NCBI GenBank assembly: GCA_965213625.1
Contig: CBDBZU010000004.1
Coordinates: 4,070,369 to 4,134,368 of the forward strand
DNA length: 64,000 nt
Source of the DNA: a bacterium
GTDB taxonomy: Bacteria; UBA8248
Reading direction: 5' to 3'
The notes below the pieces were generated by a model. That model saw nothing but the letters and a program-made list of their open reading frames with translations, searched no databases and was not told the origin of the DNA. The translations under genes were made by a program, and so were the position numbers. Shown here one piece after another: positions 1 through 64,000 of the stretch. Each line of letters starts with the position of its first letter. The stretch's first letter is position 1.

Positions 1-2
1 AA

Positions 3-35
3 CCCCCCGTCGGGTAAAACCGGCGGGGGGTTTTC
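3..35 (+). terminator. Intrinsic terminator hairpin
   Basis: CCCCCCGTCGG-GTAAAA-CCGGCGGGGGG followed by TTTTT; lies just beyond the stop of the convergent minus-strand gene. Confidence 0.75.
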
Positions 36-55
36 AGTGCACAGATGCGATGCGT

Positions 56-1150
56 CTACAAATCTTTTACATAGATGCTGAGCCCCATCCGCCCTGTTGA
101 CCCGCCAGGTTGTGGATCCGAAATCTTATCCGTCTGAATCACTCCTGCGCCATCCACGGCCCGCACCGTTACCGGAAAAAATCCGTTTCCCTTAAAGCGC
201 ATAGGAAAAGCCCAGATGCTCCAGGCGAGAGGCCCCAGAGGCTTTTTCAGCAATGCAGGCGCCCAGGGCCGCAAATGCCTCCCCTGCCCATAAGTCACTT
301 CCACCTTGCGGATTCCCCGCTCGCCCGCGAAAGCCGAGCCCACGAGCCAGATTTCCGCCGCCCGGATCTCAACGCGCCTTCTGGGAGCCTCGAATCGGCT
401 GAGCGTCTCGACAATCGCCTCATCCGACCAGCCGCGCCTTTGCCAGTAGCCGCCATGGCCCTTCACCGTAATCTCAATAGATTCAATCCACTTGACGTTC
501 TTGAGGCCATAGGTTCCCGGCACGAGGAGCCTGAGCGGAGCGCCATGATCCCGCGGTAGATACTCCCCGTTCATCCGGGTGCAGAGGAGCGTTCTCGAAT
601 CCAGGGCCTGCTCCAGGGATATGGAATCATGGTATCCGTCCGCCGCACGAAAAATCACCCTGGCGGCGACCGAGCGGCGCACACTTTCCGGGGCGCCCGC
701 GCGTTCGATGAGGCTTCTGAGCGGCACACCTTCCCACAGGGCGTTCCCAATCTGCCCGCCGCCCACCGGGTTCCCGATGCAGGTCATCGTCGCCCAGGTT
801 TTCTCTCGGCGCAGCGCGCTAAAATCCGCGTAAGTAACAGAAATTGGATGTGTTACATCACCTTTGAAATTAAGCCGCCATTCCCGGCGGGAGAGATTGG
901 GCGGTGAATGCCCGATGCTCTGCACGTAGAATTTATCATTCGCCTTGACTTCGGGAACGACGCGCGCGGCGAAATCGAGAATGTCCTCTCCGGGCCTTGG
1001 CGTCTCGACGGGGCGGCTGTTCAACCAGTCGAACAGGCGGCCCGTCATCGAGGCTTTCGCATCGCGCGGAATACCAATAATGGCCAGTGGGGCGATTCCC
1101 GCCATATTCTGCAGCATACGGCGTCTGGAAATACTCATGGCGCTCCTCAA
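56..1150 (-). CDS. Tat-exported molybdopterin-dependent oxidoreductase, sulfite oxidase family (MsrP/SoxC-like)
   Basis: Twin-arginine signal SRRRMLQ; TMTCIGN Mo-ligand Cys; NALWEGVPL, DHGAPLRLLVPG, GLKNVKWI, GYWQRRGW motifs; C-terminal dimerisation domain. True start may be 1138. Confidence 0.88.
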   Translation of the reverse strand: MRSAMSISRRRMLQNMAGIAPLAIIGIPRDAKASMTGRLFDWLNSRPVETPRPGEDILDFAARVVPEVKANDKFYVQSIGHSPPNLSRREWRLNFKGDVTHPISVTYADFSALRREKTWATMTCIGNPVGGGQIGNALWEGVPLRSLIERAGAPESVRRSVAARVIFRAADGYHDSISLEQALDSRTLLCTRMNGEYLPRDHGAPLRLLVPGTYGLKNVKWIESIEITVKGHGGYWQRRGWSDEAIVETLSRFEAPRRRVEIRAAEIWLVGSAFAGERGIRKVEVTYGQGRHLRPWAPALLKKPLGPLAWSIWAFPMRFKGNGFFPVTVRAVDGAGVIQTDKISDPQPGGSTGRMGLSIYVKDL

Positions 1151-1555
1151 GGAGAAAACCGCCTCCGATTCTACGATAAATCCGCCGATTCACGAAATTT
1201 CCCCGCAACTCCCCGCCATTGCGCGCATTTGCCGTCATTGAGTGAGGCGAGGGCCATGGCAGAATTCCCCTGCGCCGCTTTTCGGCTGCGTCTTTTCCCA
1301 GGAATTTAATTTACCGATATTTATCGAAAGACGCGTTCACGATTACGCCTCATGGTCAATGGTACGACTGCATGCGACCATGTATGATAAGTCCCTGTTA
1401 TCAAGGCATTAATTACCATGTTCTATTTCTCGCTTCCTCTTGCGTTTACGTCAATATTACGCTTTAATAGACTCACGTTTGATGTCAGACGTATGCGATT
1501 TGATTACGGATCACCTGTACCCTCAGGTCTGTGACACGATTTCCAGGGAGCGCCC

Positions 1556-2737
1556 ATGCCCAGAAGAAGCAATATCAAGCTTACCAAACGCGTCGTCGAG
1601 GCGCTATCTGTCGAGAGGAACGACGGAGCCTTCTGGGACCGGGACCTGGCCGGCTTCGGGGTGCGGGTCTACGCCACGGGCCGGAAGGTCTACGTGGTGC
1701 AGTCACGTGGGCCGTGGGGACCCAAGCGCGTGACGCTCGGCCGTCACGGGGAGCTGTCGTGCGATGAGGCGAGGAAGGCGGCGGCCGGTGTCATCGACCG
1801 CATCAGGCGCGGAGAGGCTCCCGTTGCCGCGCCACCCGAGGCGGAACCAACGGTGGCCGATCTGGTCGAGCGCTTCATGCGCGAACATGCCGGGACGCAC
1901 TGCAAGCCCGATACCGCCGTGATGTACCGCTCCGTGAGCATGAATCACATCCTTCCGGCGCTGGGCGGGACGCCGCTCGCCGAGGTCGGGCGGGCGGAGG
2001 TCACGGCCCTCCATCACGGTCTGCGCGAGACGCCCGCCACCGCCAACGCGGCCCTGGGCCTTCTCTCTAAAATGTTCAAGATGGCCGAGGCGTGGGGCCT
2101 GGTTCCTGCCGGGAGCAACCCGTGCCGGGGGCTTCGCCGCTACCGGACGCGGAAGCGGGAGCGGTTTCTGACGAAAGAGGAATTCCGCCGCCTGGGCCGG
2201 GCGCTACGTGACCTGGAGGCGGAGGGGAGGATGTGGCCCCCTGCCGTCGCGGCCATCAGGCTCCTTGCGCTTACCGGATGCAGGCGGAGCGAGATCCTGG
2301 ATCTTCGCTGGGACGATGTGGACCGCACGGCGGGGGAGTTCAGGCTCAAGGACGCCAAGGCGGGTCCTCGCATGGTTCCGCTGACGGCGCCCGCGCTCAG
2401 GGTGCTGGACGGGATTCCCCGCTCGCCGGAGGATCCCTGGGTGATCCCCTCGAAGTACGGGAGAGGCCGCCTGGGGAACCTCTCCTACTACTGGGGGGCC
2501 GTGAGGGAGAGCGCGGAGTTGGACGACGTTCGGATCCATGACCTGAGGCATTCCTACGCCTCGCGGGCGCTGGCGCTGGGCGAGAGTCTGTCCACGATCG
2601 GCAGGTTGCTCGGCCATCGTCACGTGGTGAGCACGGCGCGCTACGCGCACCTGATGCGGGACGCCGAGAAGGCGGCGGCCGCCCGGGTGGGCGAGAGCAT
2701 CAGCGCCCACGTCACGAACGGGAGGATGGATGGATGA
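1556..2737 (+). CDS. Tyrosine recombinase/integrase with Arm-DNA-binding (DUF4102-type) N-terminus
   Basis: WDRDLAGFGVRV arm-binding motif; catalytic TGCRRSEI, DAKAG, HDLRH, LGH, RYAH all intact. Confidence 0.93.
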   Translation: MPRRSNIKLTKRVVEALSVERNDGAFWDRDLAGFGVRVYATGRKVYVVQSRGPWGPKRVTLGRHGELSCDEARKAAAGVIDRIRRGEAPVAAPPEAEPTVADLVERFMREHAGTHCKPDTAVMYRSVSMNHILPALGGTPLAEVGRAEVTALHHGLRETPATANAALGLLSKMFKMAEAWGLVPAGSNPCRGLRRYRTRKRERFLTKEEFRRLGRALRDLEAEGRMWPPAVAAIRLLALTGCRRSEILDLRWDDVDRTAGEFRLKDAKAGPRMVPLTAPALRVLDGIPRSPEDPWVIPSKYGRGRLGNLSYYWGAVRESAELDDVRIHDLRHSYASRALALGESLSTIGRLLGHRHVVSTARYAHLMRDAEKAAAARVGESISAHVTNGRMDG

Positions 2738-3903
2738 CGACGAGGCCCGCTGTGAAAACGCTCTCGAACCGGCTGGTCGCGAAGCTCACGGTCGAAAAGG
2801 ACACTGTTTTCTGGGATCGCGACCTCACCGGCTTCGGGGTGCGGGTATATCCCACGGGGAGCAAGGTCTACGTCGCGCAGGCGCGTGGCCCCGAAGGCCC
2901 CAGGCGCGTGACGGTGGGCCGCCACGGCGTGATACATGCCGATGAGGCCAGGAAGCGCGCCGCCCACATCATCGCGCGCGTCAAGGCGGGCGAGGAGGCC
3001 GTGCCCAAGCCGATGAACCCCGCAGGCGGTCCCACCGTGGCCGAACTCGCGAGACGCTATCTCGCCGAATACGTCTCCGTGCGCTGCAAGCCGAGCACAG
3101 CGAAGACGGTCCGCTCCGTGGTTCTGAAGCACGTCGTGCCTGCGCTCGGGAAGCTGCCCCTCGCGTCGGTCGAACGCAAGCACGTGGCGGAACTCCACGG
3201 GCAGCTGAGCACCACGCCCGCGGCCGCTAACCAGGCCGTCCGGGCGCTGTCCGCCATGTATCGCCTGGCAGGGGAGTGGGGCATGGTTCCAGAGGGGACG
3301 AATCCCTGCCGCGCCATCGCCGAATACCCCGGGCGCAGGCGGGAGCGGTTCCTCACCGCGGCTGAGTTCGAGCGGCTTGGGAAAACCCTCGATGAAACGG
3401 AAGAGAAGGGCGGCGCGTCGGAGAGCGCGGTGACCGCCATCAGGCTCCTGATCCTGACCGGGTGCCGGAAGTCGGAGGTCCTTGGCTTAAGCTGGGAGGA
3501 GGTGGCGCTTGACGATGCGGAACTGAGGCTCTCCGACTCCAAGACGGGTGCGCGGGTCGTTTCGCTTTCGGAACCCGCCGTGAAACTCCTCGCGGGTCTG
3601 CCACGCCTCCCCCGCAATCCCTGGGTGCTCCCCGGCAGGAAGCCCGGGACGCACCTTCGAAAGCTGGACGACACCTGGCAGTCCGTCCGCGCACGCGCCG
3701 GGCTTCACGACGTGCGCCTTCATGACCTGCGTCATTCGTTCGCCTCGAGAGCGCTCGCGCTCGGCGAGGGCCTCACCGTGATCGGGAAGCTCCTGGGCCA
3801 CGCCAGGATCGAGACCACCTCGCGCTACGCGCATCTCGCGCGCGATTCGGTGCGGGAGTCCGCAGAGCGTGTGGCGGAGAGTATCGCCGAAGACCTGCTG
3901 TAG
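2734..3903 (+). CDS. Second tandem tyrosine recombinase/integrase (DUF4102-type)
   Basis: ATGA overlap with upstream integrase; WDRDLTGFGVRV; TGCRKSEV, DSKTG, HDLRH, LGH, RYAH intact. Confidence 0.93.
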   Translation: MTTRPAVKTLSNRLVAKLTVEKDTVFWDRDLTGFGVRVYPTGSKVYVAQARGPEGPRRVTVGRHGVIHADEARKRAAHIIARVKAGEEAVPKPMNPAGGPTVAELARRYLAEYVSVRCKPSTAKTVRSVVLKHVVPALGKLPLASVERKHVAELHGQLSTTPAAANQAVRALSAMYRLAGEWGMVPEGTNPCRAIAEYPGRRRERFLTAAEFERLGKTLDETEEKGGASESAVTAIRLLILTGCRKSEVLGLSWEEVALDDAELRLSDSKTGARVVSLSEPAVKLLAGLPRLPRNPWVLPGRKPGTHLRKLDDTWQSVRARAGLHDVRLHDLRHSFASRALALGEGLTVIGKLLGHARIETTSRYAHLARDSVRESAERVAESIAEDLL

Positions 3904-4228
3904 GGCGCCGTCTTGTTGCCGCTGGAATCTCATCCTGCGCATTCGGCGGGGTGTCCCGAACCGGCATCGAGGCGCCGTCGATTCCGCCGATGTGAATAAA
4001 CCCATCGAAAGAACCTGACGGTCATCCAGGTCGTCCCGTATCACTCAACGCACCGATGTCGCCATTTCCGCCAGCGCCCGCCTTCGCATGAACGGACGGG
4101 AAGTCCCGTAACTAAAGGGTCTTACGGCCCGTTCCGCCCCGCGCCGCCGCGCGGCGGTTCGGAGACTGTCTCCTCAAGTGCGCGGCGGGCGCTGCCGCTC
4201 AAGCGCCGCTCGGGCTAAATGTCGAAGG

Positions 4229-4444
4229 CTAAACAGCTTTCATCAGCGCCACCAATGGCGAGACGACCACCGTCAGTCCGCCCGTGACGAGCGCAGGGAT
4301 CTGAAAGCAAAGCGACTTGCCCGATCCCGTCGGCATCACGGCGAGCGCGCTGTGTCCTTCGAGCGTCCCGATCACGGCCTCCTGGCCCGGCCGGAACTCC
4401 CGGAACCCGAACGTCTCGGCCAGCGCGCTTCGCGCGGCGGCCAT
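4229..4444 (-). pseudogene. recQ: N-terminal fragment of a RecQ-family helicase
   Basis: [14 protein letters not shown]...[18 protein letters not shown]...[11 protein letters not shown] (RecQ motifs 0, I, Ia), then a stop after 71 aa. Confidence 0.8.
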
Positions 4445-4661
4445 CGGCCCGCTCACCGGGGGATCGCCAAAGGGATTCGTGTCGGCGCTCAAGATGCCGG
4501 CCGAACCCTGCGGGTGATTTTCAGAGAAGGAACAAGGAAAATTCGAAAACGGTTCGCTCGGGTCCAATTCGTTCGTCTCGACAGGCGGTTCGCGCTCATA
4601 CGGGCGGGCGGGATGAATATACGGGTTCGCCGGAGACAGGGCAAAGGCGAATGCGGACACC

Positions 4662-5363
4662 TCACATCCTGCGCACAACCCAGAGCGCCTTGCCGAGGAA
4701 GTGAACGTCATCGGCCAGGCGCGTATAGGGCGGATACTCGGGGTTTTCCGATACGAGGCGGAGGCGGCGTGGATCATCGTCCTCGCCGGGCGCCACGTCC
4801 ACCTTCTTCACCACGATCCCGCTCCCGTCCCACAGGACGAAGGTCTCCCCCGTGGCGGGGGTCTTTTGTGAGACATCGACCACGATCCGGTCACCCTCTC
4901 TCATATCGGGTTCCATCGAGTCCCCGCGCACCCGGATGATGCGCAGGTTCTCGGGATCAGCGCCCCCCTCGTGGCGGATCATGTTCGCGGGCCAGCCCCA
5001 CCGTGCGGTCTCCGTCTCGAAGCCGGATTCGAACGCGCCTGCGCCCGCCGCCGCCTCGACCGTGACTTCGGGTACGGTCGCGATCGGCCGTGTGGGATGT
5101 TTCCTCCTGTAGGGTTTTCGTTCGGGGAGCTTCTCGTGGCGGATTTCGGCGGGATCACATCCCAGCAGTTCGCCCAGCACCTCCCCGTCCCGGTAGCCGA
5201 GCACGGCGGGAGAGCCGCGCTCCACGTACTGCTGGAGATAGGCCCTGTTGCGTCCGAGGGCGGTGGACGCTGCCGCCAGGGTCAGGCCGTTTCGCCTGAG
5301 CAGGTCCTTTAGTCTCAAGCGGAGCGGATCGTTCCTGATTGCCTCTTTTTCCTCTTCGTTCAT
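4662..5363 (-). CDS. CI/LexA-like repressor, HTH plus S24 autopeptidase
   Basis: N-terminal HTH ([16 protein letters not shown]); AAAGAG cleavage-site region; VRGDSMEP Ser and VVKKV Lys catalytic dyad. Confidence 0.85.
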
Positions 5364-5463
5364 GGCGTCTCCTCGTAGATTTTTTTATCAAACCCCCGCG
5401 CAGGGGGACGTGGGCGTGAGCGCGTTTGGACTCGAAATGTAGGTTATATCCTATATATAATTC

Positions 5464-5497
5464 TTGCAAGCGATTATATTTCGTATTATATACGTAT
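5464..5497 (+). promoter_or_regulatory. Putative sigma70 promoter/operator between the repressor and the divergent Cro-like gene
   Basis: AT-rich; TTGCAA-N17-TATATA ending 7 nt before ATG 5500; overlaps a 19-bp motif also found at 28686-28704. Confidence 0.45.
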
Positions 5498-5499
5498 CC

Positions 5500-5688
5500 A
5501 TGAAGAAGATCGAACCCCGCACCGGAACGGATCCGGACGAACAATTGAGAATGGACATTGAAGCCTGGATCGCGCGCCATAGACTGAGCGCCACGCGCTT
5601 CGGGAGGGACGCGCTGGGACAGGCCTTCGAAGCGAGGCGAAAATCTTCCTCTCCTCGAACGGAGCGGTTGGACATTTCGACGGGGTGA
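5500..5688 (+). pseudogene. Truncated Cro-like small DNA-binding protein
   Basis: DIEAWIARHRLSATRFGRDALG aligns with the repeats of the 27707-28441 protein (VAAWCARHGVSARYLGRAALGDP), then similarity stops. Confidence 0.55.
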
Positions 5689-5728
5689 AACTCCGATTGT
5701 CGGGCGCCGATGAAACCCGGTCGTGATT

Positions 5729-8569
5729 CTACGGCATCTCCAGCCCTCGATCTGATCGAGTCTTCTCCATCGCCGGCGACCGCCGCTCGATTGACTGCGT
5801 CGCCTCGTTTGGCTTCTCGGCCCCGATGCTCGCGGTTTTGCCCGCTCCGAGTACCTCCAGGGCTGCGATGCGCTCCCCCGTCGCGGCTTCGAGCCGCTCG
5901 CGCAGCGCTCTTGCGTCGTCCGTCACGAGTTCCGCCCGGTCCCGGGCGCGGCTGATCTCGACGTAGAGCGTCTTCTGGTTGGTGAGCTCGGGGTGGTTCG
6001 CTTCCATGGCGGCGATGACGGTATCGACCGTTCTGCCCTGGAAGGCATGGACGGTCGAGGCCCATGCGCGGTCGACGTGGCGAAGCTGGAGATCGGCGCT
6101 CGTCATGTCCAGGACGCGCCCGTCCTCGATGCGGAAGGTGACGCGCCCGCCCCTGACGTCCGTCACTTCGGCGGCCTGGCTGTTCATGAGACCGAGGTCC
6201 GGATCGTTCCGGGTCCAGCGGACCTTGTCGCCCTGGCGCAGTTCCATATGCTCGACCTTGTAGACCTCGACACCGCCGGTACGCGCCGCGAGACGGCCGG
6301 GCTCCCAGCGGATTTCACGCCCATCCTTCCCTTCCAGTTTCACCGCGTCGTTCGCGTGGTCGACGCCCGCCACGCGCAACTCGTCTCCCTTCTCGACGCC
6401 GATGCGCTTGTAGGGGCGATGGAAGGCGACCACGTCGCCTGGCGCGTAGTTCGCGGCGAGCGATTTCTCGGGGTTGGTGTAGCCGCGCGAGACGAGGCGC
6501 TGCGTGAGGAAGGCCGGGCCGTGGACGACGCCGTCCCTGACCAGGCGCTCGCGGACGATGGCGTTGATCTTCTCGCGGATTGCGTGGCTCGGCGCCATGA
6601 GTCCGGCGTTCGCCCGCGCCTCTTGCGGGAGCGCAAGCCATCGCGCGGCGGCGGCGCCCGCGAGGTTGTCGGGTTTCACCTCGGCCACGTTGGAACCCAG
6701 TTTCTCGAAGGCGCGCTTCACGTCGCCCGCGAGCGTGGCCTCGACGGCGGCTTTGAGATCGGGGTCACGCTGGCGCATGATCTCGTTCATGGTCGCCGTC
6801 TTCATGCCCGCGGCCTGTAGCTGCGCGAAGGGTTTGCCGGCGTCGACGGCGTCCAGTTGTTTCGCGTCGCCCACGAGCACGACCCGGGGCAGGCGCAAGG
6901 TCTGCGAGATACGCAGGAGCTCGCGCATCTCGCGCGTCGATGCGAGGGAACCCTCGTCCACCACGAGAGCGGTCTTCGCGTAGCCCGCGCGCAAGTGTTT
7001 TTGGGCTTTCCTCGTGAGACTGCCCCGGGCGACGTCTGTATATCGCGTGAGGAAACGCTGGAGCGTCTCGCTCCCGATCCCGGCCTCGGCTTCGAGGGTC
7101 CTTGCGGCCGAGGCCGAGGGCGCCAGGCCCCGGACCTCGTAGCCGCGCTTCTCGAAAAGCGCGCGGGCGCGCTTTAACATCTTCGTCTTGCCGACGCCCG
7201 CGTAGCCCTGCACACCGACGACGCGGTCGGAGTCGGTGAGGATCAGCTTGACGGCCTCGCGCTGGCCATGGGTCAGCGGTCCGTTTCTGAGCGCCTTGTC
7301 AACGGCACGGCCGCGCATGGCGGGCGCGCCCCGTCCGCGTCCTGCCTCCACCAGGGCGATGGTCTCGCGCTCCGCCGCCGCGGCCTTCTCCGTCGTAATC
7401 ATGTCCTTCACTCCGGGCAAGTCCGCCGCCTGCAGGACGCCGGTTTTTTCGAGTCTCTCCACCTCGCGCACAGCACCCGCCATCGACACCGCGCCGGGCC
7501 GCCAGGCGAGCGCGCCCGCGAGCAGAGCGGCGCGGTCGAAGACCGCCTCTCTTTCCGAGAGATGCGCGACGGCCCATTCCACGGCCTCGCGGGCGGGTTC
7601 GATGTCCGCCGCGCTCCGGCCGGCGTCGCGGGATACGGCCCTCCTCTCCATCGCCTGCGCCTTGAGGGCGACGGCGTCGAAGCCGAGATCAGCGGCCTGC
7701 TTCTCCCATACAGCCATGAGCGTCCCCTTGTCGGCTTCCCGCTTGGGGTCCCGCGTCATGAGTGCGGCCCGCTGGGCGGCGCGCTGGTTCTCAGACGTCT
7801 TGCCGAGTCCGCGTTCTTCCATCGCCTTCTCGATCTCCGCCCGCCTGGTCGAGAACGCCTCGATCACGTCCCTGGGGACGCCCTCGACCTCGAAGCGCCC
7901 GTCGGCGTGGGTCTTCTCGACCCGGTAGCCGAAGTTTTCGAGACCCCGGGCGAGTTCGGCCCGGTAGTGGGCGCCGATCAGCATCTTGCTCGCATAGAGT
8001 TTTTCGTTGGACATGGTCCTCCACTTGCCGTCCGTCCCCCGGACCATGTTGGCGATTACCGCGTGCGTGTGGAGCAGGGGGTCCAGATTGCGCGAGGTGT
8101 CGTGTCGGAAGGTCGCGACCACGCTCTTCTGGTCCCCCGTACGGACTATCTGTCCGGTCGCAGGGTCGCTCATCCTGGTCTCGGCGACGTTTCGCTCGAC
8201 CCAGTCGAGGGTGCGCGCCACGGCCACCTGGTGGGCCCAAATCGCGCGTCCGTCGCCGCCCAGGTAGGCCAGCAGCGAGACGGACTTGGGCGCCGAGAGG
8301 GTGAGGTCGCGGCCGGGACGGTGGTGGAACGACCCGTCCTTGCCCGGGCGCCCGAGCCTGCGCCCCGAACCGTCGGGGACCACGCCCTCAAGCACGGAGC
8401 GGAGGGTATCGGGGTCGACCGGACCCGACAGCCCCAGGTCCTCGGCACCCCTGCCGCGCCAGGCGCTCGCCTCCCGGTGGTTCGGGTCTTCCTTCGTGTA
8501 GTAGTCGTCGCGCTCGAAGTAGGAGACACACTGCGCGGGCGCGGCTACGGCGCCGATCGACGCGACCAT
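5729..8569 (-). CDS. traI: MOBF conjugative relaxase-helicase (TrwC/TraI)
   Basis: YFERDDYY tyrosines, DLTLSAPKSVS, HDTSRNLDPLLHTH motif; RecD-like helicase QGYAGVGKT, VVDEGSL, HAFQGRT. Confidence 0.95.
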   Translation of the reverse strand: MVASIGAVAAPAQCVSYFERDDYYTKEDPNHREASAWRGRGAEDLGLSGPVDPDTLRSVLEGVVPDGSGRRLGRPGKDGSFHHRPGRDLTLSAPKSVSLLAYLGGDGRAIWAHQVAVARTLDWVERNVAETRMSDPATGQIVRTGDQKSVVATFRHDTSRNLDPLLHTHAVIANMVRGTDGKWRTMSNEKLYASKMLIGAHYRAELARGLENFGYRVEKTHADGRFEVEGVPRDVIEAFSTRRAEIEKAMEERGLGKTSENQRAAQRAALMTRDPKREADKGTLMAVWEKQAADLGFDAVALKAQAMERRAVSRDAGRSAADIEPAREAVEWAVAHLSEREAVFDRAALLAGALAWRPGAVSMAGAVREVERLEKTGVLQAADLPGVKDMITTEKAAAAERETIALVEAGRGRGAPAMRGRAVDKALRNGPLTHGQREAVKLILTDSDRVVGVQGYAGVGKTKMLKRARALFEKRGYEVRGLAPSASAARTLEAEAGIGSETLQRFLTRYTDVARGSLTRKAQKHLRAGYAKTALVVDEGSLASTREMRELLRISQTLRLPRVVLVGDAKQLDAVDAGKPFAQLQAAGMKTATMNEIMRQRDPDLKAAVEATLAGDVKRAFEKLGSNVAEVKPDNLAGAAAARWLALPQEARANAGLMAPSHAIREKINAIVRERLVRDGVVHGPAFLTQRLVSRGYTNPEKSLAANYAPGDVVAFHRPYKRIGVEKGDELRVAGVDHANDAVKLEGKDGREIRWEPGRLAARTGGVEVYKVEHMELRQGDKVRWTRNDPDLGLMNSQAAEVTDVRGGRVTFRIEDGRVLDMTSADLQLRHVDRAWASTVHAFQGRTVDTVIAAMEANHPELTNQKTLYVEISRARDRAELVTDDARALRERLEAATGERIAALEVLGAGKTASIGAEKPNEATQSIERRSPAMEKTRSDRGLEMP

Positions 8570-8570
8570 T

Positions 8571-10511
8571 TCAGTAGCTCCTCAGGCGATAGCCTTGCGG
8601 CTCCCCGGAGCCGGGCGTGTCGTTTCCGCTCTTTTCCGGCAGGGGAGGAACAGGGCCGCTTTCAGGGTCTGTTTCGTGACCAACGGTCGGAGCAGTCTCC
8701 TCACCGGAGGGAGCGTTCACGGTTTCGGGGGCTTTAGTTCCCGCGCTTTTATTCGCTTCGGAAAGCGACGCTCCCTCTCTCGGGATGAAGCTCTCGGCGG
8801 ATTTGTCTCTCTTCACATAGTCGAGCTCAATGCGGGCTACCGGCCAAGGTCCCGGGAACTTGAGGTAACCGTGCAGATTCTCAAGGCGCATGATCTCGGA
8901 CGGCAGCGCCAGGGGCCGCATCTCGCGGCGCTGGGTGAGCGATACGCCGTCGCGCATCGTGCTCGCCCCGTAGCTCAAGCCCTCCGCGTATTCGGTGACC
9001 TCGCCGCGGCCGAGGCTCTCGGCCGACCAGCGCGCCGTCTCCTGGTCGGGCGCTGCCAGCACCACCCGGGTGCCGCAGAGACCCGATACGGTCTCGGCGC
9101 CGTTTCGCCCGTAGAGATCGCGGAGCGCCGAGAACACCTGGATCCCCAGCACGAAACACCCCCCGAACTGGCGCGATTCGGCGAGACCGGGCTGCAGGCT
9201 GGGCACCTGGTGGAGAGTGGGAAGCTCATCCAGCACAATCCATATCCTGCGCGCGTCGTCCCGGCCGAGGGACAACAAAGCGTTCACGGCGATCTCGAGC
9301 CAGGTCGAGATGAGACCCCGCAGGCTCGCGTGCTGATCCCCCCGCGAGGTCAGGAACAGGAAGCCCGATTCGTTCTCCCGCTCCACCCATTCCCGAATCG
9401 AAAACGGCTTCCCTGAATCGGGCAGGCACTCGAGCGCGCCCAGGTGCGCGGTCAGCATGGCCCGCACCGACAGCGCGGTCTTGGGGTTCTCGGGGTCCAC
9501 GATGGACTGCGCCACCGTGCCCTCCATGGCCTCCGCGAGGGCAGTCAACTCTGTCTTGAGCAGGTGTTTTACGAGTACGCTGTTCTCCGTCACGCCGCGT
9601 TTCCAGAGCACGCCCGCGCCGTTCGCGAACAGCTGCCGCGCGGCCGTGACCCAGAAAGGGTCCACCGTGTCCTTCTGCTGGGGAATGAGCGCTGCCGCCA
9701 TCGTGTCGAAGTCCCTGGGCGTCCTGGCTTCCAGAAAGGGAGACCACCGCGGCGCACGGGCATCCAGGGGATTCATCAGTACGTCGCGCGCGGGGTCGAA
9801 GAAAGCCCGCGTGTAGCTTCCCATCTTGTCGTAGAGGATGCATCGCTCCCCCCGGGCGCGTATCTGCGCGACCAGGTCCGAGATCAGGACAGTCTTTCCC
9901 GAACCCGTGGTGCCCGAGACGATGGTGTGCTGGGTCTCGGCTCTCTTCGGCCAGGGGACGCCCGCGATGCGGGGCGTGGACTTGCGCGCGGCCGGGAAGA
10001 ATCTTTCCGTCAGGCGGGAGAAGAGAGGCGTAACGCTTCTGGCGAGCGCTTTCGCAGTCGTCATCTCCGCGCCCCTGATCCGCCTCGCGCGGGCCATGCG
10101 CCTGCCCAGCAGCCAGAAGGTGACGATGAATGCGGCCACGCACGAGAGCCCCAGCCAGAGGCCCAGCCACGCTTTCGTATGAATGATAGCGAGAAACCGC
10201 CTCCTGATGCGCTCGATCCTGGGGTCGGACGCGATCAGGGAGATGGATTCGATCACCTGCACGCCTTCTCCCCACTCGTATACCTGGCCCGAATCGGGGG
10301 AATAGCCGATGGCGAGCTTGGCTTCGGCGAGGGTGCCGAGTCCCACCACGCGCCATTCGTGCGCGCTCGTCGTCGTGTAGAGGCTCACCGCAGGGGTCAG
10401 GACGATGGCGAGTACGAGACCCACGACGCCCCAGCGGGCGAGCTGGCCCCACATGCGGGCGTCGTGCAGCAGCGTCTGGCCGCCCCGCAGGGTGGCGTTT
10501 CCGATGGTCAT
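8571..10511 (-). CDS. traD: Type IV coupling protein
   Basis: Two TM segments; Walker A GTTGSGKT; YDKMGSY; LDELPTL; SRQFGGCFVLGIQ. Start chosen at AAGGAG-preceded ATG 10511. Confidence 0.93.
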   Translation of the reverse strand: MTIGNATLRGGQTLLHDARMWGQLARWGVVGLVLAIVLTPAVSLYTTTSAHEWRVVGLGTLAEAKLAIGYSPDSGQVYEWGEGVQVIESISLIASDPRIERIRRRFLAIIHTKAWLGLWLGLSCVAAFIVTFWLLGRRMARARRIRGAEMTTAKALARSVTPLFSRLTERFFPAARKSTPRIAGVPWPKRAETQHTIVSGTTGSGKTVLISDLVAQIRARGERCILYDKMGSYTRAFFDPARDVLMNPLDARAPRWSPFLEARTPRDFDTMAAALIPQQKDTVDPFWVTAARQLFANGAGVLWKRGVTENSVLVKHLLKTELTALAEAMEGTVAQSIVDPENPKTALSVRAMLTAHLGALECLPDSGKPFSIREWVERENESGFLFLTSRGDQHASLRGLISTWLEIAVNALLSLGRDDARRIWIVLDELPTLHQVPSLQPGLAESRQFGGCFVLGIQVFSALRDLYGRNGAETVSGLCGTRVVLAAPDQETARWSAESLGRGEVTEYAEGLSYGASTMRDGVSLTQRREMRPLALPSEIMRLENLHGYLKFPGPWPVARIELDYVKRDKSAESFIPREGASLSEANKSAGTKAPETVNAPSGEETAPTVGHETDPESGPVPPLPEKSGNDTPGSGEPQGYRLRSY

Positions 10512-10677
10512 CCGATTCTCCTTTTTCATACTGTCTGGATGGTCGTGCTGCCGGTGTCCCGGCCTCGCGATGCGCCGCACAGAGGTCGAGGAGGGTGGGG
10601 CGGGGGCGTAAGAGCGGGGTCCGGGGAGAGTCCCTGGCCACGATAACCGTTGAATTGCAATTCATGAGGAGCCACCC

Positions 10678-11022
10678 ATGAAAAACCCGAGACCATCCGC
10701 TTTGGCCCATTGTCTGGTTCTCGCCGGACCCGCAATCGCTTTTCTCTTCACCCTCTGCGTCCTCGCGTCCGGGAGCGGCGCGAGCCTGCTGTTCGCCGCC
10801 TGGTTCTGGGCCGTGATCTGGAGTTTTCTCACGGCGCTTGCCGGCGCCCTGTGGCGGGCGTTCCAGGGGGATCGTTCCGTCTTCACCGGCTACACGCTCC
10901 CCGAAAGAGACGACGAGCACTTCGACTGGTCGACGCGGACGGGCCGTTACGTCTGGCGCCGTGATTACGAGGAAGGAGGACTTTACGAAAACGACCACTC
11001 CGGTCACGGCCCCATCACCTGA
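10678..11022 (+). CDS. Small membrane protein convergent with traG; candidate entry-exclusion protein
   Basis: GAGGAG RBS; two hydrophobic helices and a charged tail; position opposite the 3' end of traG. Confidence 0.5.
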   Translation: MKNPRPSALAHCLVLAGPAIAFLFTLCVLASGSGASLLFAAWFWAVIWSFLTALAGALWRAFQGDRSVFTGYTLPERDDEHFDWSTRTGRYVWRRDYEEGGLYENDHSGHGPIT

Positions 11023-13931
11023 TCGCCTGAAAACCCGCTCCCGCCTCCGCTTTCTTTCTTCCTTTCCCGTTCGTACACGGCTTTCCTCTCATCCCCCCCG
11101 GGCACCGCGTTCCGCGCGGTGCCGTAGAGTTTGCCCCCCAGCCAATCGCCGACGACGGGCAAGTCCTCCACGACGTGTTCCGAGAAGGGCTTCTTGGTCT
11201 CTGCGGCGATTTCAGGACGCCCCTCCCCGATTCGCTCCCCCGTCACTCCCCTGCGGGCCGCCCGGCCGGCTTCGCGGATGTCGAGTTCGGTCTCGATCTC
11301 CGCGCGTCCGCGCACGGCCCGTTCACCGGCGCCGCCCGGCATGGGCGCGCCCCTGCCACGCGCACGTTCGCGCACCGATGCCGACCCTTCTTCCCAGGCC
11401 ATCTCCGTCCCGTCCGCGTCGCGCAAGCCATCCCGCGCCCGCTCGTAATCCGCCCGATCAGGCGCAGGCTCCGGTCCCTCTTCCGCCGGGAAACGCTCGG
11501 CGATGAAGGCGGCGGCATAAGCGCGCAGCACTTCCGCGTCTTCCGTCGTCTGAGGAGATGCCAAGCGCATCGCGCCTGCGGCGCCTATCTCGCGCCCGTC
11601 CGCGCCCACCCGCGTCGTGAGCCACGCGAAGAAGGGCTGTCCGAGTTCGCTCTCTATCGATCGCGCGTTCGCGCGCACCTCGGCCGCCTGCGTGCTCCAG
11701 TTTTCCGCCTCGCGCCTGCTCACCGCCTCCTGCTCGCTGAAGCGCCGCATGCGCGTGAGATTGGCGCCCATACTCTCCTCTAGGCTCTTCATTTCGCTCT
11801 CGCCCGACGCTGTTGTGTAGCGCCTCGAGGCGTCCGCCACGCGCGACCAGAGGTCCAATAATCCGCTTTGTCCCGCGTAGTCCGTCATCCGGTTCCAGGC
11901 CTCGCGCGAGAACGTCTGTCCGCGCCAGCTCGCGGATCCGTTAGCGCCCATCCTGACAATAAAATCGAATCCGCCTCCCACCCTGGCCTCGCTCGCGAGA
12001 CTTGCGGCTTGTTCCTTCGTGATGCCGCCGGCCTGTGAGAGTTTTTCGATATGGGATTCTAGACGCTGCGCGCCCGCGTTCTCACTCTCTGTCACCCCCC
12101 GCGCGTGAGTGACTCCGCTTCTCACGTCGCGTGCGAACCGCTCGACCATGGCGACGGAATCGGTCGCTGCAGCCGTCCGCGCGGCGGCGGCCTCGGCCGA
12201 GAAGTGACGGGCCTGCTCGACGGCTTCGCCCGCCCGGGCTTCGTGGCTCACAGCCAGGGACTCGGAGAGCCTGACGCCCGCTGCCGGCACCCGGCTCGTG
12301 GCGGAACTCGCGTCCATCACGGCGGCGCCCTCCCCGGTCACGGTGAAGGCCGCGCCGCCGGGAGCGAAGCCGGTGTAGCGGCCGGAGTCCACCTGAGCGG
12401 AGGTCCTAACCTGGTGACCCTCGACCGAGGCGAAGCGGTGCGTGTCCGCGCTCGTGTTTCCCAATGAAATGTTGCCCGTGGTGCCTTCCTGGGCAGCGGA
12501 CGAGGCGGCCTCCTGTCCGACCGAGAGGACCGAAGTGGCGAGCGAGGTCGCGCGGCCGACACCGTAGGCCAGGGCCGCGGCGAGAAAGGGCACCGACATC
12601 GAGAGGTAGCCCGACATCACGGCCACATCGGCCGCCACGGCCCTGATCCCCGACTGGGCGATGAGCGATACGCCTATGTCGCCGCCCGGCATGAGGGCGG
12701 CCGCGCTCATGCGCTGCGCGGCTTCTCCCATCGCGACACGGTGCAGTATCGCGTAGAGCGGACCCCAGCTCTGCAGCCAGACGAGGCCCGAGAAGTAGGA
12801 GCGGAATATCGCGCCGCCCGCAGGGGTGAGCATCAACAGGACCGCCATCGGGAACGCCCCCACGTAGAGGCACTCGAAGACGATGCGCAGCATGGGGACC
12901 CAGGTCTCGGCCTGTCTCCCGATCGCCCGGTAGGCCGATACGGTCTGGGCCTGGGCGCGGGCCTCGGTGTAGGACCTCAGCGCAGCGGCGTTTCCGGCTT
13001 CTGCGCTCCATTGTTCGCCCGCGTCGTGCATGGCGTTCAGCACCATCTGCTGGCGAAGCGCCTCGGCCGCAGATCTCGATGCCCCGATAAGGAAGTCGTG
13101 CGCCGCCGGCAGCGCCGCCAGGAGTTCGGCCCGCGCGAGCGCCTCGCTCGCGGCCCCCGGGAAGAGCCTCATCCCGAAGACGCCCGAGGCCCTCGTGACC
13201 TCCGCCCCCCACAGCGCATCGAGGCGGGACGCGGCGGTGGCGCAGGTCACGATCGCGCGATTAAGCGTTGTTCCGCCCGTGCCCGAGGTCGCGCCCCGGC
13301 TCACGTATTCCACCATGCGCGCGGGCGAGGTGCCCGCCGAGGGAGAACCCGAGGCGGTGACGAGCGCCCAGAGGTCCGTGCTCTCACGCAGGTCATCCGC
13401 CGATATGTGCCCCAAAAGCAGGGCGTGGAACACGCACTGCCGAGCGTAGGCCCGGAGATTCCGGGCGAAGACGGCGTCGGTCACCTCCATCCGGGTCGTT
13501 GCGGCCGCGAGCCTCGCGCCGAAGATGAGCCCGTGTCGGCGGTAAGCTAAATCGTTCGGAAGGGAGAAGGCCTGTTCGGTGAGGCGCGTTAACCCGTCTC
13601 CCACCCGGCTCGTGAGCGAGGCGAAAAGAGCCAGGCCCAGCGGCACGTTCGCCACCACGGCGGGCGCAAGAGCCGGGTCCAGCCTGTCCACCACGCGCAC
13701 CGTTCCCTTCGGGACCACCAGCGCGCCCCACACGCAGACGAAGAGCAGTAGCCATTTGGCGTTGTCCTTCCACGACCCCCCGAAAGCGGTGCGGAAAAGC
13801 GCCCAGGCGAGTCCGGTGACGCCTGCGATCTGCGCCAGCGTCACGAAGGCGCCGCCTCCCGTGATCGCGGCGACCGCGTTTAAGAGGTCGACCAGGTAGG
13901 TCCCGCCGCCAAGCGTGAATATCTCGTACAT
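11004..13931 (-). CDS. traG: Mating-pair stabilisation protein TraG (F-type)
   Basis: MYEIFTLGGG..LLNAVA start, VANVPLGLA, WLQSWGPLYAILH motifs of TraG_N. Confidence 0.92.
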   Translation of the reverse strand: MYEIFTLGGGTYLVDLLNAVAAITGGGAFVTLAQIAGVTGLAWALFRTAFGGSWKDNAKWLLLFVCVWGALVVPKGTVRVVDRLDPALAPAVVANVPLGLALFASLTSRVGDGLTRLTEQAFSLPNDLAYRRHGLIFGARLAAATTRMEVTDAVFARNLRAYARQCVFHALLLGHISADDLRESTDLWALVTASGSPSAGTSPARMVEYVSRGATSGTGGTTLNRAIVTCATAASRLDALWGAEVTRASGVFGMRLFPGAASEALARAELLAALPAAHDFLIGASRSAAEALRQQMVLNAMHDAGEQWSAEAGNAAALRSYTEARAQAQTVSAYRAIGRQAETWVPMLRIVFECLYVGAFPMAVLLMLTPAGGAIFRSYFSGLVWLQSWGPLYAILHRVAMGEAAQRMSAAALMPGGDIGVSLIAQSGIRAVAADVAVMSGYLSMSVPFLAAALAYGVGRATSLATSVLSVGQEAASSAAQEGTTGNISLGNTSADTHRFASVEGHQVRTSAQVDSGRYTGFAPGGAAFTVTGEGAAVMDASSATSRVPAAGVRLSESLAVSHEARAGEAVEQARHFSAEAAAARTAAATDSVAMVERFARDVRSGVTHARGVTESENAGAQRLESHIEKLSQAGGITKEQAASLASEARVGGGFDFIVRMGANGSASWRGQTFSREAWNRMTDYAGQSGLLDLWSRVADASRRYTTASGESEMKSLEESMGANLTRMRRFSEQEAVSRREAENWSTQAAEVRANARSIESELGQPFFAWLTTRVGADGREIGAAGAMRLASPQTTEDAEVLRAYAAAFIAERFPAEEGPEPAPDRADYERARDGLRDADGTEMAWEEGSASVRERARGRGAPMPGGAGERAVRGRAEIETELDIREAGRAARRGVTGERIGEGRPEIAAETKKPFSEHVVEDLPVVGDWLGGKLYGTARNAVPGGDERKAVYERERKKESGGGSGFSGDQVMGP

Positions 13932-13941
13932 GGGGGTATCC

Positions 13942-15354
13942 CTATCTTGCGCCTGCGGCGCCGCGCGAGAAGGCGAGCGCGGCTCTGAGATCCGCCGAGA
14001 GCGCACCGCTGAGTTCGGTCTCGATGAGGCGGAGTTTTTCGACGACGGCGAGGGCGGTGTTGAAGCGTTTGAGTCCCTCGCCCCGGTGGCGCGCGAGGGC
14101 GGTGCGGTTTTGTCGAAGTCCCTCGCGCCAGCGCGCGAGACGCTCGCCGTCGGCGACGTCCATCGAGCCCGCGCGCTCCTCGATCGCGCGGTGAAGATCC
14201 GATATCCATACCTGGAGCACGTCGAGCGCCACGGCTTCGGCGAGCGCGTCCACTTCCTGCTCCACCACGGCGCCCCGGTAGGCGGCGGCCGCGTTCACGA
14301 GCCTGTAGACGGGAAGCGTCGTGAGGTTGACGAGTCCCAGGGCGTCGGGTGGAGGCGCCGTGTCCGTCCGCACCGCGTCCACCAGGCGTCTGAGCAGTTC
14401 CGCGACACGGCTCCTGAAGCCGCGCGCAGCCGGTACGGTGAGCCGCCCGAGCGTGGGATTGAGACATAGATCGGCCGTATCGCAGCGGTAGACCGGCAGG
14501 TCGCCGCCCCCCTCCATCAGCACCTCGGTCACGCGGCGATCGAGCGCGAGAGGCTCTAGGATGCGCACGCGGGGACCGGAAGGGTCGGCGTCCGTTGTGG
14601 GCGCCGTCAAGATCACGCTGCCCGATACCGACATGGCGAATTCCCCCAAATCGCGGTCCGAGGCCAGGAAGCTCGATGCCCTGACCGCGCGCCAGGCGTA
14701 GTTCACGTTGACGGGCGCCTGTTCCTTGAGGGGCCCCGTAGCCGCAGCCAGCGTCGAATTGCGTTTCCCGTCCGCGCCGCAGCCGTGGCGCGCGGCGGCG
14801 TAGTCAGAAAAAATCCCCTGCCGCGTCCCGATCGCGGCGCAGATGGCCGCGCTCGCACGGTCGTTCTTCGACCAGACGGCGCCGACGAGCGCCTGGGCCG
14901 TCTCGCAGGAGTTCAGGTTCTGGTTGTTCACCCACTGGGCGAGCGCTCTCAGCTTCGACATCGTCTCGGCGATCACGGGCGAGATGGTCTCGAGCGCGAG
15001 TTCGAAGGCGAAGCCCGCCGCGTTCTGCGCCACGGCGCGCGCGAAGGCGATCATCTGGTCGGAATCGATGAAGGAAAAAGCGCCGGCGAACGCGTCGATG
15101 CCCCCGCAGCCCGCACGGTATGAGGGAAGGCTCACCGTGGCGATCGATTCGGATCGCACGGGCGCCCTGAGATACAGGTTGCCGAGCGTCCAGTGGCCCG
15201 AAGCCTGGCCGTCGAAGGCGGTGGGCCCGGTGGTGTTCACGGCGGCGCCCCGCCAGAAATTCTCCATCTCCGACAGGACGTCCGCGCGGGAGGGGGCGGC
15301 AAAAAAGAGTGTTGCGCTCAGAATGAGCAGCATGAAAATTCGTCTAGTAGTCAC
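13942..15354 (-). CDS. traH: Conjugal pilus assembly protein TraH
   Basis: Signal peptide; LPSYRAGCGGIDAFAGAFSFI; NSCETAQALVG. Confidence 0.93.
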   Translation of the reverse strand: MTTRRIFMLLILSATLFFAAPSRADVLSEMENFWRGAAVNTTGPTAFDGQASGHWTLGNLYLRAPVRSESIATVSLPSYRAGCGGIDAFAGAFSFIDSDQMIAFARAVAQNAAGFAFELALETISPVIAETMSKLRALAQWVNNQNLNSCETAQALVGAVWSKNDRASAAICAAIGTRQGIFSDYAAARHGCGADGKRNSTLAAATGPLKEQAPVNVNYAWRAVRASSFLASDRDLGEFAMSVSGSVILTAPTTDADPSGPRVRILEPLALDRRVTEVLMEGGGDLPVYRCDTADLCLNPTLGRLTVPAARGFRSRVAELLRRLVDAVRTDTAPPPDALGLVNLTTLPVYRLVNAAAAYRGAVVEQEVDALAEAVALDVLQVWISDLHRAIEERAGSMDVADGERLARWREGLRQNRTALARHRGEGLKRFNTALAVVEKLRLIETELSGALSADLRAALAFSRGAAGAR

Positions 15355-16135
15355 TGCCGACCTCCCTTGCCGTGAGAGCGAAGATGCGCTCGGCTAGCTG
15401 GTCCTCGGCGACGACGCCGTAAGAGACTGGAAGCGCCTGACGGGTCTGCGTGTCGTAGAGGACGACGGCGGGCAGGACAGGAGCCTGTATGCCCAGCCGT
15501 GCGGCGCGGCCCTGATCTGCGACCGCCTCCGGCCAGCCCTCGAGCGCTCCTCCAGTGGTCGAGACGGCGAGGACTTCGAGTCCGTGGCGCTGCGCGAAGG
15601 CGCGAAGGAGGGGCCCGAATACGCGGCAGGCCGGACATTTTTCCGATCCCAGGTAGATGAGGCCGTAGCGCTCCCCGAGACGTGCGAGCGCCGCGTCACG
15701 CTCCGCACGGCGCTCTTTCGTCCAGAGCCTCTTTGCGAGCGCGCCGACGGGGCGCCTCAGCGTGTAGTCGATGTCGGGGTTTGCCCAGACGGCGCGCCTG
15801 AAGGCGTCCGAGAACGCGGCGGCGCTTTGCAGCGCCCTTTGCTGCAGGCGCATGTAGGCCGTTACGTTCTCAGGGGTCGGTTCCAGGATTGCCTGCGCGC
15901 GGGCGTCTTCGAGCGCCTTGCGCATCGTCTGGATGCGTTCTTGGACGCTTTCATGTTGTTCGGCAGGCGAGGCTTTCGCCGCGGGCGCTCCGTTATCAAA
16001 CTCTTCATCGCGGTCGCAATAGAAGTGCCAGCCGAGGGGAGCTTCAGCGCCGCACCAGGAGCGCCACTCCCGCGCCTGCGCAGGAAGCGCGCCGAGCGTC
16101 ATGAGCATCAAGATCAGGGTATGGATAAATATCAT
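15344..16135 (-). CDS. traF: Thioredoxin-like pilus assembly protein TraF
   Basis: GWHFYCD; AILEPTPENV; CPAC thioredoxin motif; position between traN and traH. Confidence 0.9.
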   Translation of the reverse strand: MIFIHTLILMLMTLGALPAQAREWRSWCGAEAPLGWHFYCDRDEEFDNGAPAAKASPAEQHESVQERIQTMRKALEDARAQAILEPTPENVTAYMRLQQRALQSAAAFSDAFRRAVWANPDIDYTLRRPVGALAKRLWTKERRAERDAALARLGERYGLIYLGSEKCPACRVFGPLLRAFAQRHGLEVLAVSTTGGALEGWPEAVADQGRAARLGIQAPVLPAVVLYDTQTRQALPVSYGVVAEDQLAERIFALTAREVGSDY

Positions 16136-16144
16136 GATCGTTCC

Positions 16145-17224
16145 TCACTCCTTCTTCGAGTAGAAATCACGGACCCGCTCTTGCATCGCCTCACCGGTCC
16201 CGTCCGCCTCGGGAAGCGTGATCGAGGGTTCGCTCGCCCCGTCCATGAGGTTTTCCGTGAACTCCGACAAATCCACGGCCTCGAAGTCGATCCGTTCCAT
16301 CTCCTCCACGGTGAAGCCGCGGCAACTGCCCCAGCCGATGCCGAGTTGCGACCGCGCCGCCTCCTGCAGGATGCGGCCGAGCTTGGAGCCGAAGACGCAC
16401 CAGACGCGTTCCTTGCGCACGCAGACGCCGAAGATCCGCTTCGCGCACCTGACACCGAGGTAATGGGTATTGCCCGCGTGGCGCTCCTGCGCGAGGAGGC
16501 GCTCTGACTCCGTGCAGTTGCCGAGACCGATGAGCAGCCCCGAATCCTTGCAGCAATCGGCGAGTCCGCCCCACCGTATCCGGCACGAACGCCTCTCGCC
16601 CCGGAAGAAGAGAAGATTCCCCCGGTCGAATTCATCACCGCCGAGTTCGATCGCCATGTTGAGTTTGGCCGCCGCGTCCACGAACCCGGTACCCGCCTGA
16701 GAGGACCTGGTTTCGCAGTCCGCGCCCACGCACCAGGAGACCGAGCCGCAGGCGCCGCCCGACTCGGCCTGCGTGAGTCCCGCACCGCAGTCCGAGGCAG
16801 ACCCCGACGCGAGGCCCGAAGCCTTGAAGCGCGGCGCGGAAGGATCTCCCTGCACCTCCTCCCCGCGCACGGCCACCGGGTCATCGGTTTCGATATTGAT
16901 TTTTTCGCGAGCGTTCATCCCTTCGGTCACGTACCGTCCGGCCCGCCCGCCCGGGTCGCCGGGGTCCGCGAGCGCATCGTTCGCGGCGTCTTCGAGATCG
17001 GCGGCGCCGATGTCGCGCTCTTTGAGGTTCGTTCCGGCATAACCCGGGACTTTGGACGCGGAAACCGGGTCCTTCGCCGCTGCCGCCGCCGCCGTTCGTC
17101 CCGCATCGCCCATCGCGCGGGCGGCCGCCTTGGGGTCCTCCGCGTGGGCGCCGCCGGCAACCGCGAGATGAATCAGGAAGAAAAGATACAGGGCGGTCGC
17201 CCCGATCGGTGCGTTTCGCTTCAC
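16145..17224 (-). CDS. traN: Mating-pair stabilisation protein TraN (short form)
   Basis: Cys-rich C-terminus: DCCKDSG, CVFGSKLGRILQE, CRGFTVEEMERIDF..DLSEF. Confidence 0.88.
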   Translation of the reverse strand: MKRNAPIGATALYLFFLIHLAVAGGAHAEDPKAAARAMGDAGRTAAAAAAKDPVSASKVPGYAGTNLKERDIGAADLEDAANDALADPGDPGGRAGRYVTEGMNAREKINIETDDPVAVRGEEVQGDPSAPRFKASGLASGSASDCGAGLTQAESGGACGSVSWCVGADCETRSSQAGTGFVDAAAKLNMAIELGGDEFDRGNLLFFRGERRSCRIRWGGLADCCKDSGLLIGLGNCTESERLLAQERHAGNTHYLGVRCAKRIFGVCVRKERVWCVFGSKLGRILQEAARSQLGIGWGSCRGFTVEEMERIDFEAVDLSEFTENLMDGASEPSITLPEADGTGEAMQERVRDFYSKKE

Positions 17225-17934
17225 CTGGAATCTCCTCTCAATTCTGCGAGATGACGCCGCGCCGTCCCGCGGCCCGGTCCGCCTTCTGTCGTGATGATCG
17301 AAAGCGCGGCGTCGAGGCCGATGTTTCCTTTAATACGGTCGTGGGGAGGTGACGGATCCGATGCACAGCCCCGGCTCTTACATGCGGGGACGCCGCCCGG
17401 GACGACCGCTACGGCCGGAACCGCTTTGATACCGAACAGCCGGAAAAGGCGCGGGTCGATAGCGGCGCCGGCATTTGCCGGGAGATGCTCCCCGACTAGC
17501 TTCACGGTGGCCCGGAGCCCACCCTGCGCGACGCCGCGCAGGACGAGCGGCGCGCCGATCCTCGCGGCCTCCCCGCTCCACTCCCGCCAGGCCGCTGCGG
17601 GAACAGAAAGGCTCATGAAAACGATGACTTTCGGGCCATGCGGAGGCGTTGATAGATTCTCCGCCAGACTCCCGGCGCGGCCTTCCGCCGGGAGGGGGGC
17701 GGGGGTTTCCGGGGCGTTTTTCCGCGCGCGACCGAGGGCACGCTCCAGTACCGCGCGCGACCAGGAACCGAGGTTGGCGGGTGGGAATTTTTTCGTATTC
17801 CGTAATGCCCTTTCCACCATATCCCGAGCGGTATCTTCGGACGTTTCCTGCGCGAGAGCCGGAGTATTCCACGCCGCGAGGAGAAATGCGCAAACAAGCG
17901 CCATGACAGTCATATCGATCACTTTGCAGCCCAT
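17221..17934 (-). CDS. trbC: F-type pilin assembly protein TrbC
   Basis: VFMSLSVP, LVLRGV, IDPRLFRLFGIKAVPAV, DRIKGNIGLDAAL; start uncertain (listed ORF is over-extended). Confidence 0.85.
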   Translation of the reverse strand: MGCKVIDMTVMALVCAFLLAAWNTPALAQETSEDTARDMVERALRNTKKFPPANLGSWSRAVLERALGRARKNAPETPAPLPAEGRAGSLAENLSTPPHGPKVIVFMSLSVPAAAWREWSGEAARIGAPLVLRGVAQGGLRATVKLVGEHLPANAGAAIDPRLFRLFGIKAVPAVAVVPGGVPACKSRGCASDPSPPHDRIKGNIGLDAALSIITTEGGPGRGTARRHLAELRGDSR

Positions 17935-17945
17935 TATGAAAATCC

Positions 17946-18947
17946 TTAGAGGAGGCAGCAGTTGCGCTTGCGCCAGAGCAGGAAGCCAAAATTTTCTCCC
18001 GCGACGGGGAGCTCGCGGAGCGTCTCCCACAGGACCGTGGAGCGGCCGGTGGGGTTGCAGCCGGTGAGAGCCGAGGTGGCGGGGACCGGCTGGGTCATCT
18101 GCCAGCGGTACTGCGATTTCTTCATGATCGGCATGGGGTAGCGGCCGCAAAGGGCGGCCGAGCCCGAGGTACCCCACGTGAGCAGGGTCCGGTGCAGGCG
18201 GAACACGAGACGTTGCGCGGCGAGGATAGACGCCTGCACGCCGCCCACGTGGGCGCCCACGTTCCCGGTCAGGGGGTACATCGCGCCCTGACAGCCCGCG
18301 CACCAGTACAAGGGATCGAGTGGGAGTCCCGCAGACGCCGCCGCGCAGTCCGCGGCGCACGCCGCCTGGGCGGGGATATCCGCGAAGAGCGCGGCTTCGG
18401 GGTTCAGGAGGAACGACAGCTCATCATCGCGCCAGGTCGGATCGAGTTCGGATATCCAGGCGATGTCGAGACCGCCGCCTTCGAGGCAGCCGAGATCGAT
18501 CAACGCTCCGATCCAGGAGAGAAGCGGATAGACGTAGTAGTGGACGTGCCAGGTGGAGCCCTGCGCACCGTCCCCGCCGGAAGTCCCCGTGCGCCCGCGT
18601 CCCGCCGGCAAACCCCCGTCGATGGTCAATCCACCGAGATTCGGAAAACACCAGGGCGCGCGGCTCGCGTCGATAAGACGCGCGGGCTCCCAGACGCCCA
18701 GCGAGAGACCGATCCGGGGGATGGGACTCCCGCAGAAGCAGATCGGGGAGCCCGGGTTGGGCGTGTCCGGCGCACCGGCGGCCGCGCCGATCCGGATCGG
18801 CCCTATCGATATCGGAAACAGGCACTCCCAGCACACGTCCGTCACGGGATTCACGAAACGGCCCGTGCACGATTGCGCCGACGCATTTCCGGCGAAAAGA
18901 ATACAGGCGAGAAAAATGACTGGAGTGAGGAAAATCAGGCGCCTCAT
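17946..18947 (-). CDS. traU: Conjugal transfer protein TraU
   Basis: NPVTDVCWECLFPISIG; WCAGCQG; FGFLLWRKRNCC. Confidence 0.95.
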   Translation of the reverse strand: MRRLIFLTPVIFLACILFAGNASAQSCTGRFVNPVTDVCWECLFPISIGPIRIGAAAGAPDTPNPGSPICFCGSPIPRIGLSLGVWEPARLIDASRAPWCFPNLGGLTIDGGLPAGRGRTGTSGGDGAQGSTWHVHYYVYPLLSWIGALIDLGCLEGGGLDIAWISELDPTWRDDELSFLLNPEAALFADIPAQAACAADCAAASAGLPLDPLYWCAGCQGAMYPLTGNVGAHVGGVQASILAAQRLVFRLHRTLLTWGTSGSAALCGRYPMPIMKKSQYRWQMTQPVPATSALTGCNPTGRSTVLWETLRELPVAGENFGFLLWRKRNCCLL

Positions 18948-19612
18948 GGGCGATCTCCTCCGCTTCCGGGGTTCCCTTCGTCTTCCAGGGGGACTTCCGT
19001 GATCCGCAGGAATGGTCCCCCGGCTTCGAGCAGCGACGGCGTGGCGGTCAGGCCGAAACGCCTCGCGAGCCGTCCTCCCTGATCGAAATAAAACTTTCGT
19101 CCGTGCGCTCTCATCAACTCCAGCGGACGGCCCGCGAGCAAAACGATCACGGAGGGTTTCCTGCGGGCAATCGCCCAGTCGACCTCGACCGGGCGCGTAC
19201 CGTCGATGAACAGGAGGTCGCGGGTCAGGGGGTGTTTTTCGAGGGGATTGATCCGCGTTCCCCGGGCCGCAATCAGCACTCCGTCTGGCGCAAAGGCGTC
19301 CCGTTCGACCTCGACCGATGGATCGAAAAGCCGGCTCCTGCGTTCACTCGCAGGCTTGATGCCGCCGACGCGGGGCGGCGCCTCTATCTGCTTGCGGGCT
19401 GTTTCCACGGCTTCGCGGCGCAAACGGGCGAGTTCACCGGAAACCTCCATTTCCTGGAGCCTGGCCTCGATCTCGCGCAAAAGGTCAGGCTCCTCGATGC
19501 GCCAGACGGCGCCGCGAACGCCCAGGTCCTTCGCGGCAGCCGTTCCCGCTGCGAGAGCGAGGGCGCAGGCGAGCGCCGCCGCGAAGAATCTCCGGGGAGG
19601 AAGCCGTCTCAT
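18944..19612 (-). CDS. traW: Conjugal transfer protein TraW
   Basis: DLGVRGAVWRIEEPD; FDPS; GTRINPL; YFDQGGRLARRFGL. Confidence 0.93.
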   Translation of the reverse strand: MRRLPPRRFFAAALACALALAAGTAAAKDLGVRGAVWRIEEPDLLREIEARLQEMEVSGELARLRREAVETARKQIEAPPRVGGIKPASERRSRLFDPSVEVERDAFAPDGVLIAARGTRINPLEKHPLTRDLLFIDGTRPVEVDWAIARRKPSVIVLLAGRPLELMRAHGRKFYFDQGGRLARRFGLTATPSLLEAGGPFLRITEVPLEDEGNPGSGGDRP

Positions 19613-20163
19613 GGCCGCGCCTCCTCAAGCTTAGCGAGGGGTCCTTCGATACCCAGCCAGGGGAGGTCGGGAAGTGGGAGCGCGCGGGCCCGGATGCGCT
19701 CGCGCGGCACGAGCCCGATCTCCCGGTACCGGCTGTCGTGGCTGTCTGTGTGATCGGCGTGGACCTAGTAGCGGCCCGGCGGGATGACGCCGGGCCCTAT
19801 CGCTTCCAGGGCGCGGCCGTTCAGCGCGCGCCGCTTGGCGATCCCGATAAATTCTCCCCTCACGAAGACGCGGCGCTCTCCGTCCACCGCCACGCTGTCT
19901 CCCGGCAGGCCGAGGACGCGCTTCATGTAGGGAATCGGGGAGCTTAAGTCTTCGGGCGGGTCGAAGAGGACGAGGTCGCCGCGCCCGGGCGCCCCCAACA
20001 TCGGCAGCGCGAAGTACCCCCACGCCCCGTCGGAGGTACTCGCGTTCACGTGGACGCGCGAGGCCGCGGCGAGCCACAGGCCCGAGAGCACGGCCATGCA
20101 GACGAGCAGCCTGAAGCCCCGGGGGTTGGTTCTGCCCTTCACGGCATCATCGGTCATCAGCAT
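19609..20163 (-). pseudogene. trhF: S26 conjugative signal peptidase (TrhF-like) interrupted by an in-frame TAG at 19765-19767
   Basis: NASTS Ser and YMKRVLGLPGD Lys; the frame continues past TAG as VHADHTDSHDSRYREIGLV... to a TGA overlapping the traW ATG. Confidence 0.8.
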
Positions 20164-20533
20164 TATTCTTCTCCCTGTTCGGTGATGTCTTGGGCGCGAG
20201 TTCCGCCATCGCCACCTCGACCTCGGTCGTCAAATCCTCCGCGCCCGCGGCGACGGCGCCCGCGGTTAGCAGCACGACGCCACGCCGCGCCGCCACTTTC
20301 GCGAGCGCCCTCTCCAGTCTTGCGCCCCACTCGCGGGCGGCGGCCAGGGCTTTTTCCGAATCCCCACCCGCGCGCAGCGACCTCGTCACGTAGTCCGCCG
20401 TGAGGCTCAAGAGACGCACGCTCGCGATACGATGTGGTTTTCCGGGGGCGAACCTCACTGTCCCGGCCGAGACGGCGGCGGCGACGCCCGCCGCGAGAAG
20501 CAGCGCGGCCGCTATGGCGGAAAACTCCTTCAT
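20147..20533 (-). CDS. trbI: TrbI-like F-type conjugation protein
   Basis: N-terminal TM; C-terminal VVLLTAGAVAAGAEDLT motif; position upstream of trhF/traW. Confidence 0.7.
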   Translation of the reverse strand: MKEFSAIAAALLLAAGVAAAVSAGTVRFAPGKPHRIASVRLLSLTADYVTRSLRAGGDSEKALAAAREWGARLERALAKVAARRGVVLLTAGAVAAGAEDLTTEVEVAMAELAPKTSPNREKNNADDR

Positions 20534-20841
20534 GGCCGATCCCCCGCGGCGCAAAGCGCATCATCCATCTCGACCCACTCCGCGGCGTCATGACGCCTGA
20601 ACCACGCCGTTCCCTCCTCGTCATGGAACATGTAGTGGAACCGGCCTGCATAGAGGCGCTCACCTGCGTCGGCCGAGAGCACGCCCGAAGCGATCGCGGC
20701 GCGGAACACGGCGTCGGCGTCCTCGTACACCCGAATGAAGCGCTCAGGCTTAGAGCGCTGCCTGCGATCAGGCTGCATCGCGCGAACCTCCCGCCCGGGG
20801 CGTCCCGTCTTCCTCTTTTGGCGTTTGTGCTTGCGTGGCAT
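20530..20841 (-). CDS. Hypothetical protein
   Basis: AGGAGG RBS; ATGA coupling to trbI; FRAAIASGVLS...FHYMFH. Confidence 0.55.
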   Translation of the reverse strand: MPRKHKRQKRKTGRPGREVRAMQPDRRQRSKPERFIRVYEDADAVFRAAIASGVLSADAGERLYAGRFHYMFHDEEGTAWFRRHDAAEWVEMDDALCAAGDRP

Positions 20842-21505
20842 GTGGTTCCTCCTGTCGTGTCGAGTGGTCATCTTCGCCCGGCGCATTCGTTTTGGACGCG
20901 CCCGATCCTGGCGTTTCCCTGAGCGCGTTCAGGCGCTCGAGCCAGAGCCTCGCCCCGCGGTCTGGAGCAAGGGACCTGATCCTTCTCTCAATCGGCGGGA
21001 AGGTGAGGAGCGGGGATGCATTCGCGCCCGCTCCCGGCACGTCGCGCGCCTCGGCCGCATCGGCCATCCGGGCCACGAAGCGAACGAGTTCCGCAGGCGC
21101 TGAAGCCGGCTTTGCACCGAGTCCGGCCGCCTCGCGCACCGCGCGGTCCGTTTTTTCACCGAGCCGTCTCAGCCGCGGCGTCGAGCGACGCGAGGGGGCG
21201 CCGCCGGACCCCAACCAGGCGACGGCGGCCTCATGCAGCAGAGCCAGGAGCGCCGCCTCCCTCACGTCGCCTCCCGTAGTGGCGGCCAGGTCCTCAATCG
21301 CCTCGCTCATCGCGACCCCGTGCGCCGCGATCGAGTGATAGCGCCTCAGCCGCCCACCCCTCCTGCAGGTGTTGGCGAGCACGTGGGCCACGGCTTCGAA
21401 GTCGACGTCTTCGGGCGTCAGCGATTCGGGATCCCCCGGCCAGGCGAGGGGTTTCTCACCCGCAGCACCCGCACCTTGTGTGGATGGTTTTTTTTTCGCG
21501 TTCAT
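20768..21505 (-). CDS. HD-superfamily phosphohydrolase (YfbR/YfdR-like), degenerate motif
   Basis: DFEAVAHVLANTCRRGG...YHSIAAH...ALLHEAA resembles the DIAH-L-CRF-GH/YSVAQH/LLHDAAEAY pattern; AAGGAG RBS. Confidence 0.65.
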   Translation of the reverse strand: MNAKKKPSTQGAGAAGEKPLAWPGDPESLTPEDVDFEAVAHVLANTCRRGGRLRRYHSIAAHGVAMSEAIEDLAATTGGDVREAALLALLHEAAVAWLGSGGAPSRRSTPRLRRLGEKTDRAVREAAGLGAKPASAPAELVRFVARMADAAEARDVPGAGANASPLLTFPPIERRIRSLAPDRGARLWLERLNALRETPGSGASKTNAPGEDDHSTRQEEPHATQAQTPKEEDGTPRAGGSRDAA

Positions 21506-21551
21506 GTGTTCTCCTTTTCGTGTTCATACTGATAATCTTGCGATGGATGAC

Positions 21552-24080
21552 TCATTGCTCGCCCTCGGCTGAAGTCTCCTCCGGGAAACCCTCATCCGCG
21601 ATTCGCAGTACGGCTTCTTCCGTCGTGAGGCCTTCACTTTTCAGTTTCTCGATCGCAGCGAAGGCGGGTCCACGCGAGGAGTAGAGCGCGCCCGACACCC
21701 GGTCGAGGACGAGCCGCGCGACGCGCCAGCCGTCGGGGCCGTGTAGCACGAGTTCGGCATGGCGCCCGTCCACCGTGGCCAGGCTCTTGAGCGCGCGCTC
21801 CATCCCGGGGTCGCAGTGGATGCGTTTTTCCTGCTTCAGGAGTTCGACGGACTCGTCCTTCTGTGCGAGAAAAATCACCCAGTCGGAGTTGTCCCAGGCC
21901 GCCCGCGCGGCGGGATTCGCATAGTAGTCGTTCACGCTCTGGGTGCCCGTGACGAGCGCGCCCCGGTATTTGCGAGCGCGTCTTGCGGCGCCCTCCAAAA
22001 ACGCCTTGCTGTCCTCGCCCGAGAGCAAATCCCAGGCCTCATCAATAACGATGGCCTTGGGCCGCGTCCTCGGCCCGTGGTACATCCGCTGCGTCGCGAG
22101 AAACACCACGAGCATGAGGACCACGCCCTGGAGGTCGCCGCGCCCCTTGAGTTCCGCCAGTTCGAACACGGTGAGCGCGGCGTCGAGCGCGGGCGTCCCG
22201 CCTCCCTCGAAGAGCCTTCCCATCGCGCCGCCCGGCCGCCAGGGACCGAGTGCCAACGCCATATCCGAGGCTCGCCTGTCCCCTGCGGCTTCGAGATTTT
22301 TCTGCACTAACCCTAAATCCGCGTCGTTTCCGGCCTCCTCCCAGGCGCGCGCGATGGCCTCATCGATCAGAGCCGCTTCCACGTCGTCGATCCGACCGCG
22401 CCTCCGGCACATCCGGCCTATGACCGAGGCCAGCATGGCGAAGCACTCCTCCCGGTAGTCGCCATCTCTCGCGGCGGTCTCCTTGTCGATCATGGCGAAG
22501 GGGTTCAGCCGCGCCGGGTCCTTGCCGAAGGCGATGAAGGCGCCGCCGAGCGCCTCGGCCGTATGCTGGAAGGATCGCCCGTCGTCGATGACGACGGCCT
22601 CGCCTCCCGCGCCGGCGATGCCTGCGACGAGTTCCTGCATCAGGACGGATTTGCCCGAACCCGACTTCCCCGTGACGGCCACGTTGTAGTTTCCCGCCTC
22701 GTTCGCGAACGGGGACCAGGGGGCGGGCTGGCCGCGCCTGCCCACGAGAAGCAGAGCGGGCGGGGCGTCGGAATTTTGCCGCTGGCCGCGCCACTCCCCG
22801 TGTACGGGCGCCAGGTTGACGACCGAGGAAGTGAGCAGCGTCTTCATCCGGCCCAGGCGGGCGAGGTCTGAATCGAGACCTCCCGCAGGCGCCATGGGCA
22901 GGCAGGAGAGCCAGGCGGGGAGGTGGGCGTAGCGCTCAGCACCCAGCCGCCAGCCCTGGCCGTGGTAGATCGCGCGCACCGCCTGTTCGGCCTCATCCAT
23001 CGCGTCCGGCGGCGCATAGACGCAGATGGCGTAACAGGCACGTACCAGGCGCTCGCCTTCCTTGAGACGTTCGGTCACGAAACGCCAGTCGCGCGCTTTC
23101 TCGGGCAATCCGGGCAGGTAGCGCGCGATTCCCGTCCCGGCCTGCTGCGTTGCGCGGGCGGACTTCAGGAACGCTCGCTCGCCGTCCGCCGCCTCGCCCA
23201 TCATCACGGTGAGCGCGGTCAGGACCGGCGCGCCGGGTTGTAAGAAGTCGCGATAGAAATCACCTATCAGGGCGTTTCCCCGCCAGCCGGGCCATACTTC
23301 CGGATATGCGCGCGCCGTCAGGACGCGCACGGCGACGTCGGCGCCATCCGGATGGTGGAAGAGGAGGCCCGCAGGCGTGACGCTCATCGCCCGTCCGGGG
23401 GCGGCGCATTGCAGATGGAGCGGGTCGCGCGGCGACCAGCGCCTCTCGGGCCGCATGAGGCCCCCGTCGTACGCCCCTTCGATGTCGGGCGCCGTCAGTT
23501 CCGCGGCGAGTGACAACAATTCGTCGGGCTCCGTCCGCCGCGCCCACGTCCCGATCGAGGCCAGCGCGCCCTCGAGTGCGCGCCGAAAGCCGCCGAGTGC
23601 GGTCTCAGGCTCCGGTCCCGGCCTTCCCGGCAGGCTCGCCGTGAGGAACACCCGGCAGTCGTTCAGCGTAAAGGGCGGCCCGCCCGCGTGGAGCGGACGC
23701 CAGCCGGCGCCTCTCAGGAGCGCTTCCCTGCGCTTCGCCATCACGGCCAGGAGACCGCCCGCCGTCTCCCTCGGCCCCGCCCACTGCGAGATTGCCTGCC
23801 CGTAACGGGGGCTCGCCCAGTGGATCACCTGAACCACCGAGCGCTCGGGCGCCGAGTCGGCCAGCGTTCCCGCGAGCGCGTCCAGCGTCCCCTCGTCCAC
23901 GCCCGCGAAGGGCGGGATTTCCAGGACGAAGCCCAGACCGCCCTCGTTCACGTAGAACTCCCCCGACTCGTCCCAGGCCCGCCAGGGGAGAAGATCCACC
24001 AGGGGCGCGGGCATGGCCGGGAGCGCGCGGGGCGCGAGCGCGTCCGCTCCGCCGAAGATATCCTTAAAGCGCCCGATCAC
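21552..24080 (-). CDS. traC: VirB4-family ATPase TraC
   Basis: NYNVAVTGKSGSGKS; VIDDGRSF; IDEAWDLL; RRARKYRGALVTGTQS. Confidence 0.95.
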   Translation of the reverse strand: MIGRFKDIFGGADALAPRALPAMPAPLVDLLPWRAWDESGEFYVNEGGLGFVLEIPPFAGVDEGTLDALAGTLADSAPERSVVQVIHWASPRYGQAISQWAGPRETAGGLLAVMAKRREALLRGAGWRPLHAGGPPFTLNDCRVFLTASLPGRPGPEPETALGGFRRALEGALASIGTWARRTEPDELLSLAAELTAPDIEGAYDGGLMRPERRWSPRDPLHLQCAAPGRAMSVTPAGLLFHHPDGADVAVRVLTARAYPEVWPGWRGNALIGDFYRDFLQPGAPVLTALTVMMGEAADGERAFLKSARATQQAGTGIARYLPGLPEKARDWRFVTERLKEGERLVRACYAICVYAPPDAMDEAEQAVRAIYHGQGWRLGAERYAHLPAWLSCLPMAPAGGLDSDLARLGRMKTLLTSSVVNLAPVHGEWRGQRQNSDAPPALLLVGRRGQPAPWSPFANEAGNYNVAVTGKSGSGKSVLMQELVAGIAGAGGEAVVIDDGRSFQHTAEALGGAFIAFGKDPARLNPFAMIDKETAARDGDYREECFAMLASVIGRMCRRRGRIDDVEAALIDEAIARAWEEAGNDADLGLVQKNLEAAGDRRASDMALALGPWRPGGAMGRLFEGGGTPALDAALTVFELAELKGRGDLQGVVLMLVVFLATQRMYHGPRTRPKAIVIDEAWDLLSGEDSKAFLEGAARRARKYRGALVTGTQSVNDYYANPAARAAWDNSDWVIFLAQKDESVELLKQEKRIHCDPGMERALKSLATVDGRHAELVLHGPDGWRVARLVLDRVSGALYSSRGPAFAAIEKLKSEGLTTEEAVLRIADEGFPEETSAEGEQ

Positions 24081-24607
24081 GGCAGCCTCCAGCGCGCGGG
24101 CGTCACCACGACGCGCACCCAGTGGCCCTCGCGGTAGACGCCCCCAGTATCCACGTAGGGCGCGATCCAGATGCGCGCGACCCGTTCTTTCGTGCGAAGG
24201 TGTTCATTCTGAGCAATCAGGGGCCCCTTGATCGCCTGAGTGGATAGAGGTTCCACCATGGCCGGCGGCGCCTGCGCCGGTTGCGCGACCAGAGGCTCCG
24301 CCGTGGCTACTTCCTGTTCGTCCTGTCCGGCATCTCGGATGAGGTCCACGAACCAGGCAATGAGGCCGCTCAGGACCGAGGAACCGTTTGTTTCCTTGGG
24401 GCGAGGGGGAGCGGGCAATTTCGTCTCCCGTCCCTCTCCCGGCGCACGGGCGGCGGGATCCGCCTCGGTGACGCTCTGACACGCCGTCCCCTGCGCGAGG
24501 GGGCACTGCCAGGACTCGCCCACGTGGCCGCTGCCCGCGCAACCCGTGAGGAGCGCCGCCAGCAAGAGGGGCGCGAGCGCCCGCATATGAAATTTTGTTA
24601 TTTTCAT
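24077..24607 (-). CDS. traV: Outer-membrane lipoprotein TraV
   Basis: Lipobox LTGC; WQCP...CQSV; RIWIAPYVD motif. Confidence 0.88.
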   Translation of the reverse strand: MKITKFHMRALAPLLLAALLTGCAGSGHVGESWQCPLAQGTACQSVTEADPAARAPGEGRETKLPAPPRPKETNGSSVLSGLIAWFVDLIRDAGQDEQEVATAEPLVAQPAQAPPAMVEPLSTQAIKGPLIAQNEHLRTKERVARIWIAPYVDTGGVYREGHWVRVVVTPARWRLP

Positions 24608-25818
24608 TTTTTGTTCCTCCGGTTCGTGGTTTTCTTGTCGTCCTTGCCGTCTAAGCGCGCGCCCTCGATGAACACCACCGTGACCCGCGTGCCGGTCTGG
24701 AGCTGGATCACGGGCTGGTACTGCTCGGCGCGCCTGATCAGGTAGTCCGCCACCCTGCGGCCGGCGGAACCCGCGCCGGCGCCGAGTCCCGCGCGGCCCA
24801 GCTCGCCCAGGTCCGCGCGTTCGGACCCCTCGGCCCCGGTGGGGACCCGCAGCATGCCGGCCGCCGTCTCGCCTGCGCCCGATACCAGGCCGGCGAGGAA
24901 CGCCTTCTCGACCAGCGCCCCCTCCCGACTCACCACGGGTCCCCGTACGCCCGCCTTGCCGCCCCCCGCCACGAAGCCCGTCACCCTCGTCTCAATCACG
25001 GTGTCCGGATCAGGACCTGAGCAGGTCATGGTCCTAAGCCGCACGTAGACTTTTTCCGAAGACAGGTCCCCGTAGGCCGCTCCCGTGAGCGTACAGCCCG
25101 TGACGTCCGCTTCCAGCGCCACGCCGGCAGCCGCCGCGCTCCGCGCCCTGCCCGTGAGCCTGAGCAGCACGGGCCGGGGGTCGCCCTGTGAGGACACGCC
25201 CACCGAGGCGTCCACCCCCGCGAGCACGATTGCCTCCGCGTAGGCGCCCGCCGGCAGCCACCAGGAAAGCGGCCGGGCGCCTGCAGCGGAACCTCCCTTT
25301 GATGGTTTTTCGAATTCGAGGATCATGGGCGCAGACCGGGTCGGGGGAATCTTCTCGCCCCGGGCGGGACGTTTCATTCCGGCGCCCCGGGCGGGTTGTT
25401 TGGCCTGAGGGGGTGCTATGGGTCGCTCTGCCAGCTTCCTGCGCAGTTGGTCGATGGCCGCCGCCTGGCGGTCAATCACCAGTCGTCCGTCCGCTGCGTC
25501 CTTGGTGATACGCTCGCGGAGCCTGGCGTTCTCCGCATCGATGCGTTTGTTCTTCGTATCGAGGTCCCTGAGCTGCGCCTCCATCTGCCCGATGCGGGAC
25601 TCCGAACGCCTGATCCAAACCGTCTCCGCAGACTTTGCTCCCGCCAGTTCCGCCCGGACGCCGCTCACGGGCTTCGGGGGCGCGCCGCCCCCTCCCGCCG
25701 AGAGCCAAAGCGCCAGGGCGAACAGGACCGTCGTGAGGAGAACCGAGAACAGGAGAAGCTGCCGGTTCCTGTTCTTCCGGCTCTCGGGGTCCACCCGGGT
25801 CTTCTCCTTATCGCTCAT
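24604..25818 (-). CDS. traB: VirB10-like TraB
   Basis: TM plus coiled coil; LPAGAYAEAIVLAGVDA, GDLSSEKVYVR, GVRGPVVSREG, RAEQYQPVI; start at MSDKEK. Confidence 0.92.
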   Translation of the reverse strand: MSDKEKTRVDPESRKNRNRQLLLFSVLLTTVLFALALWLSAGGGGAPPKPVSGVRAELAGAKSAETVWIRRSESRIGQMEAQLRDLDTKNKRIDAENARLRERITKDAADGRLVIDRQAAAIDQLRRKLAERPIAPPQAKQPARGAGMKRPARGEKIPPTRSAPMILEFEKPSKGGSAAGARPLSWWLPAGAYAEAIVLAGVDASVGVSSQGDPRPVLLRLTGRARSAAAAGVALEADVTGCTLTGAAYGDLSSEKVYVRLRTMTCSGPDPDTVIETRVTGFVAGGGKAGVRGPVVSREGALVEKAFLAGLVSGAGETAAGMLRVPTGAEGSERADLGELGRAGLGAGAGSAGRRVADYLIRRAEQYQPVIQLQTGTRVTVVFIEGARLDGKDDKKTTNRRNKK

Positions 25819-26539
25819 CGCGCGCCTCCGTCGTGTAGGTTTCATGCACCGCCACGACGATCCGTCCGCCCGATGGACCGCTTGCGTGCAAAGACCGCCA
25901 CAGGGCGGCGACGCCCGGCGCCATGCCTCGTACGAGGGTTTCGGGGTCATCCCCCGGACCCGGGTCCGCCTCGTATACGCGCGCAATAAACTTCCGTCCG
26001 CGCCAGATTTCCAGCCGCGAGAGGCCGTCCTTTCTCGGCGCGCCGGAGATCGTCTCGACCACGTAGCCGGGCGGAACCTCGCGCCGCGCCACGGCGCGCA
26101 CGAGCGCCACGAGCGCGCCCACGCGGCCATCTCCCACTACCGGGCCTTCCGTCAGCGGGGTCGCGGCGGCGTTTCGGATCAGTATCTGCGCTGAATCCCG
26201 CGCGACCGTCCTGAGCGAGAGTTTGTAGGTGAAACCCTTCGCCGTACCGATGAAGAGCGTCACTTGCGCGGGGTCTGCGCTTGCGCTCTTAAGAGGCCTG
26301 AGATAGAGGTCCCCTCGTGCCGCATCGTGTTCCACCGCGAAACCCGCCGCTCCTCTAATCACGCGCGCGACCCGATCGTTCGCCAGCGTTATCCGGCTCA
26401 CCGCGCGGTCCGAGACCACCGCCACGAGTTCGGCATGGTCGGCGGCTTCCAGTATCTGCATCGCGGACGCCGGGATCGCCCGGAACATGAACGCCGTCAG
26501 TAACAATGCGGCGCAAGTCGTCCAGAAATTCCTCGTCAT
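25808..26539 (-). CDS. traK: Secretin-like TraK
   Basis: Signal peptide; VSRITLANDRV, GDLYLRP, GFTYKLSL; position between traE and traB. Confidence 0.85.
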   Translation of the reverse strand: MTRNFWTTCAALLLTAFMFRAIPASAMQILEAADHAELVAVVSDRAVSRITLANDRVARVIRGAAGFAVEHDAARGDLYLRPLKSASADPAQVTLFIGTAKGFTYKLSLRTVARDSAQILIRNAAATPLTEGPVVGDGRVGALVALVRAVARREVPPGYVVETISGAPRKDGLSRLEIWRGRKFIARVYEADPGPGDDPETLVRGMAPGVAALWRSLHASGPSGGRIVVAVHETYTTEARDER

Positions 26540-27093
26540 TTCATATCCTCCATCTCCTCGAAACGAAGCAGGCCGATGCGGCCCGCGTCCATGCGGAAGG
26601 AGAGCCGGTAGCGCTTTCGCTCGCGCGATATCCGCTCGCGTCCCATCCAGGTGGCGAGCTCCCCGCTCACGAGGACCGTCAGTCCCGCAGGGTCCGCCTC
26701 GACCCGGCCGGGATAGAACGCCGTCGAGAGGTCGCGTCCCTTCATGCGCGCGGCCTCGGCCGCCACCCATGCGCCTATCGCGCCCCGGGCCGATGGATGA
26801 CTCATCCGCGCCACGGCTTCCCTGGCCAGCCCTGCGTTCTCGGGCGTGAGGGTCAGGAGCGTCGCGGCGACGGTGCGGCCCACGTCTTCGAGATACTTGG
26901 CCCCCGCCCGTCCGCCGCCCACCTCCCACGCAGGTCCCACGACGGCTGGCACCAGCACCGTCGTCCGCTCGACCGATGCGAGGCCGGCGCTCAGCGTAAC
27001 GTTGGCCAGCAGCGAGAGGCCGAGCAGAACGGCCAGAGCGGCGCGGCCGTCCCTGACGCGTCTGCGCTCCGTTTCCATGAGTTCTCGTTTCAT
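26536..27093 (-). CDS. traE: TraE
   Basis: TM; TVLVP; YLEDVG...LLTLTPEN; STAFYP. Confidence 0.88.
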   Translation of the reverse strand: MKRELMETERRRVRDGRAALAVLLGLSLLANVTLSAGLASVERTTVLVPAVVGPAWEVGGGRAGAKYLEDVGRTVAATLLTLTPENAGLAREAVARMSHPSARGAIGAWVAAEAARMKGRDLSTAFYPGRVEADPAGLTVLVSGELATWMGRERISRERKRYRLSFRMDAGRIGLLRFEEMEDMK

Positions 27094-27107
27094 ACCCTAG
27101 AGCCTCC

Positions 27108-27401
27108 TCATCCGGTGAAGCGGCGCAGGTGGCTCGGAGGTGCTGCCTTGAGGCCGAGCGCAAAGCCGGGCAGGAACCAGTAAAGGGCGCACAGCGCCGT
27201 ATCGGCCCCACCGCCCCGCTTCGCGCGGCGAAGCAGCGCCCAGCCGCCGAGCCCCGCGACGAGTCCCGTCACGAAGGCGTTCGCCGCCAGACCCAGCACC
27301 GCGGGCGCCAGGAGCGCCGCCGCCTCGTCGAGCGTCCAGAACAGCCAGCGCTCCGGGTCGTCCAGACGGGCGGGGATCGCGTGTTTCGCCTGATCGTTCA
27401 T
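27108..27401 (-). CDS. traL: TraL
   Basis: IPARLDDPERWLFWTLDE; LYWFLP; PPSHLRRFTG. Confidence 0.92.
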   Translation of the reverse strand: MNDQAKHAIPARLDDPERWLFWTLDEAAALLAPAVLGLAANAFVTGLVAGLGGWALLRRAKRGGGADTALCALYWFLPGFALGLKAAPPSHLRRFTG

Positions 27402-27410
27402 ACGTCCCCC

Positions 27411-27710
27411 TCATATGATCGCCGTTCCGACCAGACCGGTGACGACTCCTGTCCCGGCGCCTGCCGCGATGCCCACCCCCACCGCGCCCGCGATCTGCGC
27501 GGCGTTGAAGCGAAGCACCGAACCCACCAGGGCGGCGCCCACCGCGAGCGCGGCAGCCAGCTGTCCGCCCGTGCCCGAGACGATGTCCGTAACCGTGCCG
27601 AGCGGACCCGCGAACGTCGTGTCCGTCGTCGCGAAGACAGCCTCCACTTCACACAGCGTCCAGACGAGCGCCGCGAGCAGATGCTTTCCCCTGAGATACG
27701 TTCTCATCAC
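27411..27710 (-). CDS. traA: Conjugative pilin
   Basis: 99 aa; leader plus two hydrophobic helices; directly upstream of traL. Confidence 0.75.
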   Translation of the reverse strand: MMRTYLRGKHLLAALVWTLCEVEAVFATTDTTFAGPLGTVTDIVSGTGGQLAAALAVGAALVGSVLRFNAAQIAGAVGVGIAAGAGTGVVTGLVGTAII

Positions 27711-28441
27711 GCAACCCTCCTTCCGTCGTCCGAGGTGGAGGTCCGCCTCCGCGCAGCGGCCCAGGCCTCGAGGTCCGCGAGCAGGTAGCGCACCCGCGAA
27801 CCGAAACGATGAAACGCAGGCCCCGCCCCGCTCACGCGGTAGCGGTCCAGCGTCCTCGTCGAGAGGCCCAGCCAGTCCGCTGCCTCCCGCGTGCTCAGGT
27901 AATGCTTGCCGTTCTCGTTCATGTGCATCTCTCCTTCTGTCTCGGTCCCGCCAGTCGGGACCCCTGTAGTCTGCGGGCAGGATGCCCGTGGGAAAGGTTT
28001 CACCTCGGCCGTATCCGCCACCCGGGCGCGGATAACCCTCAGATCCTCTTCGCTCACGTGCGAAGCCATCCAGGTGCGCACCCGCTCAATCGTGGCAAGC
28101 CGCGGCGAATACCCGCGGCGCAGTTTCCACACGAAGGAAGGACTGCCCGTGGCCTCCTCGCCAAGCACCCGCGGCTTGGTATCCGTCAAGGCCATAAACG
28201 CCTCGACCTCGCTCCTGAAGGCCGGTCCCAGAGGAGCCTCTCCCATGAAGGCGAGCACCCGGTCCGCCGTCTTCATCCCTACGGAGCGTCCCCGGCGCAG
28301 TTCGTCCACGAAACCCGGATCTCCGAGCGCGGCCCTCCCGAGATATCTCGCACTCACGCCGTGGCGCGCGCACCACGCGGCAACGCAGCGGTTCAATTTG
28401 TCTACCAGGGGAATCTCTGTGTGATGAGCAAGTGTCTTCAT
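27707..28441 (-). CDS. Tandem Cro-like domains fused to an excisionase-type HTH (HTH_17/AlpA-like)
   Basis: Two repeats (ALGDPGFVDELRRGRS / ATGSPSFVWKLRRGYS); C-terminal YLSTREAADWLGLSTRTLDRYRVSGAGP...RVRY. Confidence 0.75.
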   Translation of the reverse strand: MKTLAHHTEIPLVDKLNRCVAAWCARHGVSARYLGRAALGDPGFVDELRRGRSVGMKTADRVLAFMGEAPLGPAFRSEVEAFMALTDTKPRVLGEEATGSPSFVWKLRRGYSPRLATIERVRTWMASHVSEEDLRVIRARVADTAEVKPFPRASCPQTTGVPTGGTETEGEMHMNENGKHYLSTREAADWLGLSTRTLDRYRVSGAGPAFHRFGSRVRYLLADLEAWAAARRRTSTSDDGRRVA

Positions 28442-28588
28442 GCGATAAATATATATGAATACAATTATTATTATCAATAACTAAATATATCTAGTTTCCT
28501 GCGATTTTTTGCCACCCCCGCTCTCATCTGCGAACGGCTGCGCAGGGATATGGCAAAAAAAGTGATTTTTCTCCACAGCGACGGCATT

Positions 28589-28668
28589 TACGGGAGCGAA
28601 GCGGAGCCCCCCGCGACTCCGTACGGGAGCGAAGCGGAGCCCCCCGCGACTCCGTACGGGAGAGAAGC
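28589..28668. repeat. 33-bp tandem repeat x2.4, each unit with an internal hairpin
   Basis: TACGGGAGCGAAGCGGAGCCCCCCGCGACTCCG at 28589 and 28622, partial copy at 28655; CGGAG/CTCCG stem. Confidence 0.9.
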
Positions 28669-29105
28669 TGTCGCTTGAACCCGATATACGAATATAATAC
28701 GAAAATAAATGACCCGCAACACAGGTCCATGCGGGAAACCTGATTACCTGAAATTCACGGGCGCGCCGCGCGGCATCACGGGAAAAACGGATTCCGCCGA
28801 TGATGGCCAGGAGAGTGGAATCGGGGTGAAAACCTGACCCGGGGGCCACCGGTCATCGAAAGCTGCGCACCCGCCGGCCGGGATTCCAACAACCCGCACC
28901 CTCTCCGAACCACCTGTAAAACCGGCCCGTAGCCTCTGTTGCGTGGTTCAATCGACGCTGAACGCAGGCGCCCCGGGAATCGCTCATATCTCCTGCAACT
29001 CGCCTCTCACCGCCGGGAGGCCGAGCCGGGCGGGGCGGGGGTGTAATTCGGGAGTCCGAGAGGGCTCCCGGCACGTTCCCATCCCATCCACAGGAGGAAA
29101 TTCGT

Positions 29106-31382
29106 ATGGCTCAGGCTGAACCGCTTATCCGTTCCATTCCGCTCGACCGGCTGGAACTCGCGCCGGAGAACGTCCGCAAGACCCCGGCCGACCCCGCCTT
29201 CTTCGCGGAGCTCAAAGCCTCCATCGCGGCCCACGGCTTACTGGAGAACCTGATCGTCAGGACAGAGGACCCCGGATCAGGTCCGGGGCAGGCTTCAGGC
29301 GAACGCTGCGCCGTGGTCGCCGGCGGACGCCGCTTGGCAGCCATGCAAGCGCTCGCAGAAGAAGGAGTGCTGGACGCGGACCACCCCGTGCCCTGCCGGG
29401 TGACCGGGGCCGTGGAGAACGCAGGAGAACTATCCCTCGCCGAGAACGTGGTGCGTGTCGCCATGCACCCTGCCGACCAGGTCGTCGCGTTCGGGAAGCT
29501 CAGTAGTTCGGGGGTCTCCGTATCCGCCATCGCGGCGCGCTTCGGCATGACGGAACGCCTGATCGAGCAGCGCCTGAGTCTCGGCGGCGCGGCACCCGAA
29601 CTGCTCGACGCCTACCGGGCAGGGGAGATGGACCTCGACACCCTGAAAGCCTTCACGGTCACGACCGACCACGCCCGCCAGATGGCGGTCTGGGAGGGGG
29701 TGAAAGCCCAGGGCTACCGCCCGAGCGGCTGGCAGGTGAGGGGCAAGCTGACGGAGGAAAGCGTGTCCGCCGTCTCCGCCGTGGCGCGTTTCGTGGGGGA
29801 GGAAGCCTACGAGGCAGCTGGCGGGACGCTCACGCGGGACCTGTTCGCGGAAGAAGACGCCCGGGGAATATGGTTCAACGACCCCGTGCTCCTGAATGAA
29901 CTCGCGACAGAAAAACTCCGTGTGGTGGCGGAGGGACTCAAGTCGCGCTGGAAGTGGGCCGAGGCGGTGCTCGAGGCCGACTGGAGCGCGATCTCGGGCT
30001 TCGGACGGATCCACCCCGAGCCGGGTGCTCCCACCGAGGAGGAGCGGGCCGAACGGGAGAGGCTGTGGGCTCGACACCATGAACTCGTCGAAATGGACGA
30101 GGAGGATTGGACGGACGAACTCGGCCAGGAGGCCGAAGCGATCGGGGGTCGCGTTCGCGCGATCGATGAAGCCGTTGAGGCGCGGGCCGCGTTCCGGCCG
30201 GGGGACTACGAGTTGGCGGGCTGCATCGCCACGGTCGGCTATGACGGCGAGCTTAAGATAATCGAAGGCCTGGTTAAGCCTGAGGACATGCCCGAGCGCA
30301 CGGACGCGGGAGAGGCGAACGGCGCCGACCCGGGCCGGGTGGACGCGCCGCTCGCGGCGCCCCCCGACCCGCGCGTTCAGGCGCGCAAGGAGACCGGGAT
30401 AGGGGTCGGACTCGCCGATGATTTGCGCGCCGTCCGAACGTCGCTCGTCAAGGCGCACTTGTCGGGGGACTTTGAGGCGGCCTTCGACCTGACGCTCTTC
30501 CAGTTCGCCCGTGCCGCCTTCTCGGACGGTTACCGGACCGAAGCCCTGGATATCGTTTTCAAAGAGACATCCGACCGGCCGCCGTCGCGGGCAAACGACG
30601 AGGATTTCGCCGCCTGGAGCCCTGGCGAGGCCATGCTCGCAGATCGCTCGGGCCTCTCACTCGACTGGATGGAGGATGAGGACGAAGACGCCGCCTTCGC
30701 GGCGATGCGGGCGCTGCCCGAAGTGGAGAAAAAGGCCCTGTACGCGGCGGCGGTCGCGCGCTCGCTCAAGGGACAGCTCGCCTTCGAGCCGGACGCCCGG
30801 CCCGAATTCGAGGCCACGGTCGCCAGGCTCGATATCGACTTCGCGAAACATGTGCGGCCCGGCGCCGCGATGTTCTGGTCGCGCATCACGAAGGCCCGCA
30901 TCCTCGCCATCGCGCGCGCGACCCTGGGTCCCGTCTGGGCCTCCGCCCGCGCGAAGTACAAGAAGGCGGACCTCGCCCGCGCGATGGAGGAGGCCTTCGC
31001 CGCCGACCCGCCCGAAGGACTGAAAGAAAGGGCGCACACCGCCGCACTTGCTTGGACGCCGCCCGGGTTCGCGCCCTTCGACTCAGGCCGGGTGGAGGAG
31101 GCCGTGGAAGAAGACCCACCAGCCGGAGAAACCGGACCAGAGACCGTCGATGAAGAGGCCTCCGGAGCAAACGAAGGCAATGCTCCCACCGGCGCGGAAT
31201 CCGGCCCCTCCGCAGACGATACCGCCGGAGGCGACGCCCCGGCGGGCGGGGACATCGCCCAGGCGATCGACGCGATGAACGCGGTCCCCACCGTGGACGG
31301 GAGCCCGAGGGTGATCGTGCAGGGATTCGACGCCGTGAACGGCAAAGGGACCGATATCCCGGAGTTCCTGCGCGGGGACTGA
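29106..31382 (+). CDS. ParB/RepB/Spo0J-family protein of the conjugative leading region
   Basis: NVRKT, ASIAAHGLLENLIV, VVAGGRRLAAM, SLAENVVRVAMHPAD. Confidence 0.88.
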   Translation: MAQAEPLIRSIPLDRLELAPENVRKTPADPAFFAELKASIAAHGLLENLIVRTEDPGSGPGQASGERCAVVAGGRRLAAMQALAEEGVLDADHPVPCRVTGAVENAGELSLAENVVRVAMHPADQVVAFGKLSSSGVSVSAIAARFGMTERLIEQRLSLGGAAPELLDAYRAGEMDLDTLKAFTVTTDHARQMAVWEGVKAQGYRPSGWQVRGKLTEESVSAVSAVARFVGEEAYEAAGGTLTRDLFAEEDARGIWFNDPVLLNELATEKLRVVAEGLKSRWKWAEAVLEADWSAISGFGRIHPEPGAPTEEERAERERLWARHHELVEMDEEDWTDELGQEAEAIGGRVRAIDEAVEARAAFRPGDYELAGCIATVGYDGELKIIEGLVKPEDMPERTDAGEANGADPGRVDAPLAAPPDPRVQARKETGIGVGLADDLRAVRTSLVKAHLSGDFEAAFDLTLFQFARAAFSDGYRTEALDIVFKETSDRPPSRANDEDFAAWSPGEAMLADRSGLSLDWMEDEDEDAAFAAMRALPEVEKKALYAAAVARSLKGQLAFEPDARPEFEATVARLDIDFAKHVRPGAAMFWSRITKARILAIARATLGPVWASARAKYKKADLARAMEEAFAADPPEGLKERAHTAALAWTPPGFAPFDSGRVEEAVEEDPPAGETGPETVDEEASGANEGNAPTGAESGPSADDTAGGDAPAGGDIAQAIDAMNAVPTVDGSPRVIVQGFDAVNGKGTDIPEFLRGD

Positions 31383-31403
31383 CCCGCAAACACGTCCAGA
31401 ACG

Positions 31404-31440
31404 GCGCCCCGCGGCATTTGCTGCGGGGCGCTTTTTCGTT
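31404..31440 (+). terminator. Intrinsic terminator
   Basis: GCGCCCCGCGGCA-TT-TGCTGCGGGGCGC followed by TTTTT. Confidence 0.75.
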
Positions 31441-31464
31441 TTCACAACCGATGGAGTCCAGGAC

Positions 31465-33174
31465 ATGAACGATACACCGAATGTTTCGCCGCACCCCGAG
31501 CGGATCCGCGCCCGTATCCACGAAGGCGCTTTGAGTCGCGTCACGAGGATGTACGCCGCCGGTCTCGCAGATGTCTTCACCGAGGCGCTCCAGAACAGCC
31601 GCCGGGCGGGAGCGACGCGCCTCCACGTCACCATCGAGGAGGCGGCAGGCGCGCAGGCCATCACCATAACCGACGACGGGGCCGGGATCGCCGACCCCGC
31701 CGTGTTGCTCTCCTTCGGCGAGAACGGCTGGAGCGAAGAACTGGTGAGACGCGAGGACGCGGCGGGGATGGGAGCCTTAAGCCTGGCAAGCCGCGGCTGC
31801 ACGGTCACATCGAGGGCGTGCCCGGGCGCCGGCTGGCGCGTCGAACTCACGCCCGCCCACTTCCTGGGAGAGGCGGAGGCGATAGTCGTCCCCGACGAGG
31901 AGGCGCCCCGGCCCCACGGGACGGCGGTGCGCTTCCGTACGGAAGAGAATCGAGAGGTCATCCGGCGCACGCTCGAGAACGCGGCCCGGCACTACCCCCT
32001 CCCGGTCGCGCTTGACGGCGAGGCCCTCCCGCGCCGGGATTTTCTCGAAAACGCCGTCCACACCGAGTCCTGGCGAGGCCTCGCCTTCGGCGTCTTCGCG
32101 GACAGAAGCCGCTACCGCGACGAACCGGACCTGAACTTCCACGGCCTGGTCCTGCCTGTGCGCCTGCCCACCGTCCATCCCGTCGACGGTCCGGCCTGGT
32201 CGGTACGCGCCGAAGTCCGGGACTGTCCCGGACTCGAACTCGTCCTGCCCGCGCGCAAGGAGGCGGTCGAGACGCCCTTCCTGGAGGAGATGCGCGAAGC
32301 GGCGCGTACCGCGATCTACCAGGCGATGGCCAGGGCCGAGACCGCGCCGGTCATCGGGTTCGGGGAGTGGAAGCGCGCGCGTGCGGCAGGCGTCGAACTG
32401 CCGGCGCCGTCACCTGCGCTGCGCCCCTGGCGGCCTCCTATCGCCGATATCGACAACTGGCTCGCGGGACCGTCTCCCGAACCCCTGCCTGCCGACGCGC
32501 TCGTTATGGATACGGAACACGAACCCCCCGAAGCGCAGACGCTCTGGCGCGCCGCCGAGCGCGGCGGAACGGCGCCGCGGCTCTTCGAGGCCGACCGGAG
32601 GTTCGAGGGATACCCCTGGTACGACGCGCTCCCACGCATAAAGGACGTCAGTACCGATGTCGCGGCAGGCGGCGAAGCCCGTCCGCTCGAAGATTTTCAG
32701 GCCCCGCCCGAGCGGTCAGGACCGTCCAATAAGCCTTTCCCGAGGCCGGACGCGATCCGCATGAGCCTGGGCGTCGAGGGCCCGGAGGGTACGAGCGAGA
32801 CCATCGCGCTCGACGCCGACCTCGCCTTCGCGGGCGAGGCATGGGCCTGGCTCGCGGACGTGGAGCCGCTCGTTACGGCGGGCAGCGCCATCGAACCGGC
32901 CGACCTCGCCGAGGTCCTGCGCGACGCCTGGTTTTCGCCATCGGACGAGGCGGACGCCGACAGCTGGGAGACGCAGCGCGCCCGCTTCGAGGAGGAAGCC
33001 CTGCACCTGGCCATCGGTCTCCTGTGCTCGGAAGAGGAGGCGCTCAGGCGCACGATCGCCTGTGCGGTGCGGCGCGAACTGTTCTGGCTCATCCCCAGGG
33101 ACCGCGCGGTCACCATCACCGTGCGAGGCGGCGCAGTCGGCGTCGACCTGGCCGAAGAGGAGGTATCTCCATGA
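31465..33174 (+). CDS. GHKL (HATPase_c/Hsp90-like) ATP-binding protein
   Basis: EALQNSRRAGA (N box), ITDDGAGI (G1), AAGMG (G2), HGTAVRF. Confidence 0.75.
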   Translation: MNDTPNVSPHPERIRARIHEGALSRVTRMYAAGLADVFTEALQNSRRAGATRLHVTIEEAAGAQAITITDDGAGIADPAVLLSFGENGWSEELVRREDAAGMGALSLASRGCTVTSRACPGAGWRVELTPAHFLGEAEAIVVPDEEAPRPHGTAVRFRTEENREVIRRTLENAARHYPLPVALDGEALPRRDFLENAVHTESWRGLAFGVFADRSRYRDEPDLNFHGLVLPVRLPTVHPVDGPAWSVRAEVRDCPGLELVLPARKEAVETPFLEEMREAARTAIYQAMARAETAPVIGFGEWKRARAAGVELPAPSPALRPWRPPIADIDNWLAGPSPEPLPADALVMDTEHEPPEAQTLWRAAERGGTAPRLFEADRRFEGYPWYDALPRIKDVSTDVAAGGEARPLEDFQAPPERSGPSNKPFPRPDAIRMSLGVEGPEGTSETIALDADLAFAGEAWAWLADVEPLVTAGSAIEPADLAEVLRDAWFSPSDEADADSWETQRARFEEEALHLAIGLLCSEEEALRRTIACAVRRELFWLIPRDRAVTITVRGGAVGVDLAEEEVSP

Positions 33175-33311
33175 AAAAGCCCTGGACCGTCCGGTGCGGA
33201 TACGCGGCCCGCTTCACAGATACGCTCACCGTGGAGGCGGAGACGCTCGAGGAGGCACTGGAGAAGGCCGTCGAGAGCGCCGATGCAGATCGGTGCCCGA
33301 CGTCACCGTAA
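33171..33311 (+). CDS. Small hypothetical protein, possibly truncated
   Basis: GAGGAGG RBS; ATGA coupling; TVEAETLEEALEKA. Confidence 0.4.
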   Translation: MKKPWTVRCGYAARFTDTLTVEAETLEEALEKAVESADADRCPTSP

Positions 33312-33403
33312 CCGGGGGACGTGCGCGGGTCCGGGTTCTCGGCTTCTGAGCACAGCACGGACCCCTCGTTCCACACACGTCTTTCACTTAAAGGAGAACG
33401 CCG

Positions 33404-33787
33404 ATGGAACTCATCACACCGGATCAGCGCGAAACGCTGCTCGCAAACGGCGCACGTCGCGGCGCCGACCACGTCCCCGTGGTCAAGCTGTTCAACCCCT
33501 GCGGCGCAGGGACCTGGCTCTTGAGCGAACTCGACCCCGAGGATGGGTCCATAGCCTTCGGCCTCGCCGATCTCGGCTTCGGCACACCGGAGATCGGGAG
33601 CTTCTCTCTCCGTGAGCTCGAAGCCTTCCAGGGGCCGTTCGGCTTAGGAGTCGAGCGCGACCTGTATTTCGAAGGAAAGTTCACCCTCGCCGTCTACGCC
33701 GAGGCCGCCCGCAATGCGGGCCGCATCGTCGAATACGGCCCCGAACTCGACGCCGCCGGGCGCAGGAGCGCAGCCGCCTGCGGCTGA
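33404..33787 (+). CDS. DUF2958 protein
   Basis: LLANG..DHVPVVKLFNPCGAGTWLLSELDP..FGLADLGFG.PEIG..VERDLYF. Confidence 0.85.
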   Translation: MELITPDQRETLLANGARRGADHVPVVKLFNPCGAGTWLLSELDPEDGSIAFGLADLGFGTPEIGSFSLRELEAFQGPFGLGVERDLYFEGKFTLAVYAEAARNAGRIVEYGPELDAAGRRSAAACG

Positions 33788-33822
33788 GCGAGCCGTTTCC
33801 CATACACATTCTGGAGAAAGCC

Positions 33823-34140
33823 ATGCCCGACACCGAATCCCGGACTGCGGCCACACACCCCATGGACCCGAGACGCGGGGAGAACCTCTCGCCGATGTTT
33901 CAGGCCTTTCTCTGCTGGCTGCTGGAGCTGCCGCCCATGACGGAGCCCGCCATCACGGGCGTCGCCCTCGCGGGGGACAGCGTCCTCGCCGCCACCGACG
34001 CCGATCCGCTGTTCAACGCGCACCTCGGGAGCCTCAGGGACTTCGAGCGCAACCTCAGAGGCTGGGGCGAGGCGTGCGGCGCCGACTCCGCCACGATCGA
34101 GAGCCTCGTCACGAAGCTCCGGGGCGCCGGCCCGACTTAA
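33823..34140 (+). CDS. Hypothetical protein
   Basis: GGAGA RBS; co-oriented within the leading region. Confidence 0.55.
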   Translation: MPDTESRTAATHPMDPRRGENLSPMFQAFLCWLLELPPMTEPAITGVALAGDSVLAATDADPLFNAHLGSLRDFERNLRGWGEACGADSATIESLVTKLRGAGPT

Positions 34141-34267
34141 GACGACACGTTTTCGGACCGCGCCGGGTAGAGGCCGAGTCCGGCCCGGCCGGGGCGTTCC
34201 GGGAGGTCCCGGGGGAGCGATCCCCCGGACGGCCTCCCTCATTCCCACGACAACCGAGGAGAGAGCC

Positions 34268-37200
34268 ATGCCGCAAGCCCTGACGGCGGAGGTGCGTCCG
34301 CGTGCCGCCCGCTCCACAAAGCCCGCCGAAGCCGATGCGCTCCTGGAAGCCGCCCGGACCCTGCTGCCCGTCCTGGCGGCGGGACGCCCACTCGATGCGA
34401 ACGCGCTGCGCGACGCCATGACGGGCGCACACGGCGGAAGTGACGCCGGGGGCGCCTGGGTCTGGAAGGACGCCTACGAAGCGGCGGAAGCCGCCGTCGT
34501 GCTCTTCTTACAGCGCTACGGCCGGGCCATGCGCCGCCGCGCGGGGGCCGGAGCGGAGGGTCCCGCCGCCATGCTGGCCATGCTCGAAAGAATCGCCGCC
34601 CTCGAACCTTCCCACACCAAGCGCTCCGAAGAACAGGTGCGCCTGCAGCAGTTCTCGACCCCGCTCAACCTGGCCTACGCCGCCGCCCGCGCCGCCGCTA
34701 TCCGCCCCGGTGACGTCGTCCTGGAACCATCCGCCGGGACCGGGATGCTGGCCGTGATGGCGCAGTGCGCGCTCGGGGGGGAAGGCGCGCTCCACCTGAA
34801 CGAGATAGCGAGCGTCCGGGCCGGCCTCCTTGCTCTCCTGTTCCCGAATGCGGGCGTCACCCGCCATGACGCGGAGGCCGTCGCCGACCGCCTCCCCGGG
34901 GTTCGGCCGGACGTCGTCCTCATGAACCCGCCGTTCTCGGCGACGCCGGGCATCGCCCGGGTGCGTCATGACGCGGACCTCCGCCACATTCGCTCGGCTT
35001 TTTGCGCGCTGAGACCATGCGGGCGGCTGGTCGCCGTCACGTCGGCGGGCTGCGTCCCGGGCGATGCGGCCTGGAAAGCCTCCTTCTCCTCCATCGAGGC
35101 GCCCGCTCGCGTCGTCTTCACGACGGCGATCGACGGACGCGCCTACGCGAGGCGCGGGACCACGTTCGACACGCGCCTCACCGTGATCGAAAAGAGCGAA
35201 GAACCCGGCGTCGCCGTCGACCCGGAAAACCGCGCGTCGGAAGCCGCCGAACTGCTCGATGCGGTCACGGCGGATGTCCCGCCGCGCATGGCGCCCGAAC
35301 CCGCCGCTGATCTCTTTGGAAACACGACCTCGCCGCGGCCCGCGAGGCAGGAGAGGAAACGCAAGCGAGACGCGCGGCCGACGTCCAAAGCGACCCACGA
35401 CCAGGGAGCGGTCACCGAACTCGCATACGAGACGGCCCCGCCGTGCGGTGAGGACGAGACGGCAGGCCCCTACGCGCCCTGGAAGCCGGGCGTCGTCCAC
35501 CTCCCGGGCGCTGTGGCGCATCCCACGCCCCTCGTCCAGTCCGCCGCCATGGCCGCCGTCGCACACCCAAAGCCCTCGCACCGCCCGCTGCTGCCCGAGC
35601 GCGTCGTGGCCGAAGGCTTGCTCTCGGACGCCCAGCTCGAGAGCGTCGTCCTGGCCGGCGAAGCCCACAAGAACCACCTCTCGGCCCGCTACCGGGTCGG
35701 CGCCGGGTGGGAGACGGTCCGTCGATATGAGGAGGAAGGCGGACCCACGGTCGCCGAAGCCGTAACGGAGGACGGCGAAGTCCTCTCGGCGTCGGTACGG
35801 TTCCGCCGGGGCTGGATGCTGGGCGACGGCACCGGGTGCGGCAAGGGCCGCCAGGTGGCGGCTGTCATACTCGACAACATGCTCCGGGGGAGAAAGAAGG
35901 CGCTATGGCTCTCGGCCTCCGCCAACCTGCTCGAAGACGCGCGCAGGGACTGGGCCGCCCTCGGAGGACTCTTCGATGACGTGATCCCGCTGGGCAACTT
36001 CCGCCAGGGGGCCGACATCCCGCAAGAGAGCGGGGTCCTGTTCGCGACCTACGCCACGCTCAGGGCGCCGGCACGCGAGGGCAAGGCGTCGCGGATCGAG
36101 CAGGTGGTCGCCTGGCTCGCGGGGAGCCTCGAGGAGGAAGACCTCCACGGGTACGAGGGCGTGATCGTGTTCGACGAGTCCCACGCCATGGCGGGCGCCG
36201 CGGGTTCCAGGGGCTCGCGCGGCGCCGTCAAACCCTCCGCCCAGGGACGGGCGGGGCTCAGGCTCCAGAACGCGCTCCCGGGCGCGCGGGTGCTCTACGT
36301 CTCGGCCACGGGCGCCACGACCGTGACCGGCCTGGCCTACGCGGGTCGCCTCGGCCTCTGGGGCGCAGGCGAGACGCCCTTCGAGAACCGGGAGGAATTC
36401 GTGTCGGCGATGGAGGCGGGCGGCGTCGCCGCCATGGAAGTCGTCGCCCGCGATCTCAAGGCCTTAGGGCTGTACCAGGCGCGGGCCCTCTCGTATGAGG
36501 GGATCGAGGTCGACATCCTCGAACACCCGCTCACGCCCGAGCAGCGGCGCATCTACGACGCCTACGCCGGCGCCTTCAAGGTCATCCACGCCAACCTGCA
36601 GGACGCGCTCGAGGCCACGGGTATCATGCAGGGAGAGGAGACGCTGAACAAAAACGCGAAGTCCGCCGCGCTATCCGCCTTCGAGGGCGCGAAGCAGCGG
36701 TTTTTCGGCCACCTCTTGACCTCCATGAAGTGTCCCTCGCTCATCCGGGCCGTGGAGGCGGACTTGGGCGCCGGCCGCTCGGCCGTTATCCAGCTCGTCT
36801 CCACGGGCGAGGCCCTGATGGAGCGAAGGATCGCGGAGATCCCGGCCTCTGAATGGGACGATTTATCGATCGACCTGACGCCCCGGGAATACGTGCTCGA
36901 CTTCCTTAGCGCAGCCTTCCCGGTGCAGCTGCAGGAACCCTTCACCGACGATGAGGGGAACCTCATGAGCCGCCCCGCCGTAGACGAGGATGGGAACCCC
37001 GTACTCTCCCAGGAGGCCCTGGCAAAGCGAGATGCGCTCATTGCGAAGCTGGCATCCTTGCCGCCGGTGCCCGCGGCGCTGGACCAGATCGTGCACCGCT
37101 TCGGCCACGACGCCGTGGCCGAGGTGACGGGCCGCTCACGGCGCGTGCTCAGGGCCCAAGACGCGCAGGGCGAGCGGCTCACCTTGCGGGCGCGCCCGGC

Positions 37201-38683
37201 TTCCGCTTCCCTCGCCGAGACGGCGGCCTTCATGGACGGTGATAAGCGCATCCTGGTCTTCTCGATGGCGGGCGGCACGGGGCGGAGCTACCACGCCGAC
37301 CTCTCCGCCGCCAACACGCAGCGGAGGGTCCACTACCTGCTCGAACCCGGCTGGCGGGCGGACCAGGCGATACAGGGACTGGGCCGCACCCACAGGACGC
37401 ACCAGGCCTCGGCGCCCCTGTTCCGGCCCGTGACCACCGACGTGAAGGGCGAGAAGCGCTTCATCGCCACCATCGCGCGGCGGCTCGACTCCCTGGGCGC
37501 CATCACGCGCGGACAGCGCAATTCCCAGGCCGCCATGGCCGGGAGCGAGGCGACGCTCTTCCGCGCCGGCGACAACCTCGAAAGCCCCTACGCCCGGGCG
37601 GCGCTGCGCCAGTTCTACGGCGCCCTGTGGCGGGGCGGACTGCCCGGATGGTCCCTCGATCGCTTCGAGGAGGCGACGGGCTTAAAGCTCACCTACGAGG
37701 GATCGCTCAAGGAAGACCTCCCGCCCATGCCGAGGTTCCTGAACCGCCTGCTCGCGCTTCCCATAGCGGAGCAGAACGCGCTGTTCGCGGAACTCGAAAC
37801 CCGCGTCGAGTCCAACATCGAGGCGGCCGTCGAGGCGGGGACGTACGAAGTCGGCGTCGAGACCCTGCAAGCGGACTCGCTTACCGCCGCAGGCCGCGAG
37901 ACCCTCTACACCCACCCCGGGACGGGGGCGGAAACAGGTCTCGTCGAGATCCTCCGCTGCGACAGGCTCGTACCGACGACGGCCGACGCTGCGCTCGATG
38001 CAGCCGGGAAGGCCGGGGAGCCTGCGCTCCTCATCAACGCCCGATCGAAACGGGCCGCCGTCCTCCTGCCCGCGCCCTCGATGCTGTTCGACGACGGGGG
38101 CGTGCAGGAACGCGCAAGGCTTCTCAGGCCCGCCGCGCGGGAGGGAATGTCGAGGGCTGAACTCGATGCCTCGAACTGGCGCGAGGCGGAGGAGACCGAA
38201 TGGCGCTCCCTCTGGGAGGCCGAGGTAGACTCGCTGCCCTCACACCGGGAATCGCGCTTCTGGCTCGTGACGGGGCTCCTCCTGCCGGTCTGGGACCGGC
38301 TGGGGGCCGAGAACATGCGGGTGCGGCGCCTCGCCACCGATGCGGGAGAGGCGATGATCGGACGCGCCCTCGACGCAACCGGGATTCGGGCCGTGCGCGC
38401 CGCCTTCGGACTGGGCGGCGGTCCGTCTCTCAATCCCGATGAGGCCTTCGACGCCGTCATGGGACGCAGCGAGGTGCTGACTCTCGCGAACGGCTGGCGC
38501 CTCGCGCGCCGCCGGATCATGGGGGCGCAGCGCCTGGAGATCGAAGGCCCCGACGACCGACACCTCACAGCCCTCAAGCGCGCGGGCTGTACGGTCGAGA
38601 TCGTCTCCTGGAGAGCGCGGGTCTTTGCGCCCGACGCAGACGTCCTCGGCCGCGTCCTCGAAGACCGGCCCCTCGCCGACTGA
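34268..38683 (+). CDS. N6-adenine methyltransferase fused to a strawberry-notch-family helicase
   Basis: QQFSTP, VLEPSAGTG, MNPPF; LGDGTGCGKGRQ, FDESH, YVSATGA, QGLGRTHRTHQ. Confidence 0.9.
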   Translation: MPQALTAEVRPRAARSTKPAEADALLEAARTLLPVLAAGRPLDANALRDAMTGAHGGSDAGGAWVWKDAYEAAEAAVVLFLQRYGRAMRRRAGAGAEGPAAMLAMLERIAALEPSHTKRSEEQVRLQQFSTPLNLAYAAARAAAIRPGDVVLEPSAGTGMLAVMAQCALGGEGALHLNEIASVRAGLLALLFPNAGVTRHDAEAVADRLPGVRPDVVLMNPPFSATPGIARVRHDADLRHIRSAFCALRPCGRLVAVTSAGCVPGDAAWKASFSSIEAPARVVFTTAIDGRAYARRGTTFDTRLTVIEKSEEPGVAVDPENRASEAAELLDAVTADVPPRMAPEPAADLFGNTTSPRPARQERKRKRDARPTSKATHDQGAVTELAYETAPPCGEDETAGPYAPWKPGVVHLPGAVAHPTPLVQSAAMAAVAHPKPSHRPLLPERVVAEGLLSDAQLESVVLAGEAHKNHLSARYRVGAGWETVRRYEEEGGPTVAEAVTEDGEVLSASVRFRRGWMLGDGTGCGKGRQVAAVILDNMLRGRKKALWLSASANLLEDARRDWAALGGLFDDVIPLGNFRQGADIPQESGVLFATYATLRAPAREGKASRIEQVVAWLAGSLEEEDLHGYEGVIVFDESHAMAGAAGSRGSRGAVKPSAQGRAGLRLQNALPGARVLYVSATGATTVTGLAYAGRLGLWGAGETPFENREEFVSAMEAGGVAAMEVVARDLKALGLYQARALSYEGIEVDILEHPLTPEQRRIYDAYAGAFKVIHANLQDALEATGIMQGEETLNKNAKSAALSAFEGAKQRFFGHLLTSMKCPSLIRAVEADLGAGRSAVIQLVSTGEALMERRIAEIPASEWDDLSIDLTPREYVLDFLSAAFPVQLQEPFTDDEGNLMSRPAVDEDGNPVLSQEALAKRDALIAKLASLPPVPAALDQIVHRFGHDAVAEVTGRSRRVLRAQDAQGERLTLRARPASASLAETAAFMDGDKRILVFSMAGGTGRSYHADLSAANTQRRVHYLLEPGWRADQAIQGLGRTHRTHQASAPLFRPVTTDVKGEKRFIATIARRLDSLGAITRGQRNSQAAMAGSEATLFRAGDNLESPYARAALRQFYGALWRGGLPGWSLDRFEEATGLKLTYEGSLKEDLPPMPRFLNRLLALPIAEQNALFAELETRVESNIEAAVEAGTYEVGVETLQADSLTAAGRETLYTHPGTGAETGLVEILRCDRLVPTTADAALDAAGKAGEPALLINARSKRAAVLLPAPSMLFDDGGVQERARLLRPAAREGMSRAELDASNWREAEETEWRSLWEAEVDSLPSHRESRFWLVTGLLLPVWDRLGAENMRVRRLATDAGEAMIGRALDATGIRAVRAAFGLGGGPSLNPDEAFDAVMGRSEVLTLANGWRLARRRIMGAQRLEIEGPDDRHLTALKRAGCTVEIVSWRARVFAPDADVLGRVLEDRPLAD

Positions 38684-38811
38684 ACCCGCGCGTGCGGCCG
38701 GCCCCATACGTATGGCCAGGGGGGCGCCGTCCGTATCCGTATCGCCGTCCACCCGGCGTCAATCGCCGGGGGCGGCCTCTGATTCCGACATCATCCAAGG
38801 GAGTCCGTTCC

Positions 38812-39072
38812 ATGACCTCACACACACTGCCGAAAGACCTCGACTTCGCCTTCTGCCCGGCCTACGGTCCGGCCGACGCGCCGCAGGAGATACGGCTCGT
38901 CATCGACGGGATGAGCGGGAGCATCCCCACCAGCCTCATCGCCCTGACCCTGGAAGACGCCGAAAACTTCTGCGATCGCCTAAACGCCCGCCTCGGGATG
39001 GACCGGGAGGCCTGGTCCACCCTGGCCGCGCGAACAATGGGCCCGGCGCAGGACGGCGAAGTCGCCGGTTGA
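38812..39072 (+). CDS. Hypothetical protein
   Basis: AAGGGAG RBS; co-oriented. Confidence 0.5.
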   Translation: MTSHTLPKDLDFAFCPAYGPADAPQEIRLVIDGMSGSIPTSLIALTLEDAENFCDRLNARLGMDREAWSTLAARTMGPAQDGEVAG

Positions 39073-39164
39073 GCCGCCCTCATTGCAATGCAGCCGGCCC
39101 GGTGATGCCGGAGGACGCTCACGCGCCGGCTCTTTTTTTGCTCATACTCCAGAGGAGGTCCGTC

Positions 39165-40154
39165 ATGTCCCGAACACCATCTCCCGCGGCCGGGATCGCC
39201 GCCGCGCTCGCCTCTCGCGCCGAGGAGGTCTGTCGCCGCTATCTGCCCCGGGGCAAGAAGCAGGGCCGCTACTGGGTCGCAGGCGACGTCGACGGCTCGC
39301 CCGGGCGCTCTCTCTTCGTCCGCCTGAAGCCCCCAGGCATCCCGGGCAAGTGGACCGACGCGGCCACCGGGGATCACGGTGACCTGCTCGACCTGATCCG
39401 CAGCCGTTGCGTAGCACCCACGCTCCGCGCGGCCATGGACGAGGCCCGCGCCTTCCTCGCCCTGCCTGCCCCTCATCTGCCGGACGAGGGTCCGCCATAC
39501 GACGCGAGGGAAGCGGCGCGGCGCATCTGGCGGCGTTGTCGCCCGATTGAGAGCGGACCGGCCGAGGCCTACCTCCGCGCCCGGGGCATCACGCGGTTCC
39601 GATTCCCCTCCCTGCGCTTCCACCCGGCGCTCTACCACCGCGAAGCCGATCGCCGGCTGCCCGCTCTGGTCGCCGCCGTGACCGACACCGAAGGCGCACT
39701 CCACGGGGTGCACCGCACCTGGATCGATCCCGGTGCGCAGGCCAAGGCCGGTGTCCTCCCCTCCCGCAAGGCGCTCGGCCGGGTATTCGGACGCGCCGTG
39801 CGCTTCGGCGCCCCCGGCGCCACCCTCCTGGTCGGTGAGGGCGTCGAGACCGTGCTCTCGATCGTCACCGCGGCGCCCCGGGTCCCGGCGGCTGCCGCGC
39901 TCTCCGCAGGCAGCCTCGGAGCCTTCGTCCCGCCCGAGGGGGTCTCTCGTCTCGTCATCGCTCGGGACAACGACATGGAAGGTGAGAGGGCGGCGGAACG
40001 CCTGGCCAAATGCTGCACGCGGGCGGGCGTCGCGGCCACGGTCATCGTCTCCGAACGCGGCGACTTCAACGACGACCTCGCTGCGCTCGGCGCCGCTGTC
40101 CTCGCCGCACGGCTCGCTCCGCTCTTCCGCTTCGCGGAAGCGAAGCCCCGATGA
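39165..40154 (+). CDS. Toprim-domain primase-like protein
   Basis: GKWTDAATGDHGDLLDLI; YLRARGI; VHRTWI; VGEGVET; IARDND; DFNDDL. Confidence 0.85.
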   Translation: MSRTPSPAAGIAAALASRAEEVCRRYLPRGKKQGRYWVAGDVDGSPGRSLFVRLKPPGIPGKWTDAATGDHGDLLDLIRSRCVAPTLRAAMDEARAFLALPAPHLPDEGPPYDAREAARRIWRRCRPIESGPAEAYLRARGITRFRFPSLRFHPALYHREADRRLPALVAAVTDTEGALHGVHRTWIDPGAQAKAGVLPSRKALGRVFGRAVRFGAPGATLLVGEGVETVLSIVTAAPRVPAAAALSAGSLGAFVPPEGVSRLVIARDNDMEGERAAERLAKCCTRAGVAATVIVSERGDFNDDLAALGAAVLAARLAPLFRFAEAKPR

Positions 40155-40342
40155 AAGGAGAGAGAATGGACATCATCACCTTCAAGCGGGTCACCCCGCG
40201 TCTCGTCGATTCACACCCGCTATGGTCGTAATCGAGAGTCCGGCGCCAGCCGCCCTGCTGCGCAGCCGGCCTGCCGTCGGGGTACGTACAGCCCGCATAC
40301 GTATGGCCGGGGTCTTTCCTCGCGGCGCCAGGTGGGCCGCGC

Positions 40343-40618
40343 TTATTTTTTCACCGCGTCCTTGAGGCCTTTGGCCGCCGAGAAGCGAGGCGCATTGCTC
40401 GCCTTGATCCGGACCTTCTCGCCGGTACGGGGGTTGTGGCCGTTGCGCGCGGCGCGCTTCGAGACGGAAAACGTGCCGAACCCGGCGAGCGAAACGCGTT
40501 CCCCTCCTTTGAGAGAGCGGGTCACGGAATCGAGCAGGGACTCGATCACACGGCCGGCCGCCGCTTTCGGGATGTCCGCTTCGGCGGCGATTTTTTCTAT
40601 GAGTTCGGATTTATACAT
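40343..40618 (-). CDS. hup: HU-family nucleoid protein
   Basis: KSELIEKIA...GFGTFSVSKRAARNGHNPRTGE...PRFSAAKGLKDAV. Confidence 0.93.
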   Translation of the reverse strand: MYKSELIEKIAAEADIPKAAAGRVIESLLDSVTRSLKGGERVSLAGFGTFSVSKRAARNGHNPRTGEKVRIKASNAPRFSAAKGLKDAVKK

Positions 40619-40937
40619 TCAAGTTGCCTCCGGAATTGCGACGGACTCCACCAGGAGTTCTCATGTCCATGGGATGGATTTAACGAATGGGGAAATCTGC
40701 TCTAAGCGGACCTATAAGTCAACAGCGAATCCGGGTGGGCCGGATATTTTCGTGGGCGGCGGCGGAAGTCGGGCCGGGCAGCCGCGCCACCTGCGGTGTC
40801 TGCGAGCGGTTCTCATCAGTTGTGCTCCCCCATAAGAGACAGAGCGAAGCGGGGAGCCGGGCAAATGCCCGGTAGGGAGAGGGAGGCGGTCTCCAGCTCC
40901 CGCTGCCGGGTGCGACAACCCGAGAGGAGGCCTGGCC

Positions 40938-41084
40938 ATGTACGAGAACGACTTCGACGTCGATGTTCCCACCCCAGATGAGTTGCTCGCAGAACTCGGA
41001 CTCGACGCGTACACGATCCGCAAGCTGCGCACTGAGGCGCTCCACCCGGAGACGGGGGGTGAGGAGGAGTTCAGGAGGGAATAG
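40938..41084 (+). CDS. Small acidic hypothetical protein (48 aa)
   Basis: GAGGAGG RBS; MYENDFDVDVPTPDELLAELGLDAY... Confidence 0.45.
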   Translation: MYENDFDVDVPTPDELLAELGLDAYTIRKLRTEALHPETGGEEEFRRE

Positions 41085-41167
41085 GGCGAACCGGGGGGTC
41101 GGGGAGAGAGGATTTCCGGCTCCCGAAAGCGATTATCTTCCACACCACAACCTGAAGGAGAATCACC

Positions 41168-41287
41168 ATGGCATTCGGACTCAACAGAGCGGAACTGATC
41201 GGGCGTCTCGGCGCCGACGTCACCATCAACCATCTCGCGAGCGGTGGACGCGTCGCAAACCTCCCTATCTATAGTGAGCAGTCGTAG
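41168..41287 (+). pseudogene. ssb: 5' fragment of single-stranded DNA-binding protein
   Basis: AAGGAG RBS; MAFGLNRAELIGRLGAD...GGRVANL, then an abrupt switch to AT-rich sequence and a stop. Confidence 0.8.
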
Positions 41288-41414
41288 CCATGACTCGACG
41301 AAATACGACAAATAAACATGTATATCAATAGATTAAGAGATTTCAATTTGGACAAAAGCTCTCTGCCACACGCTCCTGTACGCTCTGATTTCTTTTCATG
41401 TGTTGACTACAGGG

Positions 41415-41442
41415 TTGACTATTCAGCCGAACGCGGTATAAT
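41415..41442 (+). promoter_or_regulatory. sigma70 promoter of integrase
   Basis: TTGACT-N16-TATAAT immediately upstream of 41449. Confidence 0.6.
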
Positions 41443-41448
41443 CGACTT

Positions 41449-42684
41449 ATGGAACAACATACACAAAAACGCATGGCGAAGATGAAGCTCACGCTCTCCA
41501 AACGCAGCGTCGATGCACTCGAACCGGCCGACAAACCCTGGATCGCCTGGGACGACAAACTCACCGGATTCGGCTGTCGCGTCCAGCCCACGGGAACGAA
41601 ATCGTTCGTCGTCAACTACCGGGCAGGTTCCGGAGGTCGCAAGGCGCCCAACAAGCGCGTCGTCGTCGGACGCTACGGCCGCATTACCCCGGAGCGCGCG
41701 CGGCGCCTTGCGCAGGAATTGCTCGGACGGGTGGCAGGTGGGGAGGACCCCGCCGGCGAGCGCGCGGACGCGCGCTCGCTTCCCACCCTGGGCGAGGCCT
41801 GCGACGACTACATCGATTCCGGCCACGGACGGGCGGCGCAGACCCAGCGCTCCTACCGCCGCTATGCGAACCTCTATCTGGGCGACTGGCGCTCCCGTCC
41901 ACTCGATGGCGTCACCCGCCGCGACGTCGAGGACCGCTTCCATGTCATCACCGAACGCCATGGCGAGGTACCCGCAAATCAGGCCATGTCGTTCCTGCGC
42001 TCGGTCTACCGCAGGCCCTGCGTCGACTACGAGGGTCTTCGCAACCCGGTCGAGCAGTGGCTGGCCGGGGGCGGGCGCTACCACCGCAAGAAGCGGCGGA
42101 TGATATCTTCCCCGGCCGAGGTGCTGCCGCGCTGGCGTGAAGGAATAGAGAAAGCGGTACGAAACCCCGTGCACAGGGACCTTCTGTGGTTCGGGGTCTA
42201 CACCGGCATGCGCCGGGGCGAGATTATGCCGCTTCGCTGGGAGCGCGTGGACTCAGGCGCCGGCGTGTTCCGTGTGGAGGAGACCAAGAGCGGAGCACCT
42301 CTGGAGCTTCCCGTCACCCGGCAGCTTGCCGTCATCCTGGCCCGGAGAAGGGCGAACTGTGAAGCCATGCCTGCGGACCTTAGCGAGTGGGTGTTCCCCT
42401 CACTGTCGAGTGCCTCGGGGCACGTCGAGGAGTTATATACCCACTACGCCCGCATCACGAAGGCGGGGGGTGTGAAGTTCTGGTTCCACGGGCTGCGCAA
42501 CGCCTTTATCACGGTAGCGGAGCGTGAGCTCATGCTGCCGCGCTCGCTGACCAAGCGCCTGGTCAACCACGCCCGGCCCGGCGACGTGACGGAGGGCTAC
42601 GCCGCCGACTGGACGGTGGAGCAATTACGCGAGCCCGCGCAAAGAATTGCCGACCGCATCGACGAACTGATGAAGGGAACATGA
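41449..42684 (+). CDS. Tyrosine recombinase/integrase (third paralog type)
   Basis: WDDKLTGFGCRV; TGMRRGEI, ETKSG, HGLRN, VNH, EGY. Confidence 0.9.
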   Translation: MEQHTQKRMAKMKLTLSKRSVDALEPADKPWIAWDDKLTGFGCRVQPTGTKSFVVNYRAGSGGRKAPNKRVVVGRYGRITPERARRLAQELLGRVAGGEDPAGERADARSLPTLGEACDDYIDSGHGRAAQTQRSYRRYANLYLGDWRSRPLDGVTRRDVEDRFHVITERHGEVPANQAMSFLRSVYRRPCVDYEGLRNPVEQWLAGGGRYHRKKRRMISSPAEVLPRWREGIEKAVRNPVHRDLLWFGVYTGMRRGEIMPLRWERVDSGAGVFRVEETKSGAPLELPVTRQLAVILARRRANCEAMPADLSEWVFPSLSSASGHVEELYTHYARITKAGGVKFWFHGLRNAFITVAERELMLPRSLTKRLVNHARPGDVTEGYAADWTVEQLREPAQRIADRIDELMKGT

Positions 42685-43103
42685 CGGCGGTCGAAGGTTC
42701 ACGCGCGGCGCTAATTATCGCGCAAGTCAAAGCGGGTGCGCGGGCCGTTTCTCTCTCAGTGCCTGCAGTCCGGCTCTTTGCCTCTCTTCCGCGCCTTCCC
42801 GGCAACCCCTGGGTCATCCTCAGCAGAAAGCCGGGGACGCACCTTGGAAAGCTAGATGACTCCTGGATGGCCGTCCGCTTGCGGGCGGGACTCGACAACG
42901 TGCGGATCCACGATCTGAGGCATTCCTACGCGTCGAGGGCGCTGGCGCTGGGCGAGAGTTTATACACGATAGGCAAGCTGCTCGGGCACACGAGCGTGGC
43001 TACGAGCGCGCGCTACGCGCACTTGATGCGCGAGGCCGAGAGGGAGGCGGCGGTACGGGTGGGCGGGAGCATTGGTGTCCACATCAGGAGCCGTGGGAGG
43101 TAG
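42681..43103 (+). pseudogene. Internally deleted chimeric integrase
   Basis: RAALIIAQVKAG joined directly to ARAVSLS..NPWV (2734-type), ending HDLRHSYASRALALGES..RYAHLMR (1556-type). Confidence 0.8.
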
Positions 43104-43110
43104 GGTGGAG

Positions 43111-44142
43111 ATGAAGCAGCCCACCATGAAAACACTGTCGAACCGCGCGGTCGGGAAGCTCGAGGTAAAAAAAGACACTGTCTTCTGGGATCGCGACCTC
43201 ACCGGCTTCGGCGGGTCTACCCCACCGGCTCAAAAGTCTACATCGCCCAGGCGCGGGGTCCCGAGGGTCCCAAGAGGGTGGCGGTGGGCCGCCACGGGGT
43301 GATCAACGCCGATGAAGCGAGGAAATGCGCCGCCCACATCATCGCGAGGGTCAAGGCGGGCGAGGAGGCGGTTCCAGACAGGCCCCACGGTGAATGAGGT
43401 GTGCGTACGCTACCTCTCCGAATACGTCGCGGTACGGTGCAAGCTGGCCACTGCCGCGCTCTACCGCTCGGTGGTCAACCGCCACGTCCTGCCCGCCCTG
43501 GGCAGGGCGCCGAGCGCTGCGCTCTCTCTCGCGCAGGTGGCGGAGTTCCACGAGAGCCTGTACGAGACGCCCGCGGTCGCGAACATGGCGCTCCGCACCC
43601 TCTCAGCGATGTACGAACAGGCAGCGCGTTGGGGTATGATCCCTGAAGGGTGCAATCCTTGCCGCTCAATCATGAAATACCCCGAGCGCCGGGGCGAGAT
43701 CGTATCCCTGAGGCGGGAGCAGGTGGACATGGAGCGGCGCACCCTCAGGGTCGAGGAAACCAAGACCGGAGAACCACTGGAGCTTCCTATCACCCGGCAG
43801 CTCGCCGCCATTCTCGAGCGGAGCCTCGCGGATGGCGAGGATTCGTGGGTCTTCCCCTCTCCTCGAAGCGGGGCCGGTCACGTGTCGGACCTTGCGCGGT
43901 TCTATGGCGAGATTTCAGAAAAAGGTGGAAAACGTTTCTGGTTCCACGGGCTGCGCAACGCCTTCATCACGGTGGCGGAGCGCGAACTCATGCTGCCGCG
44001 CTCGCTCACGAAGCGGCTGGTGAACCACGCCCGGCCCCAGGACGTGACCGAGGGTTACGCCGCAGACTGGAGCGTCGAGCAACTCCGCGAACCCGCGCAG
44101 CGCATCGCCGACCGTATCGATGAATTGATGAAGGGAACATGA
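43111..44142 (+). pseudogene. Frameshifted chimeric integrase
   Basis: N-part resembles the 2734 integrase (KTLSNR..WDRDLTGFG) with frameshifts; fused at YPERR|GEI to a C-terminus nearly identical to the 41449 integrase. Confidence 0.8.
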
Positions 44143-44349
44143 CGGTGATTTTCGGTTTGCTCTAATGCGGCAATAATCTATTTTAAGATTGCCTTGTTCC
44201 CAGTTTAAAATTTGTGTCTTGGAAAATATAGTGATATGTGTTTCAGAGAGAATTATGTCTTTAATTCCGTACGGCTACTTTCTTACTATAGAATGAACGA
44301 ACCGGCGGTTTTCCTTTCCAACGGCGCGCCGACCTTGCGTATGAAGACA

Positions 44350-44830
44350 TACATGGACACTCCATAATATGGAGAAGAATATCCTGACAGTCATTGAGTC
44401 TTAGCTTCTCGACGATCTGAGTGAAAAAATTGCGCACCTGAAAGCCGGAAAGGATAGCCGACGCGCGTGACTGGAAGCCTTCAGAAAAGTTTTGGGAAAT
44501 CGGGTTTGTTGACCCGACGTGTGGATACTGGAATTTCTTGATCATCGCCTATTTCGAGTTACGCGAACTTGAGATGGAGGTGCTCCGCCTGTTGCGCTTC
44601 TGAGACGCAGCGCGAACTCGACATGTCCGGACTTTCCCGTATCACCGTAGATCAGTTCTACGGAATTGAACTCAGCGATTTTCCTGCGCGCATCGCCGAG
44701 ACAGCGCTCTGGATAATGGGCCACATAATGAATAACCAGCTGAGTCTCGTATCCGGGCAAAGCGAAACCTGCACTTCCATGACGGCACCCAAGCATATCA
44801 TGTGCGCCGATGCGCTGTAGATCGACTGCG
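44350..44830 (+). pseudogene. Remnant of an MmeI/YeeA-like type IIG restriction-methyltransferase
   Basis: Broken frames give EKNILTVI..LDDL, FVDPTCG.NFLIIAY, DQFYGIELSDFPARIAETALWI. Confidence 0.65.
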
Positions 44831-45086
44831 CAGAGCTTTTTCCGCCGGGGCGAGTTTGCCTCCAATTGAGAACACATGGAGCGTTTGTTCGCGCTATATA
44901 ATAAAATGTACACACCGCCTGGAGCCGCGACAGGTGGGAGATACAAGCGAGGGACAGAACGTACACTTGGGGATCGATAAAGTAGTGTTCAACTTATTGC
45001 ACTTGCGGCTATTACGAACAGAAGAACGTGGTGCCTAGCCAAGGTGTTTTAGTCAATCGAGCATCTACACAATACGAAACTACGAA

Positions 45087-46565
45087 ATGGATAACATAAA
45101 AGAAAACTATATCCGGAACGGTGTCTTTTTGGTTTGCCCGGAGCAGGAATTGAATGGGACGCTTTCGTTGAATGGTGAAGACAGCGTTCTGCATCTATGG
45201 ACCAATTATCCTGTCAACATAGATTCAGATTCATTGGACGGGAAGACAATCACCGGCGTTCTTGACAACCAGAAAAAAGCATCCCTGATCGATTGTATTG
45301 TGATCCAGGAACAACACCTCCACGGGAAAGGTGGCGTCTCTCAGCACTACAAGCTATTTCCTCACTTCGTCGTTCTTGGCCATCGACACTATTCCAAGTC
45401 TGAAAAAGCAATATCAAGAGCTTCGTTTGTCATCGATGACGCGATGGCCTTGTTTCATGACCGAACTTCATTTGGCACAGTGAGGATTCCTCCAGATCGA
45501 ACAGATGAACTCGCTTCCTTGGATATATTTGGCAAAATGCCATTCGAGGGGAATAGTCCTGTTTTGGCCTACTGGACGGGTAAAGAGGAAATCTTTTCTG
45601 CGGATACAATTATAGGAAAGATTTCTGCCTGCAATCGACCAACCATTGCAGTAGGCGGTCACCCCAGTGGGGCATCTATAAAAAACGAAATTGTGGTCAA
45701 TATAGAATTTTCCAATTCCCTAAACGTCAGGGAAATGGACGTTGAAATTCGGAAGGTGTTACGCCTCTTCCATTCAGTTCTGGGTCGCCCACAAAATCTG
45801 TTGGAATTGAAAATAACAGAAACGGAAACTTCCTGCCCCGAGTCGTCCGCCGTATATTTGAATATGTATCCCAATTACCCAAGGGGTACTGGAATTCGAG
45901 AACCAGACTTTCGTGATATTCTGATAAATGCTGCTGTTGATCCAGACGGATTTTCGCAATTGCTATCAGCATGGTTGAAAAAGGAGCAGATGCGGGGTAC
46001 AGCGCGAATCAGTTTTACGACTGGATGGGCACGCGGGAGGAGTTACGATGCTGATCGAATGGTGAGAGCAGCAAACATGTTCGATCTTTTGCCGAGTGAA
46101 GCATTGCCGCCTGATACCGTATTTCAGGATTCCTTGGACGCTGCAATACAGAAAAGCAGAAAAATTTTCAAGGAACTACCACAAAGCACAAAGAGAGGTG
46201 AGATTCTTGGCTATCTCGGAAGATTAAAGAAACCATCTCTAAAGGAGAAAATACGGTACAGATCTTCGTTGATCTCTAATCTAATTGGTAGCGGCATGCC
46301 AAATATCGATGCTGTAACAGATGCAGCTGTAGACCTCAGAAATATCTACGTTCATGGTGGTATACTTGCCAATAGCAGGATAACCAGATTACAGGAATTC
46401 ATGTTTTTTCTGACGGATACCCTGGAGTTTGTGTTTTGCACGTCAGATCTGTTCGAGTCGGGATGGGATATAGAGACTTGGCATGCAAAACCCAAAGGTG
46501 CGGGTCATCCATTTGCGGATTATCTGCGTTCATATTCCGAAAATCTGGCACGGTTTATGATGTGA
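45087..46565 (+). CDS. ApeA-like protein (ApeA N-terminal domain plus HEPN); putative anti-phage ribonuclease
   Basis: Lower GC than flanks; ITGVLD..ASLIDC N-terminus; SLKEKI and LRNIYVHG (RxxxxH HEPN motif). Confidence 0.7.
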   Translation: MDNIKENYIRNGVFLVCPEQELNGTLSLNGEDSVLHLWTNYPVNIDSDSLDGKTITGVLDNQKKASLIDCIVIQEQHLHGKGGVSQHYKLFPHFVVLGHRHYSKSEKAISRASFVIDDAMALFHDRTSFGTVRIPPDRTDELASLDIFGKMPFEGNSPVLAYWTGKEEIFSADTIIGKISACNRPTIAVGGHPSGASIKNEIVVNIEFSNSLNVREMDVEIRKVLRLFHSVLGRPQNLLELKITETETSCPESSAVYLNMYPNYPRGTGIREPDFRDILINAAVDPDGFSQLLSAWLKKEQMRGTARISFTTGWARGRSYDADRMVRAANMFDLLPSEALPPDTVFQDSLDAAIQKSRKIFKELPQSTKRGEILGYLGRLKKPSLKEKIRYRSSLISNLIGSGMPNIDAVTDAAVDLRNIYVHGGILANSRITRLQEFMFFLTDTLEFVFCTSDLFESGWDIETWHAKPKGAGHPFADYLRSYSENLARFMM

Positions 46566-46764
46566 GATACGTTTCGCAGACATCTTGCGTGACGATTGAA
46601 AAATGAAGAGCGTGTTATTGTGAGCAAGGACTATTGTTGAGATGGTGTTGTATACAACCGCACGGTGAAGAGGGATAACTTGCGGTTGGCGGGGAAAAAC
46701 ATGTCTTTGTGCATGGGCATGAAGTTGCCTTCACCCATATGAACACATGGCGTCGTCGATTGAC

Positions 46765-46957
46765 CGATTTCGAGGCTTACCCCGCCGCTTCATCACCTGC
46801 TGTCTACGCTTCACGACGGGCGTTGCCGCACGCCATGCAAGACTCGCTTCCGGCTGGCCGGCTTCGCCTTTGCCGGGCAGGAGTCGAACCCGCTGGGTTG
46901 CTACGAGAGGTTTCAGGTCATGGCGTCCTTTCCTCTCCAGAGCTTAGCCAAGCGCAA
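46765..46957 (-). ncRNA. 5' (domain I) fragment of a bacterial group II intron
   Basis: Minus strand starts TTGCG and carries CCCAGCGGGTTCGACTCC..CCGGCAAAGG..AGCCGGAAGCGAGTCTTGC..GGCAAC..GAAGCGTAGACAG..GCCTCGAAAT; no RT ORF. Confidence 0.65.
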
Positions 46958-47093
46958 TAACGGTTCGGCGGAGGGGTGATAACTTAGTCGATGCCGGAGA
47001 CATTTGTAGGAATTTCGCGGTGTAGCCAGCTTCAGCTGGTGCTTTCCTCTTCCTCATCACCCCGCGACCGAACGAATACGGCAAAAAAATTTA

Positions 47094-47123
47094 TTGACAT
47101 CGCGAAATCACAAAGAATAAGAT
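47094..47123 (+). promoter_or_regulatory. sigma70 promoter upstream of the RiPP precursor
   Basis: A-tract, then TTGACA-N18-TAAGAT. Confidence 0.55.
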
Positions 47124-47179
47124 CAGCCTCATTGAGGAAGGGGTTGTTTTTTTATCTAACCATGCAAAGGAGGACAGTC

Positions 47180-47431
47180 ATGAGAAGCGGCGATGAAATG
47201 TTGAAGCAGATTGTCGATAAGTCCACCCTTGATGCAGATTTCAGGCAACAGTTGCTCGCAGATCCGAAGTCGACCATCAGTGCGGAATTGGGCATCACGA
47301 TTCCCGATTCGATGAATGTCGTGGTCCATGAGAGCGACATGGAGACGGTGCATCTTACGTTGCCGCCGGATCCGAACATCACCGAGGAGCAGCTCGAAGC
47401 CGTCTCGGCAGGCCTTTGCTGCTGCTGGTAG
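47180..47431 (+). CDS. NHLP-leader (proteusin) RiPP precursor, core LCCCW (SrpE-like)
   Basis: AGGAGG RBS; DADFRQQLLADPK, VVVHE..VHLTLPP, ITEEQLEAVSAG leader end; core LCCCW. Confidence 0.88.
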   Translation: MRSGDEMLKQIVDKSTLDADFRQQLLADPKSTISAELGITIPDSMNVVVHESDMETVHLTLPPDPNITEEQLEAVSAGLCCCW

Positions 47432-47448
47432 ACCAGTAACACCTGTCG

Positions 47449-47817
47449 GCCCGAAGCCCTGTAGACGGCGCCGGTGTTGCGTGGCGTCTCGACGAAGGTC
47501 TCGATGATGACGGGGGTGGTATTGTAGCGTTCGGTCCAGTCGTCGGGCAGTCGCCTGCGGATGATGGCGAGGAGATGCGAGCCGAGGTTGGGGATTTTGA
47601 CCCAGTGCAGGATGAGGAACCTCGGGTTGTCGACCACGAGGGGAAGGTTCTTCTCGCGCAACTGCGGCGTCCAACCGATGAATGCATCGCGCGGGGCGAG
47701 CTTCCACGCAGCGGTGGAGAAGCCGAGCATGGCGAGGGGCCTGCCGCCCCGGTCATGTATGGCGTAGCGGATCTGGGCGCCGACGAGGGTCTTGTAGCCG
47801 AGGTAGTGGTAGCGGTC
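47449..47817 (-). pseudogene. DUF4338 (DruA-like, IS-associated) fragment
   Basis: RYHYLGYKTLVGAQIRY, AAWKLAPRDAFIGW, NPRFLILHWV..NLGSH, ETFVE..GAVYRASG; truncated at both ends. Confidence 0.75.
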
Positions 47818-48180
47818 TTCAAGCTCAAGCTCTACGACCAGGAGGTCAACGGGCTCTACCGCGGCGTCACCGGGTGGGTCGTACCGACGTCCGCCATCCG
47901 GTCCATGCCGAGTACGATGACGTTGACCGGCCAGATCCAGGACAACGATTAAACGGTCAAGATGGGATACGGGAACGCGGGTCAGTACTGCCAGTGAGTC
48001 CGCACGGCCGTGCAACGAGCGCGGGCGATACCGCTTCAAGCTGTTAACCCCCGCCGACCATGGCGGAGAACAAAGGAGACGAATGCCATGAGAACCTCAT
48101 ACAGAATCCTCCCCACGCTGGTGCTCGTCCTGTCGGTGCTTGCAGGCGGGCTCCTCGCCGCGCCGGGGGTCTATGCGCAG
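47815..48180 (+). repeat. ~365-bp inverted repeat, left copy (partner 53034-53398)
   Basis: 3' end of a Calx-beta gene, intergenic region and signal-peptide coding sequence, matching the reverse complement of 53034-53398. Confidence 0.9.
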
Positions 48181-48906
48181 AATGCCCCCACATATGGCGA
48201 CTGTGCTCAAGCGTGGTACGAAAGCGACGCCTCCGAGCATTGCCCGGCTCCCGGCACCCAATTCTGGTTTGACACCCCGAACGGAGAGTGCAGCGTCACG
48301 GCCAGGTGCCGGAAGTTGAATGGCGTGCCATCAACCCAGCAAACTGTCACCGGCGATCTGAATGACATGCGCGATCTGGTGAGTTGCGACGGCAAGCTCA
48401 AAATCGGCTCTTGCCTCTCCGCTGATCAACAAACCGCCCTTGTGACAGCATGCAAGGATTCGTGGAACGCCAGCGATGCCAGCCAGAGATGCGGTTCGTC
48501 CTACGGGTCCCACTCCATATCGACATATCAAGGCCAGCAATGTCATGTCTCGACCTCCTGCGGGACCCTGGCGGTGGCAGCGTCCTTCTACGGGTCGCCC
48601 GACAATGTGAAACAGCTCGATTTCTGCAACAACGAGTTGTCCACTTCTTGCCCAACGGTCGAGAAATGCACGAGCGCATGGAATGCGAGTTCGGCGAAAG
48701 TTACCTGTAACTATACCGGCTTCTACAGCACCCAAGTCGGAGTGGATTCGGGACAGTGCTCCATAAAGACCCATTGCCAAAGACGGGTTGACGATCCATT
48801 GGGGAAGACTGGGGGAATCATAGCAGTTGAGACCTCGTACAAGGGGGACCTGGGACAGGTGCAAAACCTCAAGAACTGCGACGGGACACTCAAGGCATCC
48901 TGCTGA
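48088..48906 (+). CDS. Secreted protein with three tandem ~80-aa 6-Cys repeats
   Basis: AAGGAG RBS; signal peptide ending VYA|Q; repeat consensus C-x3-W-x2-S-x-A-x3-C...C-x5-C...L-x2-C-[DN]-[GN]-x-L-x3/4-C. Confidence 0.8.
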   Translation: MRTSYRILPTLVLVLSVLAGGLLAAPGVYAQNAPTYGDCAQAWYESDASEHCPAPGTQFWFDTPNGECSVTARCRKLNGVPSTQQTVTGDLNDMRDLVSCDGKLKIGSCLSADQQTALVTACKDSWNASDASQRCGSSYGSHSISTYQGQQCHVSTSCGTLAVAASFYGSPDNVKQLDFCNNELSTSCPTVEKCTSAWNASSAKVTCNYTGFYSTQVGVDSGQCSIKTHCQRRVDDPLGKTGGIIAVETSYKGDLGQVQNLKNCDGTLKASC

Positions 48907-49223
48907 TGATGGTGGAGACCTCTGCGCCGTTCGCCGCGTAGGACTTCCCGCAACCGGCGCAGACGCGCGCACCGGCCGGCGGGTTGCGGACTTCAGTCTT
49001 CTCCCCGAGCGCGGGGTGCCGCCTTGGGCGCCGGGCTGACGACCGCGCCTGCGCTCCGAGCGCGGCCTCCAGCCGCGCACTGCGGGTCTCCGACTTGCGA
49101 AGCTCCCTGCGAAGCCGCCTCCTTCGCGCGCAACAACCGCTCCATCAGTCGTTCCTTCGTGACTTCCGCGGCCCTGAGGGAGACCCGCAAATCGTCGCGC
49201 GATTCCCGCAACTTCCCGTGGAG
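48907..49223 (-). pseudogene. IS66-family transposase remnant
   Basis: Frameshifted RGRQPGA.. and EVRNPPAGARVCAGCGKSYAANGAEVSTII zinc-finger-like segment. Confidence 0.5.
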
Positions 49224-49620
49224 CCGGATAAGCTCCTCTTCAATGGACGCGAGGCGTACCGGATCGAGATACTGGACTCTAACGTAGGGTGGTATTCGGT
49301 AGACTACGAGAACCTGTAGGGGTACGCCTCGCGAGACAGCTAAACAGGCGTGAGCAGTAGCAGTTTCAGACTCGACGCGGGCGGAGAGCTTAATTCAAAA
49401 GCTTACATGTCCGGCGTTCCGCAGTACTCAAAAGGCACGGTCGGCCAGGGCGTAGTGACGCTCCGCCACCCGAGCGCGTCCGGAGCCATAGTGGCCTCGT
49501 GCACCGTCAACATCATTGACAACGACAACACGGCCTACATCGGAGAACGAAATTCCCATCCCTACGGCGGTACGTGGTGGACCACGCCGCACTGCTTCAC
49601 CAACGGCTGCTCGGGGACTT
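49224..49620 (+). pseudogene. Decayed secreted beta-sandwich (Calx-like) protein gene
   Basis: One frame with two in-frame stops; ends VASCTVNIIDND..WWTTPHCFTNGC. Confidence 0.4.
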
Positions 49621-50017
49621 CCTTGCGTCCGGGTGGAGCGGCCAGGAAGCGCGAATCACTGCGATGGCCGAGTAAATCCTGCGGGAGAACGGGATTGTCC
49701 CCGACTGGAAGCATCCGGCCTGAAAGGCGGGGCGACGCTCTCGGCCCTCCGCCTCGCCGACGGCAGGCTGATGCTGAGGAGCAGGCAGTCGGGTCGCTCG
49801 GTCCGGGTCCGCCTTCCGGCCGGCGCCGTCTTCCCCGAGTACGGCGGCCTGCTTGTAATCCACGAGGTCGAACGCATCGAGGATGCCGGGCCCGGCGCCA
49901 CGATGCTCAGGCAATATCGGGAAATGGCGACCGGGCAGGCGCCCTGGAGGGCAAAGCCGCCGCGTGGCGCTACCGAATAACGGATCAAGCCCGGCGGCTC
50001 TCTCGATATTACTGCGT

Positions 50018-50440
50018 CTAATTACACGTCGAAGTTGCAGAACCTGGACTACCAACATTGTATGCCGTTGGGTAATTGGTCGAGCCCGCGCATGAAGTAT
50101 TACCGGCTGAGGACTCACAGGTGGCCTCATTGGTTGTATCGTTAGCCGTCTCGATCGTTATCGTGTGCGAACCCTTGTTTGTTAAATTGCAAGGAAAAGA
50201 GAATTGGAAGTTAGGCTGCAGCCACCAATAACGATCATAGCCAGCCCATTTAACACGGACCAGCACTGCGTGACCGGGAGCCGAACTGAGAGATGCTTTA
50301 AATTTTACGTCATTGCGGGGATAGACCTGTGATGTACCCGCTGTGATAGTGACGCTCGGTGGAGTCTGCGCCATTGCCGGGCATGTCAGCATCCCGAATA
50401 CCAGTGTGGCCAACGCGGTTACCGTCAATTTTCGTATCAT
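50018..50440 (-). CDS. Small secreted Calx-beta-like protein
   Basis: AAGGAGG RBS; signal peptide ..PAMA|Q; PSVTITAGTS, SLSSAP, YNVGSPGSAT. Confidence 0.65.
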   Translation of the reverse strand: MIRKLTVTALATLVFGMLTCPAMAQTPPSVTITAGTSQVYPRNDVKFKASLSSAPGHAVLVRVKWAGYDRYWWLQPNFQFSFPCNLTNKGSHTITIETANDTTNEATCESSAGNTSCAGSTNYPTAYNVGSPGSATSTCN

Positions 50441-50541
50441 TGGTTTCCTCCTTGTTGAACGACATATAACCTCCCTCATGTTTCATTACTCGGTTCATGG
50501 CCATCTCAAGCGGCTGCGGGGCGTTGCGTCCGCCGGCAGAC

Positions 50542-51564
50542 CTATCCCCAGCACGCTTTCAGGGCCTGCTCGCTGGAGATCGACGGGATACCCGGAACCG
50601 GCGCGTCGGTGACCAGTGTCACGCCGGTGTCATGGAAGTCGAGCCCCGGCGTGTTCTCCGGCTTCCGGCCCGTCCTCAAGAACGCGACCACGGCCTCTAA
50701 ACCGAGCGCCGCCATCCTGACCGGGTATTGCATCGCGGTGGCGCCGATCGCCCCGGCGGCGACGTCGCGGACCCCGCGGCAGCCGCCGTCGACGGTGACG
50801 ATCGTGGCCTCCTTCTCCATGCCCAGCGCCCTGAGCGCCGCATGAGCGCCGGCCGCCGCCGGCTCGTTGATCGCGTAGACCACGCCGATCCCCCGATGTT
50901 CGCGCAGCAGGGCATCCATCGCGGCCCGTCCACCTTCCTCCGTGCCACCCGTCGGGCCGCTACCCACGATCCGCGGGTCGTCTTCGTCGTACTTCCTACC
51001 CGGGTCGCGGATGTCGACGCCGAAGCCGCTGAGGAACCCCTGGTTGCGCAGCACATCCACCGTGATCGGCGCTTCAAACCCGTCCAGCGTGACGATCCGC
51101 GCGCGCTTCGCCGAGTCGCCTCGTCTTGCCCTCGCCCACATGCCGATCAGCTCGCCCGCCCTGAAATTGTCGGTCGCGAAGGTCGCGTCCACCGACCCAG
51201 GCGGGTCGAACGGAGTATCGAGCGCGACCACCATCAGGCCCGCCTCCCGCGCCCTGGCGACCGCCTCCGCAAGCGCCGCGGGGTCCGAGGGCGCGATGAG
51301 GATGCCCTTCGCGCCCGCATCCACGAGAGCCTCTATCGCCCCGATCTGGGTCCCGGTGTCCCCGTCGTAGGCGCCCGAATGGGTGCGCAGCTCGACGCCG
51401 AGCGCGCGGGCCTTCTTGATCGCGGCCCGCTTCATGGTCGCGAAGAACGGGTTGGCGTCGGTCTTGACGATCAGGCCGACAACCGGATCGGAGGCCAGGA
51501 CGGGAGAGGCGGACAGCGCGCAGCCCAGCGCCAGCGCGGCAAACAGACGGTTCACGAGGTTCAT
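50542..51564 (-). CDS. Orphan sugar ABC-transporter periplasmic binding protein (RbsB/FrcB-like)
   Basis: LIVKTDANPFF, ALDTP, FATDNFRAGELIG, VYAINEPAAAG, DGGC, ATAMQYP. Confidence 0.88.
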   Translation of the reverse strand: MNLVNRLFAALALGCALSASPVLASDPVVGLIVKTDANPFFATMKRAAIKKARALGVELRTHSGAYDGDTGTQIGAIEALVDAGAKGILIAPSDPAALAEAVARAREAGLMVVALDTPFDPPGSVDATFATDNFRAGELIGMWARARRGDSAKRARIVTLDGFEAPITVDVLRNQGFLSGFGVDIRDPGRKYDEDDPRIVGSGPTGGTEEGGRAAMDALLREHRGIGVVYAINEPAAAGAHAALRALGMEKEATIVTVDGGCRGVRDVAAGAIGATAMQYPVRMAALGLEAVVAFLRTGRKPENTPGLDFHDTGVTLVTDAPVPGIPSISSEQALKACWG

Positions 51565-51577
51565 CGCGATGCCTCCG

Positions 51578-51768
51578 GGCGGTGCGTGGCGCTCGGCCTG
51601 GCGGCAACCTGGACGATCTGCCGCTTCACCGGCTGGGACTTCCTGATCTCGGGGCTCTCCGTGGCCAGCGGCCTCGGCACGGCGGTGGCGGTCGGCCTGT
51701 TCTTCGGGTTCCAGCCCGCCCACCAGGCCTCGCGGCTCGATCCCATCGCCGGACTCCAGGGCAAGTAG
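51578..51768 (+). pseudogene. C-terminal fragment of a MacB/FtsX-type ABC permease
   Basis: AVGLFFGFQPAHQASRLDPIAGL. Confidence 0.65.
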
Positions 51769-51807
51769 AAAGCCGGTCGATGTCATGCAACCTGCAAAAC
51801 CGCGAAC

Positions 51808-52632
51808 TCAGCAGGAGGTCTTGAGGTACCCGTGGCAGTTCTTGAGGCGTTCCACCTCTTCCACACTCCCCTTGAAATCGCCATAACGAGGTGAGATCTC
51901 TCCGACGAACAAAGTACTCCATCTTCTGCACCTGGCCCTCATGGTGCATTGTCCCGAATCCACCGCGACCGGCCTGGTATCATATCCTGTAACGCTACAG
52001 GTATTGCTGGCGTCGCTCGCATCCCATGCGCTCTTGCAGTTCTCGACCGTCACGGGGATGGGGCAAGAGGTGGATAACTGGTTATCGCAGTAATCGAGCT
52101 GTTTTACATCGTCGGGCGACCCGTAGAAGGACGCTACCACCGCCAGGGTCCCGCAGGAGGTCGCGACATGACACTGCTGGCTTGATATCGACACGCTGTG
52201 GGATCCGTAGGACGAACCGCACTTCTGGCTGGCATCGCTGTCATCCCACGCCTCCTCGCAGGCTGTCGCCAGGGCGGCTTGTTGATCAGCGGAGAGGCAG
52301 GAGCTGACTTTAAGCACGCCGTTGCAGCTCACCAGATCGCGCATGTCATCCAGATTGCCGGTGACGGTTTGCATCTGCGATGCCCAGCCATCCGATTTCC
52401 GGCACCTGGTCGTAACGCTGCACTCTCCGTTCGAAGCAGTCATCCAGAACTGGTTGCTGGAAAATGGGCAATGCTCGGAGGCGTCGCTCGCGTTCCACGC
52501 GTCAAGGCACTCGGCCTGCGTCGGGCCGTCCTGGGCGCGGGCGAGGGGGGTGGCGGCAAGGGCGGCGGCCAGCACGGCCGCTGCCAGCGCAATTCCGGGA
52601 GAGGTCCTGAGCCAGGTTGAGATTCTCTTCAT
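51808..52632 (-). CDS. Secreted protein with three tandem 6-Cys repeats (paralog of 48088-48906)
   Basis: Different signal peptide (..LARA|Q); shared SDASEHCP, DMRDLVSC, CGSSYGSHS, SCGTLAV.ASFYGSPD. Confidence 0.82.
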   Translation of the reverse strand: MKRISTWLRTSPGIALAAAVLAAALAATPLARAQDGPTQAECLDAWNASDASEHCPFSSNQFWMTASNGECSVTTRCRKSDGWASQMQTVTGNLDDMRDLVSCNGVLKVSSCLSADQQAALATACEEAWDDSDASQKCGSSYGSHSVSISSQQCHVATSCGTLAVVASFYGSPDDVKQLDYCDNQLSTSCPIPVTVENCKSAWDASDASNTCSVTGYDTRPVAVDSGQCTMRARCRRWSTLFVGEISPRYGDFKGSVEEVERLKNCHGYLKTSC

Positions 52633-52661
52633 CGCCTCATTCCTTTCTGTCCGGTCCCCGA

Positions 52662-53126
52662 TTATTGATCGACAATCCGACCGGTCATGGTGAGCTTTTG
52701 CGCTCTGGGATAGGTGGCCGAAGACGTGCGCTACGTGGTGTCGCCCGGGTACTCTCCCTTGACCTTGCGGTCGTACAGCTCCAGTTCGAAGGTCTCGTTA
52801 TCTTCCTCGACATCGTCCTCGATCGTCGTGATATTGATCCCGACTGTGGGGTTGTTCGGGGTAAATGTCCACCATAGCTGTCTTGCCGAATTGTAATCCT
52901 TGCCGGCCTCCGCCGTATCGTCCTTCGTTCGATATGAGTAGCGAACGTCATTGTCGCGCGTGGTGAATCCCGTCACGGTGATCACGAATGTCACCTTGCG
53001 GCCTTCCTTCGCGCTCGCATCCACGCTCGCTTGCTGCGCGTAGACCCCCGGCGCGGCGAGGAGCCCGCCTGCAAGCACCGACAGGACCAGCGCCAGCGTG
53101 GGTAGGATTCGGTATGAGGTTCTCAT
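52662..53126 (-). pseudogene. Secreted single Calx-beta domain protein with an in-frame TAG at 52731-52733
   Basis: YRTKDDTAEAGKDY, ITTIEDDVEEDNETFELEL; the frame continues past TAG to KLTMTGRIVDQ, matching the paralog ending TLTGQIQDND. Confidence 0.7.
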
Positions 53127-53398
53127 GGCATTCGCCTCCTTTGTTCTCCGCTATGGACGGCGGCGGGCGCAGGTTTGTAGCAGTATCACTCGCGCGCTCG
53201 TTGCACGGTCGCGCGGACTCAGCAGTACTGACCCGCGTTCCCGCATCCCATCTTGACCGTTTGATCGTTATCCTGGATCTGGCCGGTCAACGTCATCGTA
53301 CTCGGCATGGACTGGATGGCTATCGTCGACGCGACCCACCCCGTGACACCGCGGTAGAGCCCGTTGACCTCCTGGTCGTAGAGCTTGAGCTTGAAGAC
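53034..53398 (-). repeat. ~365-bp inverted repeat, right copy (partner 47815-48180)
   Basis: Reverse-complement match to the left copy. Confidence 0.9.
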
Positions 53399-53734
53399 TT
53401 CCGGGTCTTCTTCCTCGCTGTCGTCAATCGTGTCCACATAGACCTTCTGCTCCTTGACCCCCGAATTGAAGGTCACGGTGCCGGTGGTCTCTTCGTAATC
53501 CTCGCCCTTGACGGCCGCGCTGTCTTGCGTTTTGTACTTGTAACGCACCGCCCAGCCGTTCGGCGCGCCCCCGAGCTTGACCGTGAACTCCATCTTGTCG
53601 CCCTCGGTTGCGCCGGCGTCCGCGCCGTGCGCCGCCTGCGGCGCGCCAAGCGCGGCGCACGCCGCCAGCATGACAGTTACAACGGCCGCGAGCCATGCGG
53701 CCCGTACGGATTTTCTGTTCGAGTCCTGTTTCAT
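53219..53734 (-). CDS. Secreted single Calx-beta domain protein
   Basis: AAGGAG RBS; signal peptide; ATEGD..FTVKL, YKTQDSAAVKGEDY, GTVTF, IDDSEEEDPEVFKLKL, GQIQDND. Confidence 0.8.
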   Translation of the reverse strand: MKQDSNRKSVRAAWLAAVVTVMLAACAALGAPQAAHGADAGATEGDKMEFTVKLGGAPNGWAVRYKYKTQDSAAVKGEDYEETTGTVTFNSGVKEQKVYVDTIDDSEEEDPEVFKLKLYDQEVNGLYRGVTGWVASTIAIQSMPSTMTLTGQIQDNDQTVKMGCGNAGQYC

Positions 53735-54453
53735 AGCCTTTACTCCTTCACGATGGTGGTGCCTACTGTGATCGCCCACGATCAGACCGACGTCCCCATC
53801 GAATTCGCAACATCGTTGGGCCATCCCCAAGACCATCTCCGCCGGCACAGTTCCTGGTTTCATTGACCGGCAGAAGCGGTTGTTACGGTGAAAATATTAA
53901 CGCACGGATGGTTGCTTTACAACTTTTTTTTCAGGTCGGCGGGCAGGTCGTTCGTGCTTTGCGGTGGTGACGGGACGGCGGCCAGACGTATCGAGGCGAT
54001 TCGGAGGAGGACGCACCGCCTCGACTCAGGCCAATCTCTCCCAAGCCGCACTGTGCTCCCCAATTATTCCTCGAAAGCGACATCCACGTCTTCTGGAATG
54101 TGTCGCGAATGATAAGGCGGATGTGAGGAACGGGTTATCGTGGATTCACTCGTAAATCGCCCGTTTAGTGACGGTGGGGGGTTTCTTGCGGGGGTGGAAT
54201 CTTTGTAGTTTGCTGAAAGTATTGTAGGTATTTGTTTTTGGGGAGTTTTGTTGGGATTTGCTTATCTGCAATACGTAATCAAATAGAATGCGGATGAATT
54301 ATAACTCCCGCGTATCTTAGAAAGTCCGTGTCAGTAAGCGTTCTCTGGTGGGGTGATGGGGGGCAAGAAAGCACCAGCCCAAGCCGGCTACACCGCGCAA
54401 TTCCTACAAATGCCTCCGGCATCGACTAGGTTATCACCCCACGACTGAACCTT

Positions 54454-54617
54454 TATGGACGCGCCCAGGATTGCAAGCATGGTCTTGGATAGTTCGGCGC
54501 AAAGTGGTCAGGCGCATTCGTGTATCCGGCCTCTCGATTGCGGCGTTTCACATGCTGCGGGCCCGTATGGAGATGCGAGGATCGGGTCCATATCGGTTAC
54601 GCGAGCTTGAAAGCTCT
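54454..54617 (-). repeat. Solo copy of the IS110/IS1111 downstream non-coding end (partner 59392-59555)
   Basis: 164-bp direct repeat starting TATGGACGCGCCCAGGATTGCAA; no adjacent transposase. Confidence 0.85.
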
Positions 54618-54772
54618 TCTTCTCTTGTTGTGCATTCGCGCGCCTCCAAATTCTCTGTTTGTGATACTTAACCCGCCACGCTACACCGCAGTCGAATTTG
54701 CCATAGACAGTATACGAAAGTGCGAGTTTAATGAGTCTCGCTCCGCACAGATTTCGGGGATGTCCGTCATCA

Positions 54773-56146
54773 TCAACCGATTTCGGATCGGAACAGCCCG
54801 CCTATTTCCTCGCGTGCGACTCGCATCGTGGTGAACAGGGCGAGGAAACACGCGGTGATCACGCTTGCGGAGACCCCGAGCCAGACACCCCGGGCGTCCA
54901 TCTCCAGAACGAGGACGAATACCCCCACGAAGAGGGTAACCGCAAATATTTCCTGGTAAATGCTGACGATTAGCGTGCTCACCGGGCGCTTGAAGGCCTG
55001 TAACAATGTGTACATGGAGAAGAGAAGGACGCGGGCCGGAAGCATCAATCCATACACCTTCAGGAATTCTGCACCAATGAGAACAACTTCCGGGTCGCTC
55101 GAGAAAATGGTCATCATAGGACGCCCGGCAAACCAGAGGAACAGCGCTGCCAATAGCATGAAACCGGCTCCCTTTTTTCCACAAAACCGAAACGCCTCCC
55201 GCACGCGGTCGTATTCACCCGCCCCAAAGTTCTGGGAAGCGACCGCACGCAAAGTGAGTGAGAGGGAGAGTGTTGGCAACAGCAGCGCTTGTTCGATTCT
55301 CAACCCGACACCGAAGGCTGCTATGGTTCCGGGGCCGAATTTCTTAAGATACATCTGTACGATGAATATGCCGAGCAGAATTAGGGCGTAACCAGCCTGA
55401 ACGGGAAGCATCATCGCCGTGACTGCCCCGAAATCCGCCCGTATCGGGCGGTAAGCCGAAGGCCTGCCCTTGCGCATGAGTTCGGAGCTCAACACTCGTG
55501 AGAGAATGAAAATCATCGCGCCCGCCTGACAGACCAGGGTGGAGACCGCGATGCCGACAATGCCCAGTCCCGGTATCACACCCGGAATCCCGAACATGAA
55601 GAGCGGGTTCAGGCCGATGTTCGCGATAAACGATGCCGTCTGGGCGCGCAACATGGGTATCGGATCGCCTTGTGCAACCAGAATGCCGTTCGCTCCTATC
55701 GCAATGATGAATACGGGCGCAGATAAAACGGCGATGTTCAAAAATTCGATTGTCGAATCTTTAAGTCTCCCCGTCGTGGAAATCGCGTCGATCAAGAGCG
55801 GCGCAAACATCAGAAAGACGAGGACCAACACTAGAGAGAGGATGACCGCATAACTCAGCCCCTGACAGGCCAACCTTTTCGCGTCCTCGAATTTATGCGC
55901 CCCAATGGCGTTTCCAACGAGAACGACTATCGCGGAGTTCATACTCAAGCCCACCGTGGTGAGAAAGATCAACACTGTGGTTGAAAGCGAGAGAACGGCC
56001 AGCCCCTCGGTCGAGAGCAGACCCGCGAAAAAATTGTCTACGACGCTGTAGAGAGTGATAAAACTGACTCCGAGGGCAACGGGAATCGCCATCCGCCGGA
56101 AATGACCGGGTATCGAACCGACGCTCAGATCGATTACATTCGACAT
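54773..56146 (-). CDS. MATE-family efflux transporter
   Basis: DLSVGSI..AIP, YSVVDNFFAG, NIGLNPLFMFG, SQNFGAG; about 12 TM segments. Confidence 0.9.
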   Translation of the reverse strand: MSNVIDLSVGSIPGHFRRMAIPVALGVSFITLYSVVDNFFAGLLSTEGLAVLSLSTTVLIFLTTVGLSMNSAIVVLVGNAIGAHKFEDAKRLACQGLSYAVILSLVLVLVFLMFAPLLIDAISTTGRLKDSTIEFLNIAVLSAPVFIIAIGANGILVAQGDPIPMLRAQTASFIANIGLNPLFMFGIPGVIPGLGIVGIAVSTLVCQAGAMIFILSRVLSSELMRKGRPSAYRPIRADFGAVTAMMLPVQAGYALILLGIFIVQMYLKKFGPGTIAAFGVGLRIEQALLLPTLSLSLTLRAVASQNFGAGEYDRVREAFRFCGKKGAGFMLLAALFLWFAGRPMMTIFSSDPEVVLIGAEFLKVYGLMLPARVLLFSMYTLLQAFKRPVSTLIVSIYQEIFAVTLFVGVFVLVLEMDARGVWLGVSASVITACFLALFTTMRVAREEIGGLFRSEIG

Positions 56147-56269
56147 AAGATTTCCCTCACCTCTCGGAATTTACGAAGATCCGGGTTTTGTTTTTCAGTG
56201 AATCGTTTTCAATGCTATATTCTTCATTGGAGCATATCTGCGCTCACAGCATTCTCTAAGGGTCATGCG

Positions 56270-56632
56270 ATGGTATTCCGGTTTACGCCGTTTCCGCGTA
56301 TGCCCACCTATGTCACAAGTGAGAACTCGCAGCTCGAGATCCAGAGCATCGAGCCCTTTGTCCTCTCGGACAACCCGGATGCCGACTGGCAGCAACTTAA
56401 AGAAATTCTTGCCTCCATGGAGCGCACCGAGGTGGTATCTAATACGGAGAGCCACATACACGCGGTCTGCTGGAGCAAGAGAATAGGGTTCAGGGATGAC
56501 GTCGAATTCCGGCTCTGCGTAGAGGAGGGCGTCATCCACATCCGTTCGGCGTCGCGCATCGGGCCGTTTTGGGATTTCGGCGTCAACCGAGAGCGTCTCG
56601 AAAAAATCCGCTGTAAACTTCAAACCGGATAG
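56270..56632 (+). CDS. DUF1499 protein
   Basis: GFRDDVEF..IHIRSASRIG..DFGVNRERLEKIR. Confidence 0.8.
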   Translation: MVFRFTPFPRMPTYVTSENSQLEIQSIEPFVLSDNPDADWQQLKEILASMERTEVVSNTESHIHAVCWSKRIGFRDDVEFRLCVEEGVIHIRSASRIGPFWDFGVNRERLEKIRCKLQTG

Positions 56633-57657
56633 CCGAGGCGCTTGAGACCTGGCCAACACGCTTCGACCACTGCGTCCTGATCGGCGGTGCTGAGATTGGT
56701 GAATCTGGATCGGGTGGGGCGCGGAATCGAGGATGCCTCCCGAATCCACTCCTCATCCTCAAGGGCGGGGTCGATGAAACGGATGAGTCGCCGAATATGG
56801 ACTTCGGGTTCGGCCTGCATGTCCTCGAATTTGAGGTTCAAAAGGCGTTCAGTTGGAAGATCGGCCAGCATATGATCCGAAATGGCGATCATCGCATTCC
56901 AGAAAGCAGCAAAATCAGAGATTTCCAAATCATCGAAAGGCAGTTTCTCGGGCTTGATGACCATGTTGACTAATGGCGTCAGCCAGGGGCTAATACTGTC
57001 CCATATCTTTCTCCTGTACATGAGGGAGATTGGGTCCACACCGGAGTTGCGTATTTTTTTCAGCGTAACTACGATCAGGCGAAAAAGGTAGTGCCGATAC
57101 ATCGAGACGGCGGTGTCGCGTCCATCTCGGTAAACGTGCACCACGCGAGCTTCGGGGAATTCGCGCATTAGCAGGGAGCCGAAGAGCAGGGATCCGCCCG
57201 AGCGTTCGACCCAGGTGTTCGCACCGAATCGATCGCACAACACTCCGAAAAGATACCGCAGATGGTCGACGGTCAACTGTCTCGGCTGCGACTGAACGAG
57301 AGGACCCAGTTCGTCGAACAGCGTTTCATACTCGCTTGTGATGTGAGGCAGTGCGGCACACATGATGGGCGGAACGTCGCTCTGACTGAAACGAGCGGCA
57401 GAATCTTCGAGCGGATAAAGGAATTCCTCATAAGATGGTTCACGTAGCATTAGGCGAGTATGGTTGCGTTGTTTGCTGTAAAATTCCCACATCCTTTGGC
57501 CAGTCGAGCGCCGCGCGCGAAACAACTCGTGAACCCCGACATAGCTGAAAAATTCTGAGAGGCTCAGAACGCGAGGATGCAGATTCAGAATGTTCGACAC
57601 CATAGTGGACCCGCATCGCCCGGTGCTGAGTACAAATACGGGGGGGGGCTTTACCAT
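56620..57657 (-). CDS. PAPS-dependent sulfotransferase
   Basis: 5'-PSB STGRCGST; 3'-PB HVYRDGRDTAVS; LKFEDM. Confidence 0.88.
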   Translation of the reverse strand: MVKPPPVFVLSTGRCGSTMVSNILNLHPRVLSLSEFFSYVGVHELFRARRSTGQRMWEFYSKQRNHTRLMLREPSYEEFLYPLEDSAARFSQSDVPPIMCAALPHITSEYETLFDELGPLVQSQPRQLTVDHLRYLFGVLCDRFGANTWVERSGGSLLFGSLLMREFPEARVVHVYRDGRDTAVSMYRHYLFRLIVVTLKKIRNSGVDPISLMYRRKIWDSISPWLTPLVNMVIKPEKLPFDDLEISDFAAFWNAMIAISDHMLADLPTERLLNLKFEDMQAEPEVHIRRLIRFIDPALEDEEWIREASSIPRPTRSRFTNLSTADQDAVVEACWPGLKRLGYPV

Positions 57658-58829
57658 GGGGTAGCTATTTCCGTGTCTAGATGATCGGGCAGATGGTATC
57701 TGACATCCTCGAGCATTGAGGCCTCGAGCAGAAAGACGAAATTGTTAGCCTGCCATTTCTCACCGATCCCGGGAGCAATTCTGTGGGTAACTCCATGGGC
57801 TCTGCGGGACCATTTCATCCATTGCAACAGCCCCTTGGTTAGCAACTTGGGGATCTGTAACTGATCGGCGAGTTCGTCGCCCAACACCGCGCGGGAAACC
57901 CTTGATACGTGCTTGACCATGGCGTCATGATCGGCGAAATCTGTTTTGCCTGCTATCAGGGGCAAAGCTTCGATCAAGGCGTTCGCAATGGCGGCTGATT
58001 CTTCGTTTGGCGAGGGCTCGCACAAGGTAGCGATCTGAGCGAATTCCAGAGTTTTCTCATAATCGCCCTCGAACAGAAGGTCCTCGGGCGCGCCGATGAG
58101 CCAAGAGGCGTATCGCCATGCCTGCATGAAGCCGTTGCGCGTCTCGTCATCGAGCTTTGCGCCGAGAATCTCGGCATGTGAGAGCATGGTCGCGGAGAAG
58201 TTGGCTGAAGCGAGGGCGATATGCGCGGAACTAAGCGGCGCGCCGTATACGGATTCGTCCCAGTCACTCTCCTCACGAATCAATCTTCTGAGTCGCGCAT
58301 GCACCAGTCGTATGCGGACCGAGAGCTTCCACCCGTCTCCATGACGCTCGAGCGCGCCCGGCATCATGATCTCGATGAAATGCTTCGTGTTCTGCCGAAT
58401 CCTTCGCATGCCGAAACCGCCCATAACCCGACCGCTGGCGAAGAACGACTTGGCGATAAGGGTAGCCGCGTTCCGTATCGTTACCAGGAAAAACGCGGGG
58501 ATGAATAAATCCGAATGCGCATGAAAAGCGCGGTGACCCGGATACAGCGCTTTCGGGTTGTACCACTCAGGCTTCTTACCTAACTCGTCGAAAAAAAATC
58601 GGAGTTCTTCCGGCGAATCTTCCAGACCCTTCTCGTCCTGCTGCATGGCGGCCTTGATGAATCGGTTGGCTTCTCCCGGGGCGAACGCGGCGAGGGCTTC
58701 GATGACAGCGTCGGCGGCCGGATCTTCGACCATCGTTTGTTCGATGTATTTTTCGGCGAGTTCCGGGTTTACCGTCCGGGCTTTTTCGTAACCTTCGCGG
58801 TACGCTGATGGGATATACAGTCCTGCCAT
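57651..58829 (-). CDS. MpaB/DUF2236-family heme oxygenase-like protein (Lcp-related)
   Basis: DPAADAV; GDGWKLSVRIRLVHARLR; WDESVYGAPLS; WRYASWLIG. Confidence 0.82.
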   Translation of the reverse strand: MAGLYIPSAYREGYEKARTVNPELAEKYIEQTMVEDPAADAVIEALAAFAPGEANRFIKAAMQQDEKGLEDSPEELRFFFDELGKKPEWYNPKALYPGHRAFHAHSDLFIPAFFLVTIRNAATLIAKSFFASGRVMGGFGMRRIRQNTKHFIEIMMPGALERHGDGWKLSVRIRLVHARLRRLIREESDWDESVYGAPLSSAHIALASANFSATMLSHAEILGAKLDDETRNGFMQAWRYASWLIGAPEDLLFEGDYEKTLEFAQIATLCEPSPNEESAAIANALIEALPLIAGKTDFADHDAMVKHVSRVSRAVLGDELADQLQIPKLLTKGLLQWMKWSRRAHGVTHRIAPGIGEKWQANNFVFLLEASMLEDVRYHLPDHLDTEIATPW

Positions 58830-59670
58830 GGTTCCGTCTCACAATAGGTATGGCGAGTTACTGTCCAATCTGTGCTGGCATGATGGAGTTTCTTGCCCGC
58901 TTGTGAATCGCGGAGGGATGGCCAAACTGCCGAAGGCGGTGATCTTGAAAACCACTGAGCGGAATCTCAGGTGGTTCGGATTCCTGTCCTCCCGTTGTTT
59001 CATTCGGGCAGACCTTGTGGTCAATCGAGTTTATCGAAGCTTTTCTCGCATGTCGCTCCGGACACCATCGGACACGACAACGAATTGCTGCCGGCCCAAG
59101 CCTTCTGATCATCCTCAACCCACCATTGAACATACTATCCTACATAGATTCGAAGTCATTTGCAACAAATATTAATTGCGTCAGGCTCAGCATATTTGAG
59201 CCGGCCCCGAGTCCGGAAATACATGCGCAATGAACGGCTGCCGCCTTTCGAATCGCGCCGGGCATGTGGACTGCCATGGAGACATAAGCGTTTCCCGGAA
59301 GCGGGGTATGGAGTGGAATCGACACCTGAGGAAAATTTCTCTACTTACCACCCGCGCTAAAGCGGCCGTACGCCAACCTTGAACAAACGTGTATGGACGC
59401 GCCCAGGATTGCAAACATGGTTTTGAATAGTTCGGCGCAAAGTGGTCAGGCGCATTCGTGTATCCGGCCTCTCGATTGCGGCTTTTCACTTGCCGCGGGC
59501 CTGTATGGAGATGCGAGGACCGGGTCCATATCGCATACGCGAGCTTGAAAGCTCTCCGTTCGGTCCCTGGTTTTCCCGATCCCGTCTCGTTGACCGTTTG
59601 CCCCTACACTACCCTCCGACCTGCTTACATTCCTCCCGGCTATATTCGCCCCCCCCCCCCCCCCGCCCGC

Positions 59671-59950
59671 TCAGATGACCGGCGCAGGCTCCCTGTAGAA
59701 TTCCCTGTTCGTCATCAGCGCCCAGGCGATGCGCGCCATCCTGTTGGCCAGCGCCACCGCGACCAGCATACGAGGCTTGCGCGCCAGCATCCGGGCCAGC
59801 CATGAACCCGCCGGCGCACCGCGCCGGTCCGCCCAGCGCACCACCGTCATCGCGCCTATGATCAACAGCCGCCTGATGTCGCGCTGGCCCATCTTCGATA
59901 TCCTGCCCAGCCGCTCCTTGCCGCCCGTGGAGTTCTGCCGGGGCACGAGG
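59671..59950 (-). pseudogene. IS110 transposase, C-terminal part
   Basis: LVPRQNSTGGKERLGRISKMG..VALANRMARIAWAL. Confidence 0.88.
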
Positions 59951-59951
59951 C

Positions 59952-61293
59952 GGCGCATCCTGCTGAAATGGGTTTGTCAAAGAGCCCGGTCATTCAGCAC
60001 AAGGAGATGCGCCACCATGAGAGAAGATAAGACGATACCCTTTGTAAGTCCAGCGTTCCGTGACGAGTTGAGCGACTTGGTGCGCGCGGGCGCGCAACGA
60101 ATCATCCGCCAGGCGGTGGAAGCGGAGTTGAATGCCTTTCTGGAAGAACATGCGGGCGAGCAAGACGCGCAGGGCCGCCGCGCGGTGGTTCGCAACGGCT
60201 ATCTGCCGTCGCGGGAGGTATTGACGGGTGTGGGCCCGGTCGAGGTCCAGGTGCCGCGGGCGCGGGACCGTTCGGGCTCGGGCCGGCGCTTCCGCTCGGA
60301 GTTGTTGCCTCCGTATCTGAAGAAGACGAATCGTGTGGAGGCGGTGATCCCTTGGCTGTACCTCAAGGGGGTCTCGACGAACGACTTCGGCGAGGCGCTG
60401 CGGGCGCTGTTCGGCGAATCGGTGGGGGGCTTGTCCCCGGCGAGCATCACACGTCTCAAGGAGGGGTGGGATCGCGAGTACGCCGCGTGGCGCAAGCGGG
60501 CGTGGCATGGCGAGGAGTTCGTATATCTATGGGCGGACGGTATCTACTTGAACGTCCGCAGCGGGGAGCGGCGGTGTCTATTGGTGGTTGTGGGCTGCGA
60601 CGCGCGTGGCCGCAAGCGCTTCGTGGCCCTGGAACCAGGCTTTAGGGAGTCGAAGGAGAGCTGGCAGGCGGTTCTGTTGAGCCTGCGTGACCGGGGCGTG
60701 AAGGCGGCGAAGCTGGCGGTGGGCGACGGGAGTCTGGGGTTCTGGTTGGCCCTGGCGGAGGTTTATCCCGAGACCCGTGCGCAGCGCTGCTGGGTGCACA
60801 AGACGGCGAACGTTCTCGACAAGATGCCCAAAAGCGTTCAGGGCGAAGCGAAGTCGATGCTCCATGAGATGTGGGGGGCCGACACCCGCGCGCATGCGCA
60901 GGGCGCGTTCGAACGCTTCTGCGCCACCTGGGAGGCGAAGTACCCCAAAGCCGTCGAGTGCCTGGCGAAGGACGAGGATGAGTTGTTCTCCTTCTACGAC
61001 TTCCCGGCGGGGCACTGGCGGAGTATCCGGACGACGAACCCCATCGAGTCGACCTTCGCCACTATCCGGCTGCGAACGGCGAAGACGAGGAACTGCCTGA
61101 GCGAGAAGTCGGCGCTGAGCCTCGTTCATCAACTCGCCATGAGCGCCGAGAAGCGATGGGGGCCGCTACGCGGCCTGCGTCATCTGGCGGACGTGATCAC
61201 CGACGTGAGATTCATCGATGGGGTGAACGAAAACGAAACCGGCAGGGAGGCCGCTGAACTCATGACGGCCATACACAACATTTGACAGTAACT
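59952..61293 (+). mobile_element. IS256-family element
   Basis: Flanked by duplicated CACGAGGC (59944-59951 / 61294-61301); right end ..CAACATTTGACAGTAAC. Confidence 0.85.
60017..61285 (+). CDS. IS256-family transposase
   Basis: RNGY, YLKGVST, YLWADGIY, VGDG, QRCWVHK, RTTNPIES. Confidence 0.93.
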   Translation: MREDKTIPFVSPAFRDELSDLVRAGAQRIIRQAVEAELNAFLEEHAGEQDAQGRRAVVRNGYLPSREVLTGVGPVEVQVPRARDRSGSGRRFRSELLPPYLKKTNRVEAVIPWLYLKGVSTNDFGEALRALFGESVGGLSPASITRLKEGWDREYAAWRKRAWHGEEFVYLWADGIYLNVRSGERRCLLVVVGCDARGRKRFVALEPGFRESKESWQAVLLSLRDRGVKAAKLAVGDGSLGFWLALAEVYPETRAQRCWVHKTANVLDKMPKSVQGEAKSMLHEMWGADTRAHAQGAFERFCATWEAKYPKAVECLAKDEDELFSFYDFPAGHWRSIRTTNPIESTFATIRLRTAKTRNCLSEKSALSLVHQLAMSAEKRWGPLRGLRHLADVITDVRFIDGVNENETGREAAELMTAIHNI

Positions 61294-61294
61294 C

Positions 61295-62044
61295 ACGAGG
61301 CCGAGCCACGGAGAAGTCCCGCCCGCTCCGGAAGCTCTCCATCGGCGGCGCGAAGGCCAGTATCGCCGACGCGCAGATCGGCCCGATTCCCGGGATGCTC
61401 ATCAACCGCCTCGCCTCCTCGTCCTCATAAGCGCCCGAGCGGATCCGGCTCTCCAGTTCCCCGACTTTCCTGTTCAGGTCGGCGATCTGCCCGAGCAGAA
61501 GCCCGCCCGGTTCGCGAACAGACTCGGGCAGCCCCGAGTCCGGGTCCGCAACGGCGGACGCCAGCCGTACGACGTGGGCGGTACCCTTGGGGGCGATGAC
61601 GCCGAACTCCGCCAGGTGCCCGCGCAAGGCGTTGACCGTCTGGGTCCGCTGGCGAACCAGCAAGTCGCGCGTGCGGTACAGCATCCCCCGGGCCTGCTGC
61701 TCTTCTGTCTTCACGGCCACGAACCTCATAGTGGGACGAGAGGCAGCCTCGCAGATCGCCTCCGCGTCCGCGGCGTCGTTTTTCTGACGCTTGACGAACG
61801 CCTTCACATATCGCGGTGGCATGATCTTCACCTCATGGCCGATTTCGCCGATCTCGCGGCCCCAATAGTGCGCACTCCCGCATGCCTCCATCGCAACCCG
61901 GCACTGAGGCTGCGATTCCAGAAAACCCAACACCTTCCCCCGCGTCAGCTTCTTGCGGAACGCGACCGACCCGTCCGGGCGCGCGCCGTGGAGTTGAAAA
62001 CCGTGTTTCGCCAAGTCGATGCCGATGATGTGGACCTGTTCCAT
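61295..62044 (-). pseudogene. IS110 transposase, N-terminal part
   Basis: IGIDLAK, MEACG, KNDAADAEAI, IPGIGP; apparent small deletion at DFS(A)WLG next to the IS256 insertion. Confidence 0.88.
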
Positions 62045-62665
62045 CTCGCTCCTCCCGCAGGGCGGCAGACCATGTCAACTCGCCCAGTTTGATGGCGCCG
62101 GGAGGGCGCGTCCACCCCATCGCATACATAGTTGCGCAGGCGCCGTGTTGTCCCTGAAGTTGTTGCAGTCTGCATTTGACAGATATTCCAATTGCTTTTA
62201 GTCTGCCTCAGTATATTTGAGCTAGATGCCAGAGACCAAAATTCATGCGACCCATACAGCTACCCCCACTGAATTCGCTCCAGGCATTTGAATCGGCGGC
62301 GAGATATGAGAGTTTCCTCTTTCCAATTCTCCTTCGAGCCCCGGAACTCCGCCTCTAGAGCCAAGATCAAAGGCGGATACGCAAGTTGCTTCGTCCGTCC
62401 TTAGGTACAAATCTGCTGTCCGCCGGGGTGGGTGTTCTAGGTGTGTACGCCTTACGGACACGGACGCGCCCCGGCGACCTGAGGTCGCTAGGGGAGTCCC
62501 GAACCAAGCTGCACGTAGTATCCGTATGTGGACGACACGAGGCGGGTGTCGCATGACGTTGCGTTGACGCGTGGGCGGTGAACGGGCGAGAGGCGAACGC
62601 GTTCCGGGCATATGCGGTGCGCAAGATTGCGGGCCCCAACAAAGCGCTGGCGATGGGGGTTTCGT

Positions 62666-62691
62666 CTCTAGGGTTTACCTCTAGGGTTTAC
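62666..62691. repeat. 13-bp tandem repeat x2
   Basis: CTCTAGGGTTTAC CTCTAGGGTTTAC, about 70 bp upstream of the MMPL gene. Confidence 0.7.
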
Positions 62692-62762
62692 GGTGCCCCG
62701 GAGCAATCTGAACACGCAACCTGAAACGGCGCCCGGCCCAAGGCAGGGAGATGATTACTCTA

Positions 62763-64000
62763 ATGCTATTCGAAATTTATATCGACGGCATTCTTCGCCG
62801 GCGTTGGCTGGCGGTCGCGGTCGCCGCGTTGATCACGCTGATCGCGGGATCGGGCTTGCGTTTCATCGAAAACACGAACGACTACCGCATCATGTTCAGT
62901 GAAGACAACCCACAGCTTGCCGCCTTCAAGGCGCTGGAGAACACTTTCTCCACTTCCAACTCGGCGCTCATCGCCGTAGCGCCCCGAGGAGGATCGGTGT
63001 TCACCAAAGAGGCGCTCGGCGCGCTTGAAAAGTTGACCCGATCTGCTTGGAAGACGCCGCACTCGAGCCGTGTCGACTCCCTCACAAACTACACCCACAG
63101 CCGAGCGGCGGGGGATGAATTGATCGTCGCTCCACTCGTCGATGACTCAAGCACGCTCGGTGACGCCGATATCGTGAAAATCCGGAAAATCGCGCTCGGC
63201 GCCACGGAAATCGCCGGACGCCTCGTCTCGCGCGACGGGCGTGTGGGCGGGCTGGTGATCACCTTCGTCCTGCCCGAAAACATGAAAACCGCCGTAAACG
63301 AGATAACCGATTTTCTGAACAATCTACTGGAGAAGGCCCGCGCGAAACACCCGGAGATCGCCTATTACCTGACTGGCGACGTTATTATGAACCACGCCTT
63401 CGCCGAAGTCACGAAAGAAGACCAGCAAACCCTTGTGCCGATCGCGTTTTTGATGGTCATCCTGACCACTGCTTTTCTTTTGCGGTCGGTGCTGGGCTCG
63501 GTGGCCATCGTAGTCACGATCGTGTTCATTCTAATGAGCACGTTGGGGATCGCAGGGTGGCTCGGTACGGTGTTCAGCCCCGCCAACGCCAGCGTACCGA
63601 TCATCGTCATGGCGGTCGCTGTAGCGAACTCGGTTCACATTGTAACGGCCGCGCTGCTGAACATGGGCAACGGCCTCGAAAAGAATGCGTCGATTGCCGA
63701 ATCTATTCGGAGTAACGCTTGGCCGGTGTTTCTGACTTCGGCCACGACGGCGATTGGGTTCCTGAGCCTGAACACATCGGACTCTCCTCCTTTCCGCACC
63801 TTGGGCAATCTCATGGCGATCGGCGTGGCGTGCGCCTTTGTCTATTCGATGACCCTGCTGCCGGCGCTGCTTTCGCTTCTGCCGCAGCGCGCGCTGCGCC
63901 GTCGCTCGAAGGGATCCGGATTGTTCGATCGCTTCGGCGACTTCGTCGTCGAACGCCGCGCGTTTTTACTTTGTTTCGTAGCTATCGTGACTGCCCTCCT
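62763..64000 (+). CDS. MMPL/RND-family transporter (partial, runs off the window)
   Basis: MLFEIY..DYRIMFSEDNPQL..SRVDSLTNY..LTSATTAIGFLSLN. Confidence 0.85.
   Translation, partial: MLFEIYIDGILRRRWLAVAVAALITLIAGSGLRFIENTNDYRIMFSEDNPQLAAFKALENTFSTSNSALIAVAPRGGSVFTKEALGALEKLTRSAWKTPHSSRVDSLTNYTHSRAAGDELIVAPLVDDSSTLGDADIVKIRKIALGATEIAGRLVSRDGRVGGLVITFVLPENMKTAVNEITDFLNNLLEKARAKHPEIAYYLTGDVIMNHAFAEVTKEDQQTLVPIAFLMVILTTAFLLRSVLGSVAIVVTIVFILMSTLGIAGWLGTVFSPANASVPIIVMAVAVANSVHIVTAALLNMGNGLEKNASIAESIRSNAWPVFLTSATTAIGFLSLNTSDSPPFRTLGNLMAIGVACAFVYSMTLLPALLSLLPQRALRRRSKGSGLFDRFGDFVVERRAFLLCFVAIVTAL

Follow-up and report, generated by a model that had tools for sequence, protein, structure and literature searches.

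An inverted repeat flanking small exported-protein genes is probably a rearrangement by-product of a horizontally acquired operon

The shufflon of plasmid R64 uses the Rci recombinase, and vsa of Mycoplasma pulmonis is an expression-site switch; in these systems, as at the locus described here, the inverted repeats are placed at the 5' end of coding sequence, and a flip would put another coding body behind one promoter or leader. A second type of relevant system is formed by the MacB-type pumps, which, according to excerpts of PMC5985334, export Sec-dependent, disulphide-bonded or small proteins: MacAB-TolC exports enterotoxin STII, AatPABC dispersin, and CexPABC CexE. The same excerpts state that STII requires periplasmic disulphide formation and that dispersin is possibly close to the largest size MacB pumps can take. 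Finally, Calx-beta "eukaryote-like" proteins are described as enriched in sponge symbionts in excerpts of PMC11706023 and PMC9531527, and Calx-beta domains as part of the sponge aggregation factor in those of PMC5400394 and PMC11670116; the label Poriferihabitaceae appears in PMC12859430.

The locus was analysed within a window of 64,000 nucleotides, the whole stretch of DNA under study, and positions are those of the window unless prefixed with C4 (contig C4). The features discussed below are as follows:
41250-52750, no strand: about 11.5 kb with a second copy, 6 differences apart, close to the beginning of contig C4 (genome comparison)
41449-42684, plus: complete gene of a P4-type tyrosine integrase with an arm-binding domain, on the left side of a low-GC island
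47448-47817, minus: fragment of a DruA-like (DUF4338) multicopy element, reaching to the repeat's left edge (Pfam DruA at E 4.4e-27, matched over profile positions 70-204 of 297)
47815-48906, plus: the whole left arm, a block of 1,092 nt with an ungapped identity of 95.2% to the third locus (C4:940521-939430)
47815-47952, plus: 3' fragment of Calx1 (tblastn matches Calx1 residues 114-172 only), abutting the opposite-strand DruA-like fragment
48088-48906, plus: leader a (31 codons, 48088-48180) and CysA, three 6-Cys repeats (translated frame; repeat comparison)
49224-50021, plus: degenerate open frame with two in-frame stops and no Pfam match, gene status not supported
50018-50440, minus: E153, a predicted small exported beta-sandwich protein (20 relatives; AF2 pLDDT 75)
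50542-51570, minus: gene for a periplasmic sugar-binding protein, with no relation to the cassette (Pfam Peripla_BP_4, E 1.2e-39)
51584-51768, plus: pump remnant, the last 60 codons of a MacB-type permease gene (tblastn, residues 340-399 of the L019 permease, 98%)
51808-52632, minus: leader b and CysB, a CysA paralogue (59-60% identity; sequence comparison)
52731-53126, minus: leader a and Calx2, a single Calx-beta domain (Pfam PF03160, E 3.6e-13)
53219-53734, minus: Calx1, its own leader and a single Calx-beta domain (Pfam PF03160, E 3e-12); the start codon was picked by conservation with 12 orthologues

An inverted repeat between 47815-48180 and 53034-53398 had been reported by the first-pass annotation, and blastn recovered it at 90.0% identity over 369 alignment columns with 5 gap openings (E 2.9e-135); a repeat search split it into two parts of 177 nt (93%) and 167 nt (87%). 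Its content is also as reported: the last ~45 codons of a Calx-beta gene, a spacer with an AAAGGAG ribosome-binding site, and the 31-codon leader. The identity had been said to end exactly at the cleavage site; it ends near it, at 48180/53034, the final base of the Gln31 codon and one codon past the predicted signal-peptidase site (V-Y-A, then Q), with signal peptides and cleavage site assigned by eye using the -3/-1 rule. Beyond the repeat, the left arm continues into CysA and the right arm into Calx2, an assignment that the repeat scores given below and the PF03160 matches bear out. The order Calx1, leader a-Calx2, leader b-Cys-rich had been read correctly in the right arm. In the left arm leader a-CysA is present, but the Calx1 copy placed before it is a 3' fragment and no gene. 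The inverted similarity reaches further than previously stated, with three more segment pairs: 48211-48689 and 52500-52016 (83%, blastn), which are the two Cys-rich paralogues, 48857-48906 and 51857-51808 (84%), and 46957-47063 and 54456-54350 (85%). The left member of the last pair falls within 46749-47080, a stretch with several additional genome copies that adjoins a group II intron match (46648-46886). Although its arms are only 90% identical, the 365-nt repeat still holds long identical stretches usable by a recombinase or RecA.

CysA consists of three repeats of 78-84 residues with 6 Cys each; the repeat-against-repeat z scores are 8.3-19.6, the observed score was reached in 0 of 300 shuffles, and all 18 Cys are invariant across 34 sequences. 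The AF2 model of the leader a-CysA protein has a mean pLDDT of 83 (leader below 50), and no Pfam family matched CysA. As a lead only, the models hint that the CysA-type repeat may be CVNH-like: the best structural matches of the third repeat are to CVNH proteins, with Z 5.8 (rmsd 3.1, 55 residues) and Z 5.6 (rmsd 2.6, 54 residues), below the meaningful level of Z, and are accompanied by weak Foldseek rows (E 0.05-0.3) and a language-model match of 0.84. However, only one of the three repeats matches, the repeats carry 6 Cys and two N-terminal helices unlike those lectins, and Pfam CVNH gave no match to the Cys-rich protein at E <= 10. Two further Calx-like genes had been placed between the arms. 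The first, 50018-50440 (E153), is a real small exported protein, conserved in the same genome set as the cassette and with a homologue near the operon in L017/L034, but a Pfam search taken to E <= 10 gave it no Calx-beta match, and its model weakly matches generic Ig-like sandwiches only (best Foldseek E 8.4e-3). The second, 49224-49620, belongs to the frame interrupted by two stops.

To place the cassette in a wider context, we compared 23 foreign loci from 17 public genome records. A fuller operon, Calx1 / leader a-Calx2 / leader b-CysA / leader b-CysB, occurs in L011, L018 and L019, Calx2 is decayed in L012 and L017, and the three-gene form of the right arm is found in L023 and L047. In four proteins (P0028, P0029, P0032, P0033) Calx-beta is fused to Cys-rich repeats. 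In 16 of these 23 loci the cassette has a MacB permease gene (79-92% amino acid identity) as its neighbour, and at the other 7 no pump lies within the 8-kb flanks. By Pfam, the pump genes encode MacB_PCD+FtsX, ABC_tran, PAS+HlyD and OEP proteins, and they stand convergent to the operon or upstream of it. The unit common to these genomes spans ~8.7 kb (L019 6650-15320), with unrelated flanks. The pump (MacB, ABC, PAS-HlyD, TolC-like) had been missed as part of the complete gene set.

Since the complete set includes a MacB-type pump, the closest known analogues are the MacB-type pumps exporting small Sec-dependent proteins. As there, a MacB_PCD+FtsX permease, a separate ABC ATPase, an HlyD-type adaptor and a TolC-like duct stand beside small Sec-leader genes, and the putative cargo is cysteine-rich, like STII in the excerpts of PMC5985334. 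Unlike there, the adaptor has an N-terminal PAS domain, the putative cargo comprises up to four proteins with two unrelated folds, and in this genome the duct gene is cut short and the window copies have no pump. CysA and CysB, at ~26 kDa, are also well above the 10 kDa given for dispersin in those excerpts, and for CysA this counts against the pump-cargo idea. With the sponge-symbiont proteins the cassette shares single Calx-beta domains (PF03160) in bacteria, and its named relatives bear labels of sponge-associated lineages, such as Poriferihabitaceae. Here, in contrast, each domain makes up a small exported protein by itself, the operon adds a new Cys-rich partner and a pump, and the unit as a whole hardly varies between distant lineages; the excerpts of PMC11706023 and PMC9531527 mention Calx-beta in domain counts only and not as part of this operon.

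CysA DNA is 87-94% identical in all pairs among 11 genomes, whereas RpoB of the same pairs is 56-77% identical, with one pair at 90% (one row was dropped from this comparison); RpoB of the comparison genomes is 54-61% identical to that of the present genome. The dS values are 0.12-0.34 and those of dN/dS 0.2-0.63. None of 22 other genomes of the same genus, which are 79-100% complete, yielded a CysA relative. This gap between 87-94% DNA identity and 54-77% RpoB identity, together with the absence from the same-genus genomes, points to recent acquisition of the operon unit by horizontal transfer. Judging from the compared sequences, the complete operon with its pump is common, nearly unchanged, to very distantly related bacteria.

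In the present genome the fullest copy is the third locus (C4:935016-941000), where leader a-CysA and Calx1 come after a pump; of its cognate duct gene only the part for residues 1-200 of 511 is left. Neither window arm holds pump genes beyond the 60-codon permease remnant, and DNA homology to the third locus and the foreign loci begins there, at 51584/51589. In the surrounding island GC drops from ~0.68 to 0.45-0.60, and two integrase fragments (42681-43103 and 43312-44142, the last ~3.7 kb from the left arm) follow the P4-type integrase. A 13.5-kb block is present twice, both copies having the same internal orientation; past 52750 they diverge by ~7%.

The left arm is 95.2% identical to the third locus and 93.2% to the right arm of the other block but only 90% to its own inverted partner, and thus shows no sign of homogenisation between partners. 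At its left end it meets the DruA-like element, which has many copies in this and in same-genus genomes; intact copies continue differently past 47815, and at most 1-2 nt are shared at the junction. At its right end the 1,092-nt block stops exactly at the CysA stop codon. At a codon that is CAA in the right copy, the Calx1 fragment has TAA; the third-locus gene, too, reads through there. Both block copies carry the same unbroken CysA frame.

The leader a-CysA fusion of this arm fits a ~0.5-kb deletion between sites coding for Ala-Gln-Asn. Such a deletion, between the two cleavage sites encoding Ala-Gln, had been proposed as one route of exchange, and it gains support from the fuller operons elsewhere, from L011, whose homology at 47814-48183 (leader side) and 48175-48906 (CysA side) overlaps at the breakpoint, and from the motif GCx-CAG-AAy common to both deletion sites. 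Other leader/domain combinations, the occurrence of which the first-pass annotation had suggested checking, are numerous: with breakpoints read by eye, leader and mature part join at no fewer than five different positions across genomes, and four leader types occur. In L010 leader a carries the c-region of leader b; in L014, L015 and L027 leader b comes after ~10 residues of leader a; in L021 the spacer and leader b are preceded by 6 codons of leader a; and L025 carries an a/b chimeric leader on CysB. A Calx1-type leader heads CysB in L011 and L022, and a fourth leader type (L013, L016, L020, L023) heads Calx1, CysA and CysB alike within the single loci L013 and L023. Leader a-CysA fusions also occur in L010 and in the non-inverted locus L008. 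These junctions indicate that leader swapping recurs in evolution; the proposed exchange of mature domains behind a shared leader holds on that scale, but it looks unprogrammed.

We consider it likely that the inverted repeat is no switch but was left behind when a horizontally acquired operon underwent duplication, deletion and rearrangement by mobile elements. The operon encodes the small, predicted Sec-exported proteins Calx1 and Calx2, each a single Calx-beta domain, and CysA and CysB, each with three 6-Cys repeats. In the right arm, Calx1, leader a-Calx2 and leader b-CysB persist together with the 60-codon end of the permease gene. The left arm, 1,092 nt from mid-Calx1 to the CysA stop, would stem from a locus resembling the third one and have been copied into a DruA-like element. 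Earlier, ~0.5 kb (the mature part of Calx2, the spacer and leader b) would have been lost between near-identical Ala-Gln-Asn sites of neighbouring genes, giving the leader a-CysA fusion. As spacers and leaders are alike at the start of every gene in the operon, unequal recombination would recur, and its products would survive only if they stay in frame and can still be exported. The direction of these events is the one we infer; the three-gene form could be ancestral, with CysA a later tandem duplicate, and in a sliding comparison the two parental spacers were indistinguishable from each other.

It is unlikely, in our view, that the modularity itself is selected, with gene conversion keeping spacers and leaders alike, re-assortment being advantageous (dosage, or the cargo set after transfer), and the left arm serving as a functional extra CysA. 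Spacers and leaders are near identical between neighbouring genes within a genome and differ between genomes (L013, L017, L019, L022), junctions are in frame at the five or more places described, the left-arm CysA is preserved as described, and dN/dS values of 0.3-0.63 speak of continuing constraint; nevertheless, survivorship accounts for in-frame junctions without selection, and promoter-like sites (2, against a shuffle mean of 1.9) show no excess.

Much less probable is an assembly artefact, in which mis-joined reads of similar community cassettes would have created the inverted arrangement or the second block. In run X1 the word depth, which is not copy number, is ~1,300-6,100 in the cassette and ~117-167 in unique flanks, the 11.5-kb duplicate is near perfect with its 6 differences, the block-to-flank depth is ~1x in X1 and X2 and ~1.8x in X3 and X4, and contamination is estimated at 5.16%. 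Yet the arms differ by 6-13% from each other and from all foreign copies and are therefore not collapsed copies; each passes at both ends into unique sequence of a single 4.13-Mb contig, and contigs of four runs match the unique parts between the arms without differences.

The shufflon-like inversion suggested initially, in which the 365-nt arms would recombine and flip a 4.8-kb segment, the right Calx1 and leader a driving either Calx2-CysB or CysA while the left arm waits as a silent cassette, has fitting geometry, a left arm devoid of the Calx1 5' part and of an upstream gene start, repeat ends at most one codon from the cleavage site and tyrosine integrase genes 3.7-6 kb off, but is the least probable of all, given the diverged arms, the illegitimate insertion of the left one into a broken repeat element, the same fusion in plain non-inverted L008 and in L010, and the single orientation of both block copies. 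The 23 foreign loci run mostly in one direction, none having a second, opposite Cys-rich gene within the stretches compared (L018 and L022 have a lone inverted Calx1-like gene 6-8 kb away). The contigs of the four runs are short and break at the repeats, and the lack of a strand-changing joint in them speaks neither for nor against inversion. Unlike R64 and vsa, the locus has no recombinase gene between or beside the arms and no short conserved crossover site was identified; the nearest and only complete integrase (41449-42684) is of the P4 type with an arm-binding domain, typical of island integration.

If the locus is a rearranged remnant of a transferred operon, as we favour, its products would enter the periplasm via Sec and gain disulphides there, and the MacB-type pump, linked to them by conserved neighbourhood only, may then expel the Calx and Cys-rich proteins from the periplasm. 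Outside the cell these exported proteins may be calcium-binding, adhesive or lectin-like, in an animal-associated (sponge-type) community.

The inverted repeat on which the first-pass annotation built its case is real: 47815-48180 and 53398-53034 align over 369 columns, with an identity of 90.0% and 5 gap openings (E = 2.9e-135), and the repeat finder splits them into two pieces. Both arms carry the final ~45 codons of a Calx-beta gene, then a spacer that includes a ribosome-binding site, and a 31-codon leader (leader a), beyond which the left arm continues into CysA, a protein of three 6-Cys repeats, and the right arm into Calx2, a small exported Calx-beta protein. Identity had been said to end exactly at the cleavage site; the similarity does stop closely there, but it runs to the end of the Gln31 codon, which is one codon past the signal-peptidase site as placed by eye. 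Leader a and leader b, the second leader, which precedes CysB, are candidate Sec-type leaders by the same reading by eye: they show two Arg and a hydrophobic run of 18 residues, and Gln is preceded by V-Y-A or A-R-A. In the AF2 model of CysA the leader has a pLDDT below 50. The order proposed for the right arm is borne out: an intact Calx1 gene lies upstream, followed by leader a-Calx2 and then by leader b with the Cys-rich CysB, which is 59-60% identical to CysA. Calx1 (47.1 bits, E = 3e-12) and Calx2 (50.0 bits, E = 3.6e-13) both exceed the curated PF03160 cut-off of 27 bits, and these Calx-beta genes are new members of an already known class. Downstream of CysB the right arm ends in a remnant of a MacB-type permease gene, its last 60 codons (51584-51768).

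Two further claims about the cassette did not stand in the form given. The left "Calx1" is a 3' fragment, with TAA where the right copy has CAA, while the corresponding gene of a third cassette locus in this genome (L008, on contig C4) continues through the same point. The supposed further Calx-like genes between the arms, at 50018-50479 and 49350-49700, gave no PF03160 match even at E <= 10. The stretch 50018-50440 encodes a conserved small exported protein, modelled as a generic Ig-like sandwich with weak fold matches (best E = 8.4e-3) and no Calx-beta chain among the matches listed, and the frame at 49224-49640 holds 2 in-frame stops.

The left arm is exactly 1,092 nt long (47815-48906) and aligns without gaps to the third locus (C4:939430-940521) at 95.2%, which is closer than its 90% to its own inverted partner. 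Its left edge adjoins a DruA-like element that is multicopy in this genome and in genomes of the same genus; intact copies of the element continue differently beyond 47815, with junction homology of at most 1-2 nt, and on the right the arm runs exactly to the CysA stop codon. The element parts on either side of the arm are ~1.56 kb apart in relatives, hence the left arm replaced part of a DruA-like element. The inverted repeat as such is ordinary genome debris.

Of the two mechanisms put forward earlier, programmed, shufflon-like inversion between the repeats is very improbable: the arms have diverged and the left one is nearest a locus other than its partner, one arm is a mere fragment lodged in a disrupted mobile element, the leader a-CysA fusion is also found at plain, non-inverted loci, no recombinase gene lies between or adjoining the arms (the sole complete integrase gene, P4-type, is at 41449-42684, and integrase fragments reach to 44142, 3.7 kb from the left arm), and two copies of the surrounding block in the genome have the same orientation. 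Four sequencing runs, all of one study, gave short assembled contigs that break at the repeats, in which no strand-changing joint was listed; the only joint listed was an 87-nt skip at 54165-54253. A promoter and terminator scan returned counts equal to those in shuffles.

The second mechanism, a deletion between two cleavage-site codons, fits the breakpoints well. In comparison with L011, a cassette locus of another genome, the homologous stretch that covers the Calx1 tail, spacer and leader a of the window runs to 48183, and the one that covers mature CysA begins at 48175. Both parental sites, the leader a end of Calx2 and the leader b end of CysA, read GCx-CAG-AAy (Ala-Gln-Asn). The left-arm gene would have arisen by loss of ~0.46-0.5 kb between these sites, the lost stretch comprising the mature part of Calx2, the spacer and leader b. 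Since the same junction is present in the third locus, the leader a-CysA fusion predates the rearrangements in the window. In a spacer comparison, two candidate parent spacers of the right arm could not be told apart.

The broader claim that mature domains are exchanged behind leaders gains support from other genomes, where the junctions are differently placed:

Leader junctions in other genomes (L, cassette loci; P, relative proteins; breakpoints read by eye)
L010: leader a with the c-region of leader b
L014, L015, L027: about ten residues of leader a, then leader b
L021: six codons of leader a, in frame via the spacer into leader b
L025: an a/b chimera leader on CysB
L011, L022 (also P0013, P0015, P0018, P0020): a Calx1-type leader on CysB
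L013, L016, L020, L023: a fourth leader type

At L013 and L023, which carry several of these genes, the fourth leader type heads Calx1, CysA and CysB alike, and neighbouring genes of one genome often have near-identical spacer-plus-leader stretches (L013, L017, L019, L022). These varied junctions and shared stretches indicate that leaders and mature parts have separate histories. The simplest cause would be that tandem genes, alike in their 5' modules, recombine unequally and undergo gene conversion there, and only in-frame, still-exported products would survive. The right-arm order Calx1-Calx2-CysB recurs in L023 and in the metagenome contig L047, the one contig returned by a metagenome-contig scan with the leader-a DNA pattern, which added no new leader/domain combination. 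At L018 and L019 CysB has a copy of the Calx2 tail in front of it, so that CysA lies within a direct repeat through which it could be lost.

The window is the terminal stretch of a 4.13-Mb contig, and its GC content falls from ~0.68 to 0.45-0.60 from ~44 kb onward. The low-GC island holds the P4-type integrase with the two fragments of integrase genes, a piece of a group II intron and a DruA-like fragment, besides the ApeA-type and NHLP-type genes given below. The stretch 40843-54357 recurs at C4:15146-28638 with 98.3% identity; the two copies differ at only 6 positions over 41250-52750 and by ~7% over 52750-54350, which covers the 5' part of Calx2, Calx1 and its upstream region. Consequently, one end of a very recent duplication or conversion falls inside an older paralogous cassette, and the cassette again looks like a recombination substrate. 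Two runs showed a block-to-flank depth of ~1x, and two others, which share a sample, showed ~1.8x; this hints weakly that the second copy may be polymorphic or mis-assembled. Other features observed in the window are as follows:

Further features of the window
8755-27962: ~19 kb of high-GC DNA, repeated in diverged form (87-89%) and inverted order at C4:3445487-3464630
40835-41262: ~420-nt element with at least 9 further copies (80-87%) around the chromosome and no tRNA or Rfam match; its left edge is where the duplicated block begins (40843)
45087-46565 (+): ApeA-type defence gene (ApeA_NTD1 + HEPN_Apea) in the lowest-GC part of the island (0.45)
46648-46886 (-): match to group II intron domain 1-4 (RF02005, 76 bits)
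46749-47080: overlapping 330-nt stretch with four more copies in the genome (87-95%)
46957-47063: stretch with an 85% inverted copy at 54350-54456
47189-47431 (+): NHLP-type (nitrile-hydratase-leader) peptide precursor with a Cys-rich tail (Pfam NHase_alpha, E = 5.4e-8); similar copies elsewhere in the genome and in same-genus genomes
56620-57657 (-): sulfotransferase gene, just outside the duplicated block
57651-58829 (-): MpaB/Lcp-type oxygenase gene, likewise just outside the block
59729-61285 (+): Mutator-family transposase gene; 1,347-nt element at 59948-61294 with two more copies at 99.8-100%

The three repeats of CysA (78-84 residues, 6 Cys apiece) are mutually related, with z values of 8.3-19.6 and the observed score reached in 0 of 300 shuffles, and all 18 Cys are invariant across 34 sequences. 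A large protein collection contains 33 CysA relatives, and a Pfam family is present in only four of them, namely Calx-beta fused ahead of the Cys-rich repeats. The AF2 model of CysA is confident (mean pLDDT 83), and Foldseek returned no match to it at E <= 0.001. Its best structural matches are CVNH lectins, weak (Z 5.8 and 5.6) and limited to repeat 3; a language-model search also pointed weakly toward CVNH (0.84), and none of the three repeats had a match to the CVNH family PF08881 at E <= 10. We regard this model-based CVNH likeness as a lead, short of a finding. When the PDB was searched with an alignment of the Cys-rich relatives that includes the four Calx-fused rows, sequence matches were confined to the Calx-beta columns. 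Owing to the same rows, a profile search of protein representatives was dominated by giant Calx-beta repeat proteins, and the Cys-rich part was matched by 7 among the best 150 (P0028, P0016, P0030, P0031, P0088, P0104 and P0119). Longer fused forms were absent at E <= 0.001 among 1,183 candidates, in a weak search that missed the known fusions of 455-459 aa. The protein P0088 (531 aa, from another source) has about six copies of the same 6-Cys module, with 4 matched stretches in the profile search, so the repeat number in the family ranges from 3 to about 6. The 6-Cys repeats are a new Cys-rich domain family, without a Pfam model or a clear structural match.

Scanning one genome per species (185,579 species) yielded 23 cassette loci in 17 records, labelled Rhodospirillales, Alphaproteobacteria, Candidatus Binatia, Candidatus Poriferihabitaceae, Candidatus Porisulfidus, Paracoccaceae, Thalassobaculaceae, Gammaproteobacteria and Acidobacteria. 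PMC12859430 applies the Poriferihabitaceae label to genome bins of a sponge metagenome. The fullest loci (L011, L018 and L019) read Calx1 / leader a-Calx2 / leader b-CysA / leader b-CysB. Of the 23 loci, 16 have a MacB permease gene (79-92% amino-acid identity) next to the cassette; the other seven, L010, L014, L015, L016, L021, L025 and L026, have none there. Genes for an ABC ATPase and a PAS-HlyD adaptor accompany the permease at 15 of these 16 loci; the exception, L029, is a short contig ending inside the permease gene. The pump genes of L019 encode, in addition, a TolC-like OEP (511 aa) beside the ABC ATPase and the PAS+HlyD protein (588 aa), and DNA homology of L019 to the loci of other genomes spans at most ~6650-15320 (8.7 kb) and stops there. 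At the third locus of this genome, the PAS-HlyD adaptor, the ABC ATPase and the MacB permease (L008 8192-9391; MacB_PCD E = 3.1e-32, FtsX E = 4.2e-21) converge on leader a-CysA and Calx1. Its TolC-like gene (L008 5257-7410; C4:935016-937410) retains only residues 1-200 of 511, has a frame change and continues into the adaptor frame, the two forming a single open frame of 717 codons. With the duct gene truncated, the co-encoded pump is complete in relatives and incomplete here.

MacB-type pumps draw their substrates from the periplasm. The conserved pump neighbourhood suggests that the Calx and Cys-rich proteins are putative cargo of such a pump. According to PMC5985334, pumps of this type export small Sec-dependent proteins, namely STII, which requires DsbA, dispersin and CexE. 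Points of caution for the cargo reading are the size of CysA (~26 kDa, compared with 10 kDa for dispersin), the unusual PAS domain of the adaptor and the truncated duct gene of this genome.

Mature CysA DNA is 87-94% identical in every pair among 11 genomes, whereas the RpoB proteins of the same pairs are 56-77% identical, except for 90% between two Binatia-labelled genomes; genome G004 was left out of the pairwise RpoB comparison because its longest frame was not RpoB (20-22% identity), and a value of 54% was used instead. All 10 genomes compared with this one have an RpoB identity of 54-61% to it. For the cassette genes, dS to this genome is 0.12-0.34 and dN/dS 0.2-0.63, in a comparison that left out six Calx1 rows. 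Within the window's genus, 22 other genomes (79-100% complete) had no CysA relative at E <= 1e-5. Taken together, the similarity of CysA DNA, the low RpoB identity, the low dS and the absence from those 22 genomes point to recent transfer of the ~8.7-kb unit between distant lineages. The loci L028-L030, with identical genes on 3-9-kb contigs under three phylum labels, were set aside as transfer evidence since short contigs can be mis-binned. Word depth of cassette parts, which is not copy number, was 10-40x that of unique parts in four runs; as a weak hint, it would fit similar copies in many community members.

Calx-beta is counted among the "eukaryote-like" domains enriched in sponge symbionts (PMC11706023 and PMC9531527), and the sponge aggregation factor is described as built with Calx-beta domains (PMC5400394 and PMC11670116). 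We tentatively propose, as a possible reading that may well prove wrong, that the self-contained ~8.7-kb unit moves between distant bacteria of a shared sponge-type host, that it carries host-like Calx-beta cargo re-assorted by its leader modules, and that the arms in the window are one outcome of this process. The unit can be grouped with known MacB-type protein-export loci and with the "eukaryote-like" proteins of symbionts. Full-text literature searches returned no paper that describes a pump combined with four cargo genes as one unit, or reports such a unit as nearly identical across distant lineages.

If the proposal is true, the mobile unit would consist of a TolC-like duct, a PAS-HlyD adaptor, an ABC ATPase and a MacB permease with up to four cargo genes, the cargo being Calx-beta proteins that resemble host adhesion-factor domains and a 6-Cys repeat protein, so far undescribed and possibly lectin-like. 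The near-identical spacer-plus-leader modules heading the cargo genes would then permit quick re-assortment of the cargo after each transfer. The leader/mature junctions provide a natural example of small deletions recombining the signal peptides and mature domains of neighbouring genes, which bears on how secreted-protein repertoires evolve, and the pump-plus-cargo unit is a candidate "habitat gene set" for life in an animal host, with a testable export route.
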